From the NCBI GenBank assembly GCA_041650715.1, contig JBAZKQ010000001.1, positions 518,945-582,944 on the forward strand: DNA of 64,000 bases. Direction: 5' to 3'. Positions within the stretch are counted from its first letter, which is position 1. Every line of letters starts with the position of its first letter. Shown in pieces: positions 1 through 64,000 of the stretch. The translations under genes were made by a program, and so were the position numbers. The stretch comes from Patescibacteria group bacterium (lineage in GTDB: Bacteria; Patescibacteriota; Patescibacteriia; Patescibacteriales; UBA12465). The notes beneath the pieces are model-generated. The model searched no databases. It worked only from the letters and a program-made list of their open reading frames with translations, and was not told the DNA's origin.

Positions 1-511
1 GGCCTTCCATGCGTGGGTCGATAATTTCCGTACCCTTCTCGGCTGTCGCCGCACTCTTCACTTTCGATTCTTTCTTCGCTTTAGTGACTTTGGCGGTTTG
101 AGCGCTGTCGGCGACTAATTTTTCGAGTTTGACCGGATCGGCCGTTTTCAAAACTTTCTTTTCTTTCTTGCCGCTTTCTTTAATTTCTGCGAGCACTAAA
201 GTTAGATGGCAGCCACGTTTACGGATAGAAGTCGCGCGGCCATGAGCCCGCGGCATCCAACGTTTTAACATCACGCCTTCATCGGAGCGGATTTCTTTAA
301 TATATAAATTGTCTGCTTCTAAACTATAAGTATTAACACCGTTAGCAATCGCAGAACGGATTAATGAGGCCACCGGATCAGTCGCTTTCTTGTTGATGAA
401 TTTAAGTTGATCCAAAGCCGTGGTTACCGGCATGGAGCGGACAACATCAATCACCAAACGCGCCTTGCGCGGAGACATTCTTAAATGTTTTAAACTGGCT
501 TTTACTTCCAT
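1..511 (-). CDS. rplV: 50S ribosomal protein L22; 3' end runs off the window
   Basis: Absent from the ORF track because there is no stop in the window. My translation from ATG 511..509 gives MEVKASLKHLRMSPRKARLVIDVVRSMPVTTALDQLKF...RWMPRAHGRATSIRKRGCHLTLVLAE, a typical L22 core. A K/A/E-rich tail follows and is still open at position 1. The gene follows rpsS as in S10 operons. Confidence 0.88.
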   Translation of the reverse strand, partial: MEVKASLKHLRMSPRKARLVIDVVRSMPVTTALDQLKFINKKATDPVASLIRSAIANGVNTYSLEADNLYIKEIRSDEGVMLKRWMPRAHGRATSIRKRGCHLTLVLAEIKESGKKEKKVLKTADPVKLEKLVADSAQTAKVTKAKKESKVKSAATAEKGTEIIDPRMEG

Positions 512-522
512 ATATATACAAA

Positions 523-810
523 TTATTTTTTATCAGCAGCTTGTGATTTGGCCATCTTACCGCCATGACCGACAAATTTACGGGTCTGCGAAAATTCGCC
601 CAAACGATGACCGACCATATTTTCGACGACGTAAACCGGGATATGAGTCTTGCCGTTATGGACACCCAAAGTAAAACCAACCATTTCCGGAGTAATAGTC
701 GCAGCTCGATCCCAAACTTTTAAGACGGTTTTATCGCCCGGTTTAAGATCCTTGATCTTATTGATCAAGCGGAGGTTTATGTATGGTCCCTTTTTTGAAC
801 TTCTGGACAT
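523..810 (-). CDS. rpsS: 30S ribosomal protein S19
   Basis: 95 aa with GPYINLRL...[24 protein letters not shown], typical of S19. Lies between rplB and rplV. Confidence 0.97.
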
Positions 811-836
811 ATATCTTTATTATTACTAATTACAAA

Positions 837-1673
837 TTATTTTCTCTTTGCGCGGCGCTTCATAATTAAGCGATCGCTCGAATGCTTACGTCTGGTCTTA
901 ACGCCCAAGGCTGGCTTGCCCCATGGCGTCTTCGGATGTTTCAAACCGATAGACTGCTTACCTTCACCACCACCATGTGGATGATCAACCGGATTCATAG
1001 CAGTACCGCGGACAGTCGGACGAATACCGAGGTGACGGCTACGACCCGCCTTACCCAAGGAAATGTGACGTTTATCAGGATTACTCGCCTGGCCAATCGT
1101 ACACAGACATTCTTTTTTGATCTTTCTGATTTCGCCTGAGGGCATTTTTAACTGAGCATATTTACCTTCGACACCCATGACATAAACGACGTTACCGGCA
1201 CCACGCGCGATTTTTGCGCCTTGACCCGGTTCGAGTTCAACGGCGGAAACAGGCATACCGGCCGGAATAAACTGAACGCTAACGGCATTTCCGGTTTTAA
1301 GTTCAATCAGTTCGCGTGAACTCATGATCTTATCGCCAACCTTTAAATCAACCGGGGCGATAATATATCTCTTTTCACCATCAGCATAATTTAGGAGCGC
1401 TAAACGAGCGCCGCGATTCGGATCGTATTCAATTGACGCTACGGTCGCCGGAACATTATATTTGTCACGTTTAAAATCAACTAAACGGATAAAACGTTTT
1501 GCACCGCCGCCACGATGACGGACAGTAATTTTACCTTGGGAATTACGACCACCCATTCTTTTGCGGATAACAACCAATCTCTTTTCGGGAGTTGATTTGG
1601 TTAAATCCTTGAAATCGTCAAAAGTCGCTTCACGTCTTCCCGGTGTATTTGCTTTTACTTTTTTAATACCCAT
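837..1673 (-). CDS. rplB: 50S ribosomal protein L2
   Basis: 278 aa with GRNSQGKITVRHRGGG and NPVDHPHGGGEG motifs; S10-operon position. Confidence 0.98.
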   Translation of the reverse strand: MGIKKVKANTPGRREATFDDFKDLTKSTPEKRLVVIRKRMGGRNSQGKITVRHRGGGAKRFIRLVDFKRDKYNVPATVASIEYDPNRGARLALLNYADGEKRYIIAPVDLKVGDKIMSSRELIELKTGNAVSVQFIPAGMPVSAVELEPGQGAKIARGAGNVVYVMGVEGKYAQLKMPSGEIRKIKKECLCTIGQASNPDKRHISLGKAGRSRHLGIRPTVRGTAMNPVDHPHGGGEGKQSIGLKHPKTPWGKPALGVKTRRKHSSDRLIMKRRAKRK

Positions 1674-1699
1674 ATTAATTCAAATAAATGTGATCAAAA

Positions 1700-2176
1700 T
1701 TAAACGCCTTCGTAAATTTTAATAGTTTGGCCAGCCGGCAAAGTAACTACCGCTTTGCGCCAATCGCTGCGTACGCCGCGGATTTTTCCGCGAGCCACTT
1801 TCTTGCCGCTGACGTTAGAAATATTTACCTTGACTGGTTTAACGCCGTAAAGAGCTTCAATCGCCTTGGCCACTTGGATTTTATTCGCTTTGAGCGCAAC
1901 TACAAACACGTATTTGTTGTGCTCACCCAAGTTTGTTGCCTTTTCGGTAACCAGCGGTTTTACTAAAATGCGATAAGCATCACTCACTACAGCGACCTTA
2001 ACAGTTTTCGCACCGCTTTTAACAGTTTTAACAGCGCTTTCATTATATAAATCCTGCATGCTGGTCGCAGCCGGAGTAGCGGATGTTGTTTTTTCTTTCT
2101 TCGGGGCGGACTTTGTCTCTTTTATTTCCTTTGCCTCGGTTTTTTTATTGCCAAACATTGCCATATTTTTCTGCAT
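1700..2176 (-). CDS. rplW: 50S ribosomal protein L23 with a ~65-aa N-terminal extension
   Basis: The core YRILVKPLVTEKAT...KAIEALYGVKPVKVN starts near aa 68. Lies between rplD and rplB. Confidence 0.9.
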   Translation of the reverse strand: MQKNMAMFGNKKTEAKEIKETKSAPKKEKTTSATPAATSMQDLYNESAVKTVKSGAKTVKVAVVSDAYRILVKPLVTEKATNLGEHNKYVFVVALKANKIQVAKAIEALYGVKPVKVNISNVSGKKVARGKIRGVRSDWRKAVVTLPAGQTIKIYEGV

Positions 2177-2179
2177 TAA

Positions 2180-2830
2180 TTATTTATTATAACGTTCGGT
2201 CAGAACTTTAACGACATTTTCCGTTAATAATAAATTCTTATAATTCAATAAATCAACTAAGTTGATATTTTCTAAATTAATAATTCTGACGCCGGTTAGA
2301 TTGCGGCCGGAATATTTGGCTTTTTCTTCGGTCGCTTCGTTAATTACTAAAATATTGCGTCTTTCGTTATTTAAAACTGTTTTTTCGACGGTAGTTAACA
2401 GGGTATTAAATTTCTTGGTTTTGAATTCAGGAAATTCTAAATTATCAATAATTACTAAAGAGTTGGTTGAGAATTTATCGGATAAAGCCATGAACAAAGC
2501 TTTCTGCTTCATTTTTTGGTTAATCTTTTTCTTAAAATTGCGATCTTTGGTCGGACCAAAAGTGACACCGCCGCCAATCCAAATCGGAGAACGGCTGGAA
2601 CCGGCACGAGCGCGTCCTGTTCCCTTTTGTTTCCAAGGTTTTTTACCGCCGCCGGAAACTTCACTGCGATCTTTGGTATTAGCTAAAACCTGACGGGCAT
2701 TAGCCATCTGCGCGATAACCGCCTGATGCAATAATTCATTATTGGCTTTAACCCCGAAAATCTTATCCGCTAACTCTAAATCCTTAACGGCTTCGACTGA
2801 CTGGTTATAAACTTTTATCTTTAATGACAT
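2180..2830 (-). CDS. rplD: 50S ribosomal protein L4
   Basis: 216 aa with SGGGKKPWKQKGTGRARAGS motif; operon position. Confidence 0.95.
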   Translation of the reverse strand: MSLKIKVYNQSVEAVKDLELADKIFGVKANNELLHQAVIAQMANARQVLANTKDRSEVSGGGKKPWKQKGTGRARAGSSRSPIWIGGGVTFGPTKDRNFKKKINQKMKQKALFMALSDKFSTNSLVIIDNLEFPEFKTKKFNTLLTTVEKTVLNNERRNILVINEATEEKAKYSGRNLTGVRIINLENINLVDLLNYKNLLLTENVVKVLTERYNK

Positions 2831-2855
2831 ATGATAATCAATTACTTATTACTTT

Positions 2856-3662
2856 TTACGCTTTTGGCTCTTCAGCCTTAACTTCTTCAACCTTAACTTC
2901 TTCAACCTTAACTTCTTCAGTTTTAACTTCTTCTGCTGGAGTTTCGATAGAAGCTGGAGCTTCAACAACCGGAGTTTCTTCAGCCGGAGTTTCAACTACT
3001 TCCGCTTCTACTTCTGGAGTTTTTTCAATTTTTAAATTTAATTGGATATCGCCGCGGCCAGAAATCATGACTAAACCATTAAGCGCACCTGGAACGGCAC
3101 CTTTTACAAAAATTGTATTAGTATCAGCATCGACAGAAATAACTTCCAAATTAGTAGTGGTTACTCTTTCGCCACCCATGCGACCCGCCATTCTCATTCC
3201 TTTGAAAACGTGAGCCGGACCTTTCGGACCGATTGAACCAGGCATTCTTTCCTGATCCTTATTACCATGAGTTTTTCTGAAACCATGGAAGTGGTGGCGT
3301 TTTACGACGCCGGCAAAACCTTTACCCTTAGAAGTACCAGTCACATTAATGACATCACCGACCGCAAAAGTACCCGCGCTAATAACATCGCCCGCTTTAA
3401 AAGCGCTTGAATCGTCGACGCGGAATTCACGTAAGTGAGCCGGTTTGATGCCTAATTTTTTGACATGACCTAATTGGGGTTTATTAATATTCTTGGCCTT
3501 GCGGTCACCAAAAGCGACTTGAACCGCTTGATAGCCATCCTTATCCTTAGTTTTAACTTGAGCGATTACGCAAGGGCCGGCCATAACCGGGGTAACGGCG
3601 ATAACCTTATCGTCCTGCCAAACTTGAGTCATGCTCATCTTTTTTCCTAAAATGAATTTCAT
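2856..3662 (-). CDS. rplC: 50S ribosomal protein L3 with a ~58-aa acidic repeat tail
   Basis: GKKMSMTQVW...FKAGD...GTSKGKGFAGVVKRHHF is an L3 core. The C-terminus is ...EEVKTEEVKVEEVKVEEVKAEEPKA. Confidence 0.95.
   Translation of the reverse strand: MKFILGKKMSMTQVWQDDKVIAVTPVMAGPCVIAQVKTKDKDGYQAVQVAFGDRKAKNINKPQLGHVKKLGIKPAHLREFRVDDSSAFKAGDVISAGTFAVGDVINVTGTSKGKGFAGVVKRHHFHGFRKTHGNKDQERMPGSIGPKGPAHVFKGMRMAGRMGGERVTTTNLEVISVDADTNTIFVKGAVPGALNGLVMISGRGDIQLNLKIEKTPEVEAEVVETPAEETPVVEAPASIETPAEEVKTEEVKVEEVKVEEVKAEEPKA
2876..2935. repeat. 15-bp tandem repeat (about 4 copies) inside the rplC 3' end
   Basis: ccttaacttcttcaa occurs twice exactly, then ccttaacttcttcag and ttttaacttcttctg. On the minus strand it encodes the (EEVKV)n tail of L3. 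Confidence 0.9.
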
Positions 3663-3868
3663 ATTGGTCTACATTTTTTAAACAAAAAACTGGCTTAAAA
3701 CCAGCTTCAAAAAAAACTACAAAAATAACCCTACTCGTTATTTATTTGATTTATTTTTTGTGCGCTGATTTACCTCCTAGTTTTGGCTAACTTTCGCTTA
3801 AACACTTTCTTTATAAACAGAGTTATTTATTCGATTATTAGCCAACAATATATTACTTTGTAATACTA
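3663..3868 (-). promoter_or_regulatory. 206-nt non-coding spacer between rpsJ and rplC; candidate structured leader
   Basis: No ORF on either strand. Minus-strand elements: an inverted repeat TTGGCTAA...TTAGCCAA, an orphan CTAGGAGGT with no start codon after it, and a short hairpin GCTGG-ttttaag-CCAGT followed by TTTTT about 20 nt before the rplC ATG. Confidence 0.3.
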
Positions 3869-4204
3869 CTACATTTTAATTTCCACGTCAACCCCAGCCG
3901 GTAGGTTCAGATTAGTCAAATCCTCGATCGTTTTTGCGGTCGGGTCAATGATATCAATCATGCGCTTATGGATACGCATTTCATATTGGTCACGAGCATC
4001 TTTATGGACAAAAGTTGAACGATTAACCGTATATTTACGAATTTCTGTCGGCAGTGGAATCGGGCCAAAGAATTGGGCATCACTCCGTTCAATCGTTTCC
4101 ACGATAGTCTTGGTTGATTGATCAATTATTTTATGATCAAAAGCCTTGATCTTAATTCTGATCCTTTGCTTGAATTCGTTCGCTTCTTTTTTGTTTTCGG
4201 GCAT
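3869..4204 (-). CDS. rpsJ: 30S ribosomal protein S10
   Basis: 111 aa with [18 protein letters not shown]...[20 protein letters not shown], typical of S10. Confidence 0.97.
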
Positions 4205-4230
4205 AATTAAATTCTTAAATTAACACTACA

Positions 4231-4263
4231 GCCCCGTCCTTTTTAATTCGGAAAGAACGGGGC
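4231..4263 (-). promoter_or_regulatory. Stable stem-loop between tuf and rpsJ, with no U-tract
   Basis: GCCCCGT (4231..4237) pairs perfectly with ACGGGGC (4257..4263), plus 4 inner base pairs. No T-run on either side, so it is not a canonical terminator. Confidence 0.4.
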
Positions 4264-4274
4264 AAAGTATGAAC

Positions 4275-5465
4275 TTATTTCAAAATCTTAGTTACAACGC
4301 CGGCACCAACAGTGCGGCCGCCTTCACGGATTGTGAATTTTTGTTTATCTTCCAAAGCGATCGGAGCAATTAATTTAATGTTTAAATTAATTGTGTCGCC
4401 TGGCATAACCATTTCAGTTCCGGCTGGTAATGTAATATCGCCGGTAACATCAGTGGTTTTAAAGTAGAATTGTGGTTTATAGCCGTTGAAAAACGGTTTA
4501 TGACGACCACCTTCTTCTTTAGATAAGATATAAACTTCACCGCTGAATTCAGTGTGCGGAGTGATTGAACCCGGTTTGCATAAAACCTGGCCGCGTTCAA
4601 CTTCAGTTTTTTTAGTACCGCGGAGTAAGATACCCGCGTTATCGCCAGCCATACCTGAATCTAATTGTTTATTAAACATTTCGATACCGGTAACGGTGGT
4701 TTTCTTGGTGTCCATTAAACCGACGATTTCAACTTCATCGCCAATCTTAACGGAACCTCTTTCAATACGACCAGTAACAACAGTACCACGACCTTCAATT
4801 GAGAAGATATCTTCAATCGGCATTAAGTAAGGTTTATCAACATCGCGATTAGGTTCCGGGATGTAGTTGTCTAAAGCTTCCATTAATTTCATTAACGGTT
4901 CAGCGTCAGGACCAGTCGGGTTCTCTAAAGCCTTAAGGGCAGAACCACGAATAATCGGGGTAGTATCACCTGGGAATTCATATTTCTTTAATAAGTCGCG
5001 GATTTCTTCTTCGACGAGGTCGATTAATTCCTTATCTTCGACCATATCGCATTTGTTTAAGAAAACAACGATATACGGTACGCCTACCTGACGAGCCAAT
5101 AAGATGTGTTCTCTGGTCTGCGGCATAGGGCCATCAGTGGCAGCTACCACCAAGATAGCACCGTCCATTTGCGCGGCACCAGTGATCATGTTCTTAACAT
5201 AATCGGCATGGCCTGGGCAATCAACGTGCGCATAGTGGCGCTTGTCTGACTCATATTCAACGTGAGCAGTGGCAATAGTAATACCACGAGCTTTTTCTTC
5301 CGGAGCGGAGTCAATTTCGTTAACGCTCTTGTGGGATGCTTTCATGCCCTTAGCGGCAAAAACAGCCAACATCGCGGCGGTTAAAGTGGTTTTCCCGTGG
5401 TCAACGTGGCCAATAGTACCGACGTTAACATGGGGCTTAGTTCTTTCAAATTTTTCTACAGCCAT
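4275..5465 (-). CDS. tuf: Elongation factor Tu
   Basis: 396 aa with [18 protein letters not shown] and NKCD G-motifs; full-length EF-Tu. Confidence 0.99.
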
Positions 5466-5565
5466 GTTTTTGTTGTTAGGCCCCCGTTTTTCACAGGGTT
5501 TCTTTCCTATAAGGAAACCAGCCGAACTAAATTAATTATTTTTTATTATTAAAATTTCACTTACA

Positions 5566-5964
5566 TTACTCAATTTCCTGCGCCTTATCCTTGACCTGGG
5601 TAGGGATAGTCCAAGCCTTTTTCGGCTTGTCTTCCTCGGCCGGATAGGGGGAATTATCTCGATTTTTCCACAATGAGATTTCGCGATTTATTTTATCAGT
5701 TAAATCTTCTTCTGTCAAATTTTCCTTTTCTGGTGCTAAATCCAAATTTTCGGCTTTTATTTCAGTTTTTTCGGTCTCGCTGGGCTTTGCTTCCGGAGCT
5801 GTTTCTGGCACGGCTACCGCTCCTCCCTCCCCACTAAGCATTCCTTCATAACGGGCAAAATCCATGATCACATATGATTCGTTCGCTTGGGCATCAAAAA
5901 CGACTACCCGGTCGCCGGTTTTCTTGATCAAATTAAGGATTTTTTTTAATTGTTCAGGAAACAT
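5566..5964 (-). CDS. Hypothetical acidic protein inserted between fusA and tuf
   Basis: 132 aa. The ~45-aa N-terminal segment (LKKILNLIKKTGDRVVVFDAQANESYVIMDFARYEGM) is followed by a P/E/K-rich tail. I recognise no family. Confidence 0.55.
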   Translation of the reverse strand: MFPEQLKKILNLIKKTGDRVVVFDAQANESYVIMDFARYEGMLSGEGGAVAVPETAPEAKPSETEKTEIKAENLDLAPEKENLTEEDLTDKINREISLWKNRDNSPYPAEEDKPKKAWTIPTQVKDKAQEIE

Positions 5965-5982
5965 ATTTTTATTTAGCTTTTT

Positions 5983-8061
5983 TTATTTACCCTGCTTTTC
6001 TTTAATCGCTTCTAAAATATTTTTCGGTACTTCGGAATAATGAGAAAATTCCATAACATAATTGGCGCGACCCTGAGACATAGAACGTAAGGAAGTCGAG
6101 TAGCCGAACATTTCGGCGAGCGGGACTTTGGCTTTAACAACTTTTAGGTTAGCCCGGTCGGACATTTCTTCAATTTGACCGCGCTTGGAACTTAAGTCGC
6201 CAATAATGTTGCCCATATATTCTTCCGGAGTAGTCACTTCAACTTTCATAATCGGTTCAAGTAAAATCGCCCCGGCTTTTTGACAAGCATCTCTAAACGC
6301 GTGAATAGCCGCGAGTTTAAAGGCGATTTCCGAAGAGTCGACTTCATGATAGGAACCGTAGAATACGGCTGCTTTTACATCAACCATCGGGTAACCGGCC
6401 ACAGTACCACTGAGCACCGCTTCTTTGAAACCTTTTTCAATCGCCGGAATATATTCTTTCGGAATAACACCACCCTTAACTTCATCGGCAAATTCAATTC
6501 CCTTGCCCGATTCGAGCGGTTCAACCCGTAAGGAACAATGACCATATTGGCCGCGTCCGCCGGATTGCTTCGCATACTTATATTCCGCTTCAGCAATTTT
6601 AGTAATAGTTTCGCGATAGGATACCTGAGGATTACCGACGTTAGCTTCCACACCGAATTCACGGCGCATACGATCAACGATAATTTCCAAATGAAGCTCG
6701 CCCATACCGGAGATTAAAACTTGATTGGTTTCCGCATCAGTTTCTACGCGGAAGGTCGGATCTTCTTCGGCCAAACGCTGCAAGGCGACACCCATCTTTT
6801 CTTGGTCGGCCTTAGTCTTCGGTTCAACGGCAATCTTAATAACCGGTTCCGGGAAAGTAATAGATTCGAGTAATACTTCGTTATTTTCATCACAGAGCGT
6901 ATTGCCGGTGGTCGTATTCTTTAAACCGATAACGGCCGCAATATCACCTGCGTAAATTTCTTTAATTTCTTCACGGTGATTAGCATGCATACGCACTAAA
7001 CGACCGACTCTTTCCTTAGTTCCTTTAGAAGAATTAACGATATATGAGCCAGCGGTTAAAACGCCTTGATATACACGGACGAAACAAAGTTTACCGACAA
7101 AAGGATCAGTCGCAATTTTGAAAGCTAAGCCGACAAAAGGTTTCGAGTCGTCAGCGCGCAGCGGATATTTCTTCTCGCTATCGCGAACATCAGTCGAATC
7201 AATTTCCGGTACGTCTAAAGGAGACGGTAAATAATCATTAACCGCGTCGAGTACTAATTGCACGCCGATATTCTGAAGAGCAGTACCGCATAAAACCGGG
7301 TAAAGCGCATTGGCGATAACCCCTTTTCTGATAGCCGCTTTCAATTCTTCCAAACTGATTTCTTGACCGCTTAAATATTTTTCCATGGTCTGTTCATCAC
7401 ATTCCACGGCCTTTTCCACTAATTCATTATGATATTCTTCAACCTTCGCTTTCATGTCTTCCGGAATTTCGATTTCTTTGACATCGACGCCGTTAAACCC
7501 GGAGAAAGTAAAGGCTTTCTTTTCTAGAACATCAATCACGCCGGATAAATTACTTTCTGCGCCAATCGGGAGTTGCAGGGCAACCGCCTTCTGGTTTAAA
7601 CGCGTGCGGATAGAGTTTAAACTCATATAAAAATCCGCTCCCATTTTATCCATTTTATTTACAAAACAAAGGCGCGGTACTTGGTATTTATCGGCTTGGC
7701 GCCAAACTGTCTCAGATTGCGGCTCAACGCCCGCCTGACCGTCAAAAACAGCCACCGCACCGTCAAGAACACGCAAAGAGCGTTCTACCTCAACCGTAAA
7801 GTCAACGTGGCCTGGAGTATCGATAATATTGATTTTATTGTGTTTCCAAAAACAAGTCGTGGCAGCAGAAGTAATCGTAATCCCTCTTTCCTTCTCTTGT
7901 TCCATCCAATCCATTTCCGCAGCCCCTTCATGAACTTCGCCAATCTTGTGTTTTTTACCGGTATAAAACAAAACGCGCTCGGTAAAAGTAGTTTTGCCGG
8001 CGTCAATATGAGCCATGATTCCGATATTTCTGGTATTTTCTAGTGTATAGTCACGAGACAT
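5983..8061 (-). CDS. fusA: Elongation factor G
   Basis: 692 aa with [17 protein letters not shown] and NKMD motifs; str-operon position. Confidence 0.99.
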
Positions 8062-8105
8062 AAAATATATATAACCCTCGATTTGAGGTTGTTAAATTAT
8101 AAAAA

Positions 8106-8582
8106 TTAATTTCTTGATCTGGAGAAATGAGCGAAAGCTTTATTGGCTTCAGCCATCTTGTGAACCGCTTCTCTTTTCTTAACGGCTGTACCTTCGCCAT
8201 TAGAAGCATCTAAAATCTCAGTTGCTAATTTTTCGGCAGTCGAACGACCCTTACGGTCATTAGCGGCCCCGATAATCCAATTGCAACCCAAGAAATAGCG
8301 TCTTTCTCCACGCACCTGGAAAGGAACCTGATAGTTCGCACCACCGACGCGCTTACCGCGGACTTCAACGAGCGGAGAAACTTTCTTGATCGCTTTATTG
8401 AAAATATGTCTCGGGTCCTGCTTCGTCTTTTCTTTCAAGATCTCAAAAGATCCATAGACGATTTTCTCGGCTGCGGACTTTTTACCTCTTTCCATGACGT
8501 AATTAATAAATTTAGCGATATTCTTATCGTTGTATTTAGAATCGCCTTCGATTGTTCTTTTAGGAGCTGGTTTACCTCTCAT
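8106..8582 (-). CDS. rpsG: 30S ribosomal protein S7
   Basis: 158 aa with VEVRGKRVGGANYQVP motif; lies between rpsL and fusA. Confidence 0.97.
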   Translation of the reverse strand: MRGKPAPKRTIEGDSKYNDKNIAKFINYVMERGKKSAAEKIVYGSFEILKEKTKQDPRHIFNKAIKKVSPLVEVRGKRVGGANYQVPFQVRGERRYFLGCNWIIGAANDRKGRSTAEKLATEILDASNGEGTAVKKREAVHKMAEANKAFAHFSRSRN

Positions 8583-8595
8583 ATATATTTTTTAA

Positions 8596-9015
8596 TTATT
8601 TTTTCGGTTTTTTAGCGCCGTAGCAACTACGACCCTGACGTCTGGCTTCAACACCCGAAGCGTCGAATACGCCGCGGACAACTTTATAACGGACACCAGG
8701 CAAATCCTTGGTTTTTCCGCCTTTGACCAGAACGATTGAATGTTCTTGTAAATTATGGCCCATGCCCGGAATATAGGCAGTTACTTCCATACCGTTCGAA
8801 AGACGGACACGCGCAATTTTACGTAAAGCGGAGTTTGGCTTTTTCGGAGTGGTCGTCGTTACCTTTAAACAAACACCTTGTTTAAAAGGCGCACCTTTAA
8901 CCGTATCCTTTTTCTTGCGATGCAAAGAATCAAGGCTGGTATGAAGAGCAAGGGCGTTTCGTCTTTTTGGGATCTTGGTACGACCCTGGCGAACTAATTG
9001 ATTAATCGTTGGCAT
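8596..9015 (-). CDS. rpsL: 30S ribosomal protein S12
   Basis: [12 protein letters not shown]...[10 protein letters not shown]...VRGV, typical of S12. Confidence 0.98.
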
Positions 9016-9088
9016 AATTATTGTTGATATATTAAAAATAATCCTGAGCTTTCAGGATGGGTTTTATACTAATTTTTATGACTCATTT

Positions 9089-9117
9089 AATTTAACAAAA
9101 TATAAAACATAAGTCAA
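9089..9117 (-). promoter_or_regulatory. Candidate sigma70-type promoter of the str operon
   Basis: Minus strand reads TTGACT (9117..9112), 17 nt, TAAATT (9094..9089). The leader then carries a 7-bp hairpin ATCCTGA/TCAGGAT at 9058..9041. Confidence 0.45.
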
Positions 9118-9152
9118 GGTCGGCCGTTCCAGTATTTTTCGGTAAATCTCGC

Positions 9153-9752
9153 TTAGGCGCCCGTGATAATTCGGTAAAGCCATTCAACGATTGGAATGAT
9201 GATTTGGCCAGCCAACATCACGAATAAAATCACCAAGATAAAACCATAGCGCTCGGAGTTCAAATATTTGATTTTAATGCGCTCCGGCAAGAAGGCGGCG
9301 AGTACTTTTGAACCGTCCAGTGGCGGGATCGGGACCAGATTAAAGACCATGAGAACTAAATTGATATAGACAATCATGCTTACTAAAGCGACAAAGGTTA
9401 GATTGGAAACATGAAAAAATCTGAGAAATAAACCAAAAAATACCGCGATAATCAGGTTACCGAGCGGGCCGGCCAAGGCAACTTTCGCGTCGCCATATTT
9501 CCTATCCCTTAAATTATAGGGGTTATAAGGGACCGGTTTCGCCCAGCCAAAGACAAAAGGCATATTGGTTAATACCATGACTAAGGGCAAGAAAAAGGAA
9601 CCGAACCACTCTAAGTGAGCCAGGGGGTTAAAAGTCAGGCGTCCGGCGTCTTTAGCCGTCGCGTCTCCTAAACGCAGAGCCATCCAACCGTGCATGTATT
9701 CATGAATAATCGCCGAAAAAATCAGGACTATTATCTCAAAAACGTATATCAT
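9153..9752 (-). CDS. Site-2 protease family (peptidase M50) membrane metalloprotease
   Basis: 199 aa, polytopic, with HEYMH (HExxH) in the first TM region and LVPIPPLDG in a later one. Confidence 0.8.
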   Translation of the reverse strand: MIYVFEIIVLIFSAIIHEYMHGWMALRLGDATAKDAGRLTFNPLAHLEWFGSFFLPLVMVLTNMPFVFGWAKPVPYNPYNLRDRKYGDAKVALAGPLGNLIIAVFFGLFLRFFHVSNLTFVALVSMIVYINLVLMVFNLVPIPPLDGSKVLAAFLPERIKIKYLNSERYGFILVILFVMLAGQIIIPIVEWLYRIITGA

Positions 9753-9773
9753 ATGTAATTATATTAGCACAAC

Positions 9774-9802
9774 TTGATTAATTTTAAAAATGCTGTTAGA
9801 AT
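9774..9802 (+). promoter_or_regulatory. Candidate extended -10 promoter for rpmB
   Basis: TTGATT (9774..9779), 17 nt, TAGAAT (9797..9802), preceded by TGt. Confidence 0.45.
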
Positions 9803-9840
9803 AATTCCATTATCAAGATAAAAATAAGCAAAGAATTACT

Positions 9841-10125
9841 ATGGCTAAAAAATGCGATCTCTGTGGCCGCAGCGCAACTAAAGGCGCTTCCCGCTCCCAT
9901 TCAAAGATCAAGACTCTAAAAAGACAAAATATCAATCTGCAAAGCAAGACGATTGAGGGTTTTAAAGTTAAGCTCTGCACTTCCTGCTTACGCACGATAG
10001 ACAAGCCGAAAAGAATCAAGGCCAAAAGAAAGCCGGCTTTAAAGGCGGGCGAAACCAAGGCTTTAAAAGTAAAGAAGGCCGGTACCAAGCGCGCTCCGAA
10101 AAAAGTGGTTGCGAAAAAGAAATAA
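9841..10125 (+). CDS. rpmB: 50S ribosomal protein L28 with a lysine-rich C-terminal tail
   Basis: MAKKCDLCGRSATKGASRSHSKIKTLKRQNINLQ matches the L28 N-terminal pattern. The last ~35 aa are K/A-rich. Confidence 0.85.
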   Translation: MAKKCDLCGRSATKGASRSHSKIKTLKRQNINLQSKTIEGFKVKLCTSCLRTIDKPKRIKAKRKPALKAGETKALKVKKAGTKRAPKKVVAKKK

Positions 10126-10140
10126 ATTTTTCCAAATTAT

Positions 10141-10175
10141 AAAAAATAGCTCCTTAATCAGGGGCTATTTTTTTA
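10141..10175. terminator. Bidirectional rho-independent terminator (rpmB / tyrS convergent)
   Basis: 9-bp stem ATAGCTCCT/AGGGGCTAT (one G-U pair) with a 5-nt loop, flanked by A6 and T6. Confidence 0.8.
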
Positions 10176-10204
10176 TTCTAAATTTTTTTAAATTTATTCT
10201 GAAT

Positions 10205-11404
10205 TTATTTCGTGACTTTAAACCAGCGTCTTTTTCCGATTTTAATTATTAAGCCGGCGGCGGAAATATTCATAATTTCCTCAGTGTCTTTATGGCTCGC
10301 GTCGTCAATCTTAATCCCGCCCTGGACAAATAATCTTTTAATATCGCTATTACTCGTCTCGGGAATTAATTTTTTTACAATTTCATAAAGTGAAAGTTTG
10401 ACCGCACCCAACTGCAACGCCTCCATATCTTCCGGTATTTCCCTTTTCTGAAATTTGCTCACAAAGTCGGCTTGAGCGGCTTGCGCTTCTTTTTCTCCAT
10501 GGAAAATTTTTGTGACTTCATATGCGGCACGAATTTTTGCATCCCGCGGATTAGCAGCGCCCATAATTTCTTTAATTTCCGAAAGTGGAATTCTGGTATT
10601 ATTGATTAGAAAAACATCGATCATCTCATCCGGCTGCGCCATTATACCGGCAAACATATCGGCCGAGGAGGCATTAAGAAAAATTCCGGTACCGCGGCTC
10701 TTCGACATTAACTCTTTAGTCTTCGGGTTTTCCATTAAATTAACCGCCACCACGAATTTATCTTTATTTCTGAGTTTCTTGAGCAAAGTGCGGCCCATTA
10801 GGGCATTAAAAATCTGATCGGTCCCGCAAAGCTCAACGTCGACGTCCATCGCGACGCTATCATAACCCTGCATCAGCGGATACATAAATTCATGCAAATA
10901 TATCGGCTTATTCTCCGCCAAGCGTTTTTGGAACATGTCGCGCTCGAGCATTTGCTGCGCCGTCACATTGGAGGCCAGATTAACTACTTCCTCCATCGTT
11001 AATTTCGCCAACCAGTCATGATTATATTTAATAAGCGGCGGATTATCTATATCATTAAAGTCCATCAGCGGTTTAATCTGTTCTACCCAGCTTTTGACGT
11101 TTACCATAATCTCATCGCGCGTGAGCTGCTTGCGCGTTGTCGCCTTGTCGGTCGGGTCGCCGATGCGTGCCGTAAAATCGCCAATCAAAACTATTACTTC
11201 ATGTCCGAGCTTACGAAATTCCTCGAGCAACATGTAGTTTTTCGCATGGCTCAAATGAAGCGCCGTCGAAGTCGGGTCGGCGCCGATATAAAAGCGTAAT
11301 TTTCTTGTCGCCAAGGCTTCGGCAAATTCTTTTTTATCGGGAAAAACCTGGACGACGACACCTCGGTCCAAAATCTCATTAATTTTTTCTTTTTGTGCTT
11401 TCAT
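10205..11404 (-). CDS. tyrS: Tyrosyl-tRNA synthetase (type 2, KMSKS-like loop, S4-like C-terminus)
   Basis: GADPTSTALHLSHA (HIGH region), IGDFTARIGDPTDKATTRKQL, LMSKSRG, and a C-terminal S4-like segment IKRLFVQGGIKIDD. Confidence 0.9.
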   Translation of the reverse strand: MKAQKEKINEILDRGVVVQVFPDKKEFAEALATRKLRFYIGADPTSTALHLSHAKNYMLLEEFRKLGHEVIVLIGDFTARIGDPTDKATTRKQLTRDEIMVNVKSWVEQIKPLMDFNDIDNPPLIKYNHDWLAKLTMEEVVNLASNVTAQQMLERDMFQKRLAENKPIYLHEFMYPLMQGYDSVAMDVDVELCGTDQIFNALMGRTLLKKLRNKDKFVVAVNLMENPKTKELMSKSRGTGIFLNASSADMFAGIMAQPDEMIDVFLINNTRIPLSEIKEIMGAANPRDAKIRAAYEVTKIFHGEKEAQAAQADFVSKFQKREIPEDMEALQLGAVKLSLYEIVKKLIPETSNSDIKRLFVQGGIKIDDASHKDTEEIMNISAAGLIIKIGKRRWFKVTK

Positions 11405-11477
11405 ATATATCTCTCTAAAAATCGCCTTTTTTCATTAGATTATACCTAAATCTTACTACGGATAATGACTATCGTCA

Positions 11478-11509
11478 ATAAAAAAACCGCACCTATTAGG
11501 GGGCGGTTT
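11478..11509 (-). terminator. Rho-independent terminator after pgeF
   Basis: Minus strand reads AACCGCCCC-ctaat-AGGTGCGGTT followed by TTTTTTTATT. Confidence 0.75.
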
Positions 11510-11532
11510 GAAAGTTCGCAAGACAGCTTTAT

Positions 11533-12243
11533 TTAGAATTCCATTCCTAAATATGCCAGTCCGGCTTTAACGCGCGAATGTTTATCGCGGCGATGGGAAA
11601 AATATTCTTCACCGCAATAAGTGCAGACCTCAGAAATTTTTATATTCTCAGCACTCAGTCCGGCGCTTAAAAGTTGGCGTTTAATGGCGCCTCCCAAATT
11701 AACATAATATTTGTTGTCGCGTTTGCCGACGTCTGCCGGATTAAATTTAGCAGCGACATCAGGACCTACTTCGAAATGGCAGGACCGAATCCGTGGACCG
11801 ATGAAGGCCTGAATATCTTTACTGCGTGAACCGTATTCATCAGCCATTTTCTCAATGCCTAATTTAACGACTTTAGCCGCCGTGCCGCGCCATCCGCAAT
11901 GTAGCAAGGCGATAACGCGCAAACGAGAGTCAAACAAGTAAAGCGGCGCACAATCAGCCACTGAAATAGCCAGGGTTGTCCCCGAGACATTTGTAATCAG
12001 GCCATCCGAATTAGTGACTATGCAACCCTGATTTCTGGAGTCGGCCTTGGTAATTTTAGTACCATGAGCGCTAAAAACGCTAACCACTTTTTTCGGGTCT
12101 ATCCCCAGGCGTAAAAATAAGTTTAACCTGTTAATATCGGCCTCGGAGTGTTTATCACTCTTATGCAACTTCATATCGCCATCGCTCACCTTGGACAACC
12201 CGAATATTAAGCCCTGATCGTTACGAAAAATTTGTTTTTCCAT
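11533..12243 (-). CDS. pgeF: Peptidoglycan editing factor PgeF / YfiH (DUF152) family
   Basis: 236 aa with SVADCAPL and HCGWRG motifs typical of the family. Confidence 0.85.
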   Translation of the reverse strand: MEKQIFRNDQGLIFGLSKVSDGDMKLHKSDKHSEADINRLNLFLRLGIDPKKVVSVFSAHGTKITKADSRNQGCIVTNSDGLITNVSGTTLAISVADCAPLYLFDSRLRVIALLHCGWRGTAAKVVKLGIEKMADEYGSRSKDIQAFIGPRIRSCHFEVGPDVAAKFNPADVGKRDNKYYVNLGGAIKRQLLSAGLSAENIKISEVCTYCGEEYFSHRRDKHSRVKAGLAYLGMEF

Positions 12244-12277
12244 GCAATTTTTATTTTTGTAGTTTAGATATTTTGTT

Positions 12278-13126
12278 TTACGTTAATTTTCGGGAAAGGA
12301 AATAACCGGTGTACATATTACCCCAGCTAATAGATAAACCAATTTTATCAAAATTTCCGACAGCAACAAAATCACCCTCATTATTATCTGGCATTAAATC
12401 ACAGGTACGACCGAACTCACTGGGATTCAAATATGTTTTGTTTTTAACATAATACTGAAAATGCATTGATATGCATTCTATAGTATTTGGTCTAAAATAC
12501 TGATCCCATGACTCAATTGGTCTTTCCGGAGTACTGAAATATGAAGGGAGTATACCTTTGTACATGAGAAACCAGTCATAGCGGTGTTTTGGGTTAGTAG
12601 CAAATCCAAGATTTTCGTACCATGGAGCTTTGTTAGAACTAGGTGATGGTATCGTGTTCCCACCAATAAATTTAGGTTGACCTTTAGCCGGTAAAATTTT
12701 TCGCCAGGTATTAATATTCATGTAGCGATCAATTGTCGAAGTTTCAATTTTCTTTGGTAAACAGAAAAGAAAATGCGTATCTTTTACTTTCTTACCTTTC
12801 TCAAAGGGACAATCTCCATTGGCTATTTGGGTCAGCCTGTGCATGCTTATCGGCAGTTCAATCTCCAAATAAACATTGAAGTGCCGGAACCATTCAGTCG
12901 GACCAAAATAATTTTCCTTACCCATGATTGACAAAAATTGCTGATCATCAATTCTGGGCTGGAATTGTTTCGACAAAATTAGATTGGCGACTTCTTCAGC
13001 TAAATTTTTATCTTGTCGAAGTAGCTTAAAGCTACTTACATTCAAGCCCTGCTTTTCCAGGGCTTCAATCGTGGCCATGATTTCATAGCCAGTCATGGTT
13101 GATAATACTTTTTGATTAGTGTCCAT
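12278..13126 (-). CDS. Orphan hypothetical protein, compositionally atypical
   Basis: The ORF is open to 13177. The ATG at 13126 is preceded by aaaaaaGGAGaccagtgt, one of the very few SD motifs in the window. Aromatic-rich 282 aa with no recognisable motif. CpG count is about 1-2 per 60 nt versus 4-10 in the flanking genes. Confidence 0.6.
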   Translation of the reverse strand: MDTNQKVLSTMTGYEIMATIEALEKQGLNVSSFKLLRQDKNLAEEVANLILSKQFQPRIDDQQFLSIMGKENYFGPTEWFRHFNVYLEIELPISMHRLTQIANGDCPFEKGKKVKDTHFLFCLPKKIETSTIDRYMNINTWRKILPAKGQPKFIGGNTIPSPSSNKAPWYENLGFATNPKHRYDWFLMYKGILPSYFSTPERPIESWDQYFRPNTIECISMHFQYYVKNKTYLNPSEFGRTCDLMPDNNEGDFVAVGNFDKIGLSISWGNMYTGYFLSRKLT

Positions 13127-13200
13127 ACACTGGTCTCCTTTTTTGTTTATGCCTAGTCTTACTGATTTAAAGACCATGGCGAGTGAATAATTATGAAAGA

Positions 13201-13261
13201 ACGATACTCAACTATAATTTGAGCATCGTCTTATTTAAACACGAGAAACTAATCTTGTCAA
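13201..13261 (-). promoter_or_regulatory. Candidate promoter plus 11-bp hairpin upstream of the orphan gene
   Basis: Minus strand reads TTGACA (13261..13256, overlapping the comEC TGA), 17 nt, TTAAAT (13238..13233). Then a hairpin ACGATGCTCAA-attatag-TTGAGTATCGT at 13229..13201. Confidence 0.4.
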
Positions 13262-14640
13262 TGCCGAAATCTGCGATATAGTAGGATTAATATGGCATAA
13301 TACCCCGCCCCCAAATACCAATTAAAGTGATTAATATTTACTGCCGCCCAGGTAGACGCAGCTAAAAGCGTAGAAACGAAGAAGATAAATTTTAATAATA
13401 AATACGCCGGGAAAAACCAAAACAAACTGAGGGTCGGAATTAAAGCGCTGAGAAATAGCGCGCCAATGAGCGCCGCTAAAAGCGGTGCAAAAGTCCAAAG
13501 CACGAGGACGTTCGCGAGCGGCGCAATCAGCGATAATTGCTTAAAATTAATAAGCGCGATCGGCAAAATTACGATTTGCGAAATTAGAGTTAAATTAATC
13601 GTATCTAAAATTGTTTTTAAAAATTTTTTGGTTTTTATTTTCAGCTTTCTTTTCTCTAAAAAGCGCTTCGTAATTCCCTCGCCAATCGGGTATAAATAGA
13701 TAATTCCGAGGAGCGCCATGAATGATAATTGAAAACCAATATCGGCCCGCAGAATTTTTGGATTAAAAATTAGCATAGCGGCGGCCGAAAAAACCAAAGC
13801 TTTTATGAGCGATCCAGAGCGCTGATAATACATGGCTAAAAAAGCGAGACCGCCCATAATCGCCGACCGTACTGCCGAGGCGGCCAAACCGGTAATGAGC
13901 GGATAAATTAATAAAAACCCAAAAATGATGAGGAGGGCGCGCCGACGCCGCACTCCGAGCGCCAAGAGAAAATTTATAATCATCGCGCTTAAAATCGTGA
14001 TGTGTGAGCCCGATATCGCAATCATATGGCTTAGGCCCACTCGCGAAAAAATCTGTAAATCTTCGCGCATGACTGTCCGGCGATAGCCGAGGAGCAGCGC
14101 ATTAGCGAGTCCGGCTTCCGGCTCCGGCAAATTTAAATCGATTAGATCCTTAAGTCGCCATTTAAATTTCATCAGAGATAGGTAAACATTTTGTGAACCG
14201 CTGAGCTCGCCAGTAATTGTGCTTATTTGGGGATAATACATCACCGAATAAATATCGTAGCGCGCGAGATAGCTTTCATAATCAAAACCGTCTATCTCGG
14301 GCGGAGCTTCAAGTGTTCCCGTTATTTTAATAAAATCGCCATAATCATAAATGGGATATAAATCAGTCGTAATAAGAACAAGACCCCCCGTTTTGCCAAG
14401 GGCGCATAGCGTTAAGCGCCGGCTTTTATAATCGGTATCCGCCTCCTCACAAACCCGTCCGGAAAACGATAAAGACTTGCCATTATAGAAAGAAATATCA
14501 CCTGAACCGGGCGGCGCCAAAAAGGCGTGCGGTTGAAAGCCCAAAATAAAAACACCCGCAATAAATAATATATTTATAATTAAAAATATTTTCGCTGGAG
14601 ATAAACGCCCAGCATAAAAAGCCTGTCTTAATTTGGACAT
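13258..14640 (-). CDS. comEC: ComEC/Rec2 family DNA internalisation channel protein
   Basis: 460 aa, polytopic, with GLSHMIAISGSHITIL competence-domain motif and an N-terminal OB-like segment after the first TM. Confidence 0.85.
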   Translation of the reverse strand: MSKLRQAFYAGRLSPAKIFLIINILFIAGVFILGFQPHAFLAPPGSGDISFYNGKSLSFSGRVCEEADTDYKSRRLTLCALGKTGGLVLITTDLYPIYDYGDFIKITGTLEAPPEIDGFDYESYLARYDIYSVMYYPQISTITGELSGSQNVYLSLMKFKWRLKDLIDLNLPEPEAGLANALLLGYRRTVMREDLQIFSRVGLSHMIAISGSHITILSAMIINFLLALGVRRRRALLIIFGFLLIYPLITGLAASAVRSAIMGGLAFLAMYYQRSGSLIKALVFSAAAMLIFNPKILRADIGFQLSFMALLGIIYLYPIGEGITKRFLEKRKLKIKTKKFLKTILDTINLTLISQIVILPIALINFKQLSLIAPLANVLVLWTFAPLLAALIGALFLSALIPTLSLFWFFPAYLLLKFIFFVSTLLAASTWAAVNINHFNWYLGAGYYAILILLYRRFRH

Positions 14641-14667
14641 AAAAAAACCACTATTGTTAGTAGTGGT
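14641..14667 (-). terminator. Rho-independent terminator after prfB
   Basis: Stem ACCACTA/TAGTGGT with a 7-nt loop, followed on the minus strand by T7. Confidence 0.75.
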
Positions 14668-14703
14668 ATTGTAGCGAATTCATGATGAAGAAAAGATAAA
14701 GAT

Positions 14704-15801
14704 TTAGTTTGTCTTCAACCACCTCAGATATGCTTCCATAAAAGGCTCCAGATCGCCATCAAGGACTACATCGACGTTAGAAGTTTCATAATTACTGCGG
14801 TGGTCCTTAACTAAACGGTTGCCGTAAAGAAAATAGGAGCGAATCTGCCGACCCCATTCGGCCTTCGTTAATTCCCCTTTCAATTTCCGCTTCTCTGCTT
14901 CTTTTTCTTCGTGCGCCAAAAGAGCCAACTTAGTTTTTAGAATGCGGAAGGCGTTTTCCCTGTTTTGATGTTGCGAGCGCTCACTCTGGCAAGAAACTGT
15001 AATCCCGGTCGGAATATGAACAATCCTGACCGCCGAATCGGTTGTATTAACGCTTTGGCCACCGGGGCCCGAGGAACGAAAAACATCAATGCGCAAATCC
15101 TCATCTTTAAGTACAATTGCAGCCTCATCTTTAATTTCCGGAATTACTTCGGCGAGAGCAAAAGAAGTCTGACGTAAACCATCCGCATTGAAGGGCGAAT
15201 TGCGCAGTAAACGGTGCACGCCATTTTCACTCTTTAAATAACCATAAGCCCAAGGACCGACAATACGGAGCATAACGCTTTTGAGCCCGGCCTCATTGCC
15301 ATAATTACTATCAAGAATTTCCACTTTCCAGCCCTGCCTTTCTGCGAAGCGCAAATACATCCTTTCGAGCATTTGCGTCCAATCCTGGGCGTCTACGCCG
15401 CCCGTACCGGAGTGTAGGGAGAGCAAGGCGTTATCATGGTCATATTCTTCCGAGAAAAGCGACAGGAACTCTAAATGAGAAAATTTCTTCTCGAGTTCTT
15501 CGTATTTGCTTTCTAATTCATTAGTTAAATCTCCGCCCGCTTCTTTCTGCGCCATAGCGGCCATTTCCTCGGCATCACTAATTTCAGTTTCCATGGCTTG
15601 CCATTCTTTAATTTCGGTGGCGAGTTCCTCAACTTCTTGACCGACTTTAACCGCCGCTTCCCGGTCATTCCAGAAATCCGGCGCCGACATTTTAAGTCTT
15701 AATTCTTTCTCCGAAACCACTTTGCGGTCAATATCTAAAAGCGCTTTTGTCTTCAAAAAGCGTTCCCGTAGCTCTTCCAGTTTTTTGATGAGGTTTTCCA
15801 T
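14704..15801 (-). CDS. prfB: Peptide chain release factor 2, encoded in one frame
   Basis: 365 aa with the SPF tripeptide (RNSPFNA) and GGQ (SGPGGQSVN). There is no in-frame UGA or frameshift site near codon 25. Confidence 0.95.
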   Translation of the reverse strand: MENLIKKLEELRERFLKTKALLDIDRKVVSEKELRLKMSAPDFWNDREAAVKVGQEVEELATEIKEWQAMETEISDAEEMAAMAQKEAGGDLTNELESKYEELEKKFSHLEFLSLFSEEYDHDNALLSLHSGTGGVDAQDWTQMLERMYLRFAERQGWKVEILDSNYGNEAGLKSVMLRIVGPWAYGYLKSENGVHRLLRNSPFNADGLRQTSFALAEVIPEIKDEAAIVLKDEDLRIDVFRSSGPGGQSVNTTDSAVRIVHIPTGITVSCQSERSQHQNRENAFRILKTKLALLAHEEKEAEKRKLKGELTKAEWGRQIRSYFLYGNRLVKDHRSNYETSNVDVVLDGDLEPFMEAYLRWLKTN

Positions 15802-15817
15802 ATATTTAAATTATAGC

Positions 15818-15846
15818 AAAAAAACGCCCCAGTAAATAGGGCGTTT
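15818..15846 (-). terminator. Rho-independent terminator after rpsI
   Basis: 8-bp stem AAACGCCC/GGGCGTTT with a 9-nt loop, followed by a T-run on the minus strand. It directly abuts a TATAAT at 15815..15810. Confidence 0.75.
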
Positions 15847-15872
15847 CTTCGTATATAGAGTGTATAGAATTT

Positions 15873-16373
15873 TTAACGTTTGCTCCACTGTGGGGCCTTT
15901 CTCGCTTTGCGCAGACCCGGTTTCTTTCTTTCAACTTGTCTCGGATCGCGGGTTAAAAAGTTATTAACCTTCAAAGCTTCTTTCGTGGTCGGGTCAAGGG
16001 TAAAGACAGCGCGCGCGATGCCTAAGCGCACCGCATCGATTTGGCCCATCTTGCCACCACCGGAAACAATCACGGAAAAATTATAGTCGCGTAAATGGCC
16101 GGTCGCTTTCAGGGGTTGAACAATGATGCCTAAACCTTCACCCGGAAAATATTCAATCGCCCGTTTACCATTAATCATGATGATACCTTTACCACCTTCG
16201 TAAAGACGAACTTGAGCGGTCGCCTGCTTGCGGCGTCCGACGGCTTTCAAATACTTACCGGAAAATTCAACGGTTTCATTTTTCGCCCAGTCTTTTTCCT
16301 CATCCGGATTATCATTAACAATAATTTCAAACGAGTCGGTATCCATGATCTCTTGTTTCTTTTTTTCAGCCAT
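15873..16373 (-). CDS. rpsI: 30S ribosomal protein S9 with a ~40-aa N-terminal extension
   Basis: Core AVGRRKQATAQVRL...GGGKMGQIDAVRLGIARA...LTRDPRQVERKKPGLRKARKAPQWSKR. Confidence 0.95.
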   Translation of the reverse strand: MAEKKKQEIMDTDSFEIIVNDNPDEEKDWAKNETVEFSGKYLKAVGRRKQATAQVRLYEGGKGIIMINGKRAIEYFPGEGLGIIVQPLKATGHLRDYNFSVIVSGGGKMGQIDAVRLGIARAVFTLDPTTKEALKVNNFLTRDPRQVERKKPGLRKARKAPQWSKR

Positions 16374-16374
16374 A

Positions 16375-16731
16375 TTATTTAATGATTAATCTTTTTAACA
16401 TATTAACGCGCAACTTAGTTGGCGGTAACATTTCGCGCACGGCACGGTGTAAAACATCACCCGGGTCTTTTGCAAAAACAACGGACATCTTCTTGCTCTT
16501 CAAACCGCCTAAATATCCGGAATAATGATGATATTGTTTTTGATCAAGTTTCTTGCCGGTGAATTTCATTTTTGAAATATTTTTTACTTCAACGATATCG
16601 CCTAAATCTAAATGCGCCTGATATTCCGGCTTATTCTTCCCGCGTAAAATCAGAGCAATTTTGGTCGCTAAGCGGCCAACGCTTAAATCCGTAGCATCAA
16701 GTTGATGTAATTTTCTCTCGATATTTTTCAT
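16375..16731 (-). CDS. rplM: 50S ribosomal protein L13
   Basis: 118 aa with DATDLSVGRLATKIALILRGKNKPEY and HHYSGYLGGLK; precedes rpsI. Confidence 0.93.
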   Translation of the reverse strand: MKNIERKLHQLDATDLSVGRLATKIALILRGKNKPEYQAHLDLGDIVEVKNISKMKFTGKKLDQKQYHHYSGYLGGLKSKKMSVVFAKDPGDVLHRAVREMLPPTKLRVNMLKRLIIK

Positions 16732-16735
16732 ATAA

Positions 16736-17086
16736 TTATACTAATTCAATTTGCACCATTTCGGCGCCATCACCTTGGCGAACACCTAATTTAGTGGTCC
16801 GTGTATAACCACCCGGACGATTTTTATAACGGACTCCTAAAACTTCAATCGCTTTTTTAACGGCGTTTTTCTGTAAGAGAACCTTAATTAAGCCGCGGCG
16901 TGCATTTAAATCACCAGCTTTAGAAGAGGTAATTAATTTCTCCACCAAAGGGCGGACAGCCTGGGCCTTCGCCTTGGTTGTCTTAACATGCTCGTATAAT
17001 AAAATACTGGAGGCCAAATTACGCAACATGAGTTCGCGCGGTCCTTTCTTTCTATCAAGAATTTTGTTTTTATTTCTGTGACGCAT
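16736..17086 (-). CDS. rplQ: 50S ribosomal protein L17
   Basis: MRHRNKNKILDRKKGPRELMLRNLASSILLYEHVKTTKAKA, typical of L17; follows rpoA. Confidence 0.95.
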   Translation of the reverse strand: MRHRNKNKILDRKKGPRELMLRNLASSILLYEHVKTTKAKAQAVRPLVEKLITSSKAGDLNARRGLIKVLLQKNAVKKAIEVLGVRYKNRPGGYTRTTKLGVRQGDGAEMVQIELV

Positions 17087-17104
17087 ACTAGCGGAATTTA
17101 CTAA

Positions 17105-17944
17105 TTATTTTTTAACTTTAACTTTTTTTTCTTTTTTCTCTTTCTTTTCTTTCTTGGCAACCGGTTCATCTTCGTTCTCTTCTTCCGTTTCTTCGGGCGC
17201 AATCACTTCAACGCTCATTTCCGGAGTCTCAGTCATGGCTTCTTCTTTAGCGGCCATGGCACCCGGTAATAAGGAGCTATATTGATCAACTAAAATCTTT
17301 ACAGTTTCATTGAAAGCAACTTCTGGAGTAATCGTGCCGTCAGTTTTAACATTCAAAACTAATTTATCCCAGTTAGTCATTTTACCGACACGGGTATTCT
17401 CGACTGAGCTTGAAACTAAAATTACGGGAGAAAACATGGAATCAATTTCGATATAGCCGATTTCGCGATTTTCCTTCTTCGCTCCTTCCGGCATCTTATA
17501 GCCGCGGCCTTCTTTAACGACAATTTCCATTTCTAAACTTCCGGCTTCGTCAGTAATATTAGCAATCACCAGGTCAGGGTTCTTAATTTCTACCTGGCTA
17601 TTTTTAGCGATATCGCCGGCGGTGACAACTTTTTTGCCCTTGATTTTAATTTCCAAGCGCACTTCTTCTTCGGTATATACTCGTAAACGTAATTGTTTTA
17701 AATTCAAGATCATTTCCAGGACATCTTCTTTGACATGCGGTAGAGCCATAAATTCATGGCTGGCGCCTTTAATTTTCGCACCAATAACGGCTGCACCCGG
17801 CAGTGACGATAAGAGAACTCGGCGCAAGGAATTGCCCAAAGTCATACCGTAACCCGGGAATAAAGGTTCAACAGTGATGATGCCTTCATTCGGATTGCTA
17901 CCTTCTTTGAAATCAATTTTTTTAGGTAAAGCAATATTTTGCAT
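17105..17944 (-). CDS. rpoA: DNA-directed RNA polymerase alpha subunit: N-terminal domain only, plus a charged tail
   Basis: GYGMTLGNSLRRVLLSSLPGAA is an alpha-NTD signature. The NTD ends near aa 225, and the last ~55 aa are an acidic block then a lysine block. Confidence 0.92.
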   Translation of the reverse strand: MQNIALPKKIDFKEGSNPNEGIITVEPLFPGYGMTLGNSLRRVLLSSLPGAAVIGAKIKGASHEFMALPHVKEDVLEMILNLKQLRLRVYTEEEVRLEIKIKGKKVVTAGDIAKNSQVEIKNPDLVIANITDEAGSLEMEIVVKEGRGYKMPEGAKKENREIGYIEIDSMFSPVILVSSSVENTRVGKMTNWDKLVLNVKTDGTITPEVAFNETVKILVDQYSSLLPGAMAAKEEAMTETPEMSVEVIAPEETEEENEDEPVAKKEKKEKKEKKVKVKK

Positions 17945-17992
17945 AGATAATGCGGCTGACGCCGAATCAAGATTCGGACGCCGGCAATTAAT

Positions 17993-18622
17993 TTATTTTG
18001 AGTAATACTCAATGATCATTTTAACATTGATGTTCTGCGGCAGATCAAGATCTTTCGGTTCATGCAGAACTTTCGCGCTTAAATCGGTGTTGTCAAAGTT
18101 TATCCAGCTCGGACGGTCAGCCTTCTTCATTTTTTCTCCCAAATTTCTAAAGAAGGGGCTGGTCTGGCTGCTCTTTCTGATTTTGATAACTTCGCCCAGC
18201 TTAACGGAGAAAGACGGAACAGACGCTTTACGGCTATTAACGGTAAAGTGGCCATGATTGACTAGTTGACGTGCCTGCGCGCGGGATGTGGCCCAACCGA
18301 TACGGTAAACCACATTATCCAAACGCATTTCCAGGGCTTTCAAGAAATTCTTACCGGCATCGCCAGTTTTCTTGGAGGCCTTAGTATAGGTCAAACGGAA
18401 TTGCTTTTCGAGCATGCCGTAATATTTCTTGGCTTTCTGTTTTTCTTGTAATTGCAAACCGTAATCGCTTAAGCGCTTGCGGCCCTTTGGTCCGTGAAAA
18501 CCAGGAGCATAATTACGCTTAACCATGCCGCATTTCGGTCCTAAGCATCTTTCGCCCTTGAGAAATAATTTTTCTCCGGTGCGACGGCATTGTTTGCATT
18601 TAGCATCAATATTTCTTCCCAT
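17993..18622 (-). CDS. rpsD: 30S ribosomal protein S4
   Basis: 209 aa with CKQCRRTGEKLFLKGERC and RLDNVVYRIGWATSRAQARQLVNHGH motifs. Confidence 0.96.
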   Translation of the reverse strand: MGRNIDAKCKQCRRTGEKLFLKGERCLGPKCGMVKRNYAPGFHGPKGRKRLSDYGLQLQEKQKAKKYYGMLEKQFRLTYTKASKKTGDAGKNFLKALEMRLDNVVYRIGWATSRAQARQLVNHGHFTVNSRKASVPSFSVKLGEVIKIRKSSQTSPFFRNLGEKMKKADRPSWINFDNTDLSAKVLHEPKDLDLPQNINVKMIIEYYSK

Positions 18623-18633
18623 ATTATTTTAGA

Positions 18634-19218
18634 TTATACGCGACGCGGTTTTTTAGGGCGGCAACCATTGTGCGGAACCGGAGTTACGTCTTTAATGGCG
18701 ACTACATCTAAACCGTTAGCATTTAAAGCACGAATAGCGGCTTCTCGACCGGTACCGACACCGGACACAAATACGCTCACCTCTTGCAAACCGTATTCTT
18801 CTTTCGCTTTCTGCGCTGCAATTTTAGTAATAATTTGCGCGGCGTAAGGAGTCGCTTTCTTCGCGCCCTTAAAACCGGCTAAACCCGCGCTGGCCCAGGA
18901 AATAACATCACCGTTCGTATCCGTTAAAGTAATCATGGTGTTATTATAGGTCGCTTGGATATAAGCCCGGCCGACTTTCACGATTTTGGCCGTCTTTTTT
19001 TTCTTTTTCTTAATTAATTTCTTTTTAGCGCGAGCCTGCTTATTTTTTTCCAATTTCTGTTTGATTTCTTCCGGCAATTCCTCATCGCTGGAATCAAAGT
19101 TAAAACCTTCGGTTTCCTTTTCTTCCTTTTCCTCTTTAACTTCAACAGAAGGCGCAGGGACCTTTTTCGGTTCCTCAGCAGTTTTGCTCTTAGCCTCTTT
19201 TTTTACTTCTTCAGACAT
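18634..19218 (-). CDS. rpsK: 30S ribosomal protein S11 with a ~70-aa K/E-rich N-terminal extension
   Basis: Core [18 protein letters not shown]...[14 protein letters not shown]...[18 protein letters not shown]. Confidence 0.95.
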
Positions 19219-19239
19219 ATTTTAATCTTTTATAAATGA

Positions 19240-19635
19240 TTAGGTCTTTTGCAGTCCAGCTTTAGATTTACCGCTCACCGCTGTCACGCGCTTATTGCCA
19301 CGGACGGTACGGCTATTGGTCTTAGTTCTCTGACCTCTGACCGGTAAATGTTTAGCATGGCGCAAGCCGCGATAGCAGCCGATTTCACGCAAACGTTTGA
19401 TATTGCTTTGGACTTCACGGCGCAAATCGCCTTCAACCGTATATTTCTTCTCGATAATTTCACGTAAACGGTTAACATCCTCTTCTTTTAAGTCTTTAAC
19501 CCTAATATCCTTATCGACTTTAGCCTCAGCTAAAACCTTGTTCGACCGAGTTCGGCCCACACCGTGGATATAAGTCAAAGCAATTTCTACTCTTTTGTCA
19601 TTGGGAATATTTACTCCCGCGATTCTTACTGCCAT
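19240..19635 (-). CDS. rpsM: 30S ribosomal protein S13
   Basis: [29 protein letters not shown], typical of S13. Confidence 0.96.
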
Positions 19636-19647
19636 AAATATTATAAA

Positions 19648-19761
19648 TTACCCCTGTCTTTGTTTATGTTTAGGGTTTTTGCAAATAACATGAACCCGAC
19701 CCTTACGGCGGACCACCTTACAATCCTTGCAAATTTTTTTAGCGCTGGCTCTTACTTTCAT
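19648..19761 (-). CDS. rpmJ: 50S ribosomal protein L36
   Basis: Too short for the ORF track. My translation is [37 protein letters not shown], then TAA. Lies between infA and rpsM. Confidence 0.93.
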
Positions 19762-19784
19762 ATGGAAAATTTAATTTTATAAAT

Positions 19785-20042
19785 TTAGAGACGATAGGTG
19801 ATCCGACCCTTGGTTAAATCATAAGGGCTGATCTGCATTCTTACTTTATCGCCAGGCAACAACCTAATCTTATTCATCCGCATTTTACCGGATAAGTGGG
19901 CCGAAATCTCATGGCCATTTTCCAATTTAACGCGAAAAGTAGCGGCTGGCATCAACTCCAGCACCTCCCCTTGCATCTCAATAAAATCCTTGGCATTAAG
20001 GGTATCGGTACTATCAGTTGTCTTATCCCTGTCTTTTGACAT
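19785..20042 (-). CDS. infA: Translation initiation factor IF-1
   Basis: Core [63 protein letters not shown]. The ATG is at 20042; the track start at 20048 is a GTG. Confidence 0.93.
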
Positions 20043-20048
20043 TAACAC

Positions 20049-20087
20049 AAAAAAATTTGATAAAGACTTATTGTCCCCTTTATCAAA
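20049..20087 (-). terminator. Terminator-like hairpin plus U7 immediately upstream of infA
   Basis: Perfect 10-bp stem TTTGATAAAG/CTTTATCAAA (20087..20078 with 20065..20056) and a 12-nt loop. T7 follows on the minus strand at 20055..20049. Confidence 0.75.
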
Positions 20088-20135
20088 ATCTATTATAAAA
20101 AATTAGTTTTTTCTAATAATATTCTTAATAAAATT

Positions 20136-20164
20136 ATTATAGGGATAAGTAATCAAGTTGTCAA
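20136..20164 (-). promoter_or_regulatory. Consensus sigma70-type promoter for the infA-rpoA operon
   Basis: Minus strand reads TTGACA (20164..20159, overlapping the alaS TGA), exactly 17 nt, then TATAAT (20141..20136). Confidence 0.6.
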
Positions 20165-22056
20165 GAGTTCTCATCCCGGATTAAGACCGCTTTAATGCGC
20201 CTTACTCCTGAACTTGAGGCCTCTTCCTTTTGAATCTTAAAATGCCCTAAAATACCCGTATTTGCGACGTGCGGGCCACCGCAGATTTCCTGTGAGAAGG
20301 CTTCGGCTATCTGGGGTTTACCCTCTGAGTCGAGAGAGGAAACAGTATAAACCTTAACCTTTTCCCCATATTTCGAATCAAACACACCCATGGCGCCTCT
20401 TTTCTTGGCGTCTTCGAGTGAAAACTCCTCACAAACAACATCCAAATTACGTTTAATTGCGCCATTAACCAAGGTCTCTACCTCGGCAATTTGCTCGGGC
20501 GTCATCTTCTCGGGATGAGCAAAGTCTAAACGTAGTCTTTCGGCGGTGATATTACTTCCCTTTTGGGTAACGTGCGTGCCGAGAACCTGACGTAGAGCAG
20601 CAATAAGGAGATGCGCAGCCGTATGAAGTTTAGTCGTTTCTTCGCCGGCATCAGCTAAGCCGCCCTTAAATTTACCGGCGGAAGCGGTGCGCGAAAGATC
20701 CTGATGTTTTTTTAGTTCTTCTTCGAAGCCGGCCCGATTAACTGTTTTCCCTTCCTCCTGAGCGAGCTCTTCGGTCATCTCCAAAGGAAAACCATAGCTT
20801 TGATATAAATTAAAAGCCTCGGCGCCATTAATATTTTTCGTCTCGAGTTTTTTAAATTCAATTAAACCTTTTTCCAGAGTGCGGTTAAATTTTTCTTCTT
20901 CTTTGGCAAACTCAATAAAAATATTTTTTTGATTCCGCGCTAATTCCGGATAGGAATTTTTATAATCATCAATAACAACTTGTGAAACCTGGCTTAACCA
21001 TAATGGTTCGGTGATGCCGAGATGCCGGCCGTAGCGAATAGCACGGCGCAAGAGACGTCGGACAACATAACCTTGATCAGTATTAGACGGCGTTACGCCT
21101 TTATCATCACCGACAATGAAAGTTGCCGCCTTAATATGGTCGGCCACAATTTCAAAATCACGGGTATTATCTTCGTATTTTTTACCCGACAACTCTTCTA
21201 TTTTCGCTATTATGCGATTAAAAAGATCTGTTTTGTAAATACTATCTTGTGCCTCAAGTACCATTAATATTCTTTCCAGGCCCCCACCAAAGTCAACATT
21301 TCTTGTTTCGAGCTCCGTCCAACCCACTTCCGTTTTTTTATACTGCATAAAAACAGAATTGCCGATTTCTAAAAAACGTCCGCAATCACAGTTCACGTGG
21401 CACTGAGGACCGAATTTTTTATCATGCGCCCGGCCAGTATCATAAAAGGTTTCGCTATCGGAACCCCCGAGCTCGCCGATTGAATCGCCCCGCTTCCACC
21501 AATTTTTATCGCGATAAGCAAAAATTCTTTCCTTACTAAAATCGATTTCTTTGCCTGACCCCAATTCTCCTTTAGTGAGCGTCGTTGGGCCTTCTTCAGA
21601 GCTGACGCCATATTTTTTGAATAAATCCTTTAGCAGCGCTATTGTCTCTTCGTCTTTCTTAATCTTGCCATCTTCACTTCCCGCATACACACTTTGATAA
21701 ATTTTACTCGGATCAAGTTTTAATTCTTCAAATAGAAACGTAAACAACCAAGTAATCTGTTCTTTTTTAAAATAATCACCGAGCGACCAATTCCCCAGCA
21801 TTTCGAAAAAAGTATTATGGCGGCGGTCGCCGACCTCATCGATATCTTCCGTGCGAAAGCATTTTTGGCTATTGACCAAGCGAATACCCGCCGGATGCTT
21901 TTCACCCAGTAAATACGGGACTAAAGGAAACATACCGGAATTAGTAAATAGCAAAGTCGAGTCATTTTCCGGTAACAAAGACGCACTCGAAATCACGGCG
22001 TGATTATGAGCCTTAAAAAATTCTAAATATTTTTGGCGGAGTTCGCTTGAGGTCAT
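20161..22056 (-). CDS. alaS: Alanyl-tRNA synthetase, short form ending after the editing domain
   Basis: Begins with an LRQKYLEFFKAHNH...FTNSGMFPLVPYLLG catalytic core, followed by the editing-domain HTAAHLL and CGGPHV motifs. Its length is 631 aa, versus about 870 aa for canonical AlaRS. Confidence 0.93.
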   Translation of the reverse strand: MTSSELRQKYLEFFKAHNHAVISSASLLPENDSTLLFTNSGMFPLVPYLLGEKHPAGIRLVNSQKCFRTEDIDEVGDRRHNTFFEMLGNWSLGDYFKKEQITWLFTFLFEELKLDPSKIYQSVYAGSEDGKIKKDEETIALLKDLFKKYGVSSEEGPTTLTKGELGSGKEIDFSKERIFAYRDKNWWKRGDSIGELGGSDSETFYDTGRAHDKKFGPQCHVNCDCGRFLEIGNSVFMQYKKTEVGWTELETRNVDFGGGLERILMVLEAQDSIYKTDLFNRIIAKIEELSGKKYEDNTRDFEIVADHIKAATFIVGDDKGVTPSNTDQGYVVRRLLRRAIRYGRHLGITEPLWLSQVSQVVIDDYKNSYPELARNQKNIFIEFAKEEEKFNRTLEKGLIEFKKLETKNINGAEAFNLYQSYGFPLEMTEELAQEEGKTVNRAGFEEELKKHQDLSRTASAGKFKGGLADAGEETTKLHTAAHLLIAALRQVLGTHVTQKGSNITAERLRLDFAHPEKMTPEQIAEVETLVNGAIKRNLDVVCEEFSLEDAKKRGAMGVFDSKYGEKVKVYTVSSLDSEGKPQIAEAFSQEICGGPHVANTGILGHFKIQKEEASSSGVRRIKAVLIRDENS

Positions 22057-22072
22057 ATGTTTTCTTAAATAT

Positions 22073-23092
22073 CTATATTATATTAACTTCTTCATTTATT
22101 TCAATCCCAAATTTCTTTTTGACGCCTGCTTTTACTTTTTTAACCAAGGACAGCACGTCTTTGGCGGTCGCACCCCCGTGATTAACGAGGATAAGTGCCT
22201 GGTGCTCATACATACTAACCGGACCTATTTGTTTACCTTTAAAACCCGCCTGCTCGATTAACCAGCCGGTCGGAATTTTAACCGTGGCTTTTCCAACCGG
22301 GAAATTAGGGATATTCGGATATTTTTTCAATAACCCGGCAAATTTACGCCGACTGATTTCCGCATTCTTAAAAAATGAGCCGGCATTAGCTAATACGCCA
22401 GGATTCGGTAATTTACTGTTTCTGATTTCAGTAATCACTTTAACAATATCACTTTGATATGGCTCGCTTATCCCCTTTTTTAGAAGTTCTTCACGAATCG
22501 AGCCATAATCTAATTTAAAGTCTGGCGCTCGTTTTAACTTCATGGTCACCGCGTAAATAAAATATTTTCCCTTGAGTTTATTCTTAAAAATACTATCGCG
22601 ATAGCCGAACTTACAATCCGCCGCCGCAAATATTTTTTCGTGACCAGTTTTCAAATCAATCGCTTTCAAGTGATAAAAATAATCTTTGAGCTCCACGCCG
22701 TAAGCGCCAATGTTCTGCATCGGGGCCGCACCGACCGTACCGTAAATCAAAAATAAGTTTTCCAAACCATAAAAATCATGGCTGACGGTATAACTGACAA
22801 ATTTAGTCCAAGACTCACCCGACATCGCTTCAACGAGAGCATAATCATCTTCCCGCGCCAAAATTTCGATTCCGCGAATTTCATTCTTCAAGACCAGGCC
22901 CTTAACTTTTCCGGAAATTAGGATATTTGATCCGCCACCGATAATATGAATTACTTTTTTATTTATTTTTGCCCATTCAATCGCTTCCCGTAAATCAGCT
23001 AAACTCTTGATAACGGCAAAAAATTCGGCTGCTTGGCCGATTTTAAAAGTAGTGAGAGGGGCTAAATTGAAGTTCTTCTCTATTTTAAGCAT
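22073..23092 (-). CDS. murB: UDP-N-acetylenolpyruvoylglucosamine reductase
   Basis: 339 aa with APLTTFKIG, GGGSNIL, AGSFFKN and GWLIEQAGFKG motifs. Confidence 0.92.
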   Translation of the reverse strand: MLKIEKNFNLAPLTTFKIGQAAEFFAVIKSLADLREAIEWAKINKKVIHIIGGGSNILISGKVKGLVLKNEIRGIEILAREDDYALVEAMSGESWTKFVSYTVSHDFYGLENLFLIYGTVGAAPMQNIGAYGVELKDYFYHLKAIDLKTGHEKIFAAADCKFGYRDSIFKNKLKGKYFIYAVTMKLKRAPDFKLDYGSIREELLKKGISEPYQSDIVKVITEIRNSKLPNPGVLANAGSFFKNAEISRRKFAGLLKKYPNIPNFPVGKATVKIPTGWLIEQAGFKGKQIGPVSMYEHQALILVNHGGATAKDVLSLVKKVKAGVKKKFGIEINEEVNII

Positions 23093-23150
23093 GCTTTAAT
23101 TATAGGATAATACCAGAAAAAATCAAATTATCCCTTATTTTTTCTGGGTT

Positions 23151-24947
23151 TTAGTCAACTTCACCGAGTGCCTGTAATTTCAGTAGTTTCGCGTAAAGGC
23201 CGCCCGTTAAGTGCGAGAGCTCGCTATGGCTGCCTGTTTCCGCGACTCGTCCGTTTTCGAGCACGATAATCTTATCGGCCTTACGGATAGTGCTTAAACG
23301 ATGGGCAATAATTATCATCGTTCGACCGTGACTGATTTTTTCCATTGCGTCCTGGATTAATATTTCACTCTGGCTATCTAAATTCGAGGTCGCTTCATCG
23401 AAAATTAAAATTCGCGGATTGGCGAGTATCGCGCGCGCAATACCGATGCGCTGGCGTTGGCCGCCCGAAAGACGAATTCCCCGCTCGCCGACCATGGTGT
23501 CATAAGTTTTATCAAGTTTAAGAATGAACTCTTCGGCGTTAGCGATACGCGCGGCGGCTTGAATTTCTTTAAACGAAGCGCTCGGTTTCGCATAGGCAAT
23601 ATTCTCACTCACACTCAGATCAAAAATTTCCACTTCCTGGGGAACAATTGCCAAAAATTTTCGAAACGACCGTAAATCATAATCACGCAAATCTTTTCCG
23701 TCCAAGAGCACGCGCCCTGTTTGGGGATCGTAATGGCGATAAAGCAAGCGCGCAATCGTTGTCTTCCCGCCGCCGGACGGACCAACTAAAGCGACTGAGG
23801 AGCCGGAACTGATTTTAAAACTTAAATTTTCGACCGCCGGTTTAGAATTATCACCATAAAAGAAAGAAACATCTTCGAATTTAATCTCGCCGGTAATTTT
23901 CTTCGGTTTCAGGCCGTTCTTCTTATTAATAATTGAAGACTGGCTTTTAAATAATTTTAGCAGTCGGCTGACGCCTTCGCGGCCTTCCTCCATGCGATCA
24001 TAAAAACGCGAAAGGCGATCCAGCGAAATATAGGCTTTCTCACTCAGTGTAAAGACGAAAATCAAAGTGCCGACGCCGAGTGTTCCTTTATATACGAAGT
24101 AAACCCCTAAAAATAAAACGACGGCCCGGCCAATATCGACAATCGCGCTGCGGCCCAGACTAATTTTCATCATCCAGCCGAATTGCTTATTTTCATTTTC
24201 TCGAACTTTAATTTTAATCTTATCGAATTCGCTCAGCTCTCTTTTTTCCTGGACGAATGACTGGACGGCATTAATATTAATAATCGCCTGGCCCATTTTT
24301 CCGGATGCGACTTCATAATCTTTATAAATCGCTTTGCGCACCGGATACATGCGTTTATTGGCGTAGTAAGTAACGACTAAATAAAGGGGAGCAAAAAATA
24401 AAAAGGACAAACCGATGCGCCACTCCGCCCAGAATAAAGCGCCGAGCGTCAGCACTAATTGAATAAAGGTCGGTGCTACCTCCCAAAAAATATTATTGAT
24501 AAATTGAGAAATTTTATCGATTCCCCGTTCAACCTTAACGATTTTGGCGCCGGTATTTTCCCGCTCGTGGTAGCCCAAATCAAGCGAAACGAGTTTTTCC
24601 TGCGCCTTGATGCCCAAATGATATTCAATTTCGACGAGCAAGCGCAATATCCGGCGATCGCTAAAATATTCAAGGACGGAGGCAAGCTGGCTGGCCGCAA
24701 AATATAAAACAATGAGCTTAATTAATAAAACCAGGCTTTCTTTATTAAAGCCATTTAAACCGTCAATCAGTAATTTCAAAAGATAGGGAGTGACCAGGCC
24801 CAGGACGGCGGTCGCGGAAATAAAAAGAGTAATCGTATAAAAAAACTTCCGGAAAGGCTTTAATATCTTCCAGAGTTCCTGCCAAAAAAGACTCCAAGAA
24901 ATTGTTTCTTTTTTCGCCTCTTCCTGATTATCAATTTCATCGGCCAT
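23151..24947 (-). CDS. ABC exporter, fused permease and ATPase (MsbA/ABCB-like)
   Basis: 598 aa with 6 predicted TM helices, then GPSGGGKTT (Walker A), LSGGQRQR (signature) and ILIFDEATS (Walker B). Its start overlaps the murC stop by 11 nt. Confidence 0.9.
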   Translation of the reverse strand: MADEIDNQEEAKKETISWSLFWQELWKILKPFRKFFYTITLFISATAVLGLVTPYLLKLLIDGLNGFNKESLVLLIKLIVLYFAASQLASVLEYFSDRRILRLLVEIEYHLGIKAQEKLVSLDLGYHERENTGAKIVKVERGIDKISQFINNIFWEVAPTFIQLVLTLGALFWAEWRIGLSFLFFAPLYLVVTYYANKRMYPVRKAIYKDYEVASGKMGQAIININAVQSFVQEKRELSEFDKIKIKVRENENKQFGWMMKISLGRSAIVDIGRAVVLFLGVYFVYKGTLGVGTLIFVFTLSEKAYISLDRLSRFYDRMEEGREGVSRLLKLFKSQSSIINKKNGLKPKKITGEIKFEDVSFFYGDNSKPAVENLSFKISSGSSVALVGPSGGGKTTIARLLYRHYDPQTGRVLLDGKDLRDYDLRSFRKFLAIVPQEVEIFDLSVSENIAYAKPSASFKEIQAAARIANAEEFILKLDKTYDTMVGERGIRLSGGQRQRIGIARAILANPRILIFDEATSNLDSQSEILIQDAMEKISHGRTMIIIAHRLSTIRKADKIIVLENGRVAETGSHSELSHLTGGLYAKLLKLQALGEVD

Positions 24948-26358
24948 ATTTTAATAAAGTTTCTCCCAAACGAAAGACATCACCCGCGCCCATCAGTAGT
25001 AGCAAGTCGGATGAATTTAATTTACCGCGAAAATAAGCAGCCGCTTCGCTAATCGTGGCGATATGCCGCACTTTTTGCTCGAGTCCCCGCCCCGAATTAT
25101 ATTTAGCAATTGCCTTAACAAGCTGAGCACTCGAGACACCGCCTTGCTTTTCGCGGGCCGAGCCATAAATATCGAGCACAATCAATTCGTCGCTTCTCGT
25201 GAAACTCGTCACGAAATCTTTAAAGAGCGCTTTAGTCCGAGTATAGGTATGGGGATGGAAGACAGTAATGATATTTTTCCGCGGATAGCGCGCCCGAACG
25301 CCCTCAAGAGTCGCTTGAATCTCGGTCGGATGATGCGCGTAGTCGTCAATGATTGTTGACCCGCGATAAGTCCCCAAAACTTGCGCCCGTCTTTCCGTGC
25401 CTTTAAAGCCGGCTAAATGTTTCCGAATAGTTTCAAGCGGGACGCCGAGTGTTCGTGCCGCCGCGATAACTGCCAAGGCATTATAAACATTATGTTCGCC
25501 CCAAAGAGAAATTTTAAATTCACCCCAATCATTAACCGTGAAAGTAAGCAGTCCGCGCTTAATTTTTAAATTTTGTGCCAAATAATTTACAGTCGGCACA
25601 GTCCCTCCGGTCGGGGCTACATCATAAGTCATTACCCGTCCGCGGCAATATTTTTTTATTTTTTTTGTCTCAAAGTCGTGATTATTCATCACCAGCCAAC
25701 CGCCCGCCGGAATTTTTTTAATGAAGTCGGCAAAAACTTTCGTATAAGCGGCTTGATTCTTAAAATAATCAGGATGATCAAATTCGATATTATTTAAAAC
25801 TACTCCCTGGGGAGAACAATACTGCAATTTATTTTTATATTCATCAACTTCCGCCACGAAATATTTAGCGCTGCCGATTAAGCTGCTGCCATTAAACTGG
25901 GGTACGCGCGAACCGACGAGCACATTGGGCTTCTTGCCGGCCTTCGCTAAAACATAACCGAGCCAAGCCGAAGTCGTGGTCTTACCATGGCTGCCGCAAA
26001 CCGCAATCCCGTAATATTCATTAAAAACCTGGCCCAAAGCTTCGGAATAAGTAATCACGGGAATATTCTTAAAGCGCGCCGAATTCTTCTTGATATAGCT
26101 GAGTTCACTATTATTTTCCGGGCTATAAGCGAGCGAATGAATAATTAAATCCGTATTATCGGGAATATTTTGCGGGGCAAAGGGAGAAAATACTTTTATT
26201 TTTTCCTTTTTTAGAACGCGATCCGTCATAAAGGACTCGGGGTTATCCGAACCGCTAATCCGATTTCCCTTCTTCACTAAAAACTGGGCAAGCATAGTCA
26301 TACCTACGCCCTTTACTCCAATCAAATAAATATTTTTTTTACTTTTATTTTTAGACAT
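24937..26358 (-). CDS. murC: UDP-N-acetylmuramate--L-alanine ligase
   Basis: GVKGVGMTMLAQFL and GSHGKTTTSA motifs; 473 aa; sits in the mur cluster. Confidence 0.93.
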   Translation of the reverse strand: MSKNKSKKNIYLIGVKGVGMTMLAQFLVKKGNRISGSDNPESFMTDRVLKKEKIKVFSPFAPQNIPDNTDLIIHSLAYSPENNSELSYIKKNSARFKNIPVITYSEALGQVFNEYYGIAVCGSHGKTTTSAWLGYVLAKAGKKPNVLVGSRVPQFNGSSLIGSAKYFVAEVDEYKNKLQYCSPQGVVLNNIEFDHPDYFKNQAAYTKVFADFIKKIPAGGWLVMNNHDFETKKIKKYCRGRVMTYDVAPTGGTVPTVNYLAQNLKIKRGLLTFTVNDWGEFKISLWGEHNVYNALAVIAAARTLGVPLETIRKHLAGFKGTERRAQVLGTYRGSTIIDDYAHHPTEIQATLEGVRARYPRKNIITVFHPHTYTRTKALFKDFVTSFTRSDELIVLDIYGSAREKQGGVSSAQLVKAIAKYNSGRGLEQKVRHIATISEAAAYFRGKLNSSDLLLLMGAGDVFRLGETLLKYGR

Positions 26359-26359
26359 T

Positions 26360-27454
26360 TTATTTAAGCATTTCCCAGATAATCGCCGCGATACTCTCGG
26401 CGGCGTCCGGTTTCATAATTTTAGCGATATTGCGGCTCAAACTTCCCCTTAATTTTGTGTCACCGATGGTTTCAATAATTGCCTTACTTAATCCGGCCGC
26501 TGTCAAATTAATTTGGCTTAGAACCAGCGCGGCGTCGCGAGATTTAAAAAGGGCGGCATTTTCTTCTTGATGGCTCCGAGGCATCGGAATTAAAATTGTG
26601 GCCTTACCGAGACTGGCTAACTCCGTTAAGGCTCCGAAGCCGCAACGCGAAATAACGAGGTCAGCGGCGGCCATCAAACTTAGAACTTCTTCCTGGGGTA
26701 AAAATTCAAAAGCTTGATAGGCTTCATTTTTAATACTTGTTTCCGATTTCTTGCCGCGCCCGGTTAAATGAACAAGTTGACAAGTATTAAGTAGACTTGG
26801 TAGTGTCTCCTGGATTAAATTATTAATGGCGGCCGCGCCTGTCCCGCCGCCGATAACCATGAGCAGCGGCTTATCGAGGCTAAAACCATAACGGTTCCGC
26901 GTCGCTACCCCCTTCATCTGGTAGCCGCTAATATCCTTAAGCGGGTTGCCGGTTAAAACTGCCCGCGGTCCGTAATCAATTAATGACTTTTCAAAAGTAA
27001 CGGTAATAACGCGCGCAAACGGCGCCATCAAGCGATTGGCTAAGCCGGCGCGAATATCCTGCTGGTGGATTAAAATCGGTATTTTTCTGGCGGCGGCGGC
27101 CCAAACTAAAGGCACGCTCACAAAGCCGCCCGCACTCATCACTAAATCGGGTTGTTCTCTTTTTAAAATTTTTAAAGCCTTAAAAAAGGCGGCCAGCGTC
27201 TTAAAAAAATCCCAAATATTACGCCAGGAAAAATAACGCCGCCATTTCCCGCTATTAAGACTGATGAATTTTATTTTGCCTTCCTTGAACTTGGCGCTTA
27301 ATTCTTGGGCCGGGCTATTTGCGGTATCGACAAAAATTAAATTTAAATTCTCCTCATCTTTAAGCAGTTCGGCGGCCACTGCCAAAAGTGGAGTGACCGG
27401 TCCGCCCGTTCCTCCCCCGGATAAGATAATTGTGTGGCTTTTTTTATTTTCCAT
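26360..27454 (-). CDS. murG: Lipid II-forming UDP-GlcNAc transferase MurG
   Basis: N-terminal SGGGTGGPVTPLLAVA glycine loop; 364 aa; lies between ftsW and murC. Confidence 0.9.
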   Translation of the reverse strand: MENKKSHTIILSGGGTGGPVTPLLAVAAELLKDEENLNLIFVDTANSPAQELSAKFKEGKIKFISLNSGKWRRYFSWRNIWDFFKTLAAFFKALKILKREQPDLVMSAGGFVSVPLVWAAAARKIPILIHQQDIRAGLANRLMAPFARVITVTFEKSLIDYGPRAVLTGNPLKDISGYQMKGVATRNRYGFSLDKPLLMVIGGGTGAAAINNLIQETLPSLLNTCQLVHLTGRGKKSETSIKNEAYQAFEFLPQEEVLSLMAAADLVISRCGFGALTELASLGKATILIPMPRSHQEENAALFKSRDAALVLSQINLTAAGLSKAIIETIGDTKLRGSLSRNIAKIMKPDAAESIAAIIWEMLK

Positions 27455-27457
27455 ATT

Positions 27458-28612
27458 TTAAGCGTGATTGCGTGATTTTCGCGTCTGCTTACTAATGTTA
27501 ACCAGAATGCCCATGGCAATCATATTGGATAAAATGGCTGATCCGCCGGCGGAAATAAAAGGAAGCGGCACGCCGGTCATCGGAATTAAATTAATCATGC
27601 CGCCGATATTTAAGAATGTTTGTACGGCTAGCCACACGACAATTCCCGTGGCGAGCGCCCCGCCGTATAAATCAGGCGCACCGCGCGCAATGAGCAGACC
27701 GCGGTAAAAAATAAAAAGATAGAGCAAAAGCAAAAGGGCGCTAAAGAAAAAACCGATTTCTTCCGCAATGATCGGAAAAATTGAATCGCCCCAGACTTCC
27801 GGCAAATACATGAACTTCTGACGACTCTGGCCGATACCGCGCCCGAACCAGCCGCCGGAGCCGACGGCTATCAGCGATTGATTAATCTGATAACATTTAT
27901 CCTGCGCGCTATAACTCGGATCCTTCAGACATTTAAAACGATCTGTTTGGTAGGATGTCTTTAGACTCAACATAATAAAAAGCAATAATGCGGCCGACAC
28001 GACAACCAAAAAAATATGTGTAACTTTTCCGCCGCCGGTAAAAAAAACAACCATCGCGGAAAAGGCGATAATGAATAAAGTTCCCAAGTCGGGCTGGGCA
28101 AGCATCAGGACACTGATAACGCCTAAAATCGCCAAAAAAGGTAAAATACCGCTGGAAAAACTGTTTAATTCCCCTTTTTTCGCCTCAAGCCAGGTCGCCA
28201 AATAAATCAAGAAAGACAGCTTCACAAGCTCCGAGGGCTGGAAAGAATAACCAAAAACATTTATCCAGCTATGGGCCGTTCCGTAAGTCGCGCGAATACC
28301 CGGCACAAAAACTAAAATCAGTAGAATAATGGAAGCAAAGAGAAAAAAAACGGCATATTTTTTCAGGCGGCGATAATCAAAACGGGACACGAACCAAAAT
28401 GCGGCCACAGCAATGATAACCCAAATAAACTGCCGAAAAAAATAATGGTAAGTATTGCCATAGCGCGAAAATGAAACCACCGAAGAGGCGCTAAAAAGCA
28501 TCATCAGCCCGAAAGCGATTAGTCCGAACATCGCCGTAATTAAACTCTTGTCGGGCTCATGCTCGCTCGACTGGGGCGATTTAATTTTACTGATAAAGCG
28601 CTTAAAAGCCAT
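27458..28612 (-). CDS. ftsW: SEDS family peptidoglycan polymerase (FtsW/RodA)
   Basis: 384 aa, about 10 TM helices, with YLPEVWGDSIFPIIAEEIGF and PLPFISAGGSA motifs. Confidence 0.88.
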   Translation of the reverse strand: MAFKRFISKIKSPQSSEHEPDKSLITAMFGLIAFGLMMLFSASSVVSFSRYGNTYHYFFRQFIWVIIAVAAFWFVSRFDYRRLKKYAVFFLFASIILLILVFVPGIRATYGTAHSWINVFGYSFQPSELVKLSFLIYLATWLEAKKGELNSFSSGILPFLAILGVISVLMLAQPDLGTLFIIAFSAMVVFFTGGGKVTHIFLVVVSAALLLFIMLSLKTSYQTDRFKCLKDPSYSAQDKCYQINQSLIAVGSGGWFGRGIGQSRQKFMYLPEVWGDSIFPIIAEEIGFFFSALLLLLYLFIFYRGLLIARGAPDLYGGALATGIVVWLAVQTFLNIGGMINLIPMTGVPLPFISAGGSAILSNMIAMGILVNISKQTRKSRNHA

Positions 28613-28630
28613 ATTACAAAATTATAAGCT

Positions 28631-29680
28631 CTAAAATTTGGTGTCGAGCAGAAATATCATTAAAGCAATGGCCGCGCCAATACCGCCGATAACCCAAAAA
28701 CGCATAACTACTTTCGCTTCCGGCCAGCCTACGGCTTGATAATGATGATGGATAGGCGAAGACAAAAATATTTTTTTCCCGCGCCAGCGTTTAGATAAAA
28801 CTTGGATAATCACGGATAATGATTCGATAATAAATATTACACCAATCGGAATAAGCAAAAGCGCGCTATTAGTGAGCATCGCAATAATGCCCAGGGTAAC
28901 ACCCAAACTCATCGCTCCGGTGTCGCCCATATAAAAGCGGGCGGGCGGGATATTAAACCAAAGAAAAGCCAAAAGAGCACCAATAATCACTCCGCAAAAA
29001 GTCGCCAAATCATAACGCCCTAAGGTAAAAGCGATCACGCCGAAAGCCATAAAGGCAATAAGCAAGGTCCCCCCAGCGAGCCCGTCAAGGCCGTCGGTTT
29101 CATTAACGGAAAAAGAAGTAGAAACAATAACGAAAATAAAAATTGGAATATACCAAGCGCCAATTTCAAAATTACCCAAAAACGGAACATGAAAAACTGT
29201 CCAATCGAGTTTTAAATAAAACCACAGGGCGCCGACGATGGCAATCAGTGTATATATTAAAATACGGTGGCGTAATTTTAAGCCGCCGCCGCCCAGCACG
29301 CCTTTGCCGCGGACATCTAACCAATCATCAAACAAACCGATTAAAGCCGTGATAACCAAGGCGCCCAGGGGCAGCAAGGTTTCCGCGCGGGTTAAAAAAT
29401 TTAAGTGATCAAATAGGCTTCCCGGCCAAATGCGTGATAAACCGGAAAAAAGTAAAATCAAAATTAAAACTGTCCCCCAGATTAAAATACCACCCATGGT
29501 CGGCGTTCCCTCTTTATGGGCATGCAATACGCTAAATACCGGAGTGTTGCCACTATTTCTAATTTTTTTGCCTAACTTATATTTATAGAGAAAATGCGTG
29601 ACAAGCGGGGTAGCGAGGGCGGCTACCATAAAAGCCAAGGTCGCAAAAAATAAGACTTTAACCAGATAGAATTCCATCAT
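28631..29680 (-). CDS. mraY: Phospho-N-acetylmuramoyl-pentapeptide transferase
   Basis: 349 aa, polytopic, with GLFDDWLD, NETDGLDGLA and HHH motifs. Confidence 0.92.
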   Translation of the reverse strand: MMEFYLVKVLFFATLAFMVAALATPLVTHFLYKYKLGKKIRNSGNTPVFSVLHAHKEGTPTMGGILIWGTVLILILLFSGLSRIWPGSLFDHLNFLTRAETLLPLGALVITALIGLFDDWLDVRGKGVLGGGGLKLRHRILIYTLIAIVGALWFYLKLDWTVFHVPFLGNFEIGAWYIPIFIFVIVSTSFSVNETDGLDGLAGGTLLIAFMAFGVIAFTLGRYDLATFCGVIIGALLAFLWFNIPPARFYMGDTGAMSLGVTLGIIAMLTNSALLLIPIGVIFIIESLSVIIQVLSKRWRGKKIFLSSPIHHHYQAVGWPEAKVVMRFWVIGGIGAAIALMIFLLDTKF

Positions 29681-29686
29681 AGTAAA

Positions 29687-30115
29687 TTAACGAAAATTAA
29701 TTAGATAGACCGCCACCAGAGCGATACTTAAAAAAAGACCGAAAATGGCGGACGAACCTAAAAGATACATGACCAGGGCCTTAAAATTTTTATTTTTGTA
29801 CAAGATTGCCAAAAGGATAAAACTGAGCAGAAAAACGCCCAGGCCAAGCAAGGGGAAAAGATAAATTTGCGCCGGATCGCCGATCCGATCAATACCAAAA
29901 TCAACGTTATAATGGAGAACCAAAATTTCGCCACTTAATTTCTGACGGATAAGGCTGGTTTGCACCCAAGCGGCAATTTGCCAAAAAACAATCAAACTTA
30001 GGTAGACCCAGCTCGGTTTATAGTGGAAAATAGCTCCTAAAGAAGCCTTTATTTTATCGAAAATACCATAAAAACGCGCGTAAAAGTTGGAATAAGCCAT
30101 ATAATTTTCTAACAC
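29687..30115 (-). CDS. Hypothetical membrane protein heading the mraY operon
   Basis: 142 aa with 3-4 hydrophobic helices; no recognisable family. It ends 7 nt upstream of the mraY start. Confidence 0.55.
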   Translation of the reverse strand: MLENYMAYSNFYARFYGIFDKIKASLGAIFHYKPSWVYLSLIVFWQIAAWVQTSLIRQKLSGEILVLHYNVDFGIDRIGDPAQIYLFPLLGLGVFLLSFILLAILYKNKNFKALVMYLLGSSAIFGLFLSIALVAVYLINFR

Positions 30116-30198
30116 TTAAATCCCGTAAAAATGCGGGTTAACATAATTATTCTAACACATTTTTAAAATAATATAAAATAAGCTATAATAATTGTATT

Positions 30199-31188
30199 AT
30201 GAGTAAAAAAATCATCGCCAAGCTCTTCAATTACGCATCGCGTGAAGGGGCCAAAAAACTAATCATCGAGGGCAAGGCTCAGGACCTCGCCTTGCACTAC
30301 CACTTCCCGGACGGAGAGGAGCGCCGCTTTAGTTTACCGAAAAAAATTGAAAAAAATTTGAGCCAGGCGATCAGAGAAATTTTAGCGCTGGCGCCCGATG
30401 AGCTGACCGCCAAAAAATATTGCAAAGTTGAGGATAAAAATTATCGACTCAATTTCTATCTTACTATCGTCCCAACATCTGAAGGAGAAAAAATAATCAT
30501 TAATATCATACCCCAGAACGACAAGAAATTCGGACTAAAACAATTAGGCCTGCAAAAAAATGATTTGCTATCCCTGCAAAAAGCTTTGCGCCACCCTTCC
30601 GGTTTAATTATTCTCAGTTCCCCGGCCGAGCAAGGGAAAAGTACCGTTTTAAGCTCGCTCATCACGGAATTAAATACGCCGGAGCGCAGTCTTTATTTCT
30701 TGGGCGCGAGCACAAAAAATAAAATTAACGGCCTGAATACTTTGACGGAAACAAGAAGCAATTGGGAAAAAGTTTTGACAATCGACTCTGATATTATTTT
30801 TGCCGAAATGACTGATAGCGCCAACCTTGATTTGGCGGTCCGGGCCGCATCAACCGGCCGGCTCGCTGTTATTACCATGAGCGCCCAGTCGGTATGGGAA
30901 GTACTGCTAAACTACCTAAAATTAAAACTTCCCTTGAGATTAAAACTTGATAGTTTAAAATTAATTCTAAATTCGCGTATCGCCCCTCTTAAAACCGACA
31001 AGCGCGGCCAGATCGGGCTTTTCGAAGTTTTAGTTCTGAGCCAGAAAATAAAAAAATTCATTTCCGAGGCGGCGGGCGATGGGCCGAAAAAGCTTTTTTG
31101 GGAAAAATTAAGCCGGCTCGCCTTAAAAGAGGGTTATGAACCGCTAAGTTTCGATCACCAAAAGAAAATTAAGAATGGATTGCTATGA
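30199..31188 (+). CDS. GspE/PilB/PilT-superfamily ATPase-like protein with degenerate catalytic motifs
   Basis: Collinear with the secretion-ATPase core. The matching segments are YRLNFYLTIVPTSEGEKIIINIIP, LGL...PSGLIILSSPAEQGKSTVL, DSDIIFAEMTD, STGRLAVITMSAQ and GLFEVLVLS. The Walker A first glycines, the Asp box and both His-box histidines are replaced. Confidence 0.7.
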   Translation: MSKKIIAKLFNYASREGAKKLIIEGKAQDLALHYHFPDGEERRFSLPKKIEKNLSQAIREILALAPDELTAKKYCKVEDKNYRLNFYLTIVPTSEGEKIIINIIPQNDKKFGLKQLGLQKNDLLSLQKALRHPSGLIILSSPAEQGKSTVLSSLITELNTPERSLYFLGASTKNKINGLNTLTETRSNWEKVLTIDSDIIFAEMTDSANLDLAVRAASTGRLAVITMSAQSVWEVLLNYLKLKLPLRLKLDSLKLILNSRIAPLKTDKRGQIGLFEVLVLSQKIKKFISEAAGDGPKKLFWEKLSRLALKEGYEPLSFDHQKKIKNGLL

Positions 31189-31847
31189 AAATCACCTGCG
31201 TCATTCCGGCCTACAATGAAGAAAAAAGCATCGCCCTGGTAATTGAAAAATTACGGCCTTATGTTGATGAAATAATTGTCGTTGATGACGCTTCGGGCGA
31301 CGAGACCTCGCTTCGAGCTGCCCAGACGGGAGTGGTTCTCGTCCGCCATATTATCAATCGCGGCCAAGGCGCGGCGCTTCGCACCGGTACGCAATTAGCT
31401 CTGGCTAGAGGCGCCGATATCATTATCCATTTTGATGCTGATGATCAATTCCAAGTGGAAGATATCCCGGAAATGCTCGCCCCGCTTCAAGCCGGACGCG
31501 CCGACGCCGTTCTCGGATCTCGCTTCTTGGGCAAGGCGTCCAATCTGCCAAAAATGAAGAAAAATATTATTATGCCCCTGGCTCGTTTCACTAATCGTGT
31601 TTTCTTTAATATCCGCTTAAGCGATCCCCAAAGCGGTTTCCGCGCCCTGAGCCGTGAAAGCGCTCAAGCTTTAAAAATAGAGAATGACGGGATGGCGCAC
31701 TGCAGCGAGATTATCTATCAATTATTTAAAAATAAAAACCGGGTCGAAGAAGTGCCGATTACCGTTGTCTATCATGAATTCGGCCAGAACTTCAGCGGCG
31801 GCTTCAAAGTAATCCGCGACATCTTAATTCAAAAATTAATCAATTAA
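31185..31847 (+). CDS. Family 2 glycosyltransferase (polyprenyl-phosphate sugar synthase-like)
   Basis: VIPAYNEE...VVDDASGDET...HFDADDQ is a GT-A signature. 220 aa. ATGA start/stop overlap with the upstream gene. Confidence 0.85.
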   Translation: MKITCVIPAYNEEKSIALVIEKLRPYVDEIIVVDDASGDETSLRAAQTGVVLVRHIINRGQGAALRTGTQLALARGADIIIHFDADDQFQVEDIPEMLAPLQAGRADAVLGSRFLGKASNLPKMKKNIIMPLARFTNRVFFNIRLSDPQSGFRALSRESAQALKIENDGMAHCSEIIYQLFKNKNRVEEVPITVVYHEFGQNFSGGFKVIRDILIQKLIN

Positions 31848-31849
31848 AT

Positions 31850-32170
31850 ATGTTACAACAAATCTTAGCGCTTATCGTTATTCTTTTCTTTCTTATCCGG
31901 TTATTTCGCCAAAAAAAGAAAAAGCAAATTACGGGTAATGAATTTTTACTCTGGTTAATATTTTGGGTGCTGGCGCTCGGCGCGATTATTTTCCTTAAGC
32001 AGATAGATACTTTCGTCGCTTGGCTCGGCTTTTCCGGCACGGCGATTAATATTTTAGTTTACATTGCCGTATTAGCCTTAATCTACCAAGTCTTTCGGAT
32101 GCGTCTTAATATCGCCAAGATGGAAAAGAATATCAGCACACTGAATCAAGCCCTCACTTTAAAAAAATAA
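31850..32170 (+). CDS. Small membrane protein, DUF2304-like GT2 partner
   Basis: 106 aa with 3 TM helices plus a C-terminal helix. Its size, topology and position right after a GT2 match DUF2304. Confidence 0.6.
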   Translation: MLQQILALIVILFFLIRLFRQKKKKQITGNEFLLWLIFWVLALGAIIFLKQIDTFVAWLGFSGTAINILVYIAVLALIYQVFRMRLNIAKMEKNISTLNQALTLKK

Positions 32171-32186
32171 TCCCCTTCCCCTTATT

Positions 32187-33320
32187 ATGAAAATTGCGAC
32201 TATCGTCTGCGCCTATCCTCCTTATGCCGGTGGCATCGGAAACAGCGCTTGGCGTATCAATCAAATGCTGGCTGAAAAACACGAGATCGAGGTCTTTACA
32301 CCCGATAACTTGCATCCCTGGCTCCGCTCCGGGCACGGCGCTTTTGCGCCGCAATTATTTTGGCGTTTGCGAAAATTTGATTATATTTATTTACATTACC
32401 CCTTTTTCGGGACGGCGGAAGTCGTCTGGTTTTTTAAATTATTTTTTCGCCGGCCGAAGCTCATTATCCAATATCATATGGACGTCCGCGGCCTCAGTCC
32501 CCTGGGACGTCTATTAAGCTTGCCGAGCCGGCTTATTCGCCGCTCCCTTCTGGGCCAGGCGGAAACGATCGTGACAGCGAGCCGAGACTATATCGAGTCC
32601 AGCCAAATAAAAAAATATTATGCCGCTCATAAAGAAAAATTTCAGGAAATTCCCTTCGGCGTCGATATTAATAAATTCCAACCGAAATTAATCAACCGGC
32701 CCTTAGAAAATAAAACTTTTGCTCGCGCTCAAGAAATTGTCCATTTCATCAACGATAAATTCATCAAGCGAGACAAGCTAAACCTCCTCTTTGTCGGCGG
32801 GCTTGATTCGGCGCACTATTTCAAAGGCGTGAGCGTCCTGCTGAACGCGCTGGTCGTCGTCAGCGACCGCCGGTGGCACTTGCGCATCGTCGGCGACGGT
32901 AATTTGCGCGCCGACTACGAAGCTTTATCGCGGAAGCTAAAACTCAACGGCCAGATTGAATTTGCCGGCAATTTATCCGAGACAGACCTGATACGATCTT
33001 TTCAGAATGCGGATTTATTTATTCTCCCCTCAATTAATAGTAACGAAGCCTTTGGCCTCGTCCTGATTGAAGCGCTTGCCTGCGGCGTGCCGGTTATCGC
33101 TTCTAATCTTCCGGGCGTGCGCAGCGTCTTTAGCGACCACGAGCAAGGACTATTAATTGAACCGGGGAGCATAATGGATCTCCAAAATAAATTAGAATTT
33201 ATTTTTAAAAACGAAGAAATGCGCCGTCTGATGGCGCTCGCTGCCCGCCGCCACGCCGAAAATAAATACGATAACGCCAAAATAAAGCTCCGTTTAGAAA
33301 ATTTATTTAAGTCGCTTTAA
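32187..33320 (+). CDS. Family 4 (GT-B) glycosyltransferase
   Basis: 377 aa with a C-terminal EAFGLVLIEALACGVPVIASN motif (E-x7-E class). Confidence 0.85.
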   Translation: MKIATIVCAYPPYAGGIGNSAWRINQMLAEKHEIEVFTPDNLHPWLRSGHGAFAPQLFWRLRKFDYIYLHYPFFGTAEVVWFFKLFFRRPKLIIQYHMDVRGLSPLGRLLSLPSRLIRRSLLGQAETIVTASRDYIESSQIKKYYAAHKEKFQEIPFGVDINKFQPKLINRPLENKTFARAQEIVHFINDKFIKRDKLNLLFVGGLDSAHYFKGVSVLLNALVVVSDRRWHLRIVGDGNLRADYEALSRKLKLNGQIEFAGNLSETDLIRSFQNADLFILPSINSNEAFGLVLIEALACGVPVIASNLPGVRSVFSDHEQGLLIEPGSIMDLQNKLEFIFKNEEMRRLMALAARRHAENKYDNAKIKLRLENLFKSL

Positions 33321-33338
33321 AAAATTTATTATAATCCG

Positions 33339-34469
33339 ATGAAAATAGCTTTAGCCAATAATCTTTATTATCCCTATAACCGCGGCGGTGCCGAAAGTGT
33401 TGTTAAGCAAATGATTGCCGCTCTCAAGGCGGCCGGTCATGAAGTTTTTTTAATTACGACCGAACCGAAAAATGAAAGCACGGCGACTCCGCCCGAAATC
33501 ATAACGAAGGACGGTCTTAAAACATATTATTTCCCTTCCGGCTACATGAACTTAGCTGATCGCTCGCCCTATCTTCACTTTTTTTGGCACTTTAATAATC
33601 TCTTTTCGTTTCACCGCAGCGCCGCCATAAAAAAAGTACTGCTCGCCGAAAAAACCGAGCTTATTATTACCCATAATCTTATGGGCCTGGGATTTTATCT
33701 CCCGGTCATAATCCGAAAATTAAAAATTCGGCACGAGCATTATCTGCACGATATTCAATTGCTTTATCCGTCGGGATTAATGTTATTGGGGCATGAAAAA
33801 ATTGTCGATAATTTAAGCGCTAAATTATATCAATTATTTACCCGCGCCTTTTTTGCTTCACCGGCTAAAGTTAGTTCCCCTTCTTTCTGGCTGCTCGGCC
33901 AATACCGCCAGCGCGGTTTTTTCCATGACTCGGAAACGGAAATCAGAAATATGGGAACAGAAAGCGCGACTCAGCCGGCCAGGGACGCGTCCGGCGAAAT
34001 CAAGCCGGCCGAAACGGACCCTCGTAGCGCGCAAAAAATGAAAAACTTTTTATTTGTCGGCCAAATCGAAAGCCACAAGGGCATTATTTTATTGATAAAA
34101 GCTTTTATCAGCGCCTGCGAAACGGACGCAAGTATCCGGCTTAGCGTTGTCGGCGACGGTATCCTGCTCGACGAAGCCAAAGCTTTGGCGGCGGCCAATG
34201 AAAGAATTAGCTTCCTCGGTCGCCTGGACGCCGGCGGTGTTAGAGATTTAATGGTGGCGAGCGACTGTCTCGTCGTCCCCTCCTTATGCTATGAAAACGC
34301 ACCGACGACAATCTTCGAAGCACACAGCGTCGGTCTGCCGGTTTTGGCATCAAATATCGGCGGCATACCGGAAATCGTAAATGAACAAGACAAACTATTT
34401 AGAGCGGGTGATTTTATGGATTTAAAAAATAATATTTTAAATCTATCCCAAGCAAAACAAAGCGAATAA
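33339..34469 (+). CDS. Family 4 (GT-B) glycosyltransferase
   Basis: 376 aa with an N-terminal YYPYNRGGAE and a C-terminal ENAPTTIFEAHSVGLPVLASNIGG. Confidence 0.8.
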   Translation: MKIALANNLYYPYNRGGAESVVKQMIAALKAAGHEVFLITTEPKNESTATPPEIITKDGLKTYYFPSGYMNLADRSPYLHFFWHFNNLFSFHRSAAIKKVLLAEKTELIITHNLMGLGFYLPVIIRKLKIRHEHYLHDIQLLYPSGLMLLGHEKIVDNLSAKLYQLFTRAFFASPAKVSSPSFWLLGQYRQRGFFHDSETEIRNMGTESATQPARDASGEIKPAETDPRSAQKMKNFLFVGQIESHKGIILLIKAFISACETDASIRLSVVGDGILLDEAKALAAANERISFLGRLDAGGVRDLMVASDCLVVPSLCYENAPTTIFEAHSVGLPVLASNIGGIPEIVNEQDKLFRAGDFMDLKNNILNLSQAKQSE

Positions 34470-34484
34470 ATAGCCAGCTAATTT

Positions 34485-34520
34485 AAAAAAGAGCCAAGCA
34501 ATTTCGCCTGGCTCTTTTTG
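34485..34520. terminator. Bidirectional rho-independent terminator (convergent GT4 / SDR)
   Basis: Stem AGAGCCA(A)GC / GC(C)TGGCTCT with a 6-nt loop, flanked by A6 and T5. Confidence 0.8.
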
Positions 34521-34556
34521 TAAATGCTATCAATGTAAAATGTTTTCAATATATTT

Positions 34557-35576
34557 CTAACTCAATCCCTGTAGTCTCTTATTAGCCTGGATATCAAAAA
34601 TCGTCTTTTTTAAACCATTCGCCAGTGTTACAACCGGCATCCAATTTAAATTATTCTTGGCTTCACGAATATCGGGAAGGGCTAACTCGGAAATAAATAG
34701 AGGACTATCTACATAAGAAATCGTCGAGCTCGAACCCGTTTCCTTAATAATCATGTTCACGAGCGCAGTTAAATTCACATCCACATCGGAACCGATATTA
34801 ATCGGGCCGGGGAGTTCGGTCGTCATTATCTTCGCGACGGCGTCCAGCGCATCTTCAATGTAGCAGAAAGAAGAAGAAAAGGCGGGACCGCCCGGAATAA
34901 CAATTTCCTTATTTTCCAAAGCGTTACTGATAAAATCAGGGATCATCTGGTCGTCATTCTGCTCCATACGCGGGCCATAGATACGGAAAAGACGGATTAT
35001 CTTGGCATCAATATTATAAATTGAACGATAATTCGTAACCATTGTCTCGGCAAAGCGCTTACCTTCGTCGTACGCGCTCCGTTCGGATAAATTATCAACG
35101 CGGCCGAAATCTTTTTCCGTCACTTTTAAAGTCGAATCATCCGAAGGCCGCGGTCCATAGACGACCGAAGAAGAAAATTGTAAGAACTTAGCCTGATACT
35201 TAACGGCAATATCCAATAAATTTTTTACGACATACGAATTAGCCAAAAGCGTTGCCAAGCGATTAGCTAAAAAAGCTCGGGGCGACATCGGACAAGCCAG
35301 GTTATAAATCTCCTGAATTCCCTGAAATTCTATTTTAAATTTTTTTAAATCGGCATGCGCCTCGAGATCCAACGGCGTGCTTAAATCATGGTTAATAAAA
35401 GCAAAGTCCGGGCTCGCAAGTAGATGATCAATATTGCGCTCGCTCCCAGAAACAAAATTATCCACGCAAATAACTTTGCAAGTTTTTATGAGTTCATCGC
35501 AAAGATGGGAACCGACAAAACCGGCGCCCCCGGCGACGAGTACATTTTTTTTATCAAAAATTACTTGTTTAGACAT
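34557..35576 (-). CDS. Extended SDR nucleotide-sugar enzyme, UDP-glucuronate decarboxylase (UXS)-like
   Basis: GGAGFVGSHLCDEL, VDNFVSGSERNI and SAYDEGKRFAE are UXS-like. The STSEVYG motif reads SSSVVYG here. Confidence 0.65.
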   Translation of the reverse strand: MSKQVIFDKKNVLVAGGAGFVGSHLCDELIKTCKVICVDNFVSGSERNIDHLLASPDFAFINHDLSTPLDLEAHADLKKFKIEFQGIQEIYNLACPMSPRAFLANRLATLLANSYVVKNLLDIAVKYQAKFLQFSSSVVYGPRPSDDSTLKVTEKDFGRVDNLSERSAYDEGKRFAETMVTNYRSIYNIDAKIIRLFRIYGPRMEQNDDQMIPDFISNALENKEIVIPGGPAFSSSFCYIEDALDAVAKIMTTELPGPINIGSDVDVNLTALVNMIIKETGSSSTISYVDSPLFISELALPDIREAKNNLNWMPVVTLANGLKKTIFDIQANKRLQGLS

Positions 35577-35578
35577 AT

Positions 35579-37606
35579 TTAATTATTTATTTTTATTATA
35601 CCAAGATTAACGCCACCGCTAAAGCCCGCCTCCCAGGCGTAAAAAGATTCAAGCAGATTACCGCTATTATCAAAAATACGGACATGCGGGGCCGCTCCCG
35701 GATTGGCGCCCAGCGCAATTTCATTAATCCCGTCATTATCAATATCGCCGGCCGTTAAGTTAACGCCACCTTGCCAATTTTTATTAAAGGCAAGAAATTG
35801 TTTTAGTAGCTCCGCATGATTGCTAAATATTTTGACCTGAGCTTCCCGGCCCTTACCCGGCGCCGTAATTATTTCCGCTTTATCGTGATCTTTGCGGCCA
35901 TCAACATTAGCCACAACAACTTTAACCCCGCCGCGGAACTGCTTCTCGTAAGCAAACCAGACCCCGATTAATTTACCCGCGTCATTAAATATTTTAACGA
36001 GCGGCTCATGGCCGCTACCATAACCGATAATTATTTTATTTTCCCCTTTACCCTCAATATCACCCACCGACACACTCAGCCCGCCGATATAATATTTATC
36101 TGTCGCCATAAACTGGCCGACCAATTTCCCGGTCGCACTAAAAATTCTTACTTGTCCGGAGCCGCGCGAAGCCGGTACGGTAATTATTTCCGCTTGGTCA
36201 TTATTATCCGAACTGGAAACCGCTACGTTTATTCCGCCGCGAAAGGTTTTAGTCTGTGCTAAAAATTTAGTCAGTAATTTACCGGCGGAATTAAAAACCA
36301 TAACATAAGGCTCGGTCCCCGGGGCGGCGCCGATAACTATTTCATCTTGCCCGTCGCCATTTACATCACCCGTCGCGATACTTCCGCCCGGGGCAATCTT
36401 TTGGCTCCAATTAATATCGCTGACCTTATCGCCGTTAGACGCCGTTAATTTTGTTTCTTTAAGACCGGTCACCGGCATAACGATTAAACGTCCTAAACGA
36501 CTATACAATTGGCTTTTAGCCAGTTCAATCGCGCTATTAAGGTTTAGGCGCCCGTTACCTAATTGGCCCAAATAGTCAGGGTTAAGCCGACTAATATTAT
36601 CGGTCGAAGCAAAAAGGACATTTACAATTTCCCGCCGACTTAATTCCGGATTGGCTTGGGCAATCAGCGCCAAGGAAGCGGAAACCAAAGGGGCCGCCAT
36701 TGAAGTCCCCGACCAATAACCGTCGTAATAACTATTGGGATTATTGATATCGCTGCCGGGAGTAATGGCATTAAAAAAGCTGATGCCGGGAGCGGCGATA
36801 TCGACACAATGAAAACCATAACTGGAAAAACGCGCCTTTTGGTCAAGGGCATCCGTCGCCACAACGCCAATTACCATATTTTCACCGAGTTGCCCGTCGT
36901 AACAGGCCGGGTAAATCGGCGTCTTATCGATATTATAGCCCTCGCCGACTGACTGTTCGTTACCGGCGGCGGCGACAATCATTACCCCCATATCGTGGGC
37001 GCGACGAATGGCTTCTTGAACGCTTTCGCTATAACTAAAATTTACAAAACTTAAATTAATAATATCGGCGCCGTTACTCGTCGCATAATCAATCGCGCGC
37101 ACCACATCGCTAATTTTTCCTTCACCTTGATCATTTAATACACGCAAGGGCATAATTTTCGCGCGCCAAGTTACTCCGGCTACACCCTGATAATTATTAC
37201 CGCGCGCCGCAATAATACCGGCCACCATTGTACCGTGAGAAATCCCCGCTTCGGTCCAGCCACTGGCAAATTTCGGCGAAGGATCAGGGCCACCCGTTAC
37301 AAAATCCCAACCGTTAAGGTCATCAGTATAACCATTTTTATCGTCATCTTTTTTATTGCCGGCAATCTCTTTATTATTATGCCAAATATTATCCTGCAAA
37401 TCAGGATGATTAATATCGATACCGGAATCAATGACGGCAATAACCATATCCGGGCTTTCCGAAATTTTTTCCCAGGCGCTATCCGCTCCGATTTTAGCCA
37501 AATACCATTGGTTCTTATAATAAGGGTCATTAGGCGTCATGCTCGCCAAAACCGGCTCGGCCAGAACGAGAAAGAGTATAAAAAAAGATGTTAGTATTTT
37601 CTTCAT
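35579..37606 (-). CDS. Secreted subtilisin-like (S8) serine protease fused to about 6 FG-GAP/VCBS repeats
   Basis: Has a signal peptide. The catalytic triad contexts are AVIDSGID (Asp), HGTMVAGI (His) and GTSMAAPLV (Ser). The C-terminal half repeats GD.dGDG..EIi.g..pG..P.V.iF...G.l. Confidence 0.88.
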   Translation of the reverse strand: MKKILTSFFILFLVLAEPVLASMTPNDPYYKNQWYLAKIGADSAWEKISESPDMVIAVIDSGIDINHPDLQDNIWHNNKEIAGNKKDDDKNGYTDDLNGWDFVTGGPDPSPKFASGWTEAGISHGTMVAGIIAARGNNYQGVAGVTWRAKIMPLRVLNDQGEGKISDVVRAIDYATSNGADIINLSFVNFSYSESVQEAIRRAHDMGVMIVAAAGNEQSVGEGYNIDKTPIYPACYDGQLGENMVIGVVATDALDQKARFSSYGFHCVDIAAPGISFFNAITPGSDINNPNSYYDGYWSGTSMAAPLVSASLALIAQANPELSRREIVNVLFASTDNISRLNPDYLGQLGNGRLNLNSAIELAKSQLYSRLGRLIVMPVTGLKETKLTASNGDKVSDINWSQKIAPGGSIATGDVNGDGQDEIVIGAAPGTEPYVMVFNSAGKLLTKFLAQTKTFRGGINVAVSSSDNNDQAEIITVPASRGSGQVRIFSATGKLVGQFMATDKYYIGGLSVSVGDIEGKGENKIIIGYGSGHEPLVKIFNDAGKLIGVWFAYEKQFRGGVKVVVANVDGRKDHDKAEIITAPGKGREAQVKIFSNHAELLKQFLAFNKNWQGGVNLTAGDIDNDGINEIALGANPGAAPHVRIFDNSGNLLESFYAWEAGFSGGVNLGIIKINN

Positions 37607-37678
37607 ATAACATCTCTATGATAACATATTTATTTTTATTTTTACAGTCTGCCAAGCCATAAAGTGCGCCCCGCAAAA

Positions 37679-38890
37679 CTATAAATTTTCGATTTCGTGC
37701 AGGGTTTCTTCGGCGCATTTCCGCCAGCTAAATTTATCGCTTTGCGCCAAGCCCTTCGCCCGCAAATCATGCCGTAATGCTTCATCCTTAATAATTTTAA
37801 CCATGGCAGCGGCGATTGAACGATTATTATTTTGATCGAAATAATACACCGCGTCGCCGGCTACTTCACGCAAAACCGGTAAATCGGAAGCAATTGTCGG
37901 TAGTCCGCAGGCAAGCGATTCCAGTAGCGGTATGCCGAAACCTTCGTGTTTTGTCGGAAAGACAAAGGCACTGGCCGCATTATAAATATAGGGTAGATCC
38001 TCTTCGCTTACCCAGCCCGGAATATAAACCTCATTATTCAAATTAAACTCTTCAATAATATATTTAACTTCATCAAACCCGAAACTGGCATTCCCGATCA
38101 AAACTAATTTTTCTTTGATTTCCGGATTATTTTCGCGAATCAGTGCCAAAGCCTCAATCAGAGCCGGCGTATTCTTCTTTTTTTCCAGACGGCCGACATA
38201 AAGAAAAAAGGGGCGTTCAATATTATATTTAGATAATATGGCGCTCATCTTATTGCTCTCCGGAAGCGGCCGGAATAAATCATGGTCATAACCATTATGA
38301 ACTACCGCCAGTTTCTCTATTTTTGTCTTTGGATAAAGACTGAGAATTTCCTGTTTCGTAAAATCGGAAACGGTAATAATTTTTTTAGCGTGGCGCAACG
38401 CGAAGGCAGTCGACCAATAAAGATAATCAACCGAATCGGAACGATATTTCCCGAGAGTAATAAGCTTAACTAAAAAATTAACCAAGCCGCGGGAACCGAC
38501 GAATTGAGTTTTAACTTTCTCTGAAAAATATAAATTTTGCTCGCGCACGAAAGCGATGTCATGAATCGTATTCACCGTTTTTCGCGGGCTAAAAAGAGGC
38601 AGCGTATGGGCCGGAATAAAAAGGACATCCGGTCGGTGCCAAAGCATTTCGAGAGACAGACGGCCCAGAGTCCAAAAGGAAAAGAGGGGCCAATGTAAAT
38701 ATTTAAAAATGAAATTAGGATTGTCCTTCACCGCTGCCTGAAGTTCGCCGGTCGGCGGCGTATTCAAATATAACCAATAGGTATTCGTTTTGTCGATGCG
38801 AGCTAAGTTTTGAATAAGGTAAAATGAATACCATTCGGTACCGGTTTTACGTTCACGATTGGCGCGCGAGGCATCAATGCCAATAATCAT
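37679..38890 (-). CDS. Family 4 (GT-B) glycosyltransferase
   Basis: 403 aa with EGFGIPLLESLACGLPTIASD motif. Confidence 0.85.
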   Translation of the reverse strand: MIIGIDASRANRERKTGTEWYSFYLIQNLARIDKTNTYWLYLNTPPTGELQAAVKDNPNFIFKYLHWPLFSFWTLGRLSLEMLWHRPDVLFIPAHTLPLFSPRKTVNTIHDIAFVREQNLYFSEKVKTQFVGSRGLVNFLVKLITLGKYRSDSVDYLYWSTAFALRHAKKIITVSDFTKQEILSLYPKTKIEKLAVVHNGYDHDLFRPLPESNKMSAILSKYNIERPFFLYVGRLEKKKNTPALIEALALIRENNPEIKEKLVLIGNASFGFDEVKYIIEEFNLNNEVYIPGWVSEEDLPYIYNAASAFVFPTKHEGFGIPLLESLACGLPTIASDLPVLREVAGDAVYYFDQNNNRSIAAAMVKIIKDEALRHDLRAKGLAQSDKFSWRKCAEETLHEIENL

Positions 38891-38891
38891 A

Positions 38892-38928
38892 AAGACAAAA
38901 ATAAATTCCGGGAAATGAGCCGGAATTT
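38892..38928 (-). terminator. Hairpin plus T-rich tract after the second mreB
   Basis: Perfect 9-bp stem AAATTCCGG/CCGGAATTT (38903..38911 with 38920..38928), followed on the minus strand by ATTTTTGTCTTT. Confidence 0.6.
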
Positions 38929-38930
38929 AA

Positions 38931-39938
38931 TTATTTAGTCGCTAAAATACTACGTTTATATGAATCTAAATTATCTAAAGCAATTCCCGTTCCCTTGACC
39001 ACGCAGAGCATGGCGTCATCGGCCACGTAAGCCGGCACACCGGTCGTACGCGCGATTAATTGATCCATATTGCGCAGCAAGGAGCTGCCGCCGGTCAGCA
39101 CGATTCCTTTATCCATGATATCGGCCGATAACTCAGGCGGCGTTTTTTGCAAAACTTTTTTGGCCGCGGAAATTATCGCTTCCAGCTCATTCTGAATCGC
39201 TTCGGTCACATCATCGCTTGAAACGGTAATACTGCGCGGCAAACCGGTCACAATATCGCGGCCCCGGATTTCCATATGTAATTTATCCTCCATGTATAAT
39301 GCCGAACCGATATTGATTTTAATTTCCTCGGCTGTTCTTTCTCCGATCGCTAAATTATATTTCTTGCGGACATACTCTAAAATCGCGGCGTCGAATTTAT
39401 TGCCGCCCACCCGAACGGAAGTCGAGGCGACCACACCGCCTAAAGAAATAACTGCCATTTCCGCCGTGCCGCCACCAATATCAATCACCATATGGCCGGT
39501 TGCCGAACCGATCGGAATATCTGCGCCAATCGCCGCGGCGACCGGTTCTTTAATGATATAAGCCGCCTTCGCGCCCGCCGCGATAGTCGCTTCAATTACG
39601 GCCCGACGTTCGGTTGAAGAAATGCCCGCCGGCACGGCGACCATCACTTCCGGACGAAAGAGGCGGATACCGCCCAAAGTTTTATTGATAAAATAACGAA
39701 TCATGGCTTCGGTCGCTTTATAGTCGGCAATCACGCCGTCTTTAAGCGGACGAACGGCCGTAATCGTATCCGGCGTACGCCCAATCATATCCTTAGCCTC
39801 GTTACCGACAGCCAAGATTTTTTTATCAGTTACCGAAACCGCCACCACACTCGGCTCATTAATAACAATCCCGCGTTTCGGCAGGTGGACAAGCGTATAA
39901 GTTGTTCCGAGATCAATCCCGATTCTTTTGATAAACAT
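38931..39938 (-). CDS. MreB-like actin homolog (second paralog)
   Basis: 335 aa with GIDLGTTYT, DIGGGTAEMAVISLGG and LTGGSSLL; by eye roughly half the residues match the mreB at 44674..45714. Confidence 0.88.
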   Translation of the reverse strand: MFIKRIGIDLGTTYTLVHLPKRGIVINEPSVVAVSVTDKKILAVGNEAKDMIGRTPDTITAVRPLKDGVIADYKATEAMIRYFINKTLGGIRLFRPEVMVAVPAGISSTERRAVIEATIAAGAKAAYIIKEPVAAAIGADIPIGSATGHMVIDIGGGTAEMAVISLGGVVASTSVRVGGNKFDAAILEYVRKKYNLAIGERTAEEIKINIGSALYMEDKLHMEIRGRDIVTGLPRSITVSSDDVTEAIQNELEAIISAAKKVLQKTPPELSADIMDKGIVLTGGSSLLRNMDQLIARTTGVPAYVADDAMLCVVKGTGIALDNLDSYKRSILATK

Positions 39939-39995
39939 AATAAAAACTCAACTAACTCATCTTAGTATTTTTCGATGTTTTAGTCAAATATGCGA

Positions 39996-40427
39996 TTATT
40001 CTTCGTAGTCTCTGTCCTCATTTTCGCTCCCCTCCTCTTTTTCCTTATTGGCAATAATTTTTTTAACTTTTTCGGCAAATTCAAAGGTGTCGAATTCTTC
40101 TTTGAAGAAAAAATAGTCGGCGCCGAGCTCAAGCGAGCGGCTGCGGCTATCTTCGTCGCTTAAATCCGTAAATATAAAAATTTCTTTTTCGCTTAGTTCG
40201 TCGTCAGCCTTAATTCTTTTAATCACGTCAAAGCCGTCTATTTTAGGCAAAATTAAATCTAAAATAATATAATCGGGATCGAAGTCTTTAATTTCCGACA
40301 TCAGCTCATCGATTTCTTCTTCCGCTTCGCTCACCTCGACTTCATGGTCGGCCGCAGTCAGTTGCGCTTCCAATCCGTATAAAATGTTGGCATCGTCCTC
40401 GACGATGAATATTTTTTTGCTTTTCAT
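39996..40427 (-). CDS. Stand-alone response-regulator receiver domain with an acidic tail
   Basis: 143 aa: KIFIVEDD..., an IILDLILPKIDG phospho-acceptor context, no output domain, and a C-terminal EKEEGSENEDRDYEE. Confidence 0.8.
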   Translation of the reverse strand: MKSKKIFIVEDDANILYGLEAQLTAADHEVEVSEAEEEIDELMSEIKDFDPDYIILDLILPKIDGFDVIKRIKADDELSEKEIFIFTDLSDEDSRSRSLELGADYFFFKEEFDTFEFAEKVKKIIANKEKEEGSENEDRDYEE

Positions 40428-40431
40428 ATAT

Positions 40432-41397
40432 TTATTTTTTTAATTTTTGCCACCAATTAATATTATTCTTATACCACGCAACCGTATTTTTAATCCCTTC
40501 GGTAAAATCGATTTGCGGTTCCCAGCCTAATTCTCTTTTCGCTTTTGTAAAATCAATCGCGTAGCGCAGATCATGGCCGAGCCGATCGGAAACATACTCG
40601 ATCATCTCTTTATTCTGGCCCATGATTTCAAGGATTAAGTCGGTGATTTCTAAATTGCTTTTCTCGCTGTTCCCGCCCAGGCAATAAGTTTCGCCGATCT
40701 TCCCCTTCTTAATGATAAAGTCCACACCGCGATTATGGTCATCGACATGAATCCAATCCCGCACATTTTTTCCGGCGCCATAAACCGGTACTTTCTTCCC
40801 GGCAATTAAATTAGTGACAAAGAGCGGAATTAATTTTTCCGGATACTGGTAGGGGCCATAATTATTGGAACAATTGGAAATAGTAATCGGTAATTTATGG
40901 ATATGGTAATATGCTCTAACTAAATGATCGGCGGCCGCTTTCGAAGCGCTATAAGGAGAGCGCGGATCATAAGGAGTAGCTTCGGTAAATTTTGGCGCGT
41001 CCATGGCCAAGGAGCCAAAAACTTCGTCGGTCGAAATATGATGGAAACGAATATTACCATTATTCTTAGCCGCTTCAAGCAAAACGCGCGTTCCCTCGAC
41101 ATTAGTTTTAATAAAATTGGCGCTATCTTTAATCGAACGATCAACGTGGCTTTCGGCAGCAAAATGAACAATCAAATCTATTCCCTTGACTGCCGCGCTA
41201 ACCGTTTCTTCATCGGTAATATCTCCCTTAATAAATTTATAATTCGGATTATTTTCGACGTCGCTCAGATTCTCCAAATTACCGGCGTAAGTTAAAACAT
41301 CAAGATTCACGATCGAATCCTCGGGATAATTTCGCAACCAATAATGGATAAAGTTTGAACCGATAAAACCGGCGCCGCCGGTGACAAGAATCTTCAT
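40432..41397 (-). CDS. rfbB: dTDP-glucose 4,6-dehydratase
   Basis: TGGAGFIGSNF, HISTDEVFG and YSASKAAADHL motifs; 321 aa. Confidence 0.9.
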   Translation of the reverse strand: MKILVTGGAGFIGSNFIHYWLRNYPEDSIVNLDVLTYAGNLENLSDVENNPNYKFIKGDITDEETVSAAVKGIDLIVHFAAESHVDRSIKDSANFIKTNVEGTRVLLEAAKNNGNIRFHHISTDEVFGSLAMDAPKFTEATPYDPRSPYSASKAAADHLVRAYYHIHKLPITISNCSNNYGPYQYPEKLIPLFVTNLIAGKKVPVYGAGKNVRDWIHVDDHNRGVDFIIKKGKIGETYCLGGNSEKSNLEITDLILEIMGQNKEMIEYVSDRLGHDLRYAIDFTKAKRELGWEPQIDFTEGIKNTVAWYKNNINWWQKLKK

Positions 41398-41401
41398 AAA
41401 C

Positions 41402-41797
41402 TTAACTCGTTAATTTTTTAAGCATAAGCGCCGCTGCGCCTTCGGCATAATCGCTTTGCGGCCAAGTCACATGGCCATCGCCTTCATGGCGCGGAATAAG
41501 GTGAAAATGTAAATGCGGCACGCCTTGCCCCGCAACTGGATCATTGTTCTCCGTCACATTATAACCTGCCACGCCTAATTTGTCTTTAAGCAATTTTCCC
41601 ATCTTCTTAATAACTTTTACGAGCTCTATCAAGACGTCTTCGGGCGTTTCTTCAATATTAGCATAGTGCTGTTTTGGTAAGACTAAAAGGTGGCCGGGAT
41701 TAACCGGCTTGATATCCAAAAATACTAAAACCTGATCATCTTCATAAACTTGATAACACGGAATTTCGTGATTAATTATTTTACAAAAAATACACAT
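41402..41797 (-). CDS. HIT family (Hint-like) protein
   Basis: 131 aa with CIFCKII...PVNPGHLLVLPK...HLHFHLIP histidine triad. Confidence 0.88.
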   Translation of the reverse strand: MCIFCKIINHEIPCYQVYEDDQVLVFLDIKPVNPGHLLVLPKQHYANIEETPEDVLIELVKVIKKMGKLLKDKLGVAGYNVTENNDPVAGQGVPHLHFHLIPRHEGDGHVTWPQSDYAEGAAALMLKKLTS

Positions 41798-41808
41798 CTG
41801 GTATTTAT

Positions 41809-42261
41809 TTAATCGATCTTATAAGGGCTATCGGTCATTTTTTCCCAGCGGATTTCATCAATTTCATCTTTCTTGGCGACTCCCTTATATAATTTATCGG
41901 GAAAATTTATCGATGTCGCCGGGCTATCGGAAATACATTTATAGCCGTGGACGACTCCCGGCGGAACAATCACGGTGCAAGGATGGCTGGCACCCACCAC
42001 CAGCTCTAACTTTTCCCCTTTAGTCTCGGAGTCGGCGCGCCGATCCCAAAGATAAAGCTTGAAATCGCCGCTTCCCGGAAAAATAAAATAATCAGTTTGA
42101 TAAACATGCTCGTGCGGCCCGCGCACAATTCCCGGCAAGGTTACGCTCAGGTATGACATCGCCACGCCCGAATCGACTTCGTCACGACGATATATTTCCA
42201 TCAAATAACCGCGCTCGTCTTCGTATTTAGCCAATTCTTTTATTATGACTCCCTTAATCAT
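41809..42261 (-). CDS. RmlC-like cupin (dTDP-4-dehydrorhamnose 3,5-epimerase-related)
   Basis: 150 aa with YEDERGYLMEIYR and VRGPHEH...GVVHGY; shorter than canonical RmlC. Confidence 0.6.
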   Translation of the reverse strand: MIKGVIIKELAKYEDERGYLMEIYRRDEVDSGVAMSYLSVTLPGIVRGPHEHVYQTDYFIFPGSGDFKLYLWDRRADSETKGEKLELVVGASHPCTVIVPPGVVHGYKCISDSPATSINFPDKLYKGVAKKDEIDEIRWEKMTDSPYKID

Positions 42262-42265
42262 ATTT

Positions 42266-43258
42266 TTATTTCTTTAATAATTTTTTAACAATCAACCCGT
42301 TCTGGGCGCCCAGATGGGAAACTTTAGCGGCCGCATTTTTTAAGCCCAAATTTAAGGCAAAATCAATATTGCCCGTCTGCGCATAGCCGGCGGCAAAGGA
42401 GGAATTAAAGACATCGCCGATGCCGGTCGTATCCACGCGTTTTTTTTCTTTAATTATTTTATGGCGATAAATTTTTTGGCCGTCATAAGCGACAACGCCG
42501 TCTCCGCCCAAAGTAATCATCACGATTTCCGGCCCAAAACTTTTAATGATGGCCAAAAGGTTCTCTTCTTTGTCTAAAAAGGAGCGATTTAGCTTCCGGT
42601 GTTTTTCCGAGCTCATCACGAGCTCCGTCGCTTCATCCTTATTTAAAGCAAAAACAGTCGTCTTTTTAAGAAATGGTGCCAATTTTTTTAGTCCGCCGAC
42701 ATACTGGCTCGAACCGGGATTCCAGTATATTTTTGGCCCCTGCGCGCCGACCACCGAAAAAATATTTTCCAAGGTTTTGCGCCACGCGCCGGACAAAGAG
42801 GCTAAGTAGATATTAGCCGTTTGTTTCAGAGCCTTGAGGTCATCGGCTTTAAGCTGCAGCTCGCGGTTAGCGCCGCGCGAACCGAAAATTATCCGTTCGC
42901 CGCTCGGCTCGATAAGAATAAAAGAAGAACCGCTGGCTTCAGCCGGACTAACTTTCATCAATTTAGTTTCAACTTTATGTTTGTTTAAATTTCGGATTAT
43001 CAGAGCGCCGTTTTCATCTTTGCCCACATTGGCAAGGCAAGCTGTTTTCAAACCAAAGTTGGCCAAGCAAACAGCCGCATTAGTCGCGCCGCCCCCATAG
43101 GCATAATAGAACTTATCAACTTTAATTTTTGCACCGATTTCAAAGCCAATGAGCTGCTGACGCAAAATATCCTTCTTATTGTTTATGATCACTCCTTGAC
43201 CAGTAAAAAAGGAAATGTCGCGGGTCGCGCCGCCGATTGTAATAAAATCGTATTTCAT
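42266..43258 (-). CDS. PfkB-family carbohydrate kinase
   Basis: 330 aa with an N-terminal GGATRD...GGGATNAA and a C-terminal DTTGIGDVF. Confidence 0.85.
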   Translation of the reverse strand: MKYDFITIGGATRDISFFTGQGVIINNKKDILRQQLIGFEIGAKIKVDKFYYAYGGGATNAAVCLANFGLKTACLANVGKDENGALIIRNLNKHKVETKLMKVSPAEASGSSFILIEPSGERIIFGSRGANRELQLKADDLKALKQTANIYLASLSGAWRKTLENIFSVVGAQGPKIYWNPGSSQYVGGLKKLAPFLKKTTVFALNKDEATELVMSSEKHRKLNRSFLDKEENLLAIIKSFGPEIVMITLGGDGVVAYDGQKIYRHKIIKEKKRVDTTGIGDVFNSSFAAGYAQTGNIDFALNLGLKNAAAKVSHLGAQNGLIVKKLLKK

Positions 43259-43306
43259 ATCATTCTCATTAAAAAATTAAAAGCGATTGGATATGCCGAA
43301 ATTGTA

Positions 43307-43849
43307 TCATATAAAGGATTTCTTTTCCAAAAAGAAGGGTTTGATGCGGCGGGAAACGAGAGCGGCCAAATTAAAGAAAATAAGAGAAGCGAGCAGACTC
43401 CAGCCGGCTTGATATAGCAAAGTAATCCAAAAATTTCCCTGGGTAAGAAAAAAGGCCGTATAATCCGAGCTGAATATGTATAAAACAATGGCCGCTAAAA
43501 AATTATAAAAAACCGTAATGACGATAAGGAGCGCCGACAAGGCATAGAGCGAACGATTAGTTAACCAATTTTTCAAAATCCACTGGGCTAAAAGCAGGCT
43601 CGCAAAAATAATTAGCAAATAGAACCCAAAGGAATAGAAGGACAAGACATCGAGCCAAAAACCGGCCAAGAGCGCGGCCACCAAGGCCGAGCGGAAATCC
43701 ATAAAAAATAGGGTGAAAATCAAAACGGTCAGAATGAGATTGAATTGGCGAAAGGGCGCGGGCAAGGCGCTCACAAAAGAAAACTGAACCAGAACCAAAA
43801 AAGATACGATTAGAAAAACACTGATAATTTGTCCGGTTCTCTTCAGCAT
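43307..43849 (-). CDS. mreD: Rod shape-determining protein MreD-like
   Basis: 180 aa with about 5 TM helices; immediately follows mreC. Confidence 0.7.
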   Translation of the reverse strand: MLKRTGQIISVFLIVSFLVLVQFSFVSALPAPFRQFNLILTVLIFTLFFMDFRSALVAALLAGFWLDVLSFYSFGFYLLIIFASLLLAQWILKNWLTNRSLYALSALLIVITVFYNFLAAIVLYIFSSDYTAFFLTQGNFWITLLYQAGWSLLASLIFFNLAALVSRRIKPFFLEKKSFI

Positions 43850-43851
43850 AT

Positions 43852-44664
43852 TTAAGGAATAATTACGGCGACGACAGTCAGATTATTTAAATTAACGAGC
43901 GGCTCAATCGTCGCATCTTGCCAAACCTCATTGCTTTCGTTGCGGACTTCAATTATTTTTCCAATAACCAGGCCGCGCGGAATGCTGCCGCCAAGCCCGG
44001 AACTGATGACCGTATCGCCAGCCGAAATTTTTTCAAGTTGCGGAATATAACTCATTTTAATCGTCAAACCTAAATCACCATCGGTGATTCCCTGCGTCTG
44101 CGTTTGATTCTGGATAGCGGCCGCTAACTTGCACTCCGGACTGGTCGTCAGGCAAATTTTCGCGCTGGTTTCTTTGGCCTCAATTACTTTACCGATAATC
44201 ACGCCTTCTTCGCTCACGACGCCTTGGCCGATAGCCACACCGTCATTAGTCCCCTTGTTAATAATGAGGTCCTGGCCGTTCTCCGTTTCTTCCGTGATTG
44301 ACTCGCGCGCAATTACCGCGGCTGAGACAGATTTATATTTATTGTCATTAACGAATTTTAATAAATTACGGAGTTTTTCATTTTCATTAAGAATTTCTTT
44401 CTGCTGGGAATTGGCGACAGTAAGAGCGGCCACCTCATTCGTTAATTCGGAAACGCGCGCCGAAAGGGCTGCCTGAGTTTCACGCTCAGAATATGATCGG
44501 CTAAACATGTTGCCCCAGCGGTAGAATTGTCCGTTAACCGGCTTGGCCCAATTAAGAATTACATTTTCGAGCGGGCGTAAGGCACCGATGCCATGTAAAA
44601 AAACCAGCAGTCCGAAAACTACCAGAAAAATTAAAATTAGATTGTTTTTTTTAATTCGTTTCAT
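43852..44664 (-). CDS. mreC: Rod shape-determining protein MreC
   Basis: 270 aa with an N-terminal TM helix, a coiled segment, then GDTVISSGLGGSIPRGLVIGKI beta-barrel motifs. Confidence 0.85.
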   Translation of the reverse strand: MKRIKKNNLILIFLVVFGLLVFLHGIGALRPLENVILNWAKPVNGQFYRWGNMFSRSYSERETQAALSARVSELTNEVAALTVANSQQKEILNENEKLRNLLKFVNDNKYKSVSAAVIARESITEETENGQDLIINKGTNDGVAIGQGVVSEEGVIIGKVIEAKETSAKICLTTSPECKLAAAIQNQTQTQGITDGDLGLTIKMSYIPQLEKISAGDTVISSGLGGSIPRGLVIGKIIEVRNESNEVWQDATIEPLVNLNNLTVVAVIIP

Positions 44665-44673
44665 GAAAAAAAT

Positions 44674-45714
44674 TTATTCTTGGTTATTCGCCAAAACCAC
44701 TTTCTCCAGCAGCTCCTTGTTGCCCAAAAGCAAACCCGTGCCACGCACGACGCAAGTTAGCGGGTCATCCACAATTTTTACCGGAATCTTGGCGGCGGCC
44801 GAAATGGCTTGATCAAGGCCGCGCAGAAGAGCGCCTCCCCCGGACAGATACAGGCCGCGTTCATAAATATCGGATACTAATTCCGGCGGCGTCGTTTCCA
44901 AAATAGTTTTTATGGTTTCAATAATCTTTAAAACGGTGCGGCTAATCGCCTCTCGAACTTGCTTGTCGCTAATCATGATCGCTTTCGGCAAGCCGGTTAA
45001 AAGATCGCGCCCGCGTACTTCAATTTCTTTCGCTTCTTCAAGCGGCACGGCCGACCCGATTCCGATTTTAATGCTTTCAGCCAGCTGTTCACCGATTAAA
45101 ATATTAAATTCCTCGCGGATATACTCAATAATATTATTATCAAATTCATTGCCGGCTGCTTTGAGCGAGCGCCAAGTAACTACTCCGCCCAGAGAAATAA
45201 CGGCGATTTCGCTGGTTCCGCCGCCAATATCGACAATCATGGTCGCCGTCGCTTCCGTTACCGGCAGGCGAGCGCCGATAGCGGCGGCCATCGCTTCTTC
45301 AATTAAATATACCTTGCGCGCTCCGGCCGATCGCGCCGCATCTTCAACCGCCTTTTTCTCTACCTCGGTTAAATCAAGCGGAATACCGATAACCACGCGC
45401 GGACGCGAAATTAAAGTAAAATTCTCACTATGCACTTTATTAATAAAATACTTCAACATTTTTTCTGTAATTTCAAAATCAGAAATGACGCCATCCACAA
45501 GCGGCTTGATCGCTTCAATATGGCCCGGCGTTTTACCAACCATTTTTTTGGCCGCTTCACCGACCTCAAGGATTTCATTAGTTCTTTTGTTGATCGCGAC
45601 TACGCTCGGTTCGTTAACAACAATTCCTTTATCGGCAACATAAACCAGGGTATTACGCGTACCGAGGTCGATTCCTAAATCATGACTGAATTTTCCGAGC
45701 AGGTTATTGAACAT
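44674..45714 (-). CDS. mreB: Rod shape-determining protein MreB
   Basis: 346 aa with GIDLGTRNT, DIGGGTSEIAVISLGG and LSGGGALLRGLD. Confidence 0.93.
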   Translation of the reverse strand: MFNNLLGKFSHDLGIDLGTRNTLVYVADKGIVVNEPSVVAINKRTNEILEVGEAAKKMVGKTPGHIEAIKPLVDGVISDFEITEKMLKYFINKVHSENFTLISRPRVVIGIPLDLTEVEKKAVEDAARSAGARKVYLIEEAMAAAIGARLPVTEATATMIVDIGGGTSEIAVISLGGVVTWRSLKAAGNEFDNNIIEYIREEFNILIGEQLAESIKIGIGSAVPLEEAKEIEVRGRDLLTGLPKAIMISDKQVREAISRTVLKIIETIKTILETTPPELVSDIYERGLYLSGGGALLRGLDQAISAAAKIPVKIVDDPLTCVVRGTGLLLGNKELLEKVVLANNQE

Positions 45715-45770
45715 ATATAAAGATTCTTTTAATTAATAATGGGGGCGAAACAATCAAGAGTAGCTAAAAA

Positions 45771-47207
45771 TTAATAACATTTTGCAAAGAGCCAATCGTG
45801 CTTAGCCGGCTGGCCGCTAATAAAACATTTTTTATTTTTTGGTTTTACTCCTTCTTTGTCCGATAGGAGCACCCGAGAAACAATACCAAATTTTTCTTTC
45901 AATTGCTTTTCCGTCGCCGCGTCTTCACTCCAGCTCGCTTCAAACCAGCCACTTTGCTCCTTAATTTCGTCCCAGCTTTCAATGCGGTGGATGTTTTTTT
46001 GTGAAAACTCTGTCGCTTGAGTAAATAAATTCTGATGAATTTCCGTCATTAACTCCGGTAAGCGTTTCGCTAATTCGGTTTGCGCCAGAACTTCCTTAGT
46101 GCCGGTATCACGCCTAAAGATAGTCAATTTATTTTCCGCCACTTCTTTCAAACCGATTTCGAGCCGCACCGGCACGCCGCGCACTTCCCAATAATTAAAT
46201 TTAAAACCGGGAGTTTGGCTGTCGCGCGCATCGATTTTAACGCGGTATTTATCTTGCCACTCTTTTTTAATATTTTCACAATAATTTAAAACCTGTTCAC
46301 GCGCCGCCTCGTCTTTATAAATCGGCACGATGACCATTTGAACCGGCGCGATATTCGGCGGCAAACGCAAACCGTTGTCGTCGCCGTGGACCATAATTAA
46401 AGCACCCACCGAACGCCAGGATAAACCCCAGCTATTTTGGTGGCCAAAATGAAATTCTCCGTCCGCTCCTAAATATTTAACATCAAAAACTTCAGCAAAA
46501 TTGGTTCCCAGATAATGGCTGGTTGCACCTTGAATTGCCTTGCCGTCTTTCGCCATTACTTCAGCAGTAAGAGTCATAACGGCGCCGGCGAATTTTTCGC
46601 TTTCCGATTTACGGCCGCTAAAAGTCGGGATGGCCATGAATTCATAAACGGAATTATATATACCGAGCATTTTTTCAACTTCCGCACGCGCTTCGGCTTC
46701 AGTCGCAAAAACAGTATGGCCTTCCTGCCAGAGAAATTCACTCCAGCGCAAAAAAGCCCGCGGCCGCTTTTCCCAGCGCACGACGTTCGCCCATTGGTTT
46801 AAGCGCAGCGGTAAATCTTTATAGCTTTGAATCCATTTAGAATAAGTCTTATACATCGCCGCTTCGCTCGTCGGACGAATCGCTAATTTATTGACGAGCT
46901 CTTCCCCGCCGGCATGAGTTACTATCGCGAGTTCGGGCGCAAAGCCTTCAACGTGATCTTTCTCCGCTTCTAAATTTTCGAGCGGGACAAAAATCGGAAA
47001 ATAAACATTTTCCACGCCGTCCGCTTCCAGTTGACGGCTCAACTCCGCTTTAATCAGTTCCCAAATTTTTAAACCGTAAGGTCGGACAATGCCGCAACCG
47101 CGTACTTCCGAAACCTCAGCGAGTTCCGCCTCTTTAACCACATCCTGATACCAGGCCGGAAAATCGACGGATTGCTTAGTTATGGTTCTTTTTTCGTTAA
47201 TCGCCAT
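45771..47207 (-). CDS. proS: Prolyl-tRNA synthetase, archaeal/eukaryote-like type
   Basis: 478 aa with no bacterial INS editing insertion, a C-terminal extension, and a terminal Tyr (...FAKCY), as in the archaeal-type enzyme. Confidence 0.88.
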   Translation of the reverse strand: MAINEKRTITKQSVDFPAWYQDVVKEAELAEVSEVRGCGIVRPYGLKIWELIKAELSRQLEADGVENVYFPIFVPLENLEAEKDHVEGFAPELAIVTHAGGEELVNKLAIRPTSEAAMYKTYSKWIQSYKDLPLRLNQWANVVRWEKRPRAFLRWSEFLWQEGHTVFATEAEARAEVEKMLGIYNSVYEFMAIPTFSGRKSESEKFAGAVMTLTAEVMAKDGKAIQGATSHYLGTNFAEVFDVKYLGADGEFHFGHQNSWGLSWRSVGALIMVHGDDNGLRLPPNIAPVQMVIVPIYKDEAAREQVLNYCENIKKEWQDKYRVKIDARDSQTPGFKFNYWEVRGVPVRLEIGLKEVAENKLTIFRRDTGTKEVLAQTELAKRLPELMTEIHQNLFTQATEFSQKNIHRIESWDEIKEQSGWFEASWSEDAATEKQLKEKFGIVSRVLLSDKEGVKPKNKKCFISGQPAKHDWLFAKCY

Positions 47208-47274
47208 ATATTCTAATTGTTGAATTTTTGAGCTCTTTTCTATTATCCTAACTTAAAAAAAGCCTCCTGTAAAG

Positions 47275-47853
47275 CTACTTTTTGGCCATTTTTTTGAGAG
47301 CTGCCTTGACCCTTTCGCCGCTATCAGTGAGCGCCGGATCTACCAAATTAAAGGCCGCGCGCGCTTCGCTCAAGGAGTAGCCGAGCGACATCAGGGCATC
47401 GATTTCATCGCTCCCGGCCAAGCTCGTCGCATCAAGGCTCATCCCGCCGCTCGTCCGCAAAACTTTAGTTTTTAATTCAAGCACCAGGCGTTCGGCGGTT
47501 TTCTTGCCGATACCGGAAACCTTCGTTAAAAGATTAGCGTCGCCGCGAATAATCGCTTCCTTAATATCATTCGTACTCGCCATCGAAAGTACGCCGAGGG
47601 CGGATTTCGGTCCGACGCCGGAGACGGTTAGTAATAATTCAAATAATTCTAAATCCTCGAGTGTTTTAAAGCCATATAAGTCGCTCGCTTCTTCGCGCAC
47701 TTGATGATGAGTATAGACTTCTGCATCTTCACCCAGCTTCAGCTCGTTTAAAAAATTCTCACCGATAAATACTTGGTAGCCAATATTCGCGACTTCAATA
47801 ATCGCGTAATTAAGTGACTTATTAATTATTTTTCCGTGCAGATAGGCGATCAT
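47275..47853 (-). CDS. ruvA: Holliday junction DNA helicase subunit RuvA
   Basis: MIAYLHGKI...YGF...LFELLLTVSGVGPKSAL...VSGIGKKTAERL, i.e. two HhH motifs. Confidence 0.92.
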   Translation of the reverse strand: MIAYLHGKIINKSLNYAIIEVANIGYQVFIGENFLNELKLGEDAEVYTHHQVREEASDLYGFKTLEDLELFELLLTVSGVGPKSALGVLSMASTNDIKEAIIRGDANLLTKVSGIGKKTAERLVLELKTKVLRTSGGMSLDATSLAGSDEIDALMSLGYSLSEARAAFNLVDPALTDSGERVKAALKKMAKK

Positions 47854-47854
47854 A

Positions 47855-49129
47855 TTATTTAGTATTTATTCTTCTAATGACCGATAGGTCTGGTACATTG
47901 CCAACTTCTTTAGCGAGTTCAATGAAGGCTGTCTGGCTGCCGCCACCGCCGTGTGCTTCGGCGAGCGGAGTTCCCTTTTTTGCATCCCAAAGATTAGCCA
48001 GCTTTATGCTTATTATATCATAACTTGGCCTAATAATCTCCACTGTATCCCCAAGCTTAATCGTATTATGCACCTGGAAATAAACGCGCCTTTTTTTGTC
48101 TTTAGTTAATTCTGTCTTTAATACTTGCCCGCAGAACTCCCAGGCACTCGTATTGTGCGAATTAACAATATTCTGGTCCGCCTTGCCTCCCAAAAGAAAT
48201 CCGGCGGTATAGCCGCGATGCACTAATTTAGTCTCAAGCTCGGCAAGTAAATAATTAAGTTCCGTCTTTAATTTAGCGGGCGTCGTTTTTTTATTAACTG
48301 TATCGAGGGCGCGGCGATAAATTCCGCAGACCGTGGCTTGATAATAGACACTTTTCGCTCGGCCTTCAATTTTAAAACTTGTGATTCCGGCAGCCGCCAA
48401 ATCTTTAAGGTATTTAAGCAAGCATAAATCTTTAGAGTTAAGTAAATAGGTACCATGTTTTTCTTCAACTAGTTCTAATTCTTCATCATGATTACCGGTT
48501 TTTAAAGTCACGTCATACTCCCAGCGGCAGGGCTGAGCGCAATCACCGAGATTTCCGCTCCGGTCGACCATTAATTTAGATAAAAAGCAGCGCCCGGAAT
48601 AAGCCATGCACATCGCACCATGCACAAAATATTCCAATTCAATCTTCGGAACTGCCTTGTGAATTTCTTTAATTTCTTTAAGCGTTACTTCACGGCCTAA
48701 AATTATTCGTTTCAAACCCTGCTTAGCCCAAAATTTAACCGCTTCAAGGTTAGTGCAATTGGCCTGGGTTGATAAATGGATTTCTGCGCTCGGCCAAACT
48801 TTTTTTATAACATGAATAATTCCCGGGTCAGAAACTATCAGCGCATCAACCTTCATCGCTTTTATCGCCTTTAAATAGGCCGGTAATTTCTTAAGATGTT
48901 CATTGTGAGCAAAAATATTTATTGTGACATAGACCTTCTTCTTGAGCTCATGGGCATATTTCACGGCCGCCTTAATTCCCTTGAGGTCGAAATCATTAAT
49001 ACGGACACGCAGCGAAAAGTCAGGAATACCTAAATAGACCGCATCGGCGCCATAGGCGAAGGCAGTTTTCATTTTGAGTTCATTCCCAGCCGGAGCGAGT
49101 AATTCAAATTTTATCATAAGATTAGCCAA
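47855..49129 (-). CDS. Peptidase U32 family protein (YegQ/RlhA-like)
   Basis: ELLAPAGN...AFAYGADAVYLG... and a cysteine-rich middle region. The track start at 49129 is TTG; an ATG at 49117 (MIKFELLAPAG) is the likelier start. Confidence 0.85.
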   Translation of the reverse strand: MANLMIKFELLAPAGNELKMKTAFAYGADAVYLGIPDFSLRVRINDFDLKGIKAAVKYAHELKKKVYVTINIFAHNEHLKKLPAYLKAIKAMKVDALIVSDPGIIHVIKKVWPSAEIHLSTQANCTNLEAVKFWAKQGLKRIILGREVTLKEIKEIHKAVPKIELEYFVHGAMCMAYSGRCFLSKLMVDRSGNLGDCAQPCRWEYDVTLKTGNHDEELELVEEKHGTYLLNSKDLCLLKYLKDLAAAGITSFKIEGRAKSVYYQATVCGIYRRALDTVNKKTTPAKLKTELNYLLAELETKLVHRGYTAGFLLGGKADQNIVNSHNTSAWEFCGQVLKTELTKDKKRRVYFQVHNTIKLGDTVEIIRPSYDIISIKLANLWDAKKGTPLAEAHGGGGSQTAFIELAKEVGNVPDLSVIRRINTK

Positions 49130-49175
49130 ATTTAATTATAATTTATTATAGTATATTTTAGAGTATTAATAAATA

Positions 49176-49204
49176 TTGACAATATTAATAAAATGTGCTA
49201 TATT
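49176..49204 (+). promoter_or_regulatory. Near-consensus extended -10 promoter for the plus-strand orphan gene
   Basis: TTGACA (49176..49181), 17 nt ending in TGc, then TATATT (49199..49204). Confidence 0.55.
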
Positions 49205-49289
49205 TAAGGGTTAACAAATATGTTAATAAAATAGGATCGCAGTGCCGATCTTTAAAAATTAAAGAATCTAACCTAAAAAACCCATACCG

Positions 49290-49787
49290 ATGAAAAAAAT
49301 CATGATTTCCCTTTTAATTGCCTTTGCCGCTATCGCCATGTTTACTCCCCAAGCTTCCGCCGAAAATTCCGTAGTTATTAAAAACGGAGACACGCTTATT
49401 TGCTACACCGTCCATTATCCATATATTACTCCCTTAGAGGAACTGGAAATTGAGAGATTTAAAGACAGTCCCCTCCGCTGGCCAAAAAATATTCCGGTCA
49501 GCACAATGAAAACAAAAATGTATATCGGGATCAACGATAGCATTCTTAGGGCGCTCATGATTCCAAGCGATGTTTGGCATTTATTCAAGGAAAATAAACA
49601 TTATATTTTCGCTCCTAATGCCTACAACATGTTTTCTCTCTCGGAAAGCGATCTAAATAAAGCAGAAAATCGGATTTCCCAACTTGAAGGAAGAGAAAAT
49701 TTTATGTTTGTCATCATTATTATTCTTATACTCGCGGGCTCTTATGGTCGATCGCATTATATGAATAAAAATACAAATAAATCTTAG
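49290..49787 (+). CDS. Orphan secreted, C-terminally anchored protein
   Basis: 165 aa. Signal peptide ends ...TPQASA/EN; C-terminal TM helix FMFVIIIILILAGSYG plus a short polar tail. No family recognised. Confidence 0.6.
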   Translation: MKKIMISLLIAFAAIAMFTPQASAENSVVIKNGDTLICYTVHYPYITPLEELEIERFKDSPLRWPKNIPVSTMKTKMYIGINDSILRALMIPSDVWHLFKENKHYIFAPNAYNMFSLSESDLNKAENRISQLEGRENFMFVIIIILILAGSYGRSHYMNKNTNKS

Positions 49788-49831
49788 AATTAGAAATCTA
49801 AACCTCTTTCTTTCTCTAACCACTCGTCACA

Positions 49832-49871
49832 AAAGCCCCAAGGTACAACCAATGTACTGAGGGGCTTTTTT
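49832..49871. terminator. Bidirectional terminator (orphan gene / ileS convergent)
   Basis: AAGCCCC...GGGGCTT outer stem with an inner GGTAC/GTACT stem, then T6 on plus and T4 on minus. Confidence 0.8.
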
Positions 49872-49899
49872 ACATTCCAAAAATATTGATTTATTTTCT

Positions 49900-52800
49900 T
49901 TAAGACGGCGCCTTCTCTTCCCCTAATTGGTTCTCCTGTTTTATTAACCCCAATGAGAGCTTTACGTCATCAATCTTAATCTCTTTACTCACTAAAACTT
50001 CCGGCATGGCGTCCACGCAATTAATGTCCGCACTCAGCGTGTCTTTCATAATATCGGCTTTCTTATTTAAGAGAGCCGTTTTTAATTCTTCGCCGGCGCC
50101 GACCAGATAAATATTGGTTTCATCATTAATATTTAAATTCCCTTCTTTACGCAGCATATTAACGAATCGAATCAGTTCTCTCTTCAAGCCCTCTTCTTTT
50201 AATTCCGGAGTAATGAATGTGTCGAGCTCAAGTTCAATTTTATCTTCCGCACTCTCGATAAACTCAACTCCCGCGACATTCAATTCATCCTTAAGCAACT
50301 CAATATATTCCGGAGTGATTTCCGTTTTAACTTTAACCGTAATCTTCGCAAGCATCTGGCGAATCTTAATTCCTGCCTCATCGCGCTTCGCGAGACCGAG
50401 CTCGACGATTTTCCGCGTCAGCTCCATATCGGCCAGTAACTTAGTATAATCAGTCTCATCACTCTCCGGCCATTTTTCCAGATGGACCGACGCATTTTTA
50501 TCCTCAAAATTATAAGCACTCATTTTCTGCCAGAGATTTTCGGCAATGAAAGGCATAAAGGGCGCCATTAACTTCGCGAGTTCCGTTAAGACATAGCGCG
50601 TCGTCGCGAGGGCGTTATTCTTATCGGCCTCGTCGTCCGACTTAAAGCGATCACGGCTGCGGCGCAGATACCAAGTCGAAAGCTCGTCGATAAATTCCGG
50701 CAAGCGGCGCGCGGCCTCATAAATATGGTAAGTATTTAAATCAGTCGTGAGCCCCTTAACTAAGACTGAGAATTTCGCGAGAATCCAAAGATCCAAAACG
50801 TTTTGGCTCTCGGGTTTTTCCGCTTCGCTCTTCTCAGACGTCGCGTACATCTCATAGAATTTATAAACATTCCAGAGCAGCATGATATTTTTTCGGAAGA
50901 CATCTTTCACATCATCAAGATCATAGCGCTTCCCTTCGCCGGGCTGATTGATCGTAAACATATGCTGGCGCACGGCGTCTACACCATATTGTGAAATCAC
51001 TTCCCAAGGGCTAATGATATTGCCTTTTGATTTCGACATCTTCTTGCCGAATTTATCATTGATATGACCCAAACAAATTACATTTTTATAGGGCGCACCT
51101 TTGCCGAGAGTAGTCGAAATCGCGAGCAAGGTATAAAACCAACCTCGGGTTTGATCAATCGCTTCGCAAATAAACTCCGCCGGGAATTGCTCGTTCTTGT
51201 CGATTAAGTCGCGATTCTCAAAAGGATAATGATGCTGCGCATAAGGCATAGCGCCGGAGTCGAACCAGCAATCAAAAACTTCTTTGACGCGCTTCATTTT
51301 CCCGCCGCAGTCGGCGCAGGTCATTTCATAAGCATCTATTTCCGGTCGATGAATATCTGATTTAATTGTTACTTTCTGTCCGCTGAGCTCGGCGAGTTCT
51401 TCAACACTGCCGATCACGCGGTGCTTTTGGCATTTCTCGCATTCCCAAATCGGGAGCGGTGTCCCCCAGTAACGTTCGCGCGAAATCGCCCAATCTTTAA
51501 CATTACCAAGCCATTCCCCGAAGCGGCCTTCTTTAATATGTTCCGGAATCCAATTAATCGTTTTATTATTTTCGAGTAGCTCCTCTTTCAAGGTGCTCAT
51601 CGCGATAAACCAGGAGTCTTTCGCATAATACAAAAGGGGCGTATCGCAGCGCCAACAAAAAGGATAATCGTGCTCGTAAATTTCTTCTTTAAATAATATT
51701 TTATTCTCCTTTAAATAATCTAAAATAATTTTTTCCGTGCCTGCGCTTTTAACGAATTTGGCGTTCAGGCCGTAAGCCGATAAATCATTCGTGAAGAGTC
51801 CGCCTTCGTCAACAGTATGCACTTTCGGCAAGCCGACGGCTTCGCCTAAATCATAGTCGTCTTCCCCGTACATCACCGCCGTATGAACGACGCCGGTGCC
51901 GTCGGAAGTGGTGACGAAATTGGCCGGCACGACGCGATAAGCCTTCTTACCGGATTTAATTTCCTCGGCACGAATTGCGGGAATTTCGAATAAGGGTTCA
52001 TATTCTAAATCCAATAAATCAGAACCTTTGGATTCGGAGATTAAATTTACAACCGGCGGAATTTCACCAGCCGCAATAGATCTTACTCCTGAAAATTCCT
52101 TTCCAATTCCTTCGATCGTATTTTCAAAAATACTTTTTGCTAAAATATAGTTAGCACCGACTTCGCCAACTTGTCTATATACTTTGACGTATTCAATATC
52201 CTTCCCGACCGCGAGCGCGACATTACCCGGCAAAGTCCAAGGCGTGGTTGTCCAGGCGAGAATAAAGTCGCCGGGCTTAACGAAATCGTTGCCGACCGTT
52301 ACTTTGAATTTTAAATAAACGGAATTATCTTTCGTTAATTTATAGCCTTGCGCGACTTCGTGGCTCGAGAGTGCGGTGCCGCAACGCGGACAATGCGGGA
52401 CGACTTTATGCCCCTTATAGACCAAGCTTTTCTTATCCATTTCTTTTAATATCCACCACAAACTTTCAATATAAGTATTATCATAAGTGATATAAGGATG
52501 TTCCATATCAACCCAGAAAGCGATGCGGCGCGTTAATTTCTGCCATTCATCCAAATAAACCCAGACACTCTCCTTACATTTTTCATTAAATTCTTTAATC
52601 CCATATTTCTCAATGTCCGGTTTACCGGAAATGCCCAATTGCTTTTCGACTTGAAGCTCAACGGGCAGACCGTGCGTATCCCAGCCGGCCTTACGCTCAA
52701 CCCGAAAACCATTCATGGTTTTAAAGCGCGGCATGACGTCTTTAAAAGCGCGCGCTAAAACGTGGTGGATACCCGGCATGCCGTTAGCGGTCGGCGGTCC

Positions 52801-52980
52801 TTCAAAAAAGACGAAGCTCCCATTAGGCGCTTTCTTATCGATTGATTTTTTAAAAACATCCGCCTGCTCCCAAAAATCCAAAATCGTTTCTTCCATGGCG
52901 ACGAAGGCGTTAGCCGGCGCCGGCTGATTAGCGGAGGTAGTCGGGGGGGTAAAAGCTTTTTTTTCTTTTTTATCTGACAT
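49900..52980 (-). CDS. ileS: Isoleucyl-tRNA synthetase, type 2 (long form)
   Basis: 1026 aa with PPTANGMPGIHHVLARAFKD (HIGH) and KMSKSKGN; the CP1 editing insertion is present. Confidence 0.95.
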   Translation of the reverse strand: MSDKKEKKAFTPPTTSANQPAPANAFVAMEETILDFWEQADVFKKSIDKKAPNGSFVFFEGPPTANGMPGIHHVLARAFKDVMPRFKTMNGFRVERKAGWDTHGLPVELQVEKQLGISGKPDIEKYGIKEFNEKCKESVWVYLDEWQKLTRRIAFWVDMEHPYITYDNTYIESLWWILKEMDKKSLVYKGHKVVPHCPRCGTALSSHEVAQGYKLTKDNSVYLKFKVTVGNDFVKPGDFILAWTTTPWTLPGNVALAVGKDIEYVKVYRQVGEVGANYILAKSIFENTIEGIGKEFSGVRSIAAGEIPPVVNLISESKGSDLLDLEYEPLFEIPAIRAEEIKSGKKAYRVVPANFVTTSDGTGVVHTAVMYGEDDYDLGEAVGLPKVHTVDEGGLFTNDLSAYGLNAKFVKSAGTEKIILDYLKENKILFKEEIYEHDYPFCWRCDTPLLYYAKDSWFIAMSTLKEELLENNKTINWIPEHIKEGRFGEWLGNVKDWAISRERYWGTPLPIWECEKCQKHRVIGSVEELAELSGQKVTIKSDIHRPEIDAYEMTCADCGGKMKRVKEVFDCWFDSGAMPYAQHHYPFENRDLIDKNEQFPAEFICEAIDQTRGWFYTLLAISTTLGKGAPYKNVICLGHINDKFGKKMSKSKGNIISPWEVISQYGVDAVRQHMFTINQPGEGKRYDLDDVKDVFRKNIMLLWNVYKFYEMYATSEKSEAEKPESQNVLDLWILAKFSVLVKGLTTDLNTYHIYEAARRLPEFIDELSTWYLRRSRDRFKSDDEADKNNALATTRYVLTELAKLMAPFMPFIAENLWQKMSAYNFEDKNASVHLEKWPESDETDYTKLLADMELTRKIVELGLAKRDEAGIKIRQMLAKITVKVKTEITPEYIELLKDELNVAGVEFIESAEDKIELELDTFITPELKEEGLKRELIRFVNMLRKEGNLNINDETNIYLVGAGEELKTALLNKKADIMKDTLSADINCVDAMPEVLVSKEIKIDDVKLSLGLIKQENQLGEEKAPS

Positions 52981-52991
52981 ATTTTATTTAA

Positions 52992-53294
52992 TTATTTATT
53001 TTCACTTTCTATAGCGGAAAAATCTCCCTCGCTTTCCGGTAGCTCGCTACTTTCCTTTTCTTCAAGCGCCTTAATTTCGTCTCTAAGCCCCTTAATACTT
53101 ACCATGTTTACGGTGTGTTTATTCGCTAATGCCTCTTTTTCCGCAATTTCAATCTTTTTATAGAGCTCGGCGATCATATGATCAGCCACAGTTTTGCGCG
53201 GCGTTTTTTCTTTTTCTAAAGGCTTCGCCATACCGCTCGCTTCAAAATCCTTAATCAGGTCTGATTGATAATCGGGCATTTTATTGAAAGACAT
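52992..53294 (-). CDS. Hypothetical helical protein
   Basis: 100 aa, K/E-rich with predicted coiled helices; packed tightly between the NDT-like gene and ileS. Confidence 0.5.
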   Translation of the reverse strand: MSFNKMPDYQSDLIKDFEASGMAKPLEKEKTPRKTVADHMIAELYKKIEIAEKEALANKHTVNMVSIKGLRDEIKALEEKESSELPESEGDFSAIESENK

Positions 53295-53314
53295 ATATTT
53301 ATTTTATTTTAAAA

Positions 53315-53707
53315 TTATTTAAGGTAATTTAATAAATCTTCCGGCGTTTTCACCACACCGCTAAATAGTACTTGGCGGCAAATTTCCGGATCACTCGCGT
53401 CGAGAACGTAAATCGGCTTATTCATTGCCACCGCATAGCCAATTTCCATGCTAACGCTTACGCCGGAATAGCCCTCTTCATTATAAACATAAACGACATC
53501 CGCCATTCTCATTTTATAGAAATGGTCATGCGTTAAACCGAGGGCGACAAATTTCTTATCAAAATCTTTAATTTCGTCCCAGTTACCGCCCGAAGCGCGA
53601 TATAAATGCGGTTCAAAAACTACTACGCCTAAGGCTTTTAGCTTTTTCGCAAATTCTCTCATTTGCGGGGCAAAACGATTACTCCCGCATAAAGCGACTG
53701 ATTTCAT
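53315..53707 (-). CDS. Nucleoside 2-deoxyribosyltransferase-like (flavodoxin-fold) protein
   Basis: Start chosen at ATG 53707 (MKSVALCGSNRF...), because the longer ORF would overlap the upstream gene. The family pattern is an N-terminal hhhhGS segment and a C-terminal GVSVSMEIGYAVAMNKPIY with a conserved Glu. Confidence 0.5.
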   Translation of the reverse strand: MKSVALCGSNRFAPQMREFAKKLKALGVVVFEPHLYRASGGNWDEIKDFDKKFVALGLTHDHFYKMRMADVVYVYNEEGYSGVSVSMEIGYAVAMNKPIYVLDASDPEICRQVLFSGVVKTPEDLLNYLK

Positions 53708-53727
53708 AACTTTATATTTAAGAATTT

Positions 53728-53994
53728 TTATTCCAAAGACATGACGACAATTCCCTTTTCGACGAGCTCTTCTTTCGGCCAATATAAATCGTTAATATTA
53801 AAAATATGCGCGTAACTAATTTTCTTTTCCAAGGTTCGTCCGGTATATTCTTTCTTATTTTGATCCCACTCCTCTAATATTATCGTATCGCCGGCCGCGA
53901 CCGCGAAATCATTAAGGCGTAAATCATATTTCTTTCTGCCGGAAGCTAAATCGTCATAAAACCCTAACCAAATTTTTTTGTGAATTGTTGCCAT
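53728..53994 (-). CDS. DUF3850 / ASCH-superfamily (PUA-like fold) protein
   Basis: 88 aa. IHKKIWLGFYDDLASGRKKYDLRLNDFAVAAGDTIILEEWD..EYTGR matches the DUF3850 pattern (HxLK..p.yF..v.sG.KtfE.R.nDR.f.vGD.l.L.E...yTGR). Confidence 0.65.
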   Translation of the reverse strand: MATIHKKIWLGFYDDLASGRKKYDLRLNDFAVAAGDTIILEEWDQNKKEYTGRTLEKKISYAHIFNINDLYWPKEELVEKGIVVMSLE

Positions 53995-54003
53995 ATGTTT
54001 ATT

Positions 54004-54096
54004 TTAACTTTTTTCCTCCCATAAAGATTTATCAGCCAGCACCTGCCAGTTACGGGCTTTAAGATGCGTGTAAACTTTATTTTCCAAATCCTTCAT
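54004..54096 (-). pseudogene. 30-codon ORF, possibly the N-terminal remnant of a MazG-like nucleotide pyrophosphohydrolase
   Basis: My translation is MKDLENKVYTHLKARNWQVLADKSLWEEKS, then a stop. It starts 5 nt after the ASCH gene stop and ends 9 nt before the DUF3850 ATG. LxxKVxxxxKxRxW resembles MazG-like N-termini, but the EExxE catalytic helix is absent. Confidence 0.3.
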
Positions 54097-54101
54097 ATTT
54101 T

Positions 54102-54425
54102 TTATAAAAGTTTAAAGTCAATCATTTTTATAACAGTATCCCAATTAACTTTTTCACCATAAAAAGTTTTATAATTATCAAGCATATCTTGTCTGCTTTC
54201 AAATTTTTCATGACCAATAAAATCGACTTCACCAACGTCGGCTAATTTTTTCTCTCTTACTTTTATAATTTCCGCTTCAGCAAATTTTTCTTTTGATTCC
54301 CAAACTAATAACGCTACCTTATCGCCAACGCTTAAATCTTTATCATCAAAAATTCTCCAAGTTGCAGTTTTGGTTCCAGAGATAATCTCGTCCGATAGGC
54401 TTTGCCTGAACTTAAGAGTTTTCAT
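54102..54425 (-). CDS. ASCH domain protein
   Basis: Start chosen at ATG 54425 (MKTLKFRQSLSDEIISGTKTATWRIFDD..VGDKVALL), 4 nt after the secA stop. It shows the G.KT.T.R ASCH signature. This gene is AT-rich and CpG-poor. Confidence 0.75.
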   Translation of the reverse strand: MKTLKFRQSLSDEIISGTKTATWRIFDDKDLSVGDKVALLVWESKEKFAEAEIIKVREKKLADVGEVDFIGHEKFESRQDMLDNYKTFYGEKVNWDTVIKMIDFKLL

Positions 54426-54429
54426 ATTC

Positions 54430-57204
54430 CTATTTCCCATGGCATTGTTTATATTTTTTACCGCTCCCACAAGGGCACGGATCGTTGCGCCCGACTTTCT
54501 CGCCGCCTTCCCCCTTCGTTTTTTCATGCACTAAATCAACCGTGTTGCGGGCCTCGGCCTGCTTATGCATTTCCTTGGCGGCGCCAGTAAATTCTAAATT
54601 AGTCGCGGGCTGGTCGGCAAATAATTTAATTTCCGGCATATTAGCCATCGATAAAGCATCGGCCGTTTTATAAATCGCATAAACGACATTTTTATTGATA
54701 AGCGCATTTAATTCCTGATACATGCGCCACGCTTCCTTCTTATACTCAACAAGCGGATCGCGTTGGCCGTAGCCGCGCAAACCGATACCCCGGCGCAGAT
54801 AATCAACCGTTTCCAAATGCTCAACCCACATCTCGTCAATAGAGCGAATTAAAATTCCCTTTTCAATTTCCGTGAAGGCAATACCGACTGAACTAAATTT
54901 ATCGGCTAAAGACGCATAGACTGTGTCCGCTTCGGTAATCAAATAATTTATCATCGCTTCGCGAATATCGTCCTTAGTCTTATCGCTCTTCACAATCTCG
55001 TCTAATTTATTTTTAATTTCTTCAGAAGGCGTCCAAATCGTGCGCAAGGTTTCGTCAATCTCTTTAGTGTTCCATTCCGCTTTTTCATCGCTCGCGGTAT
55101 GAAAAATTACGAGCGCCCGAATTTCCTCGGCGACCATCTTACTAATAATGGCACTCAGAGTTTTATTTTTGGCGTTCGTCTCAATTTCCGGAATGACTTC
55201 CTCGTCGTCTTCGGTCTTTGCGACCGGTGTCTCGACTAATATTTCTTTGCCCTCAGCGATTTCTAAAATTTCTCGACGACGGCGATAAATCGCGGTCCGG
55301 TGCTTATTAATAACATCATCGTATTCGACTAAATGCTTTCTCGTATCAAAATTATTACCTTCAACTTTCTTCTGAGCGGATTCAATTGATTTCGAAATCA
55401 TCTTATTTTCAATCGGCATATCGGCCGGCACATTCAAAGTTTGCATTAAGCCTTTCATGCGGTCGCCGCCAAAAATACGCATCAAATCATCATCCGTTGA
55501 AACATAAAACTGCGAGGAACCCGGATCGCCCTGACGACCGGCGCGGCCTCTTAACTGATTATCAATCCGGCGCGACTCGTGACGCTCGGTACCGACAACG
55601 TGTAGGCCACCAAGCGCTCTAATTTCCGCTTGTTCGGCTTCAAGCGGCGGATTACCGCCTAAAATAATATCAACGCCACGACCGGCCATATTAGTCGCCA
55701 AAGTAATGGCGCCCTTGCGTCCGGCTTGTGCAATAATTTCCGCTTCCCGTTGATGATTCTTCGCGTTCAGCATTTGGGGGCGAAGTCCTTCACGTTCCAT
55801 TAAAGCCGCAAAGATTTCATTTTTTTCGATAGAAATCGTGCCGATTAAAACCGGCTGGCCCTTGTCGCTGCGCGCTTTAACGTCTTTAATGACAGCGTTA
55901 AACTTGTCCATTTCCGTACGATAAATTAAGTCGTTTAAATCCTTGCGGACATTCGGCTTATTGGTCGGAATAACGATAGTATCCAAATTATATATCTTAT
56001 GAAATTCCTCCGCTTCGGTTGCGGCCGTTCCGGTCATACCGGATAATTTTTTATATAAGCGGAATAAATTTTGGAAAGTAATGGTCGCCATGGTTTGCGA
56101 TTCTTTCTGAACTTTTACGCCCTCCTTGGCTTCAATCGCCTGGTGCAAACCCTCACTATAACGGCGGCCCGGCATTAAGCGCCCGGTAAATTCATCAACA
56201 ATAATAATCTCATCATCTTTAACGACATAATCTTTATCGCGCGTAAACAAAGTCTCGGCTTTTAAAGCCTGGTCGGCATGGTGGACTTCCTTAACACCGC
56301 CTTCAACATAAATATTGCCGACGCCTAAAAATTTCTCAAGCTTATTGATGCCGGCTTCGGTATAAGTCGCGGCGCGCATTTTTTCATCGACGTTATAGTC
56401 TTCATTTTCAACTAAAGGTTTAACAAATTGCGCAAATTTAAAATACTTATCGGTCGATTCTTCGGCCGGTGCGCTAATAATAAGCGGGGTGCGTGCTTCA
56501 TCGATTAAAATCGAGTCGATTTCATCGACAATCGCGTAATGGAGCGGGCGCTGGACAGCCTGATTAAGAGTATAAATCATGTTATCGCGCAGATAGTCGA
56601 AGCCGAATTCATTATTCGTGCCATAAGTCACGTCGCAATTATAAGCGTCAACGCGCGGAATTTTCTTAAAATGTTTTAGGCGTTCATCGTACTGCTCTTC
56701 GTCGGTATATTCCGGATCATAGACAAAAGCATTTTCATGAACAATCACGCCGGTCGTGAGTCCCAGCGCGTAAAATACCGGCGCCATCCAACCGGCACCC
56801 AAACGCGCTAAATAATCGTTAACTGTAATCAAGTGCACGCCCTTACCTTCAAGTGCATTTAAGTATAGCGGGAGTGTCGCCACTAAAGTTTTACCTTCAC
56901 CGGTTTTCATTTCCGCAATCTGGCCGCGATGTAAAACGATGCCGCCGACAAGCTGGACATCAAAATGCCGCTGGTTTAAAATCCGGCGGGCGGCTTCACG
57001 CATGGTCGCATAGGCTTCGGGCAGAAGTTCATCAAGAGTTTCGCCTTTTGTCAGGCGTTCTTTATAGATACTTGTTTTTGCTTTGAGCTCTTCGTCTGAG
57101 AGATTCTTGAGTTCCGGCTCAAAACCAGCAATCTTTTCGATTGTCGGTTGCATGGCTTTAACTATCTTTTCATTGGCGTCGCCGAAGAGGCTGAGAATAT
57201 TCAT
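54430..57204 (-). CDS. secA: Preprotein translocase ATPase SecA
   Basis: Carries MKTGEGKTLVATLP (Walker A) and DEIDSILIDEARTPLIIS motifs. The C-terminal zinc motif is CPCGSGKKYKQCHG. The likely start is ATG 57204 (MNILSLFG...); the track ORF extends to 57267. Confidence 0.97.
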   Translation of the reverse strand: MNILSLFGDANEKIVKAMQPTIEKIAGFEPELKNLSDEELKAKTSIYKERLTKGETLDELLPEAYATMREAARRILNQRHFDVQLVGGIVLHRGQIAEMKTGEGKTLVATLPLYLNALEGKGVHLITVNDYLARLGAGWMAPVFYALGLTTGVIVHENAFVYDPEYTDEEQYDERLKHFKKIPRVDAYNCDVTYGTNNEFGFDYLRDNMIYTLNQAVQRPLHYAIVDEIDSILIDEARTPLIISAPAEESTDKYFKFAQFVKPLVENEDYNVDEKMRAATYTEAGINKLEKFLGVGNIYVEGGVKEVHHADQALKAETLFTRDKDYVVKDDEIIIVDEFTGRLMPGRRYSEGLHQAIEAKEGVKVQKESQTMATITFQNLFRLYKKLSGMTGTAATEAEEFHKIYNLDTIVIPTNKPNVRKDLNDLIYRTEMDKFNAVIKDVKARSDKGQPVLIGTISIEKNEIFAALMEREGLRPQMLNAKNHQREAEIIAQAGRKGAITLATNMAGRGVDIILGGNPPLEAEQAEIRALGGLHVVGTERHESRRIDNQLRGRAGRQGDPGSSQFYVSTDDDLMRIFGGDRMKGLMQTLNVPADMPIENKMISKSIESAQKKVEGNNFDTRKHLVEYDDVINKHRTAIYRRRREILEIAEGKEILVETPVAKTEDDEEVIPEIETNAKNKTLSAIISKMVAEEIRALVIFHTASDEKAEWNTKEIDETLRTIWTPSEEIKNKLDEIVKSDKTKDDIREAMINYLITEADTVYASLADKFSSVGIAFTEIEKGILIRSIDEMWVEHLETVDYLRRGIGLRGYGQRDPLVEYKKEAWRMYQELNALINKNVVYAIYKTADALSMANMPEIKLFADQPATNLEFTGAAKEMHKQAEARNTVDLVHEKTKGEGGEKVGRNDPCPCGSGKKYKQCHGK

Positions 57205-57325
57205 ATTGATTTTGGCTAATTTTGTGTAAAAACAAACAGATCTAAAGTCCGTCTTTAGCTCTAACATTAGTATAATACGTTCTGTGGATAAAATAAATAT
57301 TGACGAATGTGTAAATAAATTGCTT

Positions 57326-57358
57326 AAAAAACCATCCCCAGCGAGAGACGGTTTTTTT
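57326..57358 (-). terminator. Terminator-like hairpin after hpf
   Basis: Minus strand reads ACCGTC-tctcgctgggg-GATGGT (one mismatch) followed by TTTTTT; an A-run is present on the other side. Confidence 0.5.
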
Positions 57359-57396
57359 ATTGCAAAACAATTTACTCATTTATATGTATCGACTTG

Positions 57397-57720
57397 CTAC
57401 TTCCCTCTTTTTTTATCAATGAGTTTCTCTTTATATTTTTTGATAACAAGTTCAAGATGCTCTTTGACCTTATCAATCGCTTTATATAAATCTTCTTCCG
57501 TTCTCTCGACGCGCAATAATTTATGCGGCACCTCAAGATTAACTTCCGCGCGGAAAATTTCTCCCTTATTCTGATTGCCGACCGACTTGGCAATTTCTAC
57601 CTCGCAATTAAGCGCTTTAATTTCGCCCAGATATTTTTCGATCATATCCATTTTCATCTGGAAATAATCGCGGATAGCCGGAGTTAATTCTAAACGCGTC
57701 GCTTTAATTTTTATATTCAT
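57397..57720 (-). CDS. hpf: Ribosome hibernation factor, short form (HPF/RaiA family)
   Basis: 107 aa: MNIKIKATRLELTPAIRDYFQMKM...EVNLEVPHKLLRVERTEEDLYKAIDKV. Confidence 0.88.
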   Translation of the reverse strand: MNIKIKATRLELTPAIRDYFQMKMDMIEKYLGEIKALNCEVEIAKSVGNQNKGEIFRAEVNLEVPHKLLRVERTEEDLYKAIDKVKEHLELVIKKYKEKLIDKKRGK

Positions 57721-57732
57721 ATAATTTGTTTA

Positions 57733-58893
57733 TTAAAACAACTTAATTATATCTCGGTAAGTAATAAACAGAATCAGCGCGATGAGGAGCATGAAGCCGA
57801 CATTATGAATAATTGCTTCAATATCGCGCTTCACCGGTTTGCCTTTAATCTTCTCGATTAATAGGAAGAAAATGCGTCCGCCGTCGAGTGCGGGTAAAGG
57901 CAGAATATTGATGACGGCCAGATTCAGAGATAAGAGCGCGGTAAATTGCAGAAGATAAGTGAATCCGAGACGAGCGGCTTGGCCGGTAATCGTGGCGATT
58001 CCGACCGGACCGGCGAACTGATCGCCGACCTTATGACCGGTAAATATGTTTTGAAATAAACCGGCAAAAGCGACGACGATTTCCTTAAGCATCCAACCAG
58101 TGGTTTTCGCGCCCTCGATTAAAGCCGAGAAAAAAGGATAACGAACTAAACCGGCCGCATATATTGCGACGCCGATAGTCGCGCGCCCGCCATCACTAAC
58201 AACCGGGGTTACCGTCAAGCTTAGTTCCTGCGACTCACGCTTAACGAGTAAAGTAGCTGCCTGGTTAGCGTTTTGCGCGACCGCGTCCTGTAGAGCTTTC
58301 TCCGTCGCAACTGTTTCATTATTAATACGCAAAATAGCGTCGCCCTCTTTTAGCCCGGCGGACTCAGCCGGGGAACCCGCCATAACCTGCGCGACCATCA
58401 CTTTCGGCTCGGAAAGAATGGCATTTTTCGCGACCGTATCGGTCGATTGGGGCAAACCAATCAGATAGCCGACCGAAAACAAAAGCCAGGCGAGAATCAC
58501 GTTCATAATTACGCCCGCTGATAAAATTATAACTCTCTGCCAAATTTTTTGAGCGGCAAAACTATCCTTATCATCTTTCCCTTCACCATTTTCACCTTTA
58601 ATTTTTACGAATCCGCCCAAGGGCAACCAATTTATCGAATAAATCGTCCCTTTCGGGGCGGGACGAAGATTTTCATCCGTATTCTCTTCTAAGCTTTCGA
58701 CTGATTTATTTCCGAATACCCACAAACGCTTACCGTGCTTATTTTTATAAGTGCCGAGCGCACGGGGCGGAAAACCTAAACCAAATTCTTCGGCCTTAAC
58801 GCCGAAACGCCGAGCCGTAAAAAAATGCCCGGCCTCATGCGCTAAAACCAAAACTGATAAAACGAGAACAAATATTACTATCGTTATGAACAT
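57733..58893 (-). CDS. rseP: RIP metalloprotease RseP (M50 with PDZ)
   Basis: HEAGHFFTARRFGV (HExxH), a central PDZ domain (GSPAESAGLKEGDAIL), and NILPLPALDGGR. Confidence 0.9.
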   Translation of the reverse strand: MFITIVIFVLVLSVLVLAHEAGHFFTARRFGVKAEEFGLGFPPRALGTYKNKHGKRLWVFGNKSVESLEENTDENLRPAPKGTIYSINWLPLGGFVKIKGENGEGKDDKDSFAAQKIWQRVIILSAGVIMNVILAWLLFSVGYLIGLPQSTDTVAKNAILSEPKVMVAQVMAGSPAESAGLKEGDAILRINNETVATEKALQDAVAQNANQAATLLVKRESQELSLTVTPVVSDGGRATIGVAIYAAGLVRYPFFSALIEGAKTTGWMLKEIVVAFAGLFQNIFTGHKVGDQFAGPVGIATITGQAARLGFTYLLQFTALLSLNLAVINILPLPALDGGRIFFLLIEKIKGKPVKRDIEAIIHNVGFMLLIALILFITYRDIIKLF

Positions 58894-58917
58894 AAATATT
58901 AATTAATCGCGGAATTA

Positions 58918-59472
58918 TTAGATTTCCATAATATCCGCTTCTTTCCGTTCGCGGATTTCTTTGAGCTCGTCATTTTTCTTGGCGGAAAATTCATCGAGTT
59001 CTTTCATGAAGCGGAATTTATCATCTTCGCTCAGTTCCTTATCTTCAAAGGCTTTTTCAATTGAACTCTTCACGCCATCACGTGCCTGCCTAAGAATAAT
59101 ACGGGTTTTCTCCATCTTTTCGTTTAAAGTCTTAACTAAACCCTTCCGATTTTCTTCGGTGAGAGCCGGTACCGTCAAGCGAATTTTATCGCCTTCATTC
59201 GTAACACCCATGCCAAGGCCCGCTTCGACAATCGCTTTCTCAATCGCTTTGGCCACAGTTTTGTCCCAAGGGACGATGACGATACTTCGGGCATCGGAGA
59301 CAGCAATATTGCCGACCGCATTAACCGGATTCATAACGCCATAGGCTTCGACTTGGACATTATCAAGCACCGCCGGATTGGCGCGGCCCGTGCGCAAGGA
59401 AGCGATTTCTTTCTTAAAAAAATCTAAAGCACTGGCAAATTCCTTCTGTTTATTTTCTAAAAATTCATTCAT
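58918..59472 (-). CDS. frr: Ribosome recycling factor
   Basis: 184 aa with LRTGRANPAVLDNVQVEAYG and LTEENRKGLVK motifs. Confidence 0.95.
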   Translation of the reverse strand: MNEFLENKQKEFASALDFFKKEIASLRTGRANPAVLDNVQVEAYGVMNPVNAVGNIAVSDARSIVIVPWDKTVAKAIEKAIVEAGLGMGVTNEGDKIRLTVPALTEENRKGLVKTLNEKMEKTRIILRQARDGVKSSIEKAFEDKELSEDDKFRFMKELDEFSAKKNDELKEIRERKEADIMEI

Positions 59473-59493
59473 ATTATTTACTTTAATAATTAA

Positions 59494-60606
59494 TTATTGG
59501 ATCTTCTTTGTCCCTAAATATATCACATTGGGATTGTTAAAATCAACTAAGAGACGGCGACCGGCTCGTTTAGTCGGCAGTTTTTTCGTTGTCCAGGTCG
59601 CACCGGCATCGCTCGAGCGGAAAAAAGTGGTGTTAGTGACATAATAAAGATTATTGGAGTCCTGAGGGTCAACCGCAATCGCGTTAATAATCGCATCCTT
59701 CTCCGACTGAATAAGTTTTATACTCTCCCAAGAGTTGCCGTTATCATCCGAACGCAATATTACTTTCTGCGTCGCCAAGAAAATCTTACCGTCTTTTTTA
59801 CTAACGATGATATCTTTAAAACTATTGCCGATATCATAATCTTTCAAGGTATCGCTTAGACTGGCCCAGCCGTCAACTAAAAAATTAGCTTCCAGATCGG
59901 CGGAATCGGCCGGGTTGGTATTGGTATTGGATTTAAAACTATAGATTTTATTGGTCGCGGTCGCGACAAAAACTAAACGGCTATCGAGCGGTGAAATTAT
60001 TAAACGGGTGACGCCGTCAGTTAGGCGCTGAATCGTACGCCAGGAGCCGCCGCTATCAATAGTTTTAATAATATCGCCGCGACTGGTACCGATATAAAGA
60101 TTGCTTGAATTATAGTGGTCGATAGCGATGGTATTAACGGTCACGCCCGCATTATTGTCATAATAAACTTGTGTCCAAGTACGAGAACAGTCCGACGAGC
60201 GATAGACGATATTGGCGACCGCCGCATAAAGAATACACTTGGCTTTCGGATCAACTTGAATATCATTAATAGTCGCTTTCGGCAGACCGGAAACAAAATT
60301 CCAACCATTGGCGATATTATAAGTATAATATAGGCCATAATCATAACTCGCGAGATAAAGCGCTTTGCTATCTTCCGGGTCCATGATTAAATTGTTGACA
60401 CTTACTTCGGCGATTGAGTCGGCCCGTCCGGTAACGGTCGGTACGTTAGTGAGTGAACGCCAAGTATCCCCCCGATCGGCCGAACCGAAAAAGCTGCTGT
60501 CCACACTTGTGGCCGTGCCGGTATTCGTGGTCGAGATTGAACAGGCAGAGCTAATAAGCGCGGTAGCGACCAGAGCCAAAGCAAGCATTAATTTTTTTTG
60601 TGACAT
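59494..60606 (-). CDS. BNR/Asp-box repeat beta-propeller protein, probable lipoprotein
   Basis: The signal peptide ends LISSAC. It has five SxDxGxTW-type boxes: SADRGDTW, SSDCSRTW, TIDSGGSW, SDDNGNSW and SSDAGATW. Confidence 0.75.
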   Translation of the reverse strand: MSQKKLMLALALVATALISSACSISTTNTGTATSVDSSFFGSADRGDTWRSLTNVPTVTGRADSIAEVSVNNLIMDPEDSKALYLASYDYGLYYTYNIANGWNFVSGLPKATINDIQVDPKAKCILYAAVANIVYRSSDCSRTWTQVYYDNNAGVTVNTIAIDHYNSSNLYIGTSRGDIIKTIDSGGSWRTIQRLTDGVTRLIISPLDSRLVFVATATNKIYSFKSNTNTNPADSADLEANFLVDGWASLSDTLKDYDIGNSFKDIIVSKKDGKIFLATQKVILRSDDNGNSWESIKLIQSEKDAIINAIAVDPQDSNNLYYVTNTTFFRSSDAGATWTTKKLPTKRAGRRLLVDFNNPNVIYLGTKKIQ

Positions 60607-60616
60607 AATATTATAA

Positions 60617-61609
60617 TTATAAATTGATTACCAATTGTTCAAGTACCAGGCGCGGATTAACGTTAGCAGCTAAATATTCCTTGCCCTGCGCAATAAATTT
60701 CAAACGTTCGAGGAGCGCGCGCACCTTATCATCGCCCTCACCCGGAAAACTACGCCAGCTTTTTTCTAAAGACTCAATTAAAACTAAATGCTGAATTCTG
60801 TCCCGCTGTTCTAAACTAAGTAAAAGTAAATCACGCAGCAGACCCTCGGCCAAAAGCAAGATATTCAAAGCGCTTTCCGTGGCTTGGCGACTATAACTCC
60901 TATCCATAAATAAAGTATCGAGAATTTTTAGACGGGCATTCGTATCAACGGCAAATAAATTCAAAAAGCTTTCCGCCTCGTTCAAATATTCCTTATAGAG
61001 CTCCGCATTTTCCAAATAGCGGATGGCTTTGAGCGGCCGACCCAGAGCCAGGGCGGCCAATTCTTTAGCGAGCGAGCGGTTCGCGCCGTAATGCGAAATT
61101 AGATAATCATAAATCGTGGCCGCCGGCACCGGATAAAAATAGAGTTTTTGGCTACGGGATAAAACCGTCGCCGGTAAATCCTCTTCGCTTTTCACAAGCA
61201 AAATAATAATAACTTTTTCCTGCGGTTCTTCGAGCGTTTTTAGAAGCGCGCTTTTCGCTTCTTCGCTTAGTAATTCCGCTTCTTTTACCAAGCCGATTTT
61301 ATAAGAATTCATGAAGGAGCTCAAATGTAATCTTTTAATAAAATCACGGACGGCCTCAATCCCGATTCCCTTCTTGCCTTCATCAGGCTCAAGCAGATAA
61401 AGGTCGCTATTAAAACCTTCATAGTCACCCTGTAAATTACGCGCGAAAGCGAGGGCCACCGTTGACTTCCCTAATTCTTCCGGACCGACAAAAACATAAG
61501 TCTGAGCAATTTTTCCGCTTTTCAAACTGCGATCTAAAAATTCAATCGCTTTGGCATTGCCAATGGCGGGCCAATTATATTCAGTTGTCTCGGGGGCGGA
61601 TTTCGCCAT
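60617..61609 (-). CDS. holB: DNA polymerase III delta-prime subunit
   Basis: 330 aa AAA+-like protein with AQTYVFVGPEELGKST and TLEEP motifs. Confidence 0.8.
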   Translation of the reverse strand: MAKSAPETTEYNWPAIGNAKAIEFLDRSLKSGKIAQTYVFVGPEELGKSTVALAFARNLQGDYEGFNSDLYLLEPDEGKKGIGIEAVRDFIKRLHLSSFMNSYKIGLVKEAELLSEEAKSALLKTLEEPQEKVIIILLVKSEEDLPATVLSRSQKLYFYPVPAATIYDYLISHYGANRSLAKELAALALGRPLKAIRYLENAELYKEYLNEAESFLNLFAVDTNARLKILDTLFMDRSYSRQATESALNILLLAEGLLRDLLLLSLEQRDRIQHLVLIESLEKSWRSFPGEGDDKVRALLERLKFIAQGKEYLAANVNPRLVLEQLVINL

Positions 61610-61630
61610 AATTTTTATTTTAAACGCTGC

Positions 61631-64000
61631 TTACTCGGCGTCAGAAATCTTGGTTAAATCACTATTCGTTATCCCTAAACCGCGCTGGCGCATAATGTTA
61701 TACGCATCGTCCGGACGGCCCAAATAATATAGTTCTAAATTTACCGGATCAAAATAATACGCACGCCCGGAATCATTTGGTTTTAGGAGTATGCGTCCGG
61801 CGAGCTGGCTCCAACCCTGCGGGTTGTTTTCAATCGCTGTAAAATCAGAATTTGAAACGCCCAGCGCGAAACGACGCATCAAATTATAGGCGTCTTCAGG
61901 ACGACCTAAACTATAACGACGGCCGTCACTCGGATTAACATACCAGGCTTGACCCTTGTCCTGAACCTGAAGGAGAATTCGACCCTTGAGCCGCTTGGTT
62001 AAACTGGCGTTAATACCGGAGCCGGCGGGACTGATAGTCGAACCGGAGTTTGTATTGCCGCTCCCATTACTCGCAGTGCCCGACGCGATATTAGAATCCG
62101 CGCCTGACAGAGAAAATGATTTTGTATTGGTAATTAAATATTTCGAATTAAGGATAACATTAACGGTATAACTTGAACCGTTCTTAACATAGAAAGCTTG
62201 GCCGAATAATTGGTTGCCCGCACCGGCGTAGTAAGCCAAGTATTGTCCGGCCGCGAGCGCCAAAGAGGCTGAGTTATTAGTTAACTTTAAGGTCGTTAGC
62301 TGCTTATCACGCACATAAGTCCCCTTGCTTCCGGCGAGCGAATAAAGAATTATCGTGGGGCTGGTGTTTACGCCTTTGCCTTGCGGATCGCTTAAATTAA
62401 AATTGATTAAACTCGTCGTAAACTTCTGATAAGTATTATTCCCGTTTATCGCGACATTCCAAAAAATATCATTGCGATTTAAAGCATCAAGCGTCACTAA
62501 GGCGTAATTACCGGCCGGATATTCGAATTGAAATTCCCCGCTCGTATCGGTTTTAAGGGTTAATAACCTGTCGCCCAAAACATAAACGCCGTTACTGACC
62601 TTCTGCTCATAGAGATAAAAAACTTTAGAGGCCAGGATTCGCCCGCCCGCTTCTTGGAATTGGCCGCTTAAACCGCTGGCCACGGATTCAAACTCAAGAT
62701 CTTTTTCCAAATTAACTCTAATATTATAAAAGCTTTCCAGGTTGCCATTAGCATCTTTCAGGGTTATGGCGTAAATTCCCGTTTGCGTGCCATAGGTATT
62801 ATAGGGAGAAACATAGACGAGTGCAGTGCCGCCCGCGTCAGTCTGGAGATTGGCGATTAATTTTTTAGTATCAATAATCGGATTATTATCGGCATCGTAA
62901 GTCTGGAGGTAAAGAGAAAAATTATAGTTACGCTTTAATTCTCCCTTTGTATCGCGTAAGACAATTTTCAGGGCCGGAATATTTTTCGTGATCGTCCGGT
63001 CGTAGCCGCAGACGAAGCGAATGGCGTCATAGAACCAAAACTCTCCGAGGTCGGATTTTTTATCATAGACCTTTAGAGCATATTTTTTATCAGGAGTCGG
63101 CTTAAAACTAACTACCGCTTGGCCGTATTCATTCGTTGTGCCACTAAGGACCTTAGTCCCGACAATAGGCAAACCGTTAAAATTTTGGTTTTGCTCGTAA
63201 ATTTCAAATTTCAAGCCTCGCGCGCTTTGCCCGGAAAAATCACTTAAAGACACATAAACATTAGAGGCGGTCGTGCAAGCTACCGAACTCAGGTTTGCGT
63301 TTGAACCTTGATCTGGGCTGGTATACCCAGGAGTATTGCTGCCGTCAGTCAGATTTAGCAAAAAATCACTCGTGTTGCCGCTCGACACATAGGTAGACCA
63401 AAAATATTTATAGTCAGAGCCGACTTTAACCCGTAAGGCATATAGCCCAGGAGAAACCTCCATTGAACCGTAACCATTACCTGCAATCACAAAAGAGCCA
63501 ACCTTAGTGTCCAATAAATTTTCATTATTAATGCCACTTTTTTGTTTATAAACTTCTACGGTCGCGCCCACTGTTGAAGCACCCGAATCATATTTTAATC
63601 TAACCCGTAGAATGCTTAAAGAATTTGAATAATTATTAATACTACCGTCACTAACATAAATATTATAAACTTCGGATTTGATATTATTATGATTAAACTC
63701 AAAAACATAATAATCGCTGGCCCCGCTGGTAATCCCACGCAAACTTCCTTGGGGTAAATATATTTTTACTTGTCCGGAAGTGCCAGAATTAAAACTACCC
63801 ATCAACTCATTTTTTACATTTTCCAAATTACCGTTAGCGTCATGAAGCTGGGTATAAACACTAAAGTTGCTATTAGCTAAAATCCCGCCATCCGCCTCAT
63901 GCAGCGACACTAAAAGCCCGCTCAAAGTCTTATTGATAACAGCCGTTTCTCCACAATCAAGGGTGTTGTCAAAAAACCAAAAACTGGCAGAATCCTTGGC
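61631..64000 (-). CDS. Large repeat-built surface protein; 5' end beyond the window
   Basis: The frame stays open upstream of the track start (which is a TTG) through to position 64000. It contains at least 6 tandem ~90-100-aa beta-sandwich-like modules with a CarboxypepD_reg/Cna-B-like pattern. An S/G/N-rich linker follows, then two ~55-aa C-terminal repeats of the form GRILL...AWY..P....Y.LGRP.DAYN.MR..(G/A)LG(I/V)(S/T)NSD. Confidence 0.75.
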   Translation of the reverse strand, partial: AKDSASFWFFDNTLDCGETAVINKTLSGLLVSLHEADGGILANSNFSVYTQLHDANGNLENVKNELMGSFNSGTSGQVKIYLPQGSLRGITSGASDYYVFEFNHNNIKSEVYNIYVSDGSINNYSNSLSILRVRLKYDSGASTVGATVEVYKQKSGINNENLLDTKVGSFVIAGNGYGSMEVSPGLYALRVKVGSDYKYFWSTYVSSGNTSDFLLNLTDGSNTPGYTSPDQGSNANLSSVACTTASNVYVSLSDFSGQSARGLKFEIYEQNQNFNGLPIVGTKVLSGTTNEYGQAVVSFKPTPDKKYALKVYDKKSDLGEFWFYDAIRFVCGYDRTITKNIPALKIVLRDTKGELKRNYNFSLYLQTYDADNNPIIDTKKLIANLQTDAGGTALVYVSPYNTYGTQTGIYAITLKDANGNLESFYNIRVNLEKDLEFESVASGLSGQFQEAGGRILASKVFYLYEQKVSNGVYVLGDRLLTLKTDTSGEFQFEYPAGNYALVTLDALNRNDIFWNVAINGNNTYQKFTTSLINFNLSDPQGKGVNTSPTIILYSLAGSKGTYVRDKQLTTLKLTNNSASLALAAGQYLAYYAGAGNQLFGQAFYVKNGSSYTVNVILNSKYLITNTKSFSLSGADSNIASGTASNGSGNTNSGSTISPAGSGINASLTKRLKGRILLQVQDKGQAWYVNPSDGRRYSLGRPEDAYNLMRRFALGVSNSDFTAIENNPQGWSQLAGRILLKPNDSGRAYYFDPVNLELYYLGRPDDAYNIMRQRGLGITNSDLTKISDAE

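Follow-up and report, generated by a model that had tools for sequence, protein, structure and literature searches.

In the 64-kb window, by which we mean the whole stretch of DNA that was analysed, a reading frame of 329 codons starting with ATG lies between two divergent sets of genes (Table 1). Its product, referred to here as the pseudo-ATPase, resembles the core of the PilB/GspE secretion ATPases. Downstream and on the same strand, the stop codon of this gene and the start codon of a GT2 glycosyltransferase gene share an ATGA overlap, and genes for a DUF2304 protein and two GT4 glycosyltransferases follow. Upstream and on the opposite strand, the gene of a small conserved protein (hyp137 or hyp142, according to its length) is the first of a divergent mraY-ftsW-murG cell-wall operon, and in every lineage it is a landmark for the site where pilB stood ancestrally. 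The best promoter-like site in the intergenic region between the two operons is TTTAAA-16-TATAAT at 30162-30189, which is a match to the consensus only, the total number of such sites being not above that of shuffled controls. This candidate promoter ends 9 nt before the ATG, suggesting a leaderless or nearly leaderless mRNA.

Table 1. Features of the locus, with positions counted from the first letter of the window.
Feature	Position	Strand	Evidence
MraY	28631..29680	-	Pfam
Conserved 137-142-aa protein (hyp137/hyp142), three predicted hydrophobic segments	29687..30115	-	no family match
Divergent intergenic region, 83 nt	30116..30198		sequence
Pseudo-ATPase, putative truncated, catalytically degenerate PilB/GspE-core protein, 329 aa	30199..31188	+	Pfam, phmmer, AlphaFold2, Foldseek
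Arg-finger replacement K72-K73-Y74, in place of D-G-R	30412..30420	+	alignments
Walker A remnant SSPAEQGKST, aa 140-149	30616..30645	+	alignments
Asp-box remnant YFLGASTK, aa 166-173	30694..30717	+	alignments
Walker B remnant IIFAEMTD, aa 199-206	30793..30816	+	alignments
His-box remnant TGRLAVITMSAQ, aa 219-230	30853..30888	+	alignments
GT2 glycosyltransferase, PpgS/GacI type (predicted polyprenyl-phosphate sugar synthase)	31185..31847	+	PF00535, E=3e-25; NCBIfam
DUF2304 small membrane protein, GacJ/Rv3632 type	31850..32170	+	PF10066, E=2.4e-15
GT4 glycosyltransferase a	32187..33320	+	Pfam, NCBIfam
GT4 glycosyltransferase b, final gene of the plus-strand operon	33339..34469	+	Pfam, NCBIfam

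The Pfam search assigned the 329-aa protein to T2SSE (PF00437; E=3.9e-19, 69 bits), and phmmer against the PDB gave V. cholerae EpsE (1p9r, E=6e-14) as the best match, followed by PilB and PilF. The AlphaFold2 model (mean pLDDT 85.2, pTM 0.68) matched EpsE (1p9w, E=8e-27), PilF (5oiu) and PilB (5tsh) best in Foldseek. Both the significant sequence similarity and the domain layout, with an N2D at about aa 1-105 and a RecA-like CTD at about aa 110-329, place the protein in the T2SSE family, and the model predicts the N2D+CTD fold of GspE and PilB. At the NCBIfam equivalog level the protein fell short, scoring about 73-81.5 bits against cut-offs of 617-676 (PilB TIGR02538, GspE NF007755 and TIGR02533).

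The catalytic motifs were read from the HMMER alignment and from a family alignment, and residue frequencies were compared between 200 unique degenerate sequences and 246 canonical ones. In the window protein, the Walker A motif GPTGSGKST has become SPAEQGKST and departs from the canonical G-x4-G-K-[ST]: Ser stands in place of the first Gly and Glu in place of the fourth, and the core G146, K147 and S148 is retained. Across the degenerate family, G146 is present in 100% of the sequences, and the Lys position holds K in 74% and R in 22%. The Glu within the P-loop of the window protein (E144) is rare even among the degenerate sequences and may disfavour phosphate binding. The Asp box VEDPIE reads LGASTK, so that Glu, Asp and Pro of (I/V)EDP(I/V)E are all gone; in the family, 25% of the sequences still have the Glu and 19% the Asp, and the common residues do not include the canonical Pro. 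Walker B has changed from VGEIRD to AEMTD, with Ala for Gly and Thr for Arg, Glu203 (the catalytic position) and Asp206 being retained. At the Glu position the family has E in 38% and D in 41% (acidic in 79%), and the Arg is substituted by other residues throughout. The His box TGHLVMSTLHTN is represented by TGRLAVITMSAQ, in which TGHLVxSTLHT reads TGRLAVITMSA; the first His has become Arg, as in 92% of the family (R221), and the second, which is lost family-wide, has become Ser. The arginine-finger motif QDGR reads AKKY, and the family conserves K73 (72%) and Y74 (80%) at this site. The tetracysteine zinc-binding motif is absent from the window protein because there is a single Cys, and the N1/MshEN domain is absent because the sequence begins at the N2D. 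Two CxxC motifs can still be seen in degenerate relatives of 346-400 aa.

As judged from these alignments, the clear losses in the window protein are the Asp box, both His, the Arg fingers, the zinc finger and the N-terminal domain. Catalytic residues have been lost with the fold retained, in the window protein and across the family, which is the pattern of a pseudoenzyme. An earlier note, made from the letters of the window, had described a protein collinear with the secretion-ATPase core in which the key motifs are replaced and the tetracysteine motif and N-terminal domains are missing. The collinearity was borne out by the family, PDB and structural matches, and a careful alignment leaves the replaced Asp box, the two lost His and the missing domains standing; the degeneracy moreover proved to be conserved across the family. 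Its description of Walker A was right as to the Gly positions and missed that the G-K-S core is kept, and the loss of Walker B was overstated, since the Gly and Arg have changed and both acidic residues are intact.

The best NCBIfam match of the GT2 enzyme was PpgS (NF058614), over the full length with 156.8 bits, which is under the equivalog cut-off of 370; the next was AglJ. The enzyme is predicted to be of the same type as PpgS, without equivalog-level similarity and with no sugar specificity implied. The GT2 gene (PF00535) is directly followed, with 2 nt between them, by the DUF2304 gene (PF10066), as in GacI/GacJ-type pairs. DUF2304 proteins of the GacJ/Rv3632 type partner and stimulate their GT2 (bioRxiv 10.1101/180810). 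Like GacI/GacJ of Streptococcus pyogenes and PpgS/Rv3632 of M. tuberculosis, the pair in the window consists of a soluble-type GT2 and then DUF2304, in the same order (bioRxiv 10.1101/180810), and it is predicted to be a polyprenyl-phosphate sugar synthase of this type. Unlike the window, those systems come with no mention of an ATPase-like third partner in the papers on them that we consulted.

Related loci were found by a search with 14 close sequences of the family. Among 97 loci at the pilB position, 6 encoded canonical PilB, 23 a degenerate protein with the zinc finger and 53, including the window locus, a degenerate protein without it; 6 had no ATPase gene. The degenerate family comprises more than 100 protein clusters. 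Several candidates were set aside. A canonical PilB (P0103, contig of 102,540 bp) that might have been taken for a contig-mate of a degenerate gene (102,539 bp) came from an unrelated organism and sample, and P0301 and L014 (both 27,371 bp) were different contigs. The 297-aa P0279 was a split canonical PilB in a normal pilus locus, and matches of ~1000 aa were tandem canonical PilB-PilB fusions.

In sister lineages, the same site holds a canonical PilB of 572-605 aa (MshEN plus T2SSE, all motifs intact), with the divergent hyp137-mraY on one side and the same GT2-DUF2304-GT4-GT4 cassette on the other. A short way further on come PilM/N/O, pilins and PilC, and the cassette is part of a complete type IV pilus locus. 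Canonical PilB was found upstream of the orthologous GT2 in L058, L067, L068, L096, L097 and L098 and also in L104/L105, and pilB adjoins hyp137-mraY in L106. At this one chromosomal position, the stages of decay run from the full motor through loss of the His and Asp boxes with the zinc finger kept, and loss of the zinc finger, to a minimal form of 290 aa or complete deletion. The graded series clusters on a GT2 neighbour-joining tree, the only tree made, on which L081 and L021 fall inside the 'canonical' GT2 clade. With the most degenerate forms as queries, the BLAST signal is saturated and does not discriminate between the PilBs of Patescibacteria and those of other groups, so that the zinc-finger-bearing intermediates alone are informative; these less degenerate forms match Patescibacteria PilB best (for example P0256, 229 vs 185 bits). 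Position and similarity together support in-situ descent, in which the window gene would be the positional descendant of canonical pilB. By its sequence, the gene appears to be a shortened, catalytically dead descendant of PilB, the type IV pilus assembly motor ATPase. New here is that a pseudo-ATPase occupies the exact site of the canonical full-length pilB of sister Patescibacteria.

All degenerate relatives examined, including those of no more than 25% identity, retained the pairing with GT2-DUF2304-GT4-GT4. The degenerate gene overlapped GT2 by 4 nt in 33 of 75 loci and lay within 30 nt of it in 73 of 75, and none of the 6 canonical loci had the overlap. Considering that sister lineages have canonical pilB at the same site upstream of the same cassette, the adjacency of ATPase and GT2 is at least partly inherited; since a block of ~17 kb is moreover collinear across the window's clade, conservation of the neighbourhood is weak evidence of functional coupling. 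Six loci carried GT2-DUF2304 with no ATPase gene immediately upstream (three with hyp142 abutting GT2 and three with an epimerase gene upstream), indicating that the link between the GT operon and the pseudo-ATPase is not an obligate one. A search of the 76 degenerate loci (711 kb in all) and of the 64-kb window turned up no homologues of pilC/M/N/O or of pilins, so that across this sequence the degenerate gene has neither a gene for the platform protein PilC/GspF nor any other pilus or secretion gene as a neighbour.

The earlier note had also reported the ATGA overlap followed by DUF2304 and two GT4 genes, which we confirmed, and had asked whether the same gene pair occurs in other genomes, as it does. 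It would have given up its reading had the relatives kept pil/gsp neighbours, and the degenerate relatives have none. Its claim that the arrangement is undescribed stands in so far as we found no published description, and the conserved pseudoenzyme family is apparently undescribed; it does not stand in the sense of a newly recruited ATPase, the gene being a likely positional descendant of canonical pilB.

The reading frame is intact in the 76 degenerate loci, and the related proteins diverge to as little as 25% identity. The two closest pairs gave dN/dS values of ~0.12-0.15, similar to those of GT4b, hyp142 and MurG, which are rough because dS is near saturation (1.1-1.3); for all but these two pairs, dS was near or beyond saturation. 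The pseudo-ATPase is the fastest-evolving gene of the block, with identities of 25-61% vs 53-79% for GT2 and 70-88% for MraY. It is under purifying selection and keeps an intact frame across divergent lineages, as is characteristic of a pseudoenzyme.

Our preferred explanation, to which we give a probability of about 0.55, is that the gene is a PilB relic at the old pilB site, now non-catalytic and coupled to an operon for a lipid-linked sugar synthase, with the role of a scaffold or switch. The ancestor would have had a canonical PilB between hyp137-mraY and the GT cassette, with pilus genes on the far side. Within the clade of the window, the zinc finger, the Asp and His boxes, the arginine fingers and the domain at the N-terminus would have gone from the gene at the pilB position, the remaining pilus genes would have disappeared from the locus, and the remnant would have become translationally coupled to GT2. 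It would retain the two-domain fold that forms PilB-type rings and a remodelled phosphate pocket (a P-loop with G-K/R-S/T, Arg for the first His and Lys-Tyr for the Arg finger). From the kept fold and this pocket we infer that a nucleotide or another phosphate-bearing ligand is probably bound without hydrolysis. Such a protein could sit on the cytoplasmic side of the membrane as an oligomer without catalytic activity, serving as a scaffold or switch. Produced in constant proportion to the GacI/GacJ-like polyprenyl-phosphate sugar synthase, it would modulate the synthesis of a surface glycan (cell-wall polymer or pilin) or direct it to a particular place; ATP-driven motor activity would not be expected of it. 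The role of scaffold or regulator that the earlier note put forward would thus be a plausible one.

A precedent for a PilB protein affecting polysaccharide output without ATP hydrolysis or pilus assembly comes from M. xanthus, in which an ATPase-deficient PilB variant still supports exopolysaccharide production and the signalling state is set by nucleotide occupancy (PMC5544727). There, however, an active full-length PilB moonlights through the Dif pathway, whereas the window protein appears permanently dead, is truncated and is encoded in a glycosyltransferase operon. As for pilin as the glycan acceptor, in Pseudomonas aeruginosa group IV strains the GT-C enzyme TfpW glycosylates pilins from a lipid-linked sugar donor, a precedent for such enzymes in pilus loci (bioRxiv 10.1101/2020.04.19.049825). 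The sister-lineage cassette resembles it in standing in a pilus locus, and the pilin genes within the cassette (L046 and L094) and the pilus-embedded cassette (L104) lend the idea of pilin glycosylation some support. In contrast, neither a GT-C enzyme nor a pilin was found in the 64-kb window, and nothing ties the pseudo-ATPase to pilin modification.

A more specific form of the preferred explanation concerns the divergent cell-wall operon. MraY draws on the same undecaprenyl-phosphate pool as the PpgS/GacI-type enzyme. The former pilus motor might have been exapted as an obligate non-catalytic subunit or ligand sensor, so that a dead PilB ring docks on the GacI/GacJ-like complex, senses a nucleotide or nucleotide-sugar with its remodelled phosphate pocket and gates undecaprenyl phosphate between the surface glycan and the divergent MraY/peptidoglycan pathway, this part having been kept when the pilus machine was lost from the locus. 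We regard this form as speculative and, taken as a whole, unlikely.

The pseudo-ATPase could instead still be a pilus component, that is, a non-catalytic subunit that regulates or structurally supports a type IV pilus whose genes lie elsewhere in the genome, either as a member of mixed PilB/PilT rings or by occupying the PilC platform, with the adjacency to the glycosyltransferases a historical leftover. In favour of this are its homology to PilB, its descent from it and the retained ring-forming N2D+CTD core; against it is the lack of the N-terminal MshEN/N1 domain, by which GspE/PilB ATPases dock onto GspL/PilM. The 711 kb across the 76 degenerate loci hold no pil gene, the coupling to GT2 became tighter after degeneration and, as weak evidence, the best 120 Patescibacteria PilB clusters and the degenerate genes shared no contig among the matches listed. 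Patescibacteria have been described as having well-conserved type IV pili (10.1101/2024.11.25.624915), and PilT without catalytic activity can, in company with PilU, still sustain pilus retraction (reviewed in PMC11656802), which shows that a ring of the PilT/PilB family can have a structural role independent of hydrolysis. That case differs in that engineered Walker-box mutants work within an intact pilus machine, whereas here a natural degenerate family has no pilus genes nearby. Considering both sides, we hold a surviving pilus function to be doubtful.

Still less probable is a divergent but active NTPase, whose slow hydrolysis would energise glycan export or the flipping of lipid-linked sugars. 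The window protein does keep K147, S148, E203 and D206, and 79% of the family have an acidic residue at the catalytic-Glu position. Lost family-wide, however, are the Asp box, which coordinates Mg2+ and water, both His, which sense the gamma-phosphate, the Arg of Walker B and the arginine fingers. Moreover, 26% of the family carry Arg or some other residue in place of the Walker A Lys, indicating that hydrolysis is not the conserved property. Least of all do we expect a functionless relic, with a frame kept open only because GT2 translation needs ribosomes finishing the upstream ORF: the 4-nt overlap could create such a dependence, the gene evolves fastest in its block and some lineages have deleted it outright, but selection for coupling alone would not keep the amino-acid sequence, and the dN/dS ratio is low (~0.12-0.15), length and fold are conserved in relatives down to 25% identity and novel family-specific residues are maintained (R221 92%, Y74 80%, G146 100%).

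Compared with the canonical PilB/GspE ATPases, the pseudo-ATPase shares the N2D + RecA-like CTD fold, a collinear sequence and the genomic position of Patescibacteria pilB, and differs in having no MshEN/N1, zinc finger, Arg fingers, Asp box or either His, a weakened Walker A and no pil neighbours. ATPases of this type are regarded as dedicated motors, and we found no report of a natural dead branch conserved family-wide. Judged by its sequences, this clade of ultrasmall Patescibacteria appears to keep a dead PilB under selection, a clear example from nature of a motor protein that has turned into a pseudoenzyme. The decay series at one position offers a rare view of the path from ATPase to pseudoenzyme and of the surfaces that selection maintains. 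Databases label these proteins as "ATPase, T2SS/T4P/T4SS family" or "TadA", which could yield false calls of pilus capacity in genome surveys. The locus links the pilus region of Patescibacteria to a lipid-linked sugar pathway of the GacI/GacJ type, and it is probably through surface glycans and pili that these episymbionts interact with their hosts.

The pseudo-ATPase, a degenerate ATPase-like protein encoded directly upstream of a GT2 gene, matched the Pfam family T2SSE (E=3.9e-19) and, by sequence, solved GspE, PilB and PilF structures (EpsE 1p9r, E=6e-14). In an AlphaFold2 model based on 37 family members, the mean pLDDT was 85.2, and Foldseek returned EpsE, PilF, PilB and GspE as its top matches (E=1e-27 to 1e-23), with DotB and PilT next. 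The predicted fold combines the N2D and the RecA-like CTD that make up the core of secretion ATPases, in agreement with the earlier note, which had proposed such a prediction. The N1/MshEN domain is absent, and there is no zinc finger, with a single Cys in the whole protein. Motifs were read from the HMMER alignment to EpsE and the family alignment. Both supported the degenerate motifs described in the earlier note, but the Walker A G-K-S core and the Walker B Glu and Asp proved to be retained.

Features of the window and of compared loci (L numbers)
Feature	Position	Strand
Pseudo-ATPase ORF, 329 aa	window 30199-31188	+
137-147-aa membrane protein, window copy	window 29687-30115	-
Region upstream of the pseudo-ATPase ATG, with best -35/-10 match TTTAAA-16-TATAAT	window 30162-30198	
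Subtilase (Peptidase_S8) with FG-GAP repeats, 675 aa	window 35579-37606	-
MreB paralogue	window 38931-39938	-
MreC	window 43852-44664	-
MreB paralogue	window 44674-45714	-
Pseudo-ATPase match ending near residue 275; GT2 match without first ~80 residues	L012 8001-9624	
Pilin gene (N_methyl motif) after DUF2304, fused to Fib_succ_major domain	L046 6001-7317	+
Pilin gene (N_methyl motif) between GT2 and DUF2304	L094 2354-2821	+
Insertion: HNH endonuclease, small unknown genes	L104 3989-7106	
Insertion: HigB-like toxin with HTH antitoxin, OTCase, amidohydrolase, acetyltransferase	L106 2414-6916	

Motifs of the pseudo-ATPase, and residue frequencies in 200 unique degenerate and 246 canonical sequences
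Motif	Canonical	Pseudo-ATPase	Change	Degenerate sequences	Canonical sequences
Walker A	GPTGSGKST	SPAEQGKST	first Gly to Ser, fourth Gly to Glu	Lys: K 74%, R 22%; first Gly: S 68%, A 18%, G 13%	K 100%; G 100%
Asp box	VEDPIE	LGASTK	Glu, Asp, Pro all gone	Glu retained in 25%, Asp in 19%; Pro outside common residues	Glu 100%, Asp 94%, Pro 100%
Walker B	VGEIRD	AEMTD	Gly and Arg gone	Glu position: E 38%, D 41%; Arg substituted	E 100%; R 100%
His box	TGHLVMSTLHTN	TGRLAVITMSAQ	neither His left	His1: R 92%; His2 gone	H 100%; H 100%
Arg fingers	QDGR	AKKY	gone	G-R positions: K 72%, Y 80%	G 94%, R 83%

A search of 5.8 billion proteins yielded ~100 clusters of 290-350 aa with 38-84% identity, all of Patescibacteria or Falkowbacteria origin; their annotations are merely generic or read 'TadA'. 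When 1.84 billion representatives were searched with a profile, further degenerate subgroups appeared, shorter (~290 aa) or longer (355-390 aa). The pseudo-ATPase thus represents a conserved family rather than a one-off. The residue frequencies show that catalysis-related residues are gone from this family, and that a new set of family-specific residues around the old nucleotide pocket is conserved in their place (G146 100%, R221 92%, Y74 80%). Tandem PilB-PilB fusions of ~980-1020 aa were also seen (P0148, P0151-P0157, P0159, P0161, P0162, P0165, P0167, P0169), with Walker A, Asp box, Walker B and His box intact in both halves.

For the two closest locus pairs, the pseudo-ATPase dN/dS was ~0.12 and ~0.15 at dS values near saturation (1.3 and 1.1), close to the values of GT4b, the small membrane protein hyp142 and MurG; those of GT2 (~0.06) and MraY (~0.03) were lower. 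The pseudo-ATPase was the most divergent gene of the block in every locus, and its ORF was never disrupted except in one doubtful case, L012, which may be a frameshift, deletion or assembly error. The gene is under purifying selection and is not a decaying pseudogene.

Upstream and divergent lie genes for a 137-142-aa membrane protein, MraY, FtsW, MurG, a Mur ligase, an ABC transporter and MurB. Across 14 species-representative genome loci, the membrane protein and mraY occupied one strand and pseudo-ATPase-GT2-DUF2304-GT4(-GT4) the other, and the most divergent members (P0100, P0101, P0102, P0185, P0256) had the same order. The pseudo-ATPase-GT2 pair, which the earlier note had suggested seeking in other genomes, is thus present in all of these. 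The membrane protein (137-147 aa across loci) contains three hydrophobic segments and matched nothing in Pfam or NCBIfam. Its gene heads the mraY-ftsW-murG operon in all Patescibacteria loci inspected (window, L001-L022, L046-L106), whether its neighbor is canonical PilB, a pseudo-ATPase or nothing. Patescibacteria-type blocks also occur in L001, L003 and L012 (CAZYNT01, CAYIZF01, CAZCQW01), from MAGs titled 'uncultured Gammaproteobacteria bacterium'; identity to the window is 47-59% for the pseudo-ATPase and 80-87% for MraY, and the labels are probably wrong. In some relatives, foreign genes break up the dcw cluster (L104 and L106 insertions in the table).

Because the whole block is collinear in the clade, shared gene order alone says little, and the metagenome scan was therefore seeded with GT2 instead of the ATPase. 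The slot upstream was classified in 97 loci with a full-length GT2. It held a degenerate ATPase-like gene without CxxC (290-352 aa) in 53 loci, the window included and two cut by a contig edge, and one retaining two CxxC motifs (346-400 aa) in 23 (e.g., L051, L056, L074, L081, L099). Canonical full-length PilB (572-605 aa) with all motifs intact occupied it in six (L058, L067, L068, L096, L097, L098), with MshEN and T2SSE domains (Pfam) in L068. There was no ATPase gene in three loci where hyp142 directly abutted GT2 (L046, L052, L057) and in three with an epimerase upstream (L078, L094, L095); eight ended at a contig edge, and one had another state. In a neighbor-joining tree of GT2, these states grouped by clade.

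In L104 and L105, the minus strand carries MurB ... FtsW, MraY and hyp138, and the plus strand PilB, GT2, DUF2304, GT4 and GT4; beyond the cassette, PilO, PilN, PilM, three unknowns, pilin and PilC are convergent. PilM/N/O are likewise found in L068. L106 has MraY and hyp137 (minus), then PilB, PilC and pilin-like genes, and no GT cassette. In these Patescibacteria, then, pilB regularly occupies the position that diverges from hyp137-mraY. The pseudo-ATPase sits in exactly this slot, and no locus has canonical and degenerate copies together. The Zn-bearing, less-degenerate forms were closest to this Patescibacteria PilB group, not to the best-scoring PilBs of the whole library (229 versus 185 bits for P0256, 226 versus 199 for P0239); the most degenerate forms were uninformative in this comparison. 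P0177 (443 aa) shares 67% identity with canonical Patescibacteria PilB and exemplifies forms in which the His box alone has changed. In P0177 and P0245 (481 aa), the Walker A, Walker B and Asp-box motifs are all intact, and the His box of the PilB-like P0177, P0245, P0178 and P0180 reads TGR/TGK...S..A, as in the degenerate family; these four may be early intermediates. From position and similarity, we conclude that the pseudo-ATPase descends from pilB, most simply in situ.

The overlap of the pseudo-ATPase stop with the GT2 start (ctATGAaa), and the GT2, DUF2304 and two GT4 genes downstream, were as the earlier note described. The 4-nt overlap occurred in 33 of 75 degenerate loci, and the gap was within 30 nt in 73, whereas none of the six canonical loci had an overlap (gaps 16-542 nt). 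The spacing to GT2 is thus tighter in degenerate loci. The case that the earlier note had named as evidence against its reading, pil/gsp genes in place of GTs beside the gene in all relatives, was not borne out: no PilC, PilM, PilN, PilO or pilin homologues occurred in 76 degenerate loci (711 kb, window included), and no pil/gsp genes or prepilin motifs within the 64-kb window. The best -35/-10 match ends 9 nt upstream of the pseudo-ATPase ATG, and no Shine-Dalgarno sequence is evident in the region given in the table, which points to an mRNA with little or no leader.

The GT2 plus DUF2304 arrangement is shared with GacI/GacJ of S. pyogenes and PpgS/Rv3632 of M. tuberculosis. Such GT2 enzymes produce a polyprenyl-monophosphate sugar; DUF2304, their small membrane partner, binds them and stimulates them strongly (bioRxiv 10.1101/180810). 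The best NCBIfam match of the GT2 was PpgS, full length but below the equivalog cut-off, with archaeal AglJ next. RmlB-like and RmlC-like genes, another GT4 and two MreB genes are also present in the window, and the region is a cell-envelope glycan neighborhood. Within 7 kb, the genes of the two MreB paralogues and MreC alternate with those for sugar-nucleotide functions (RmlB-like, RmlC-like, HIT, PfkB kinase) and a response regulator. The subtilase is convergent downstream of the GT operon, with one epimerase gene between; its position and a third GT4 are conserved in nearly all degenerate loci. L046 and L094, whose lineages lack an ATPase gene at this position, carry pilin genes inside the cassette, and these genes, together with the order in L104, link the cassette to pili in relatives.

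The pseudo-ATPase family is a branch of pseudoenzymes within PilB/GspE; full-text literature searches brought up no account of it or of its pairing with GT2-DUF2304. One study of Patescibacteria pili reports that Walker boxes are well conserved in its PilB and PilT proteins (10.1101/2024.11.25.624915). The pseudo-ATPase would no longer hydrolyze ATP and may still bind a phosphate-bearing ligand via the retained P-loop G-K/R-S/T together with the newly gained Arg, Lys and Tyr residues. Its proposed part is that of an oligomeric scaffold or switch, itself non-catalytic, for the lipid-linked sugar synthase translated along with it. Roles that need no hydrolysis have precedents: an ATPase-deficient PilB variant of M. 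xanthus still supports exopolysaccharide production (PMC5544727), and an inactive PilT functions jointly with PilU (PMC11656802). Strict dependence of the cassette on the pseudo-ATPase is weakened by the six loci without an upstream ATPase gene and by the inherited adjacency. As the chief alternative, the protein may have a structural or regulatory function in a pilus machine whose genes lie elsewhere in the genome. The main value of these loci lies in a natural degeneration series and in the link of a pilus locus to surface-glycan synthesis.

Follow-up and report, generated by a model that had tools for sequence, protein, structure and literature searches.

In a Falkowbacteria-like Patescibacteria genome, the secA–ileS interval encodes three small enzymes predicted to process modified or damaged nucleosides and nucleotides; they are recognizable members or variants of known families, and the interval does not contain a new, fixed five-gene system. 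Our preferred explanation, held with roughly even confidence, is that we see here the local form of a variable secA–ileS slot, in which small enzymes for the salvage or sanitation of nucleosides and nucleotides are collected and only loosely coupled. The first-pass annotation had proposed a discrete new system for the salvage or detoxification of modified nucleosides. The general theme was sustained by the active-site motifs, an Asp/Glu pair, the enzymes found in the slot of related genomes, and a DUF3850 gene in a dTTP-synthesis cluster, but the discrete system was not. As ultra-small symbionts that are auxotrophic for nucleotides, Patescibacteria rely on scavenged breakdown products of nucleic acids.

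The window is the 64-kb stretch of DNA analyzed here. Its ORF listing confirmed five minus-strand ORFs with spacers of 5–20 nt between the two border genes, as follows:

54430-57267, minus strand: secA, upstream border of the variable slot (ORF list and Pfam SecA domains, source contig)
54102-54425, minus strand: ASCH-domain protein (Pfam PF04266 and YqfB-type motif)
54004-54096, minus strand: 30-codon ORF (ORF list and gene call of the source assembly)
53728-53994, minus strand: DUF3850 protein, 88 aa (Pfam PF12961 and AlphaFold2/Foldseek)
53315-53707, minus strand: NDT/DNPH1-superfamily protein, 130 aa (PF05014 below the cut-off and AlphaFold2/Foldseek)
52992-53294, minus strand: 100-aa charged protein, a lineage-restricted orphan (ORF list)
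49900-52980, minus strand: ileS, downstream border of the variable slot (Pfam tRNA-synt_1/Anticodon_1, source contig)

The tight tiling of five small ORFs described previously is real, and the same five genes were predicted by the gene caller of the source assembly. The terminator scan detected no minus-strand terminator-like site inside the cluster; the counts of the promoter and terminator scan otherwise equaled the shuffle expectation and were uninformative. Scanning the window for tRNAs and Rfam families gave no matches. According to the ORF list and Pfam, the five-gene interval was free of methyltransferase, nuclease, and integrase genes and of any other modification or defense gene, and mobile-element genes were likewise absent from it.

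The gene next to secA encodes a genuine ASCH-domain protein, as had been proposed. The match to Pfam PF04266 scored 39.8 bits (GA 21.2) and covered residues 4-105, and the sequence contained the YqfB-type octapeptide G17-T-K19-T-A-T22-W-R24 (GxKxxTxR), in which the Lys, Thr, and Arg residues were invariant across five orthologues. The protein is 107 aa long from MKTLKF, a start kept in the orthologues, and 112 aa long from the upstream ATG chosen by the source gene caller. The octapeptide residues Lys, Thr (Glu), and Arg are catalytically essential in YqfB, TthASCH, and TRIP4, as are Lys and Glu in EOLA1 (PMC6972931; bioRxiv 10.64898/2026.02.27.708502); in YqfB, the residues with catalytic roles are Lys21, Thr24, and Arg26 (PMC6972931), and EOLA1 has a role in the salvage of free ac4C (bioRxiv 10.64898/2026.08.01.741249). 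BLASTP aligned the ASCH protein with E. coli YqfB at E=1e-4, placing GTKTATWR opposite GRKTITIR, and the score against the ac4C amidohydrolase equivalog NF003443 of NCBIfam was 25.6 bits, far under the cut-off of 93. In a MAFFT alignment that is unreliable at 28% identity, Glu74 of YqfB lay opposite Gln79, a position occupied by Glu in five orthologues, and His70 lay opposite Phe75; an invariant GHE (H72/E73) is located three residues upstream of the position aligned with His70. A phmmer search of PDB with the single ASCH sequence returned no ASCH match. The protein is predicted to be an N4-acyl-cytidine/cytosine amidohydrolase.

The ASCH gene is foreign in composition and looks recently acquired. 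Its GC content of 31.2% (z=-4.1; GC3 24%) was the lowest of the 66 window genes, and the earlier description of the gene as AT-rich was therefore accurate (z about -4), but it had also been called CpG-poor, whereas the observed/expected CpG ratio was 1.30 (z -0.9).

The assignment of the 88-aa protein to DUF3850, an ASCH/PUA-like family, also held: it scored 57.7 bits against Pfam PF12961 (GA 22.9), and its AlphaFold2 model (pLDDT 87) formed a minimal ASCH/PUA-like beta-barrel that matched ASCH structures. The best Foldseek match of this model was 3iuw (E=1e-6, TM 0.74-0.81), followed by PH0355, the YqfB–ac4C complex 9kyh, ZmASCH, and TthASCH. The motif G19-R-K21-K-Y-D24-L-R26 is an acidic variant of the "GKER-type" (K-x-x-[E/D]-x-R), and across 14 homologues K21 and R26 were invariant and position 24 was Asp or Glu. 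The Staskawiczbacteria orthologue is encoded within a dTTP-synthesis cluster, between tmk and CYTH/thyA/folA and near genes for dCMP deaminase and dNMP kinase; of the four orthologue contexts outside the window, however, three were unrelated to nucleotide metabolism. No DUF3850 protein was reported as assayed in the literature found, and the present analysis supplies a first functional hypothesis for the stand-alone form.

The 30-codon ORF (MKDLENKVYTHLKARNWQVLADKSLWEEKS) is probably not a functional gene. It had been regarded as a MazG-like remnant, for which no detectable similarity was found: the ORF had no Pfam (E<=1), NCBIfam, PHROG, or PADLOC match, an HMM built from the MazG proteins (PF03819) of related loci scored -0.7 bits, blastp-short found only the ORF itself, and its end, WEEKS, is reached without the EExxE metal motif of MazG. 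Homologues were absent from all 81 loci. The charged 100-aa protein, described earlier as helical, would be an add-on specific to this lineage: searches of Pfam, NCBIfam, PHROGs, and PADLOC gave it no significant match, and only three homologues (57-82% identity) exist among 5.8e9 proteins. A gene for it occurs at the same position only in the three closest relatives (L002-L004).

The remaining protein belongs to a Patescibacteria-wide subfamily of 496 homologues of about 130 aa, mostly 60-88% identical; in the literature found, no study is devoted to these enzymes in Patescibacteria. It had been annotated as similar to nucleoside 2-deoxyribosyltransferases (NDTs). PF05014 was its best Pfam family, and the score of 28.3 bits fell 0.5 bit short of the GA of 28.8; a majority of the close homologues carry a precomputed PF05014 match. 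The AlphaFold2 model (pLDDT 89.6) showed the flavodoxin-like NDT fold, and the top Foldseek matches were YtoQ, 7m5h, NDTs, and DNPH1 (TM 0.55-0.66, probability 1.00). At the sequence level, the best PDB matches were NDTs, with CtNDT matched by the family profile at E=0.01 and its Glu88 aligned. The Glu of SMEIGYA, the context singled out previously as conserved, indeed occupied the position of the catalytic Glu when aligned to solved NDTs and to DNPH1.

An hhalign comparison with human DNPH1 (E=0.0011, probability only 20%, 32% identity over 94 columns) paired the CGSxR loop with C26-G27-S28-I29-R30, D70 with D80, E88 with E104, and A5 with Y24. E88 and D70 were invariant in the alignment of 22 family members; in the loop C7-G8-S9-x-R11, C7 and S9 were invariant, G8 was nearly so, and R11 was variable. 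The loop is not followed by GG, and equivalents of Ser98 and Ser128 were not clearly conserved. In DNPH1, the backbone NH of the I29-R30-G31 loop and Ser98 bind the 5'-phosphate, and Glu104 and Asp80 catalyze the reaction (PMC10483697); in the rat enzyme, replacement of the beta-1 Tyr by Phe lowers kcat/KM 280-fold (PMC10483697). The first 11 columns of the 22-member alignment contained no Tyr equivalent to this residue (Tyr7 in NDT, Tyr24 in DNPH1), whose position is taken by Ala or Val, and the chemistry may therefore differ from that of NDT and DNPH1; Y36 and Y80 were invariant. The NDT-like annotation thus stands with respect to the fold and the Asp/Glu pair, but the Pfam cut-off was not reached and the catalytic Tyr is absent.

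Across about 20 Falkowbacteria-like loci, the NDT-like gene was the only constant gene between secA and ileS, and the remainder of the slot varied, from 1.45 to 5.4 kb. Its contents in relatives included MTH1-like Nudix (17 copies), HD/YfbR-like 5'-nucleotidase, MazG, Maf, NTPase_I-T (ITPase-like), cytidine/dCMP-type deaminase, PPase, CYTH, ASCH, and DUF3850 proteins, together with genes outside nucleotide metabolism (Bro-N, a UVR-motif protein, DUF1653, a 23S rRNA IVP-like protein, a P-loop kinase, and orphans). ASCH genes accompanied the NDT-like gene in seven of the approximately 20 related loci, and DUF3850 genes in three other loci. In neighbor counts over 81 loci, which were not corrected for phylogenetic relatedness, Nudix genes accounted for 20/155 neighbors adjacent to the NDT-like gene and for 12/463 at rank 4 or further (Fisher p 4e-6), NDT paralogs for 10/155 and 1/463 (p 7e-6), and PUA-like genes for 7/155 and 6/463 (p 0.023). 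The Nudix protein is an MTH1 orthologue (E=1e-53). The linkage to Nudix and the paralog was also found in distant Patescibacteria in which the NDT-like gene is located elsewhere in the genome. L068 carries, in this order, genes for the RNR small subunit, DUF3850, the NDT-like protein, its paralog, and Nudix-Nudix. Fusions of the NDT-like protein with its paralog occur in L074 and L075, and P0272 encodes a fusion of two NDT-like domains with MazG. The L074 and L075 proteins had been considered as NDT-ASCH fusions, a candidate rejected after Pfam and translation showed NDT-paralog tandem fusions. A jackhmmer search seeded with the divergent ASCH protein of L002 drifted into the NDT family.

The earlier proposal of a defined system with the five-gene composition did not survive phmmer, HMM, and jackhmmer scans of the 81 loci, in which the complete set was found in this genome only. 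The window's own slot contains no Nudix, MazG, or HD partner, and none was found in the 64-kb window.

We judged it unlikely that the theme is coincidental and that the secA–ileS gap is merely a permissive insertion site for unrelated small genes without functional coupling. A slot that is filled differently in almost all relatives, partly with genes outside nucleotide metabolism, a compositionally foreign ASCH gene, and a five-gene set unique to one genome would all be expected of such a site. However, nucleotide-hydrolase families dominate the slot far above their genomic frequency, the association of the NDT-like gene with Nudix and paralog genes holds in distant Patescibacteria, and fusions physically join the protein to MazG and to its paralog.

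A true nucleoside 2-deoxyribosyltransferase that exchanges bases among deoxynucleosides and thereby lets a symbiont auxotrophic for nucleotides balance its deoxynucleoside pools from scavenged DNA, with the ASCH proteins feeding de-acylated deoxycytidines, would agree with the PDB sequence matches (E=0.01), with PF05014 as best family, and with a fold that fits NDTs as well as DNPH1. Members of the family and DUF3850 occur in deoxynucleotide contexts (RNR, tmk, and thyA in L068 and L085), and a ComEC DNA-uptake gene is located within the 64-kb window. Nevertheless, the CGSxR segment aligned with the 5'-phosphate loop of DNPH1 and not with the YxAG-type motif of NDTs, the catalytic Tyr of NDTs is absent, and the MTH1-like Nudix, the MazG fusion, and the HD 5'-nucleotidase make or use monophosphates rather than nucleosides. 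We therefore regard base exchange by a true NDT as improbable, to about the same degree as an uncoupled insertion site.

A third alternative concerns polymers and phages. The PUA-like proteins may act on RNA or DNA, as erasers of ac4C in tRNA or as readers of modified bases, or the cluster may be the relic of a phage modification or anti-modification module, as the first-pass annotation had suggested. In a 2026 preprint, 19/19 ASCH proteins removed ac4C from tRNA, and the TRIP4-like ASCH clade has prokaryotic members that the literature links to R-M and base-modification systems. The ASCH protein matched a PHROG family and has phage relatives, the DUF3850 protein matched PHROG 986 at E=1e-14, phages commonly encode DUF3850 proteins, ParB-CTPase-DUF3850 fusions among them, and the GC content of the ASCH gene is anomalous. 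Against this, the NDT-like family was absent from 2.9 million viral contigs, and a phage origin of this gene was rejected accordingly; a defense system was likewise rejected, as PADLOC gave no meaningful match and only a 15-bit TIR-like one, and the interval holds no modification or defense gene. A scan of ten window ORFs, the largest included, detected no TmcA-like acetyltransferase, and the neighbors in relatives are mononucleotide enzymes. A phage-derived relic is weakly supported, by the phage relatives of the ASCH and DUF3850 proteins and the recently acquired look of the ASCH gene, and we consider action on polymers or such a relic very unlikely.

Under the preferred explanation of a slot for loosely coupled salvage and sanitation enzymes, the NDT-like enzyme would hydrolyze a (deoxy)nucleoside 5'-monophosphate at its N-glycosidic bond via a covalent Glu88 intermediate, with Asp70 as the putative acid/base residue, as in DNPH1, and the products would be (deoxy)ribose 5-phosphate and a free base. 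In most relatives, this step would directly follow the conversion of abnormal (d)NTPs to (d)NMPs by an MTH1-like Nudix protein or MazG. The two ASCH-superfamily proteins, one of the YqfB type and one minimal DUF3850, may be amidohydrolases that strip N4-acyl groups, for example from ac4C, and the deacylated cytidine or cytosine derivatives obtained by scavenging could then re-enter salvage. The slot genes are probably co-transcribed with their neighbors and would provide separate steps of pool cleaning without forming an obligate complex.

A more specific version is a tentative proposal that we consider possible, with less confidence than the general one. It states that a Patescibacteria-wide, Tyr-less N-glycosidase related to DNPH1, often present as a paralog heterodimer or fusion, acts with a vertebrate-like MTH1 Nudix or MazG in a two-step pathway from (d)NTP to (d)NMP and then to base and (deoxy)ribose 5-phosphate, and that some lineages add ASCH/DUF3850 deacylases for N4-acylated cytidines scavenged from a host. 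If this pathway exists, the nucleotide pool would be sanitized and the sugar phosphate recycled in organisms unable to make nucleotides. The value of these data is incremental: they annotate about 500 proteins that had no name and outline a pathway that can be tested with concrete candidate enzymes.

E. coli YqfB (ac4C amidohydrolase; PDB 1te7, 9kyf, and 9kyh) resembles the ASCH protein in that it consists of one ASCH domain, of about 105 aa, that stands alone and has a G-x-K-x-x-T-x-R motif identical in type with respect to Lys, Thr, and Arg. The ASCH protein differs from it in that only 28% of residues are identical, over the N-terminal half, the score lies below the equivalog level, and His70, Glu74, and Tyr89 have only ambiguous equivalents, with Gln at the aligned Glu74 position. 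The DUF3850 model superposes on 3iuw, an E. faecalis "activating signal cointegrator", and the protein shares the K-x-x-acid-x-R motif with the TRIP4/EOLA1/TthASCH "GKER" clade of ASCH proteins. Unlike that clade, it is shorter (88 aa) and has Asp instead of Glu at the acidic position, a replacement tolerated in EOLA1 and partly in TthASCH; fusion to ParB-CTPase domains is frequent among its phage relatives, whereas the window protein stands alone.

The structures closest to the NDT-like protein are those of B. subtilis YtoQ (PDB 8of6) and E. faecalis 7m5h (TM 0.59-0.66), although the identity is about 18-20% and the scores against YtoQ families reach just 12-13 bits. As no function for YtoQ is named in the titles or abstracts of the literature found, this structural match gives no mechanistic information. 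NDTs of PF05014, such as those of Lactobacillus and Chroococcidiopsis, are the best Pfam and PDB match and share the Glu in xxEhGxA and an upstream Asp with the NDT-like protein, which differs from them in lacking the catalytic Tyr, in its sub-cut-off score, and in its DNPH1-like N-terminal loop. Human DNPH1 and rat Rcl, which are dNMP N-hydrolases, have the same fold with the CGSxR loop, the Asp, and the nucleophilic Glu aligned, but the NDT-like family has Ala or Val at the position of Tyr24, and neither the phosphate-loop GG nor Ser98/Ser128 is clearly kept. DNPH1 serves in pool sanitation alongside MTH1, and the NDT-like family is linked to an MTH1 orthologue. A DNPH1/NDT-like enzyme acting with an MTH1-like Nudix protein, joined in some lineages by ASCH-type deacylases, would be a bacterial counterpart of the human pool-sanitation enzymes MTH1, DNPH1, and EOLA1.

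The secA–ileS interval lies in a dense minus-strand housekeeping array (EF-G, AlaRS, ProRS, Mur ligase, ComEC, RseP, HPF, secA, and ileS) of a Patescibacteria MAG, Falkowbacteria-like as judged from its closest relatives (contig ena:ERZ27247363:k141_1088855, 758 kb; NCBI locus tags WC467_029xx). As the first-pass annotation had described, five small ORFs are tiled here, with spacers of 5–20 nt.

Features of the secA–ileS interval
54430, secA stop, border of the five-ORF interval
54102-54425, minus strand, ASCH protein, 107 aa
54004-54096, minus strand, 30-codon ORF, 30 aa
53728-53994, minus strand, DUF3850 protein, 88 aa
53315-53707, minus strand, NDT-like protein, 130 aa
52992-53294, minus strand, orphan protein, 100 aa
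52980, ileS start, border of the five-ORF interval

A terminator scan detected no minus-strand terminator-like site within the cluster, and co-transcription of the slot genes with their neighbors is therefore plausible; promoter and terminator counts equaled the shuffle expectation. Elsewhere in the window, a ComEC-type competence (DNA uptake) protein, relevant to nucleotide scavenging, is encoded at 13258-14640 (minus strand), and a 764-aa ORF at 61631-63925 (minus strand) had no Pfam match at E ≤ 1e-5. Just downstream of ileS, a 165-aa ORF with a hydrophobic N-terminus and no Pfam match (49290-49787, plus strand) kept the same position in two related loci, L002 and L003.

With each species represented by one genome, a scan yielded 157 relatives of the NDT-like protein, and the 80 loci retrieved were nearly all from Patescibacteria by title or synteny. 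The proposed five-gene unit was not conserved: the NDT-like gene was the sole constant secA–ileS occupant in about 20 Falkowbacteria-like loci, where the interval ranged from 1.45 kb (the window) to 5.4 kb. Clustering of the variable slot genes, followed by Pfam scans, revealed 17 Nudix copies, an HD/YfbR-like 5'-deoxynucleotidase, two MazG genes, Maf, NTPase_I-T (ITPase/XTPase-like), a cytidine/dCMP-type deaminase, inorganic pyrophosphatase, CYTH, DUF1653, Bro-N, a UVR-motif protein, and orphans. YqfB-type ASCH genes were found in 7 loci, and further divergent ASCH genes immediately preceded the NDT-like gene in L002 and L008. DUF3850 occupied that same upstream position in L004, as in the window, and in the distant L068, and was located beyond ileS in L007. 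On these data, the slot is best viewed as a variable pocket in which a conserved NDT/DNPH1-like enzyme is the anchor and genes for nucleotide-pool house-cleaning and salvage gather around it.

The remaining two window genes were narrowly distributed. The 30-codon ORF, previously regarded as a MazG remnant, was unlike the genuine MazG proteins of related loci, matched nothing in Pfam, NCBIfam, or PHROGs, and had no homologue across 81 loci, being present only in the window; its proposed MazG ancestry is unsupported. The 100-aa protein matched no family, and a search of 5.8 billion proteins returned just three homologues; besides the window, its gene was confined to L002-L004. Bro-N proteins (phage antirepressor-like) and a 23S rRNA-IVP-type four-helix-bundle protein also occurred among the variable slot genes (L002, L005, L006, L008, L023, and L012:4275-4871), which hints at mobile DNA passing through the slot. 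Several records titled 'MAG TPA_asm: uncultured Gammaproteobacteria' (L002, L005, L009, L017, L022, and others) were syntenic with Falkowbacteria-type loci and encoded NDT-like proteins 72-83% identical to theirs; these labels look wrong.

Linkage was quantified over all 81 loci with gene calls made for this analysis and HMMs trained on the loci themselves; the Fisher p-values ignore shared ancestry. Compared with genes at rank ≥4, Nudix genes (20/155 vs 12/463; p = 4e-6), a second NDT-like gene, hereafter the paralog (10/155 vs 1/463; p = 7e-6), and PUA-like genes (at least four sequence families; 7/155 vs 6/463; p = 0.023) adjoined the NDT-like gene more often. An independent Pfam scan of 112 immediate neighbors in non-Falkowbacteria loci ranked NUDIX (13), CYTH (5), and NDT (5) highest. 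Within the 64-kb window, the locus-derived HMMs detected neither a Nudix, HD, or MazG gene nor the paralog. A purely coincidental juxtaposition in this genome is a less probable reading.

The slot Nudix was a close orthologue of MTH1/NUDT1 (E = 1e-53 against vertebrate MTH1 structures), shared roughly 60% identity over 137 aa with the zebrafish and human proteins, and immediately followed the NDT-like gene in many Patescibacteria (L018:6389-6868, L010:6395-6868, and L069:6395-6868). In CPR bacteria, so close a likeness to vertebrate MTH1 points to horizontal transfer or to exceptionally strong conservation. In L068, the order was RNR small subunit, DUF3850, NDT-like, paralog, and two Nudix genes. 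Natural fusions further support the linkage with the paralog and MazG: a 286-aa NDT-like–paralog protein in Gribaldobacteria (L074:1895-2755 and L075:4899-5762) and a 401-aa protein, P0272, joining two NDT-like domains to MazG. These fusions suggest that the two paralogs act as a heterodimer functionally tied to an NTP pyrophosphohydrolase.

Next, we focused on the anchor enzyme, whose subfamily comprised 496 homologous clusters in one search and, in another, 13 cluster representatives at E ≤ 1e-30, 230 at 1e-10, and 5003 at 1e-3. Against the Pfam NDT family (PF05014), the protein fell 0.5 bits short of the cut-off (28.3 vs 28.8 bits). The AlphaFold2 model (pLDDT 89.6, from a 22-sequence alignment) best matched YtoQ, 7m5h, several NDTs, and DNPH1 (all Foldseek probability 1.00; TM 0.55-0.66), and the family profile retrieved a Chroococcidiopsis NDT (E = 0.01), aligning Glu88 with its catalytic Glu. 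Invariant residues included C7, S9, D70, N76, Y80, G82, S84, E88, K97, and R111. In human DNPH1, the 5'-phosphate is held by the backbone NH of Ile29, Arg30, and Gly31 and the 3'-OH by that of Gly27; Glu104 is the proposed nucleophile, Asp80 the acid/base, and Tyr24 tunes Glu104, the equivalent Tyr-to-Phe change in rat DNPH1 lowering kcat/KM 280-fold (PMC10483697). hhalign against the human sequence, verified against PDB, placed C7-G8-S9-x-R11 on C26-G27-S28-I29-R30, D70 on Asp80, E88 on Glu104, and Ala5 (Val in most relatives) opposite Tyr24. At the sequence level, the family therefore keeps a phosphate-loop-like motif and two of three DNPH1 hallmark residues, without the Tyr. The anchor would be a (d)NMP N-glycosidase acting downstream of NTP pyrophosphohydrolases (MTH1-like Nudix and MazG); with NDTs among its structural matches, a true trans-deoxyribosylase is a serious rival.

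Both PUA-like assignments were supported by Pfam (ASCH, 39.8 bits against a cut-off of 21.2; DUF3850, 57.7 against 22.9). In ASCH enzymes characterised by experiment, the Lys, Thr/Glu, and Arg that perform catalysis lie within an octapeptide, G-x-K-x-x-(T or E)-x-R (PMC6972931; bioRxiv 2026.02.27.708502; bioRxiv 2026.08.01.741249). The window ASCH motif, G17-T-K19-T-A-T22-W-R24, was of the YqfB (Thr) type, aligned with that of YqfB by BLASTP, and was invariant in five orthologues. Equivalents of the C-terminal YqfB residues His70, Glu74, and Tyr89 could not be mapped reliably (under MAFFT, Glu74 lay opposite Gln79, which is Glu in the five orthologues), and the protein scored far under the YqfB equivalog cut-off. 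Its gene was AT-rich as noted initially, the strongest compositional outlier with the lowest GC among 66 window genes (31.2% vs a mean of 43.3%, z -4.1; GC3 24%, z -4.4), and its CpG observed/expected ratio was normal, contrary to the earlier description as CpG-poor. The orthologues, likewise slightly more AT-rich than the loci around them, were 65-72% identical to the window protein, similar to the NDT-like comparison (72-74%). These data are compatible with acquisition from a low-GC relative; the low GC and Gln79 may point to a recent arrival of the gene or to an enzyme that has lost some of its activity.

The DUF3850 model (AlphaFold2, pLDDT 87) was a minimal ASCH barrel, for which Foldseek ranked 3iuw first (TM 0.74-0.81) and then PH0355, the YqfB-ac4C complex, ZmASCH, and TthASCH. 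Its motif K21-K-Y-D24-L-R26 is an acidic variant of the ASCH octapeptide; across 14 homologues, the Lys and Arg were invariant and position 24 was Asp or Glu, a Glu-to-Asp change being tolerated in EOLA1 and partly in TthASCH (bioRxiv 2026.02.27.708502). In composition, the gene was borderline (z -2.0); nothing unusual marked the NDT-like or the 100-aa gene. On many contigs, a 55% identical orthologue lay between thymidylate kinase and CYTH/thyA/folA, with dCMP deaminase, HAD hydrolase, and dNMP kinase upstream. This setting is a compact dTTP-synthesis cluster of Staskawiczbacteria (L085-L088, about 2000-7600), in which DUF3850 and CYTH are embedded: dCMP deaminase, HAD, dNMP kinase, thymidylate kinase, DUF3850, an unassigned 117-aa gene, CYTH, thymidylate synthase, and DHFR. 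Three other contexts of DUF3850 orthologues were unrelated to nucleotides.

As to the phage-relic origin suggested in the first-pass annotation, ASCH and DUF3850 matched PHROG families, and phages carry DUF3850 as a stand-alone protein and as a fusion with ParB-CTPase; the NDT-like family was not found in IMG/VR, and a PADLOC defence-system scan was negative. No tmcA-like gene was present among ten window ORFs scanned, the largest included. A phage-relic or polymer-directed (tRNA) role of the PUA-like genes is less likely than nucleotide-pool salvage, in which ASCH and DUF3850 would be N4-acyl-cytidine/cytosine amidohydrolases returning modified cytidines to the salvage pool. Among the papers retrieved by literature searches, none was devoted to the Patescibacteria NDT-like subfamily, to its linkage with MTH1-like Nudix, or to a function for stand-alone DUF3850; the component families themselves, namely ASCH amidohydrolases, DUF3850, NDT, DNPH1, and MTH1, are all known.
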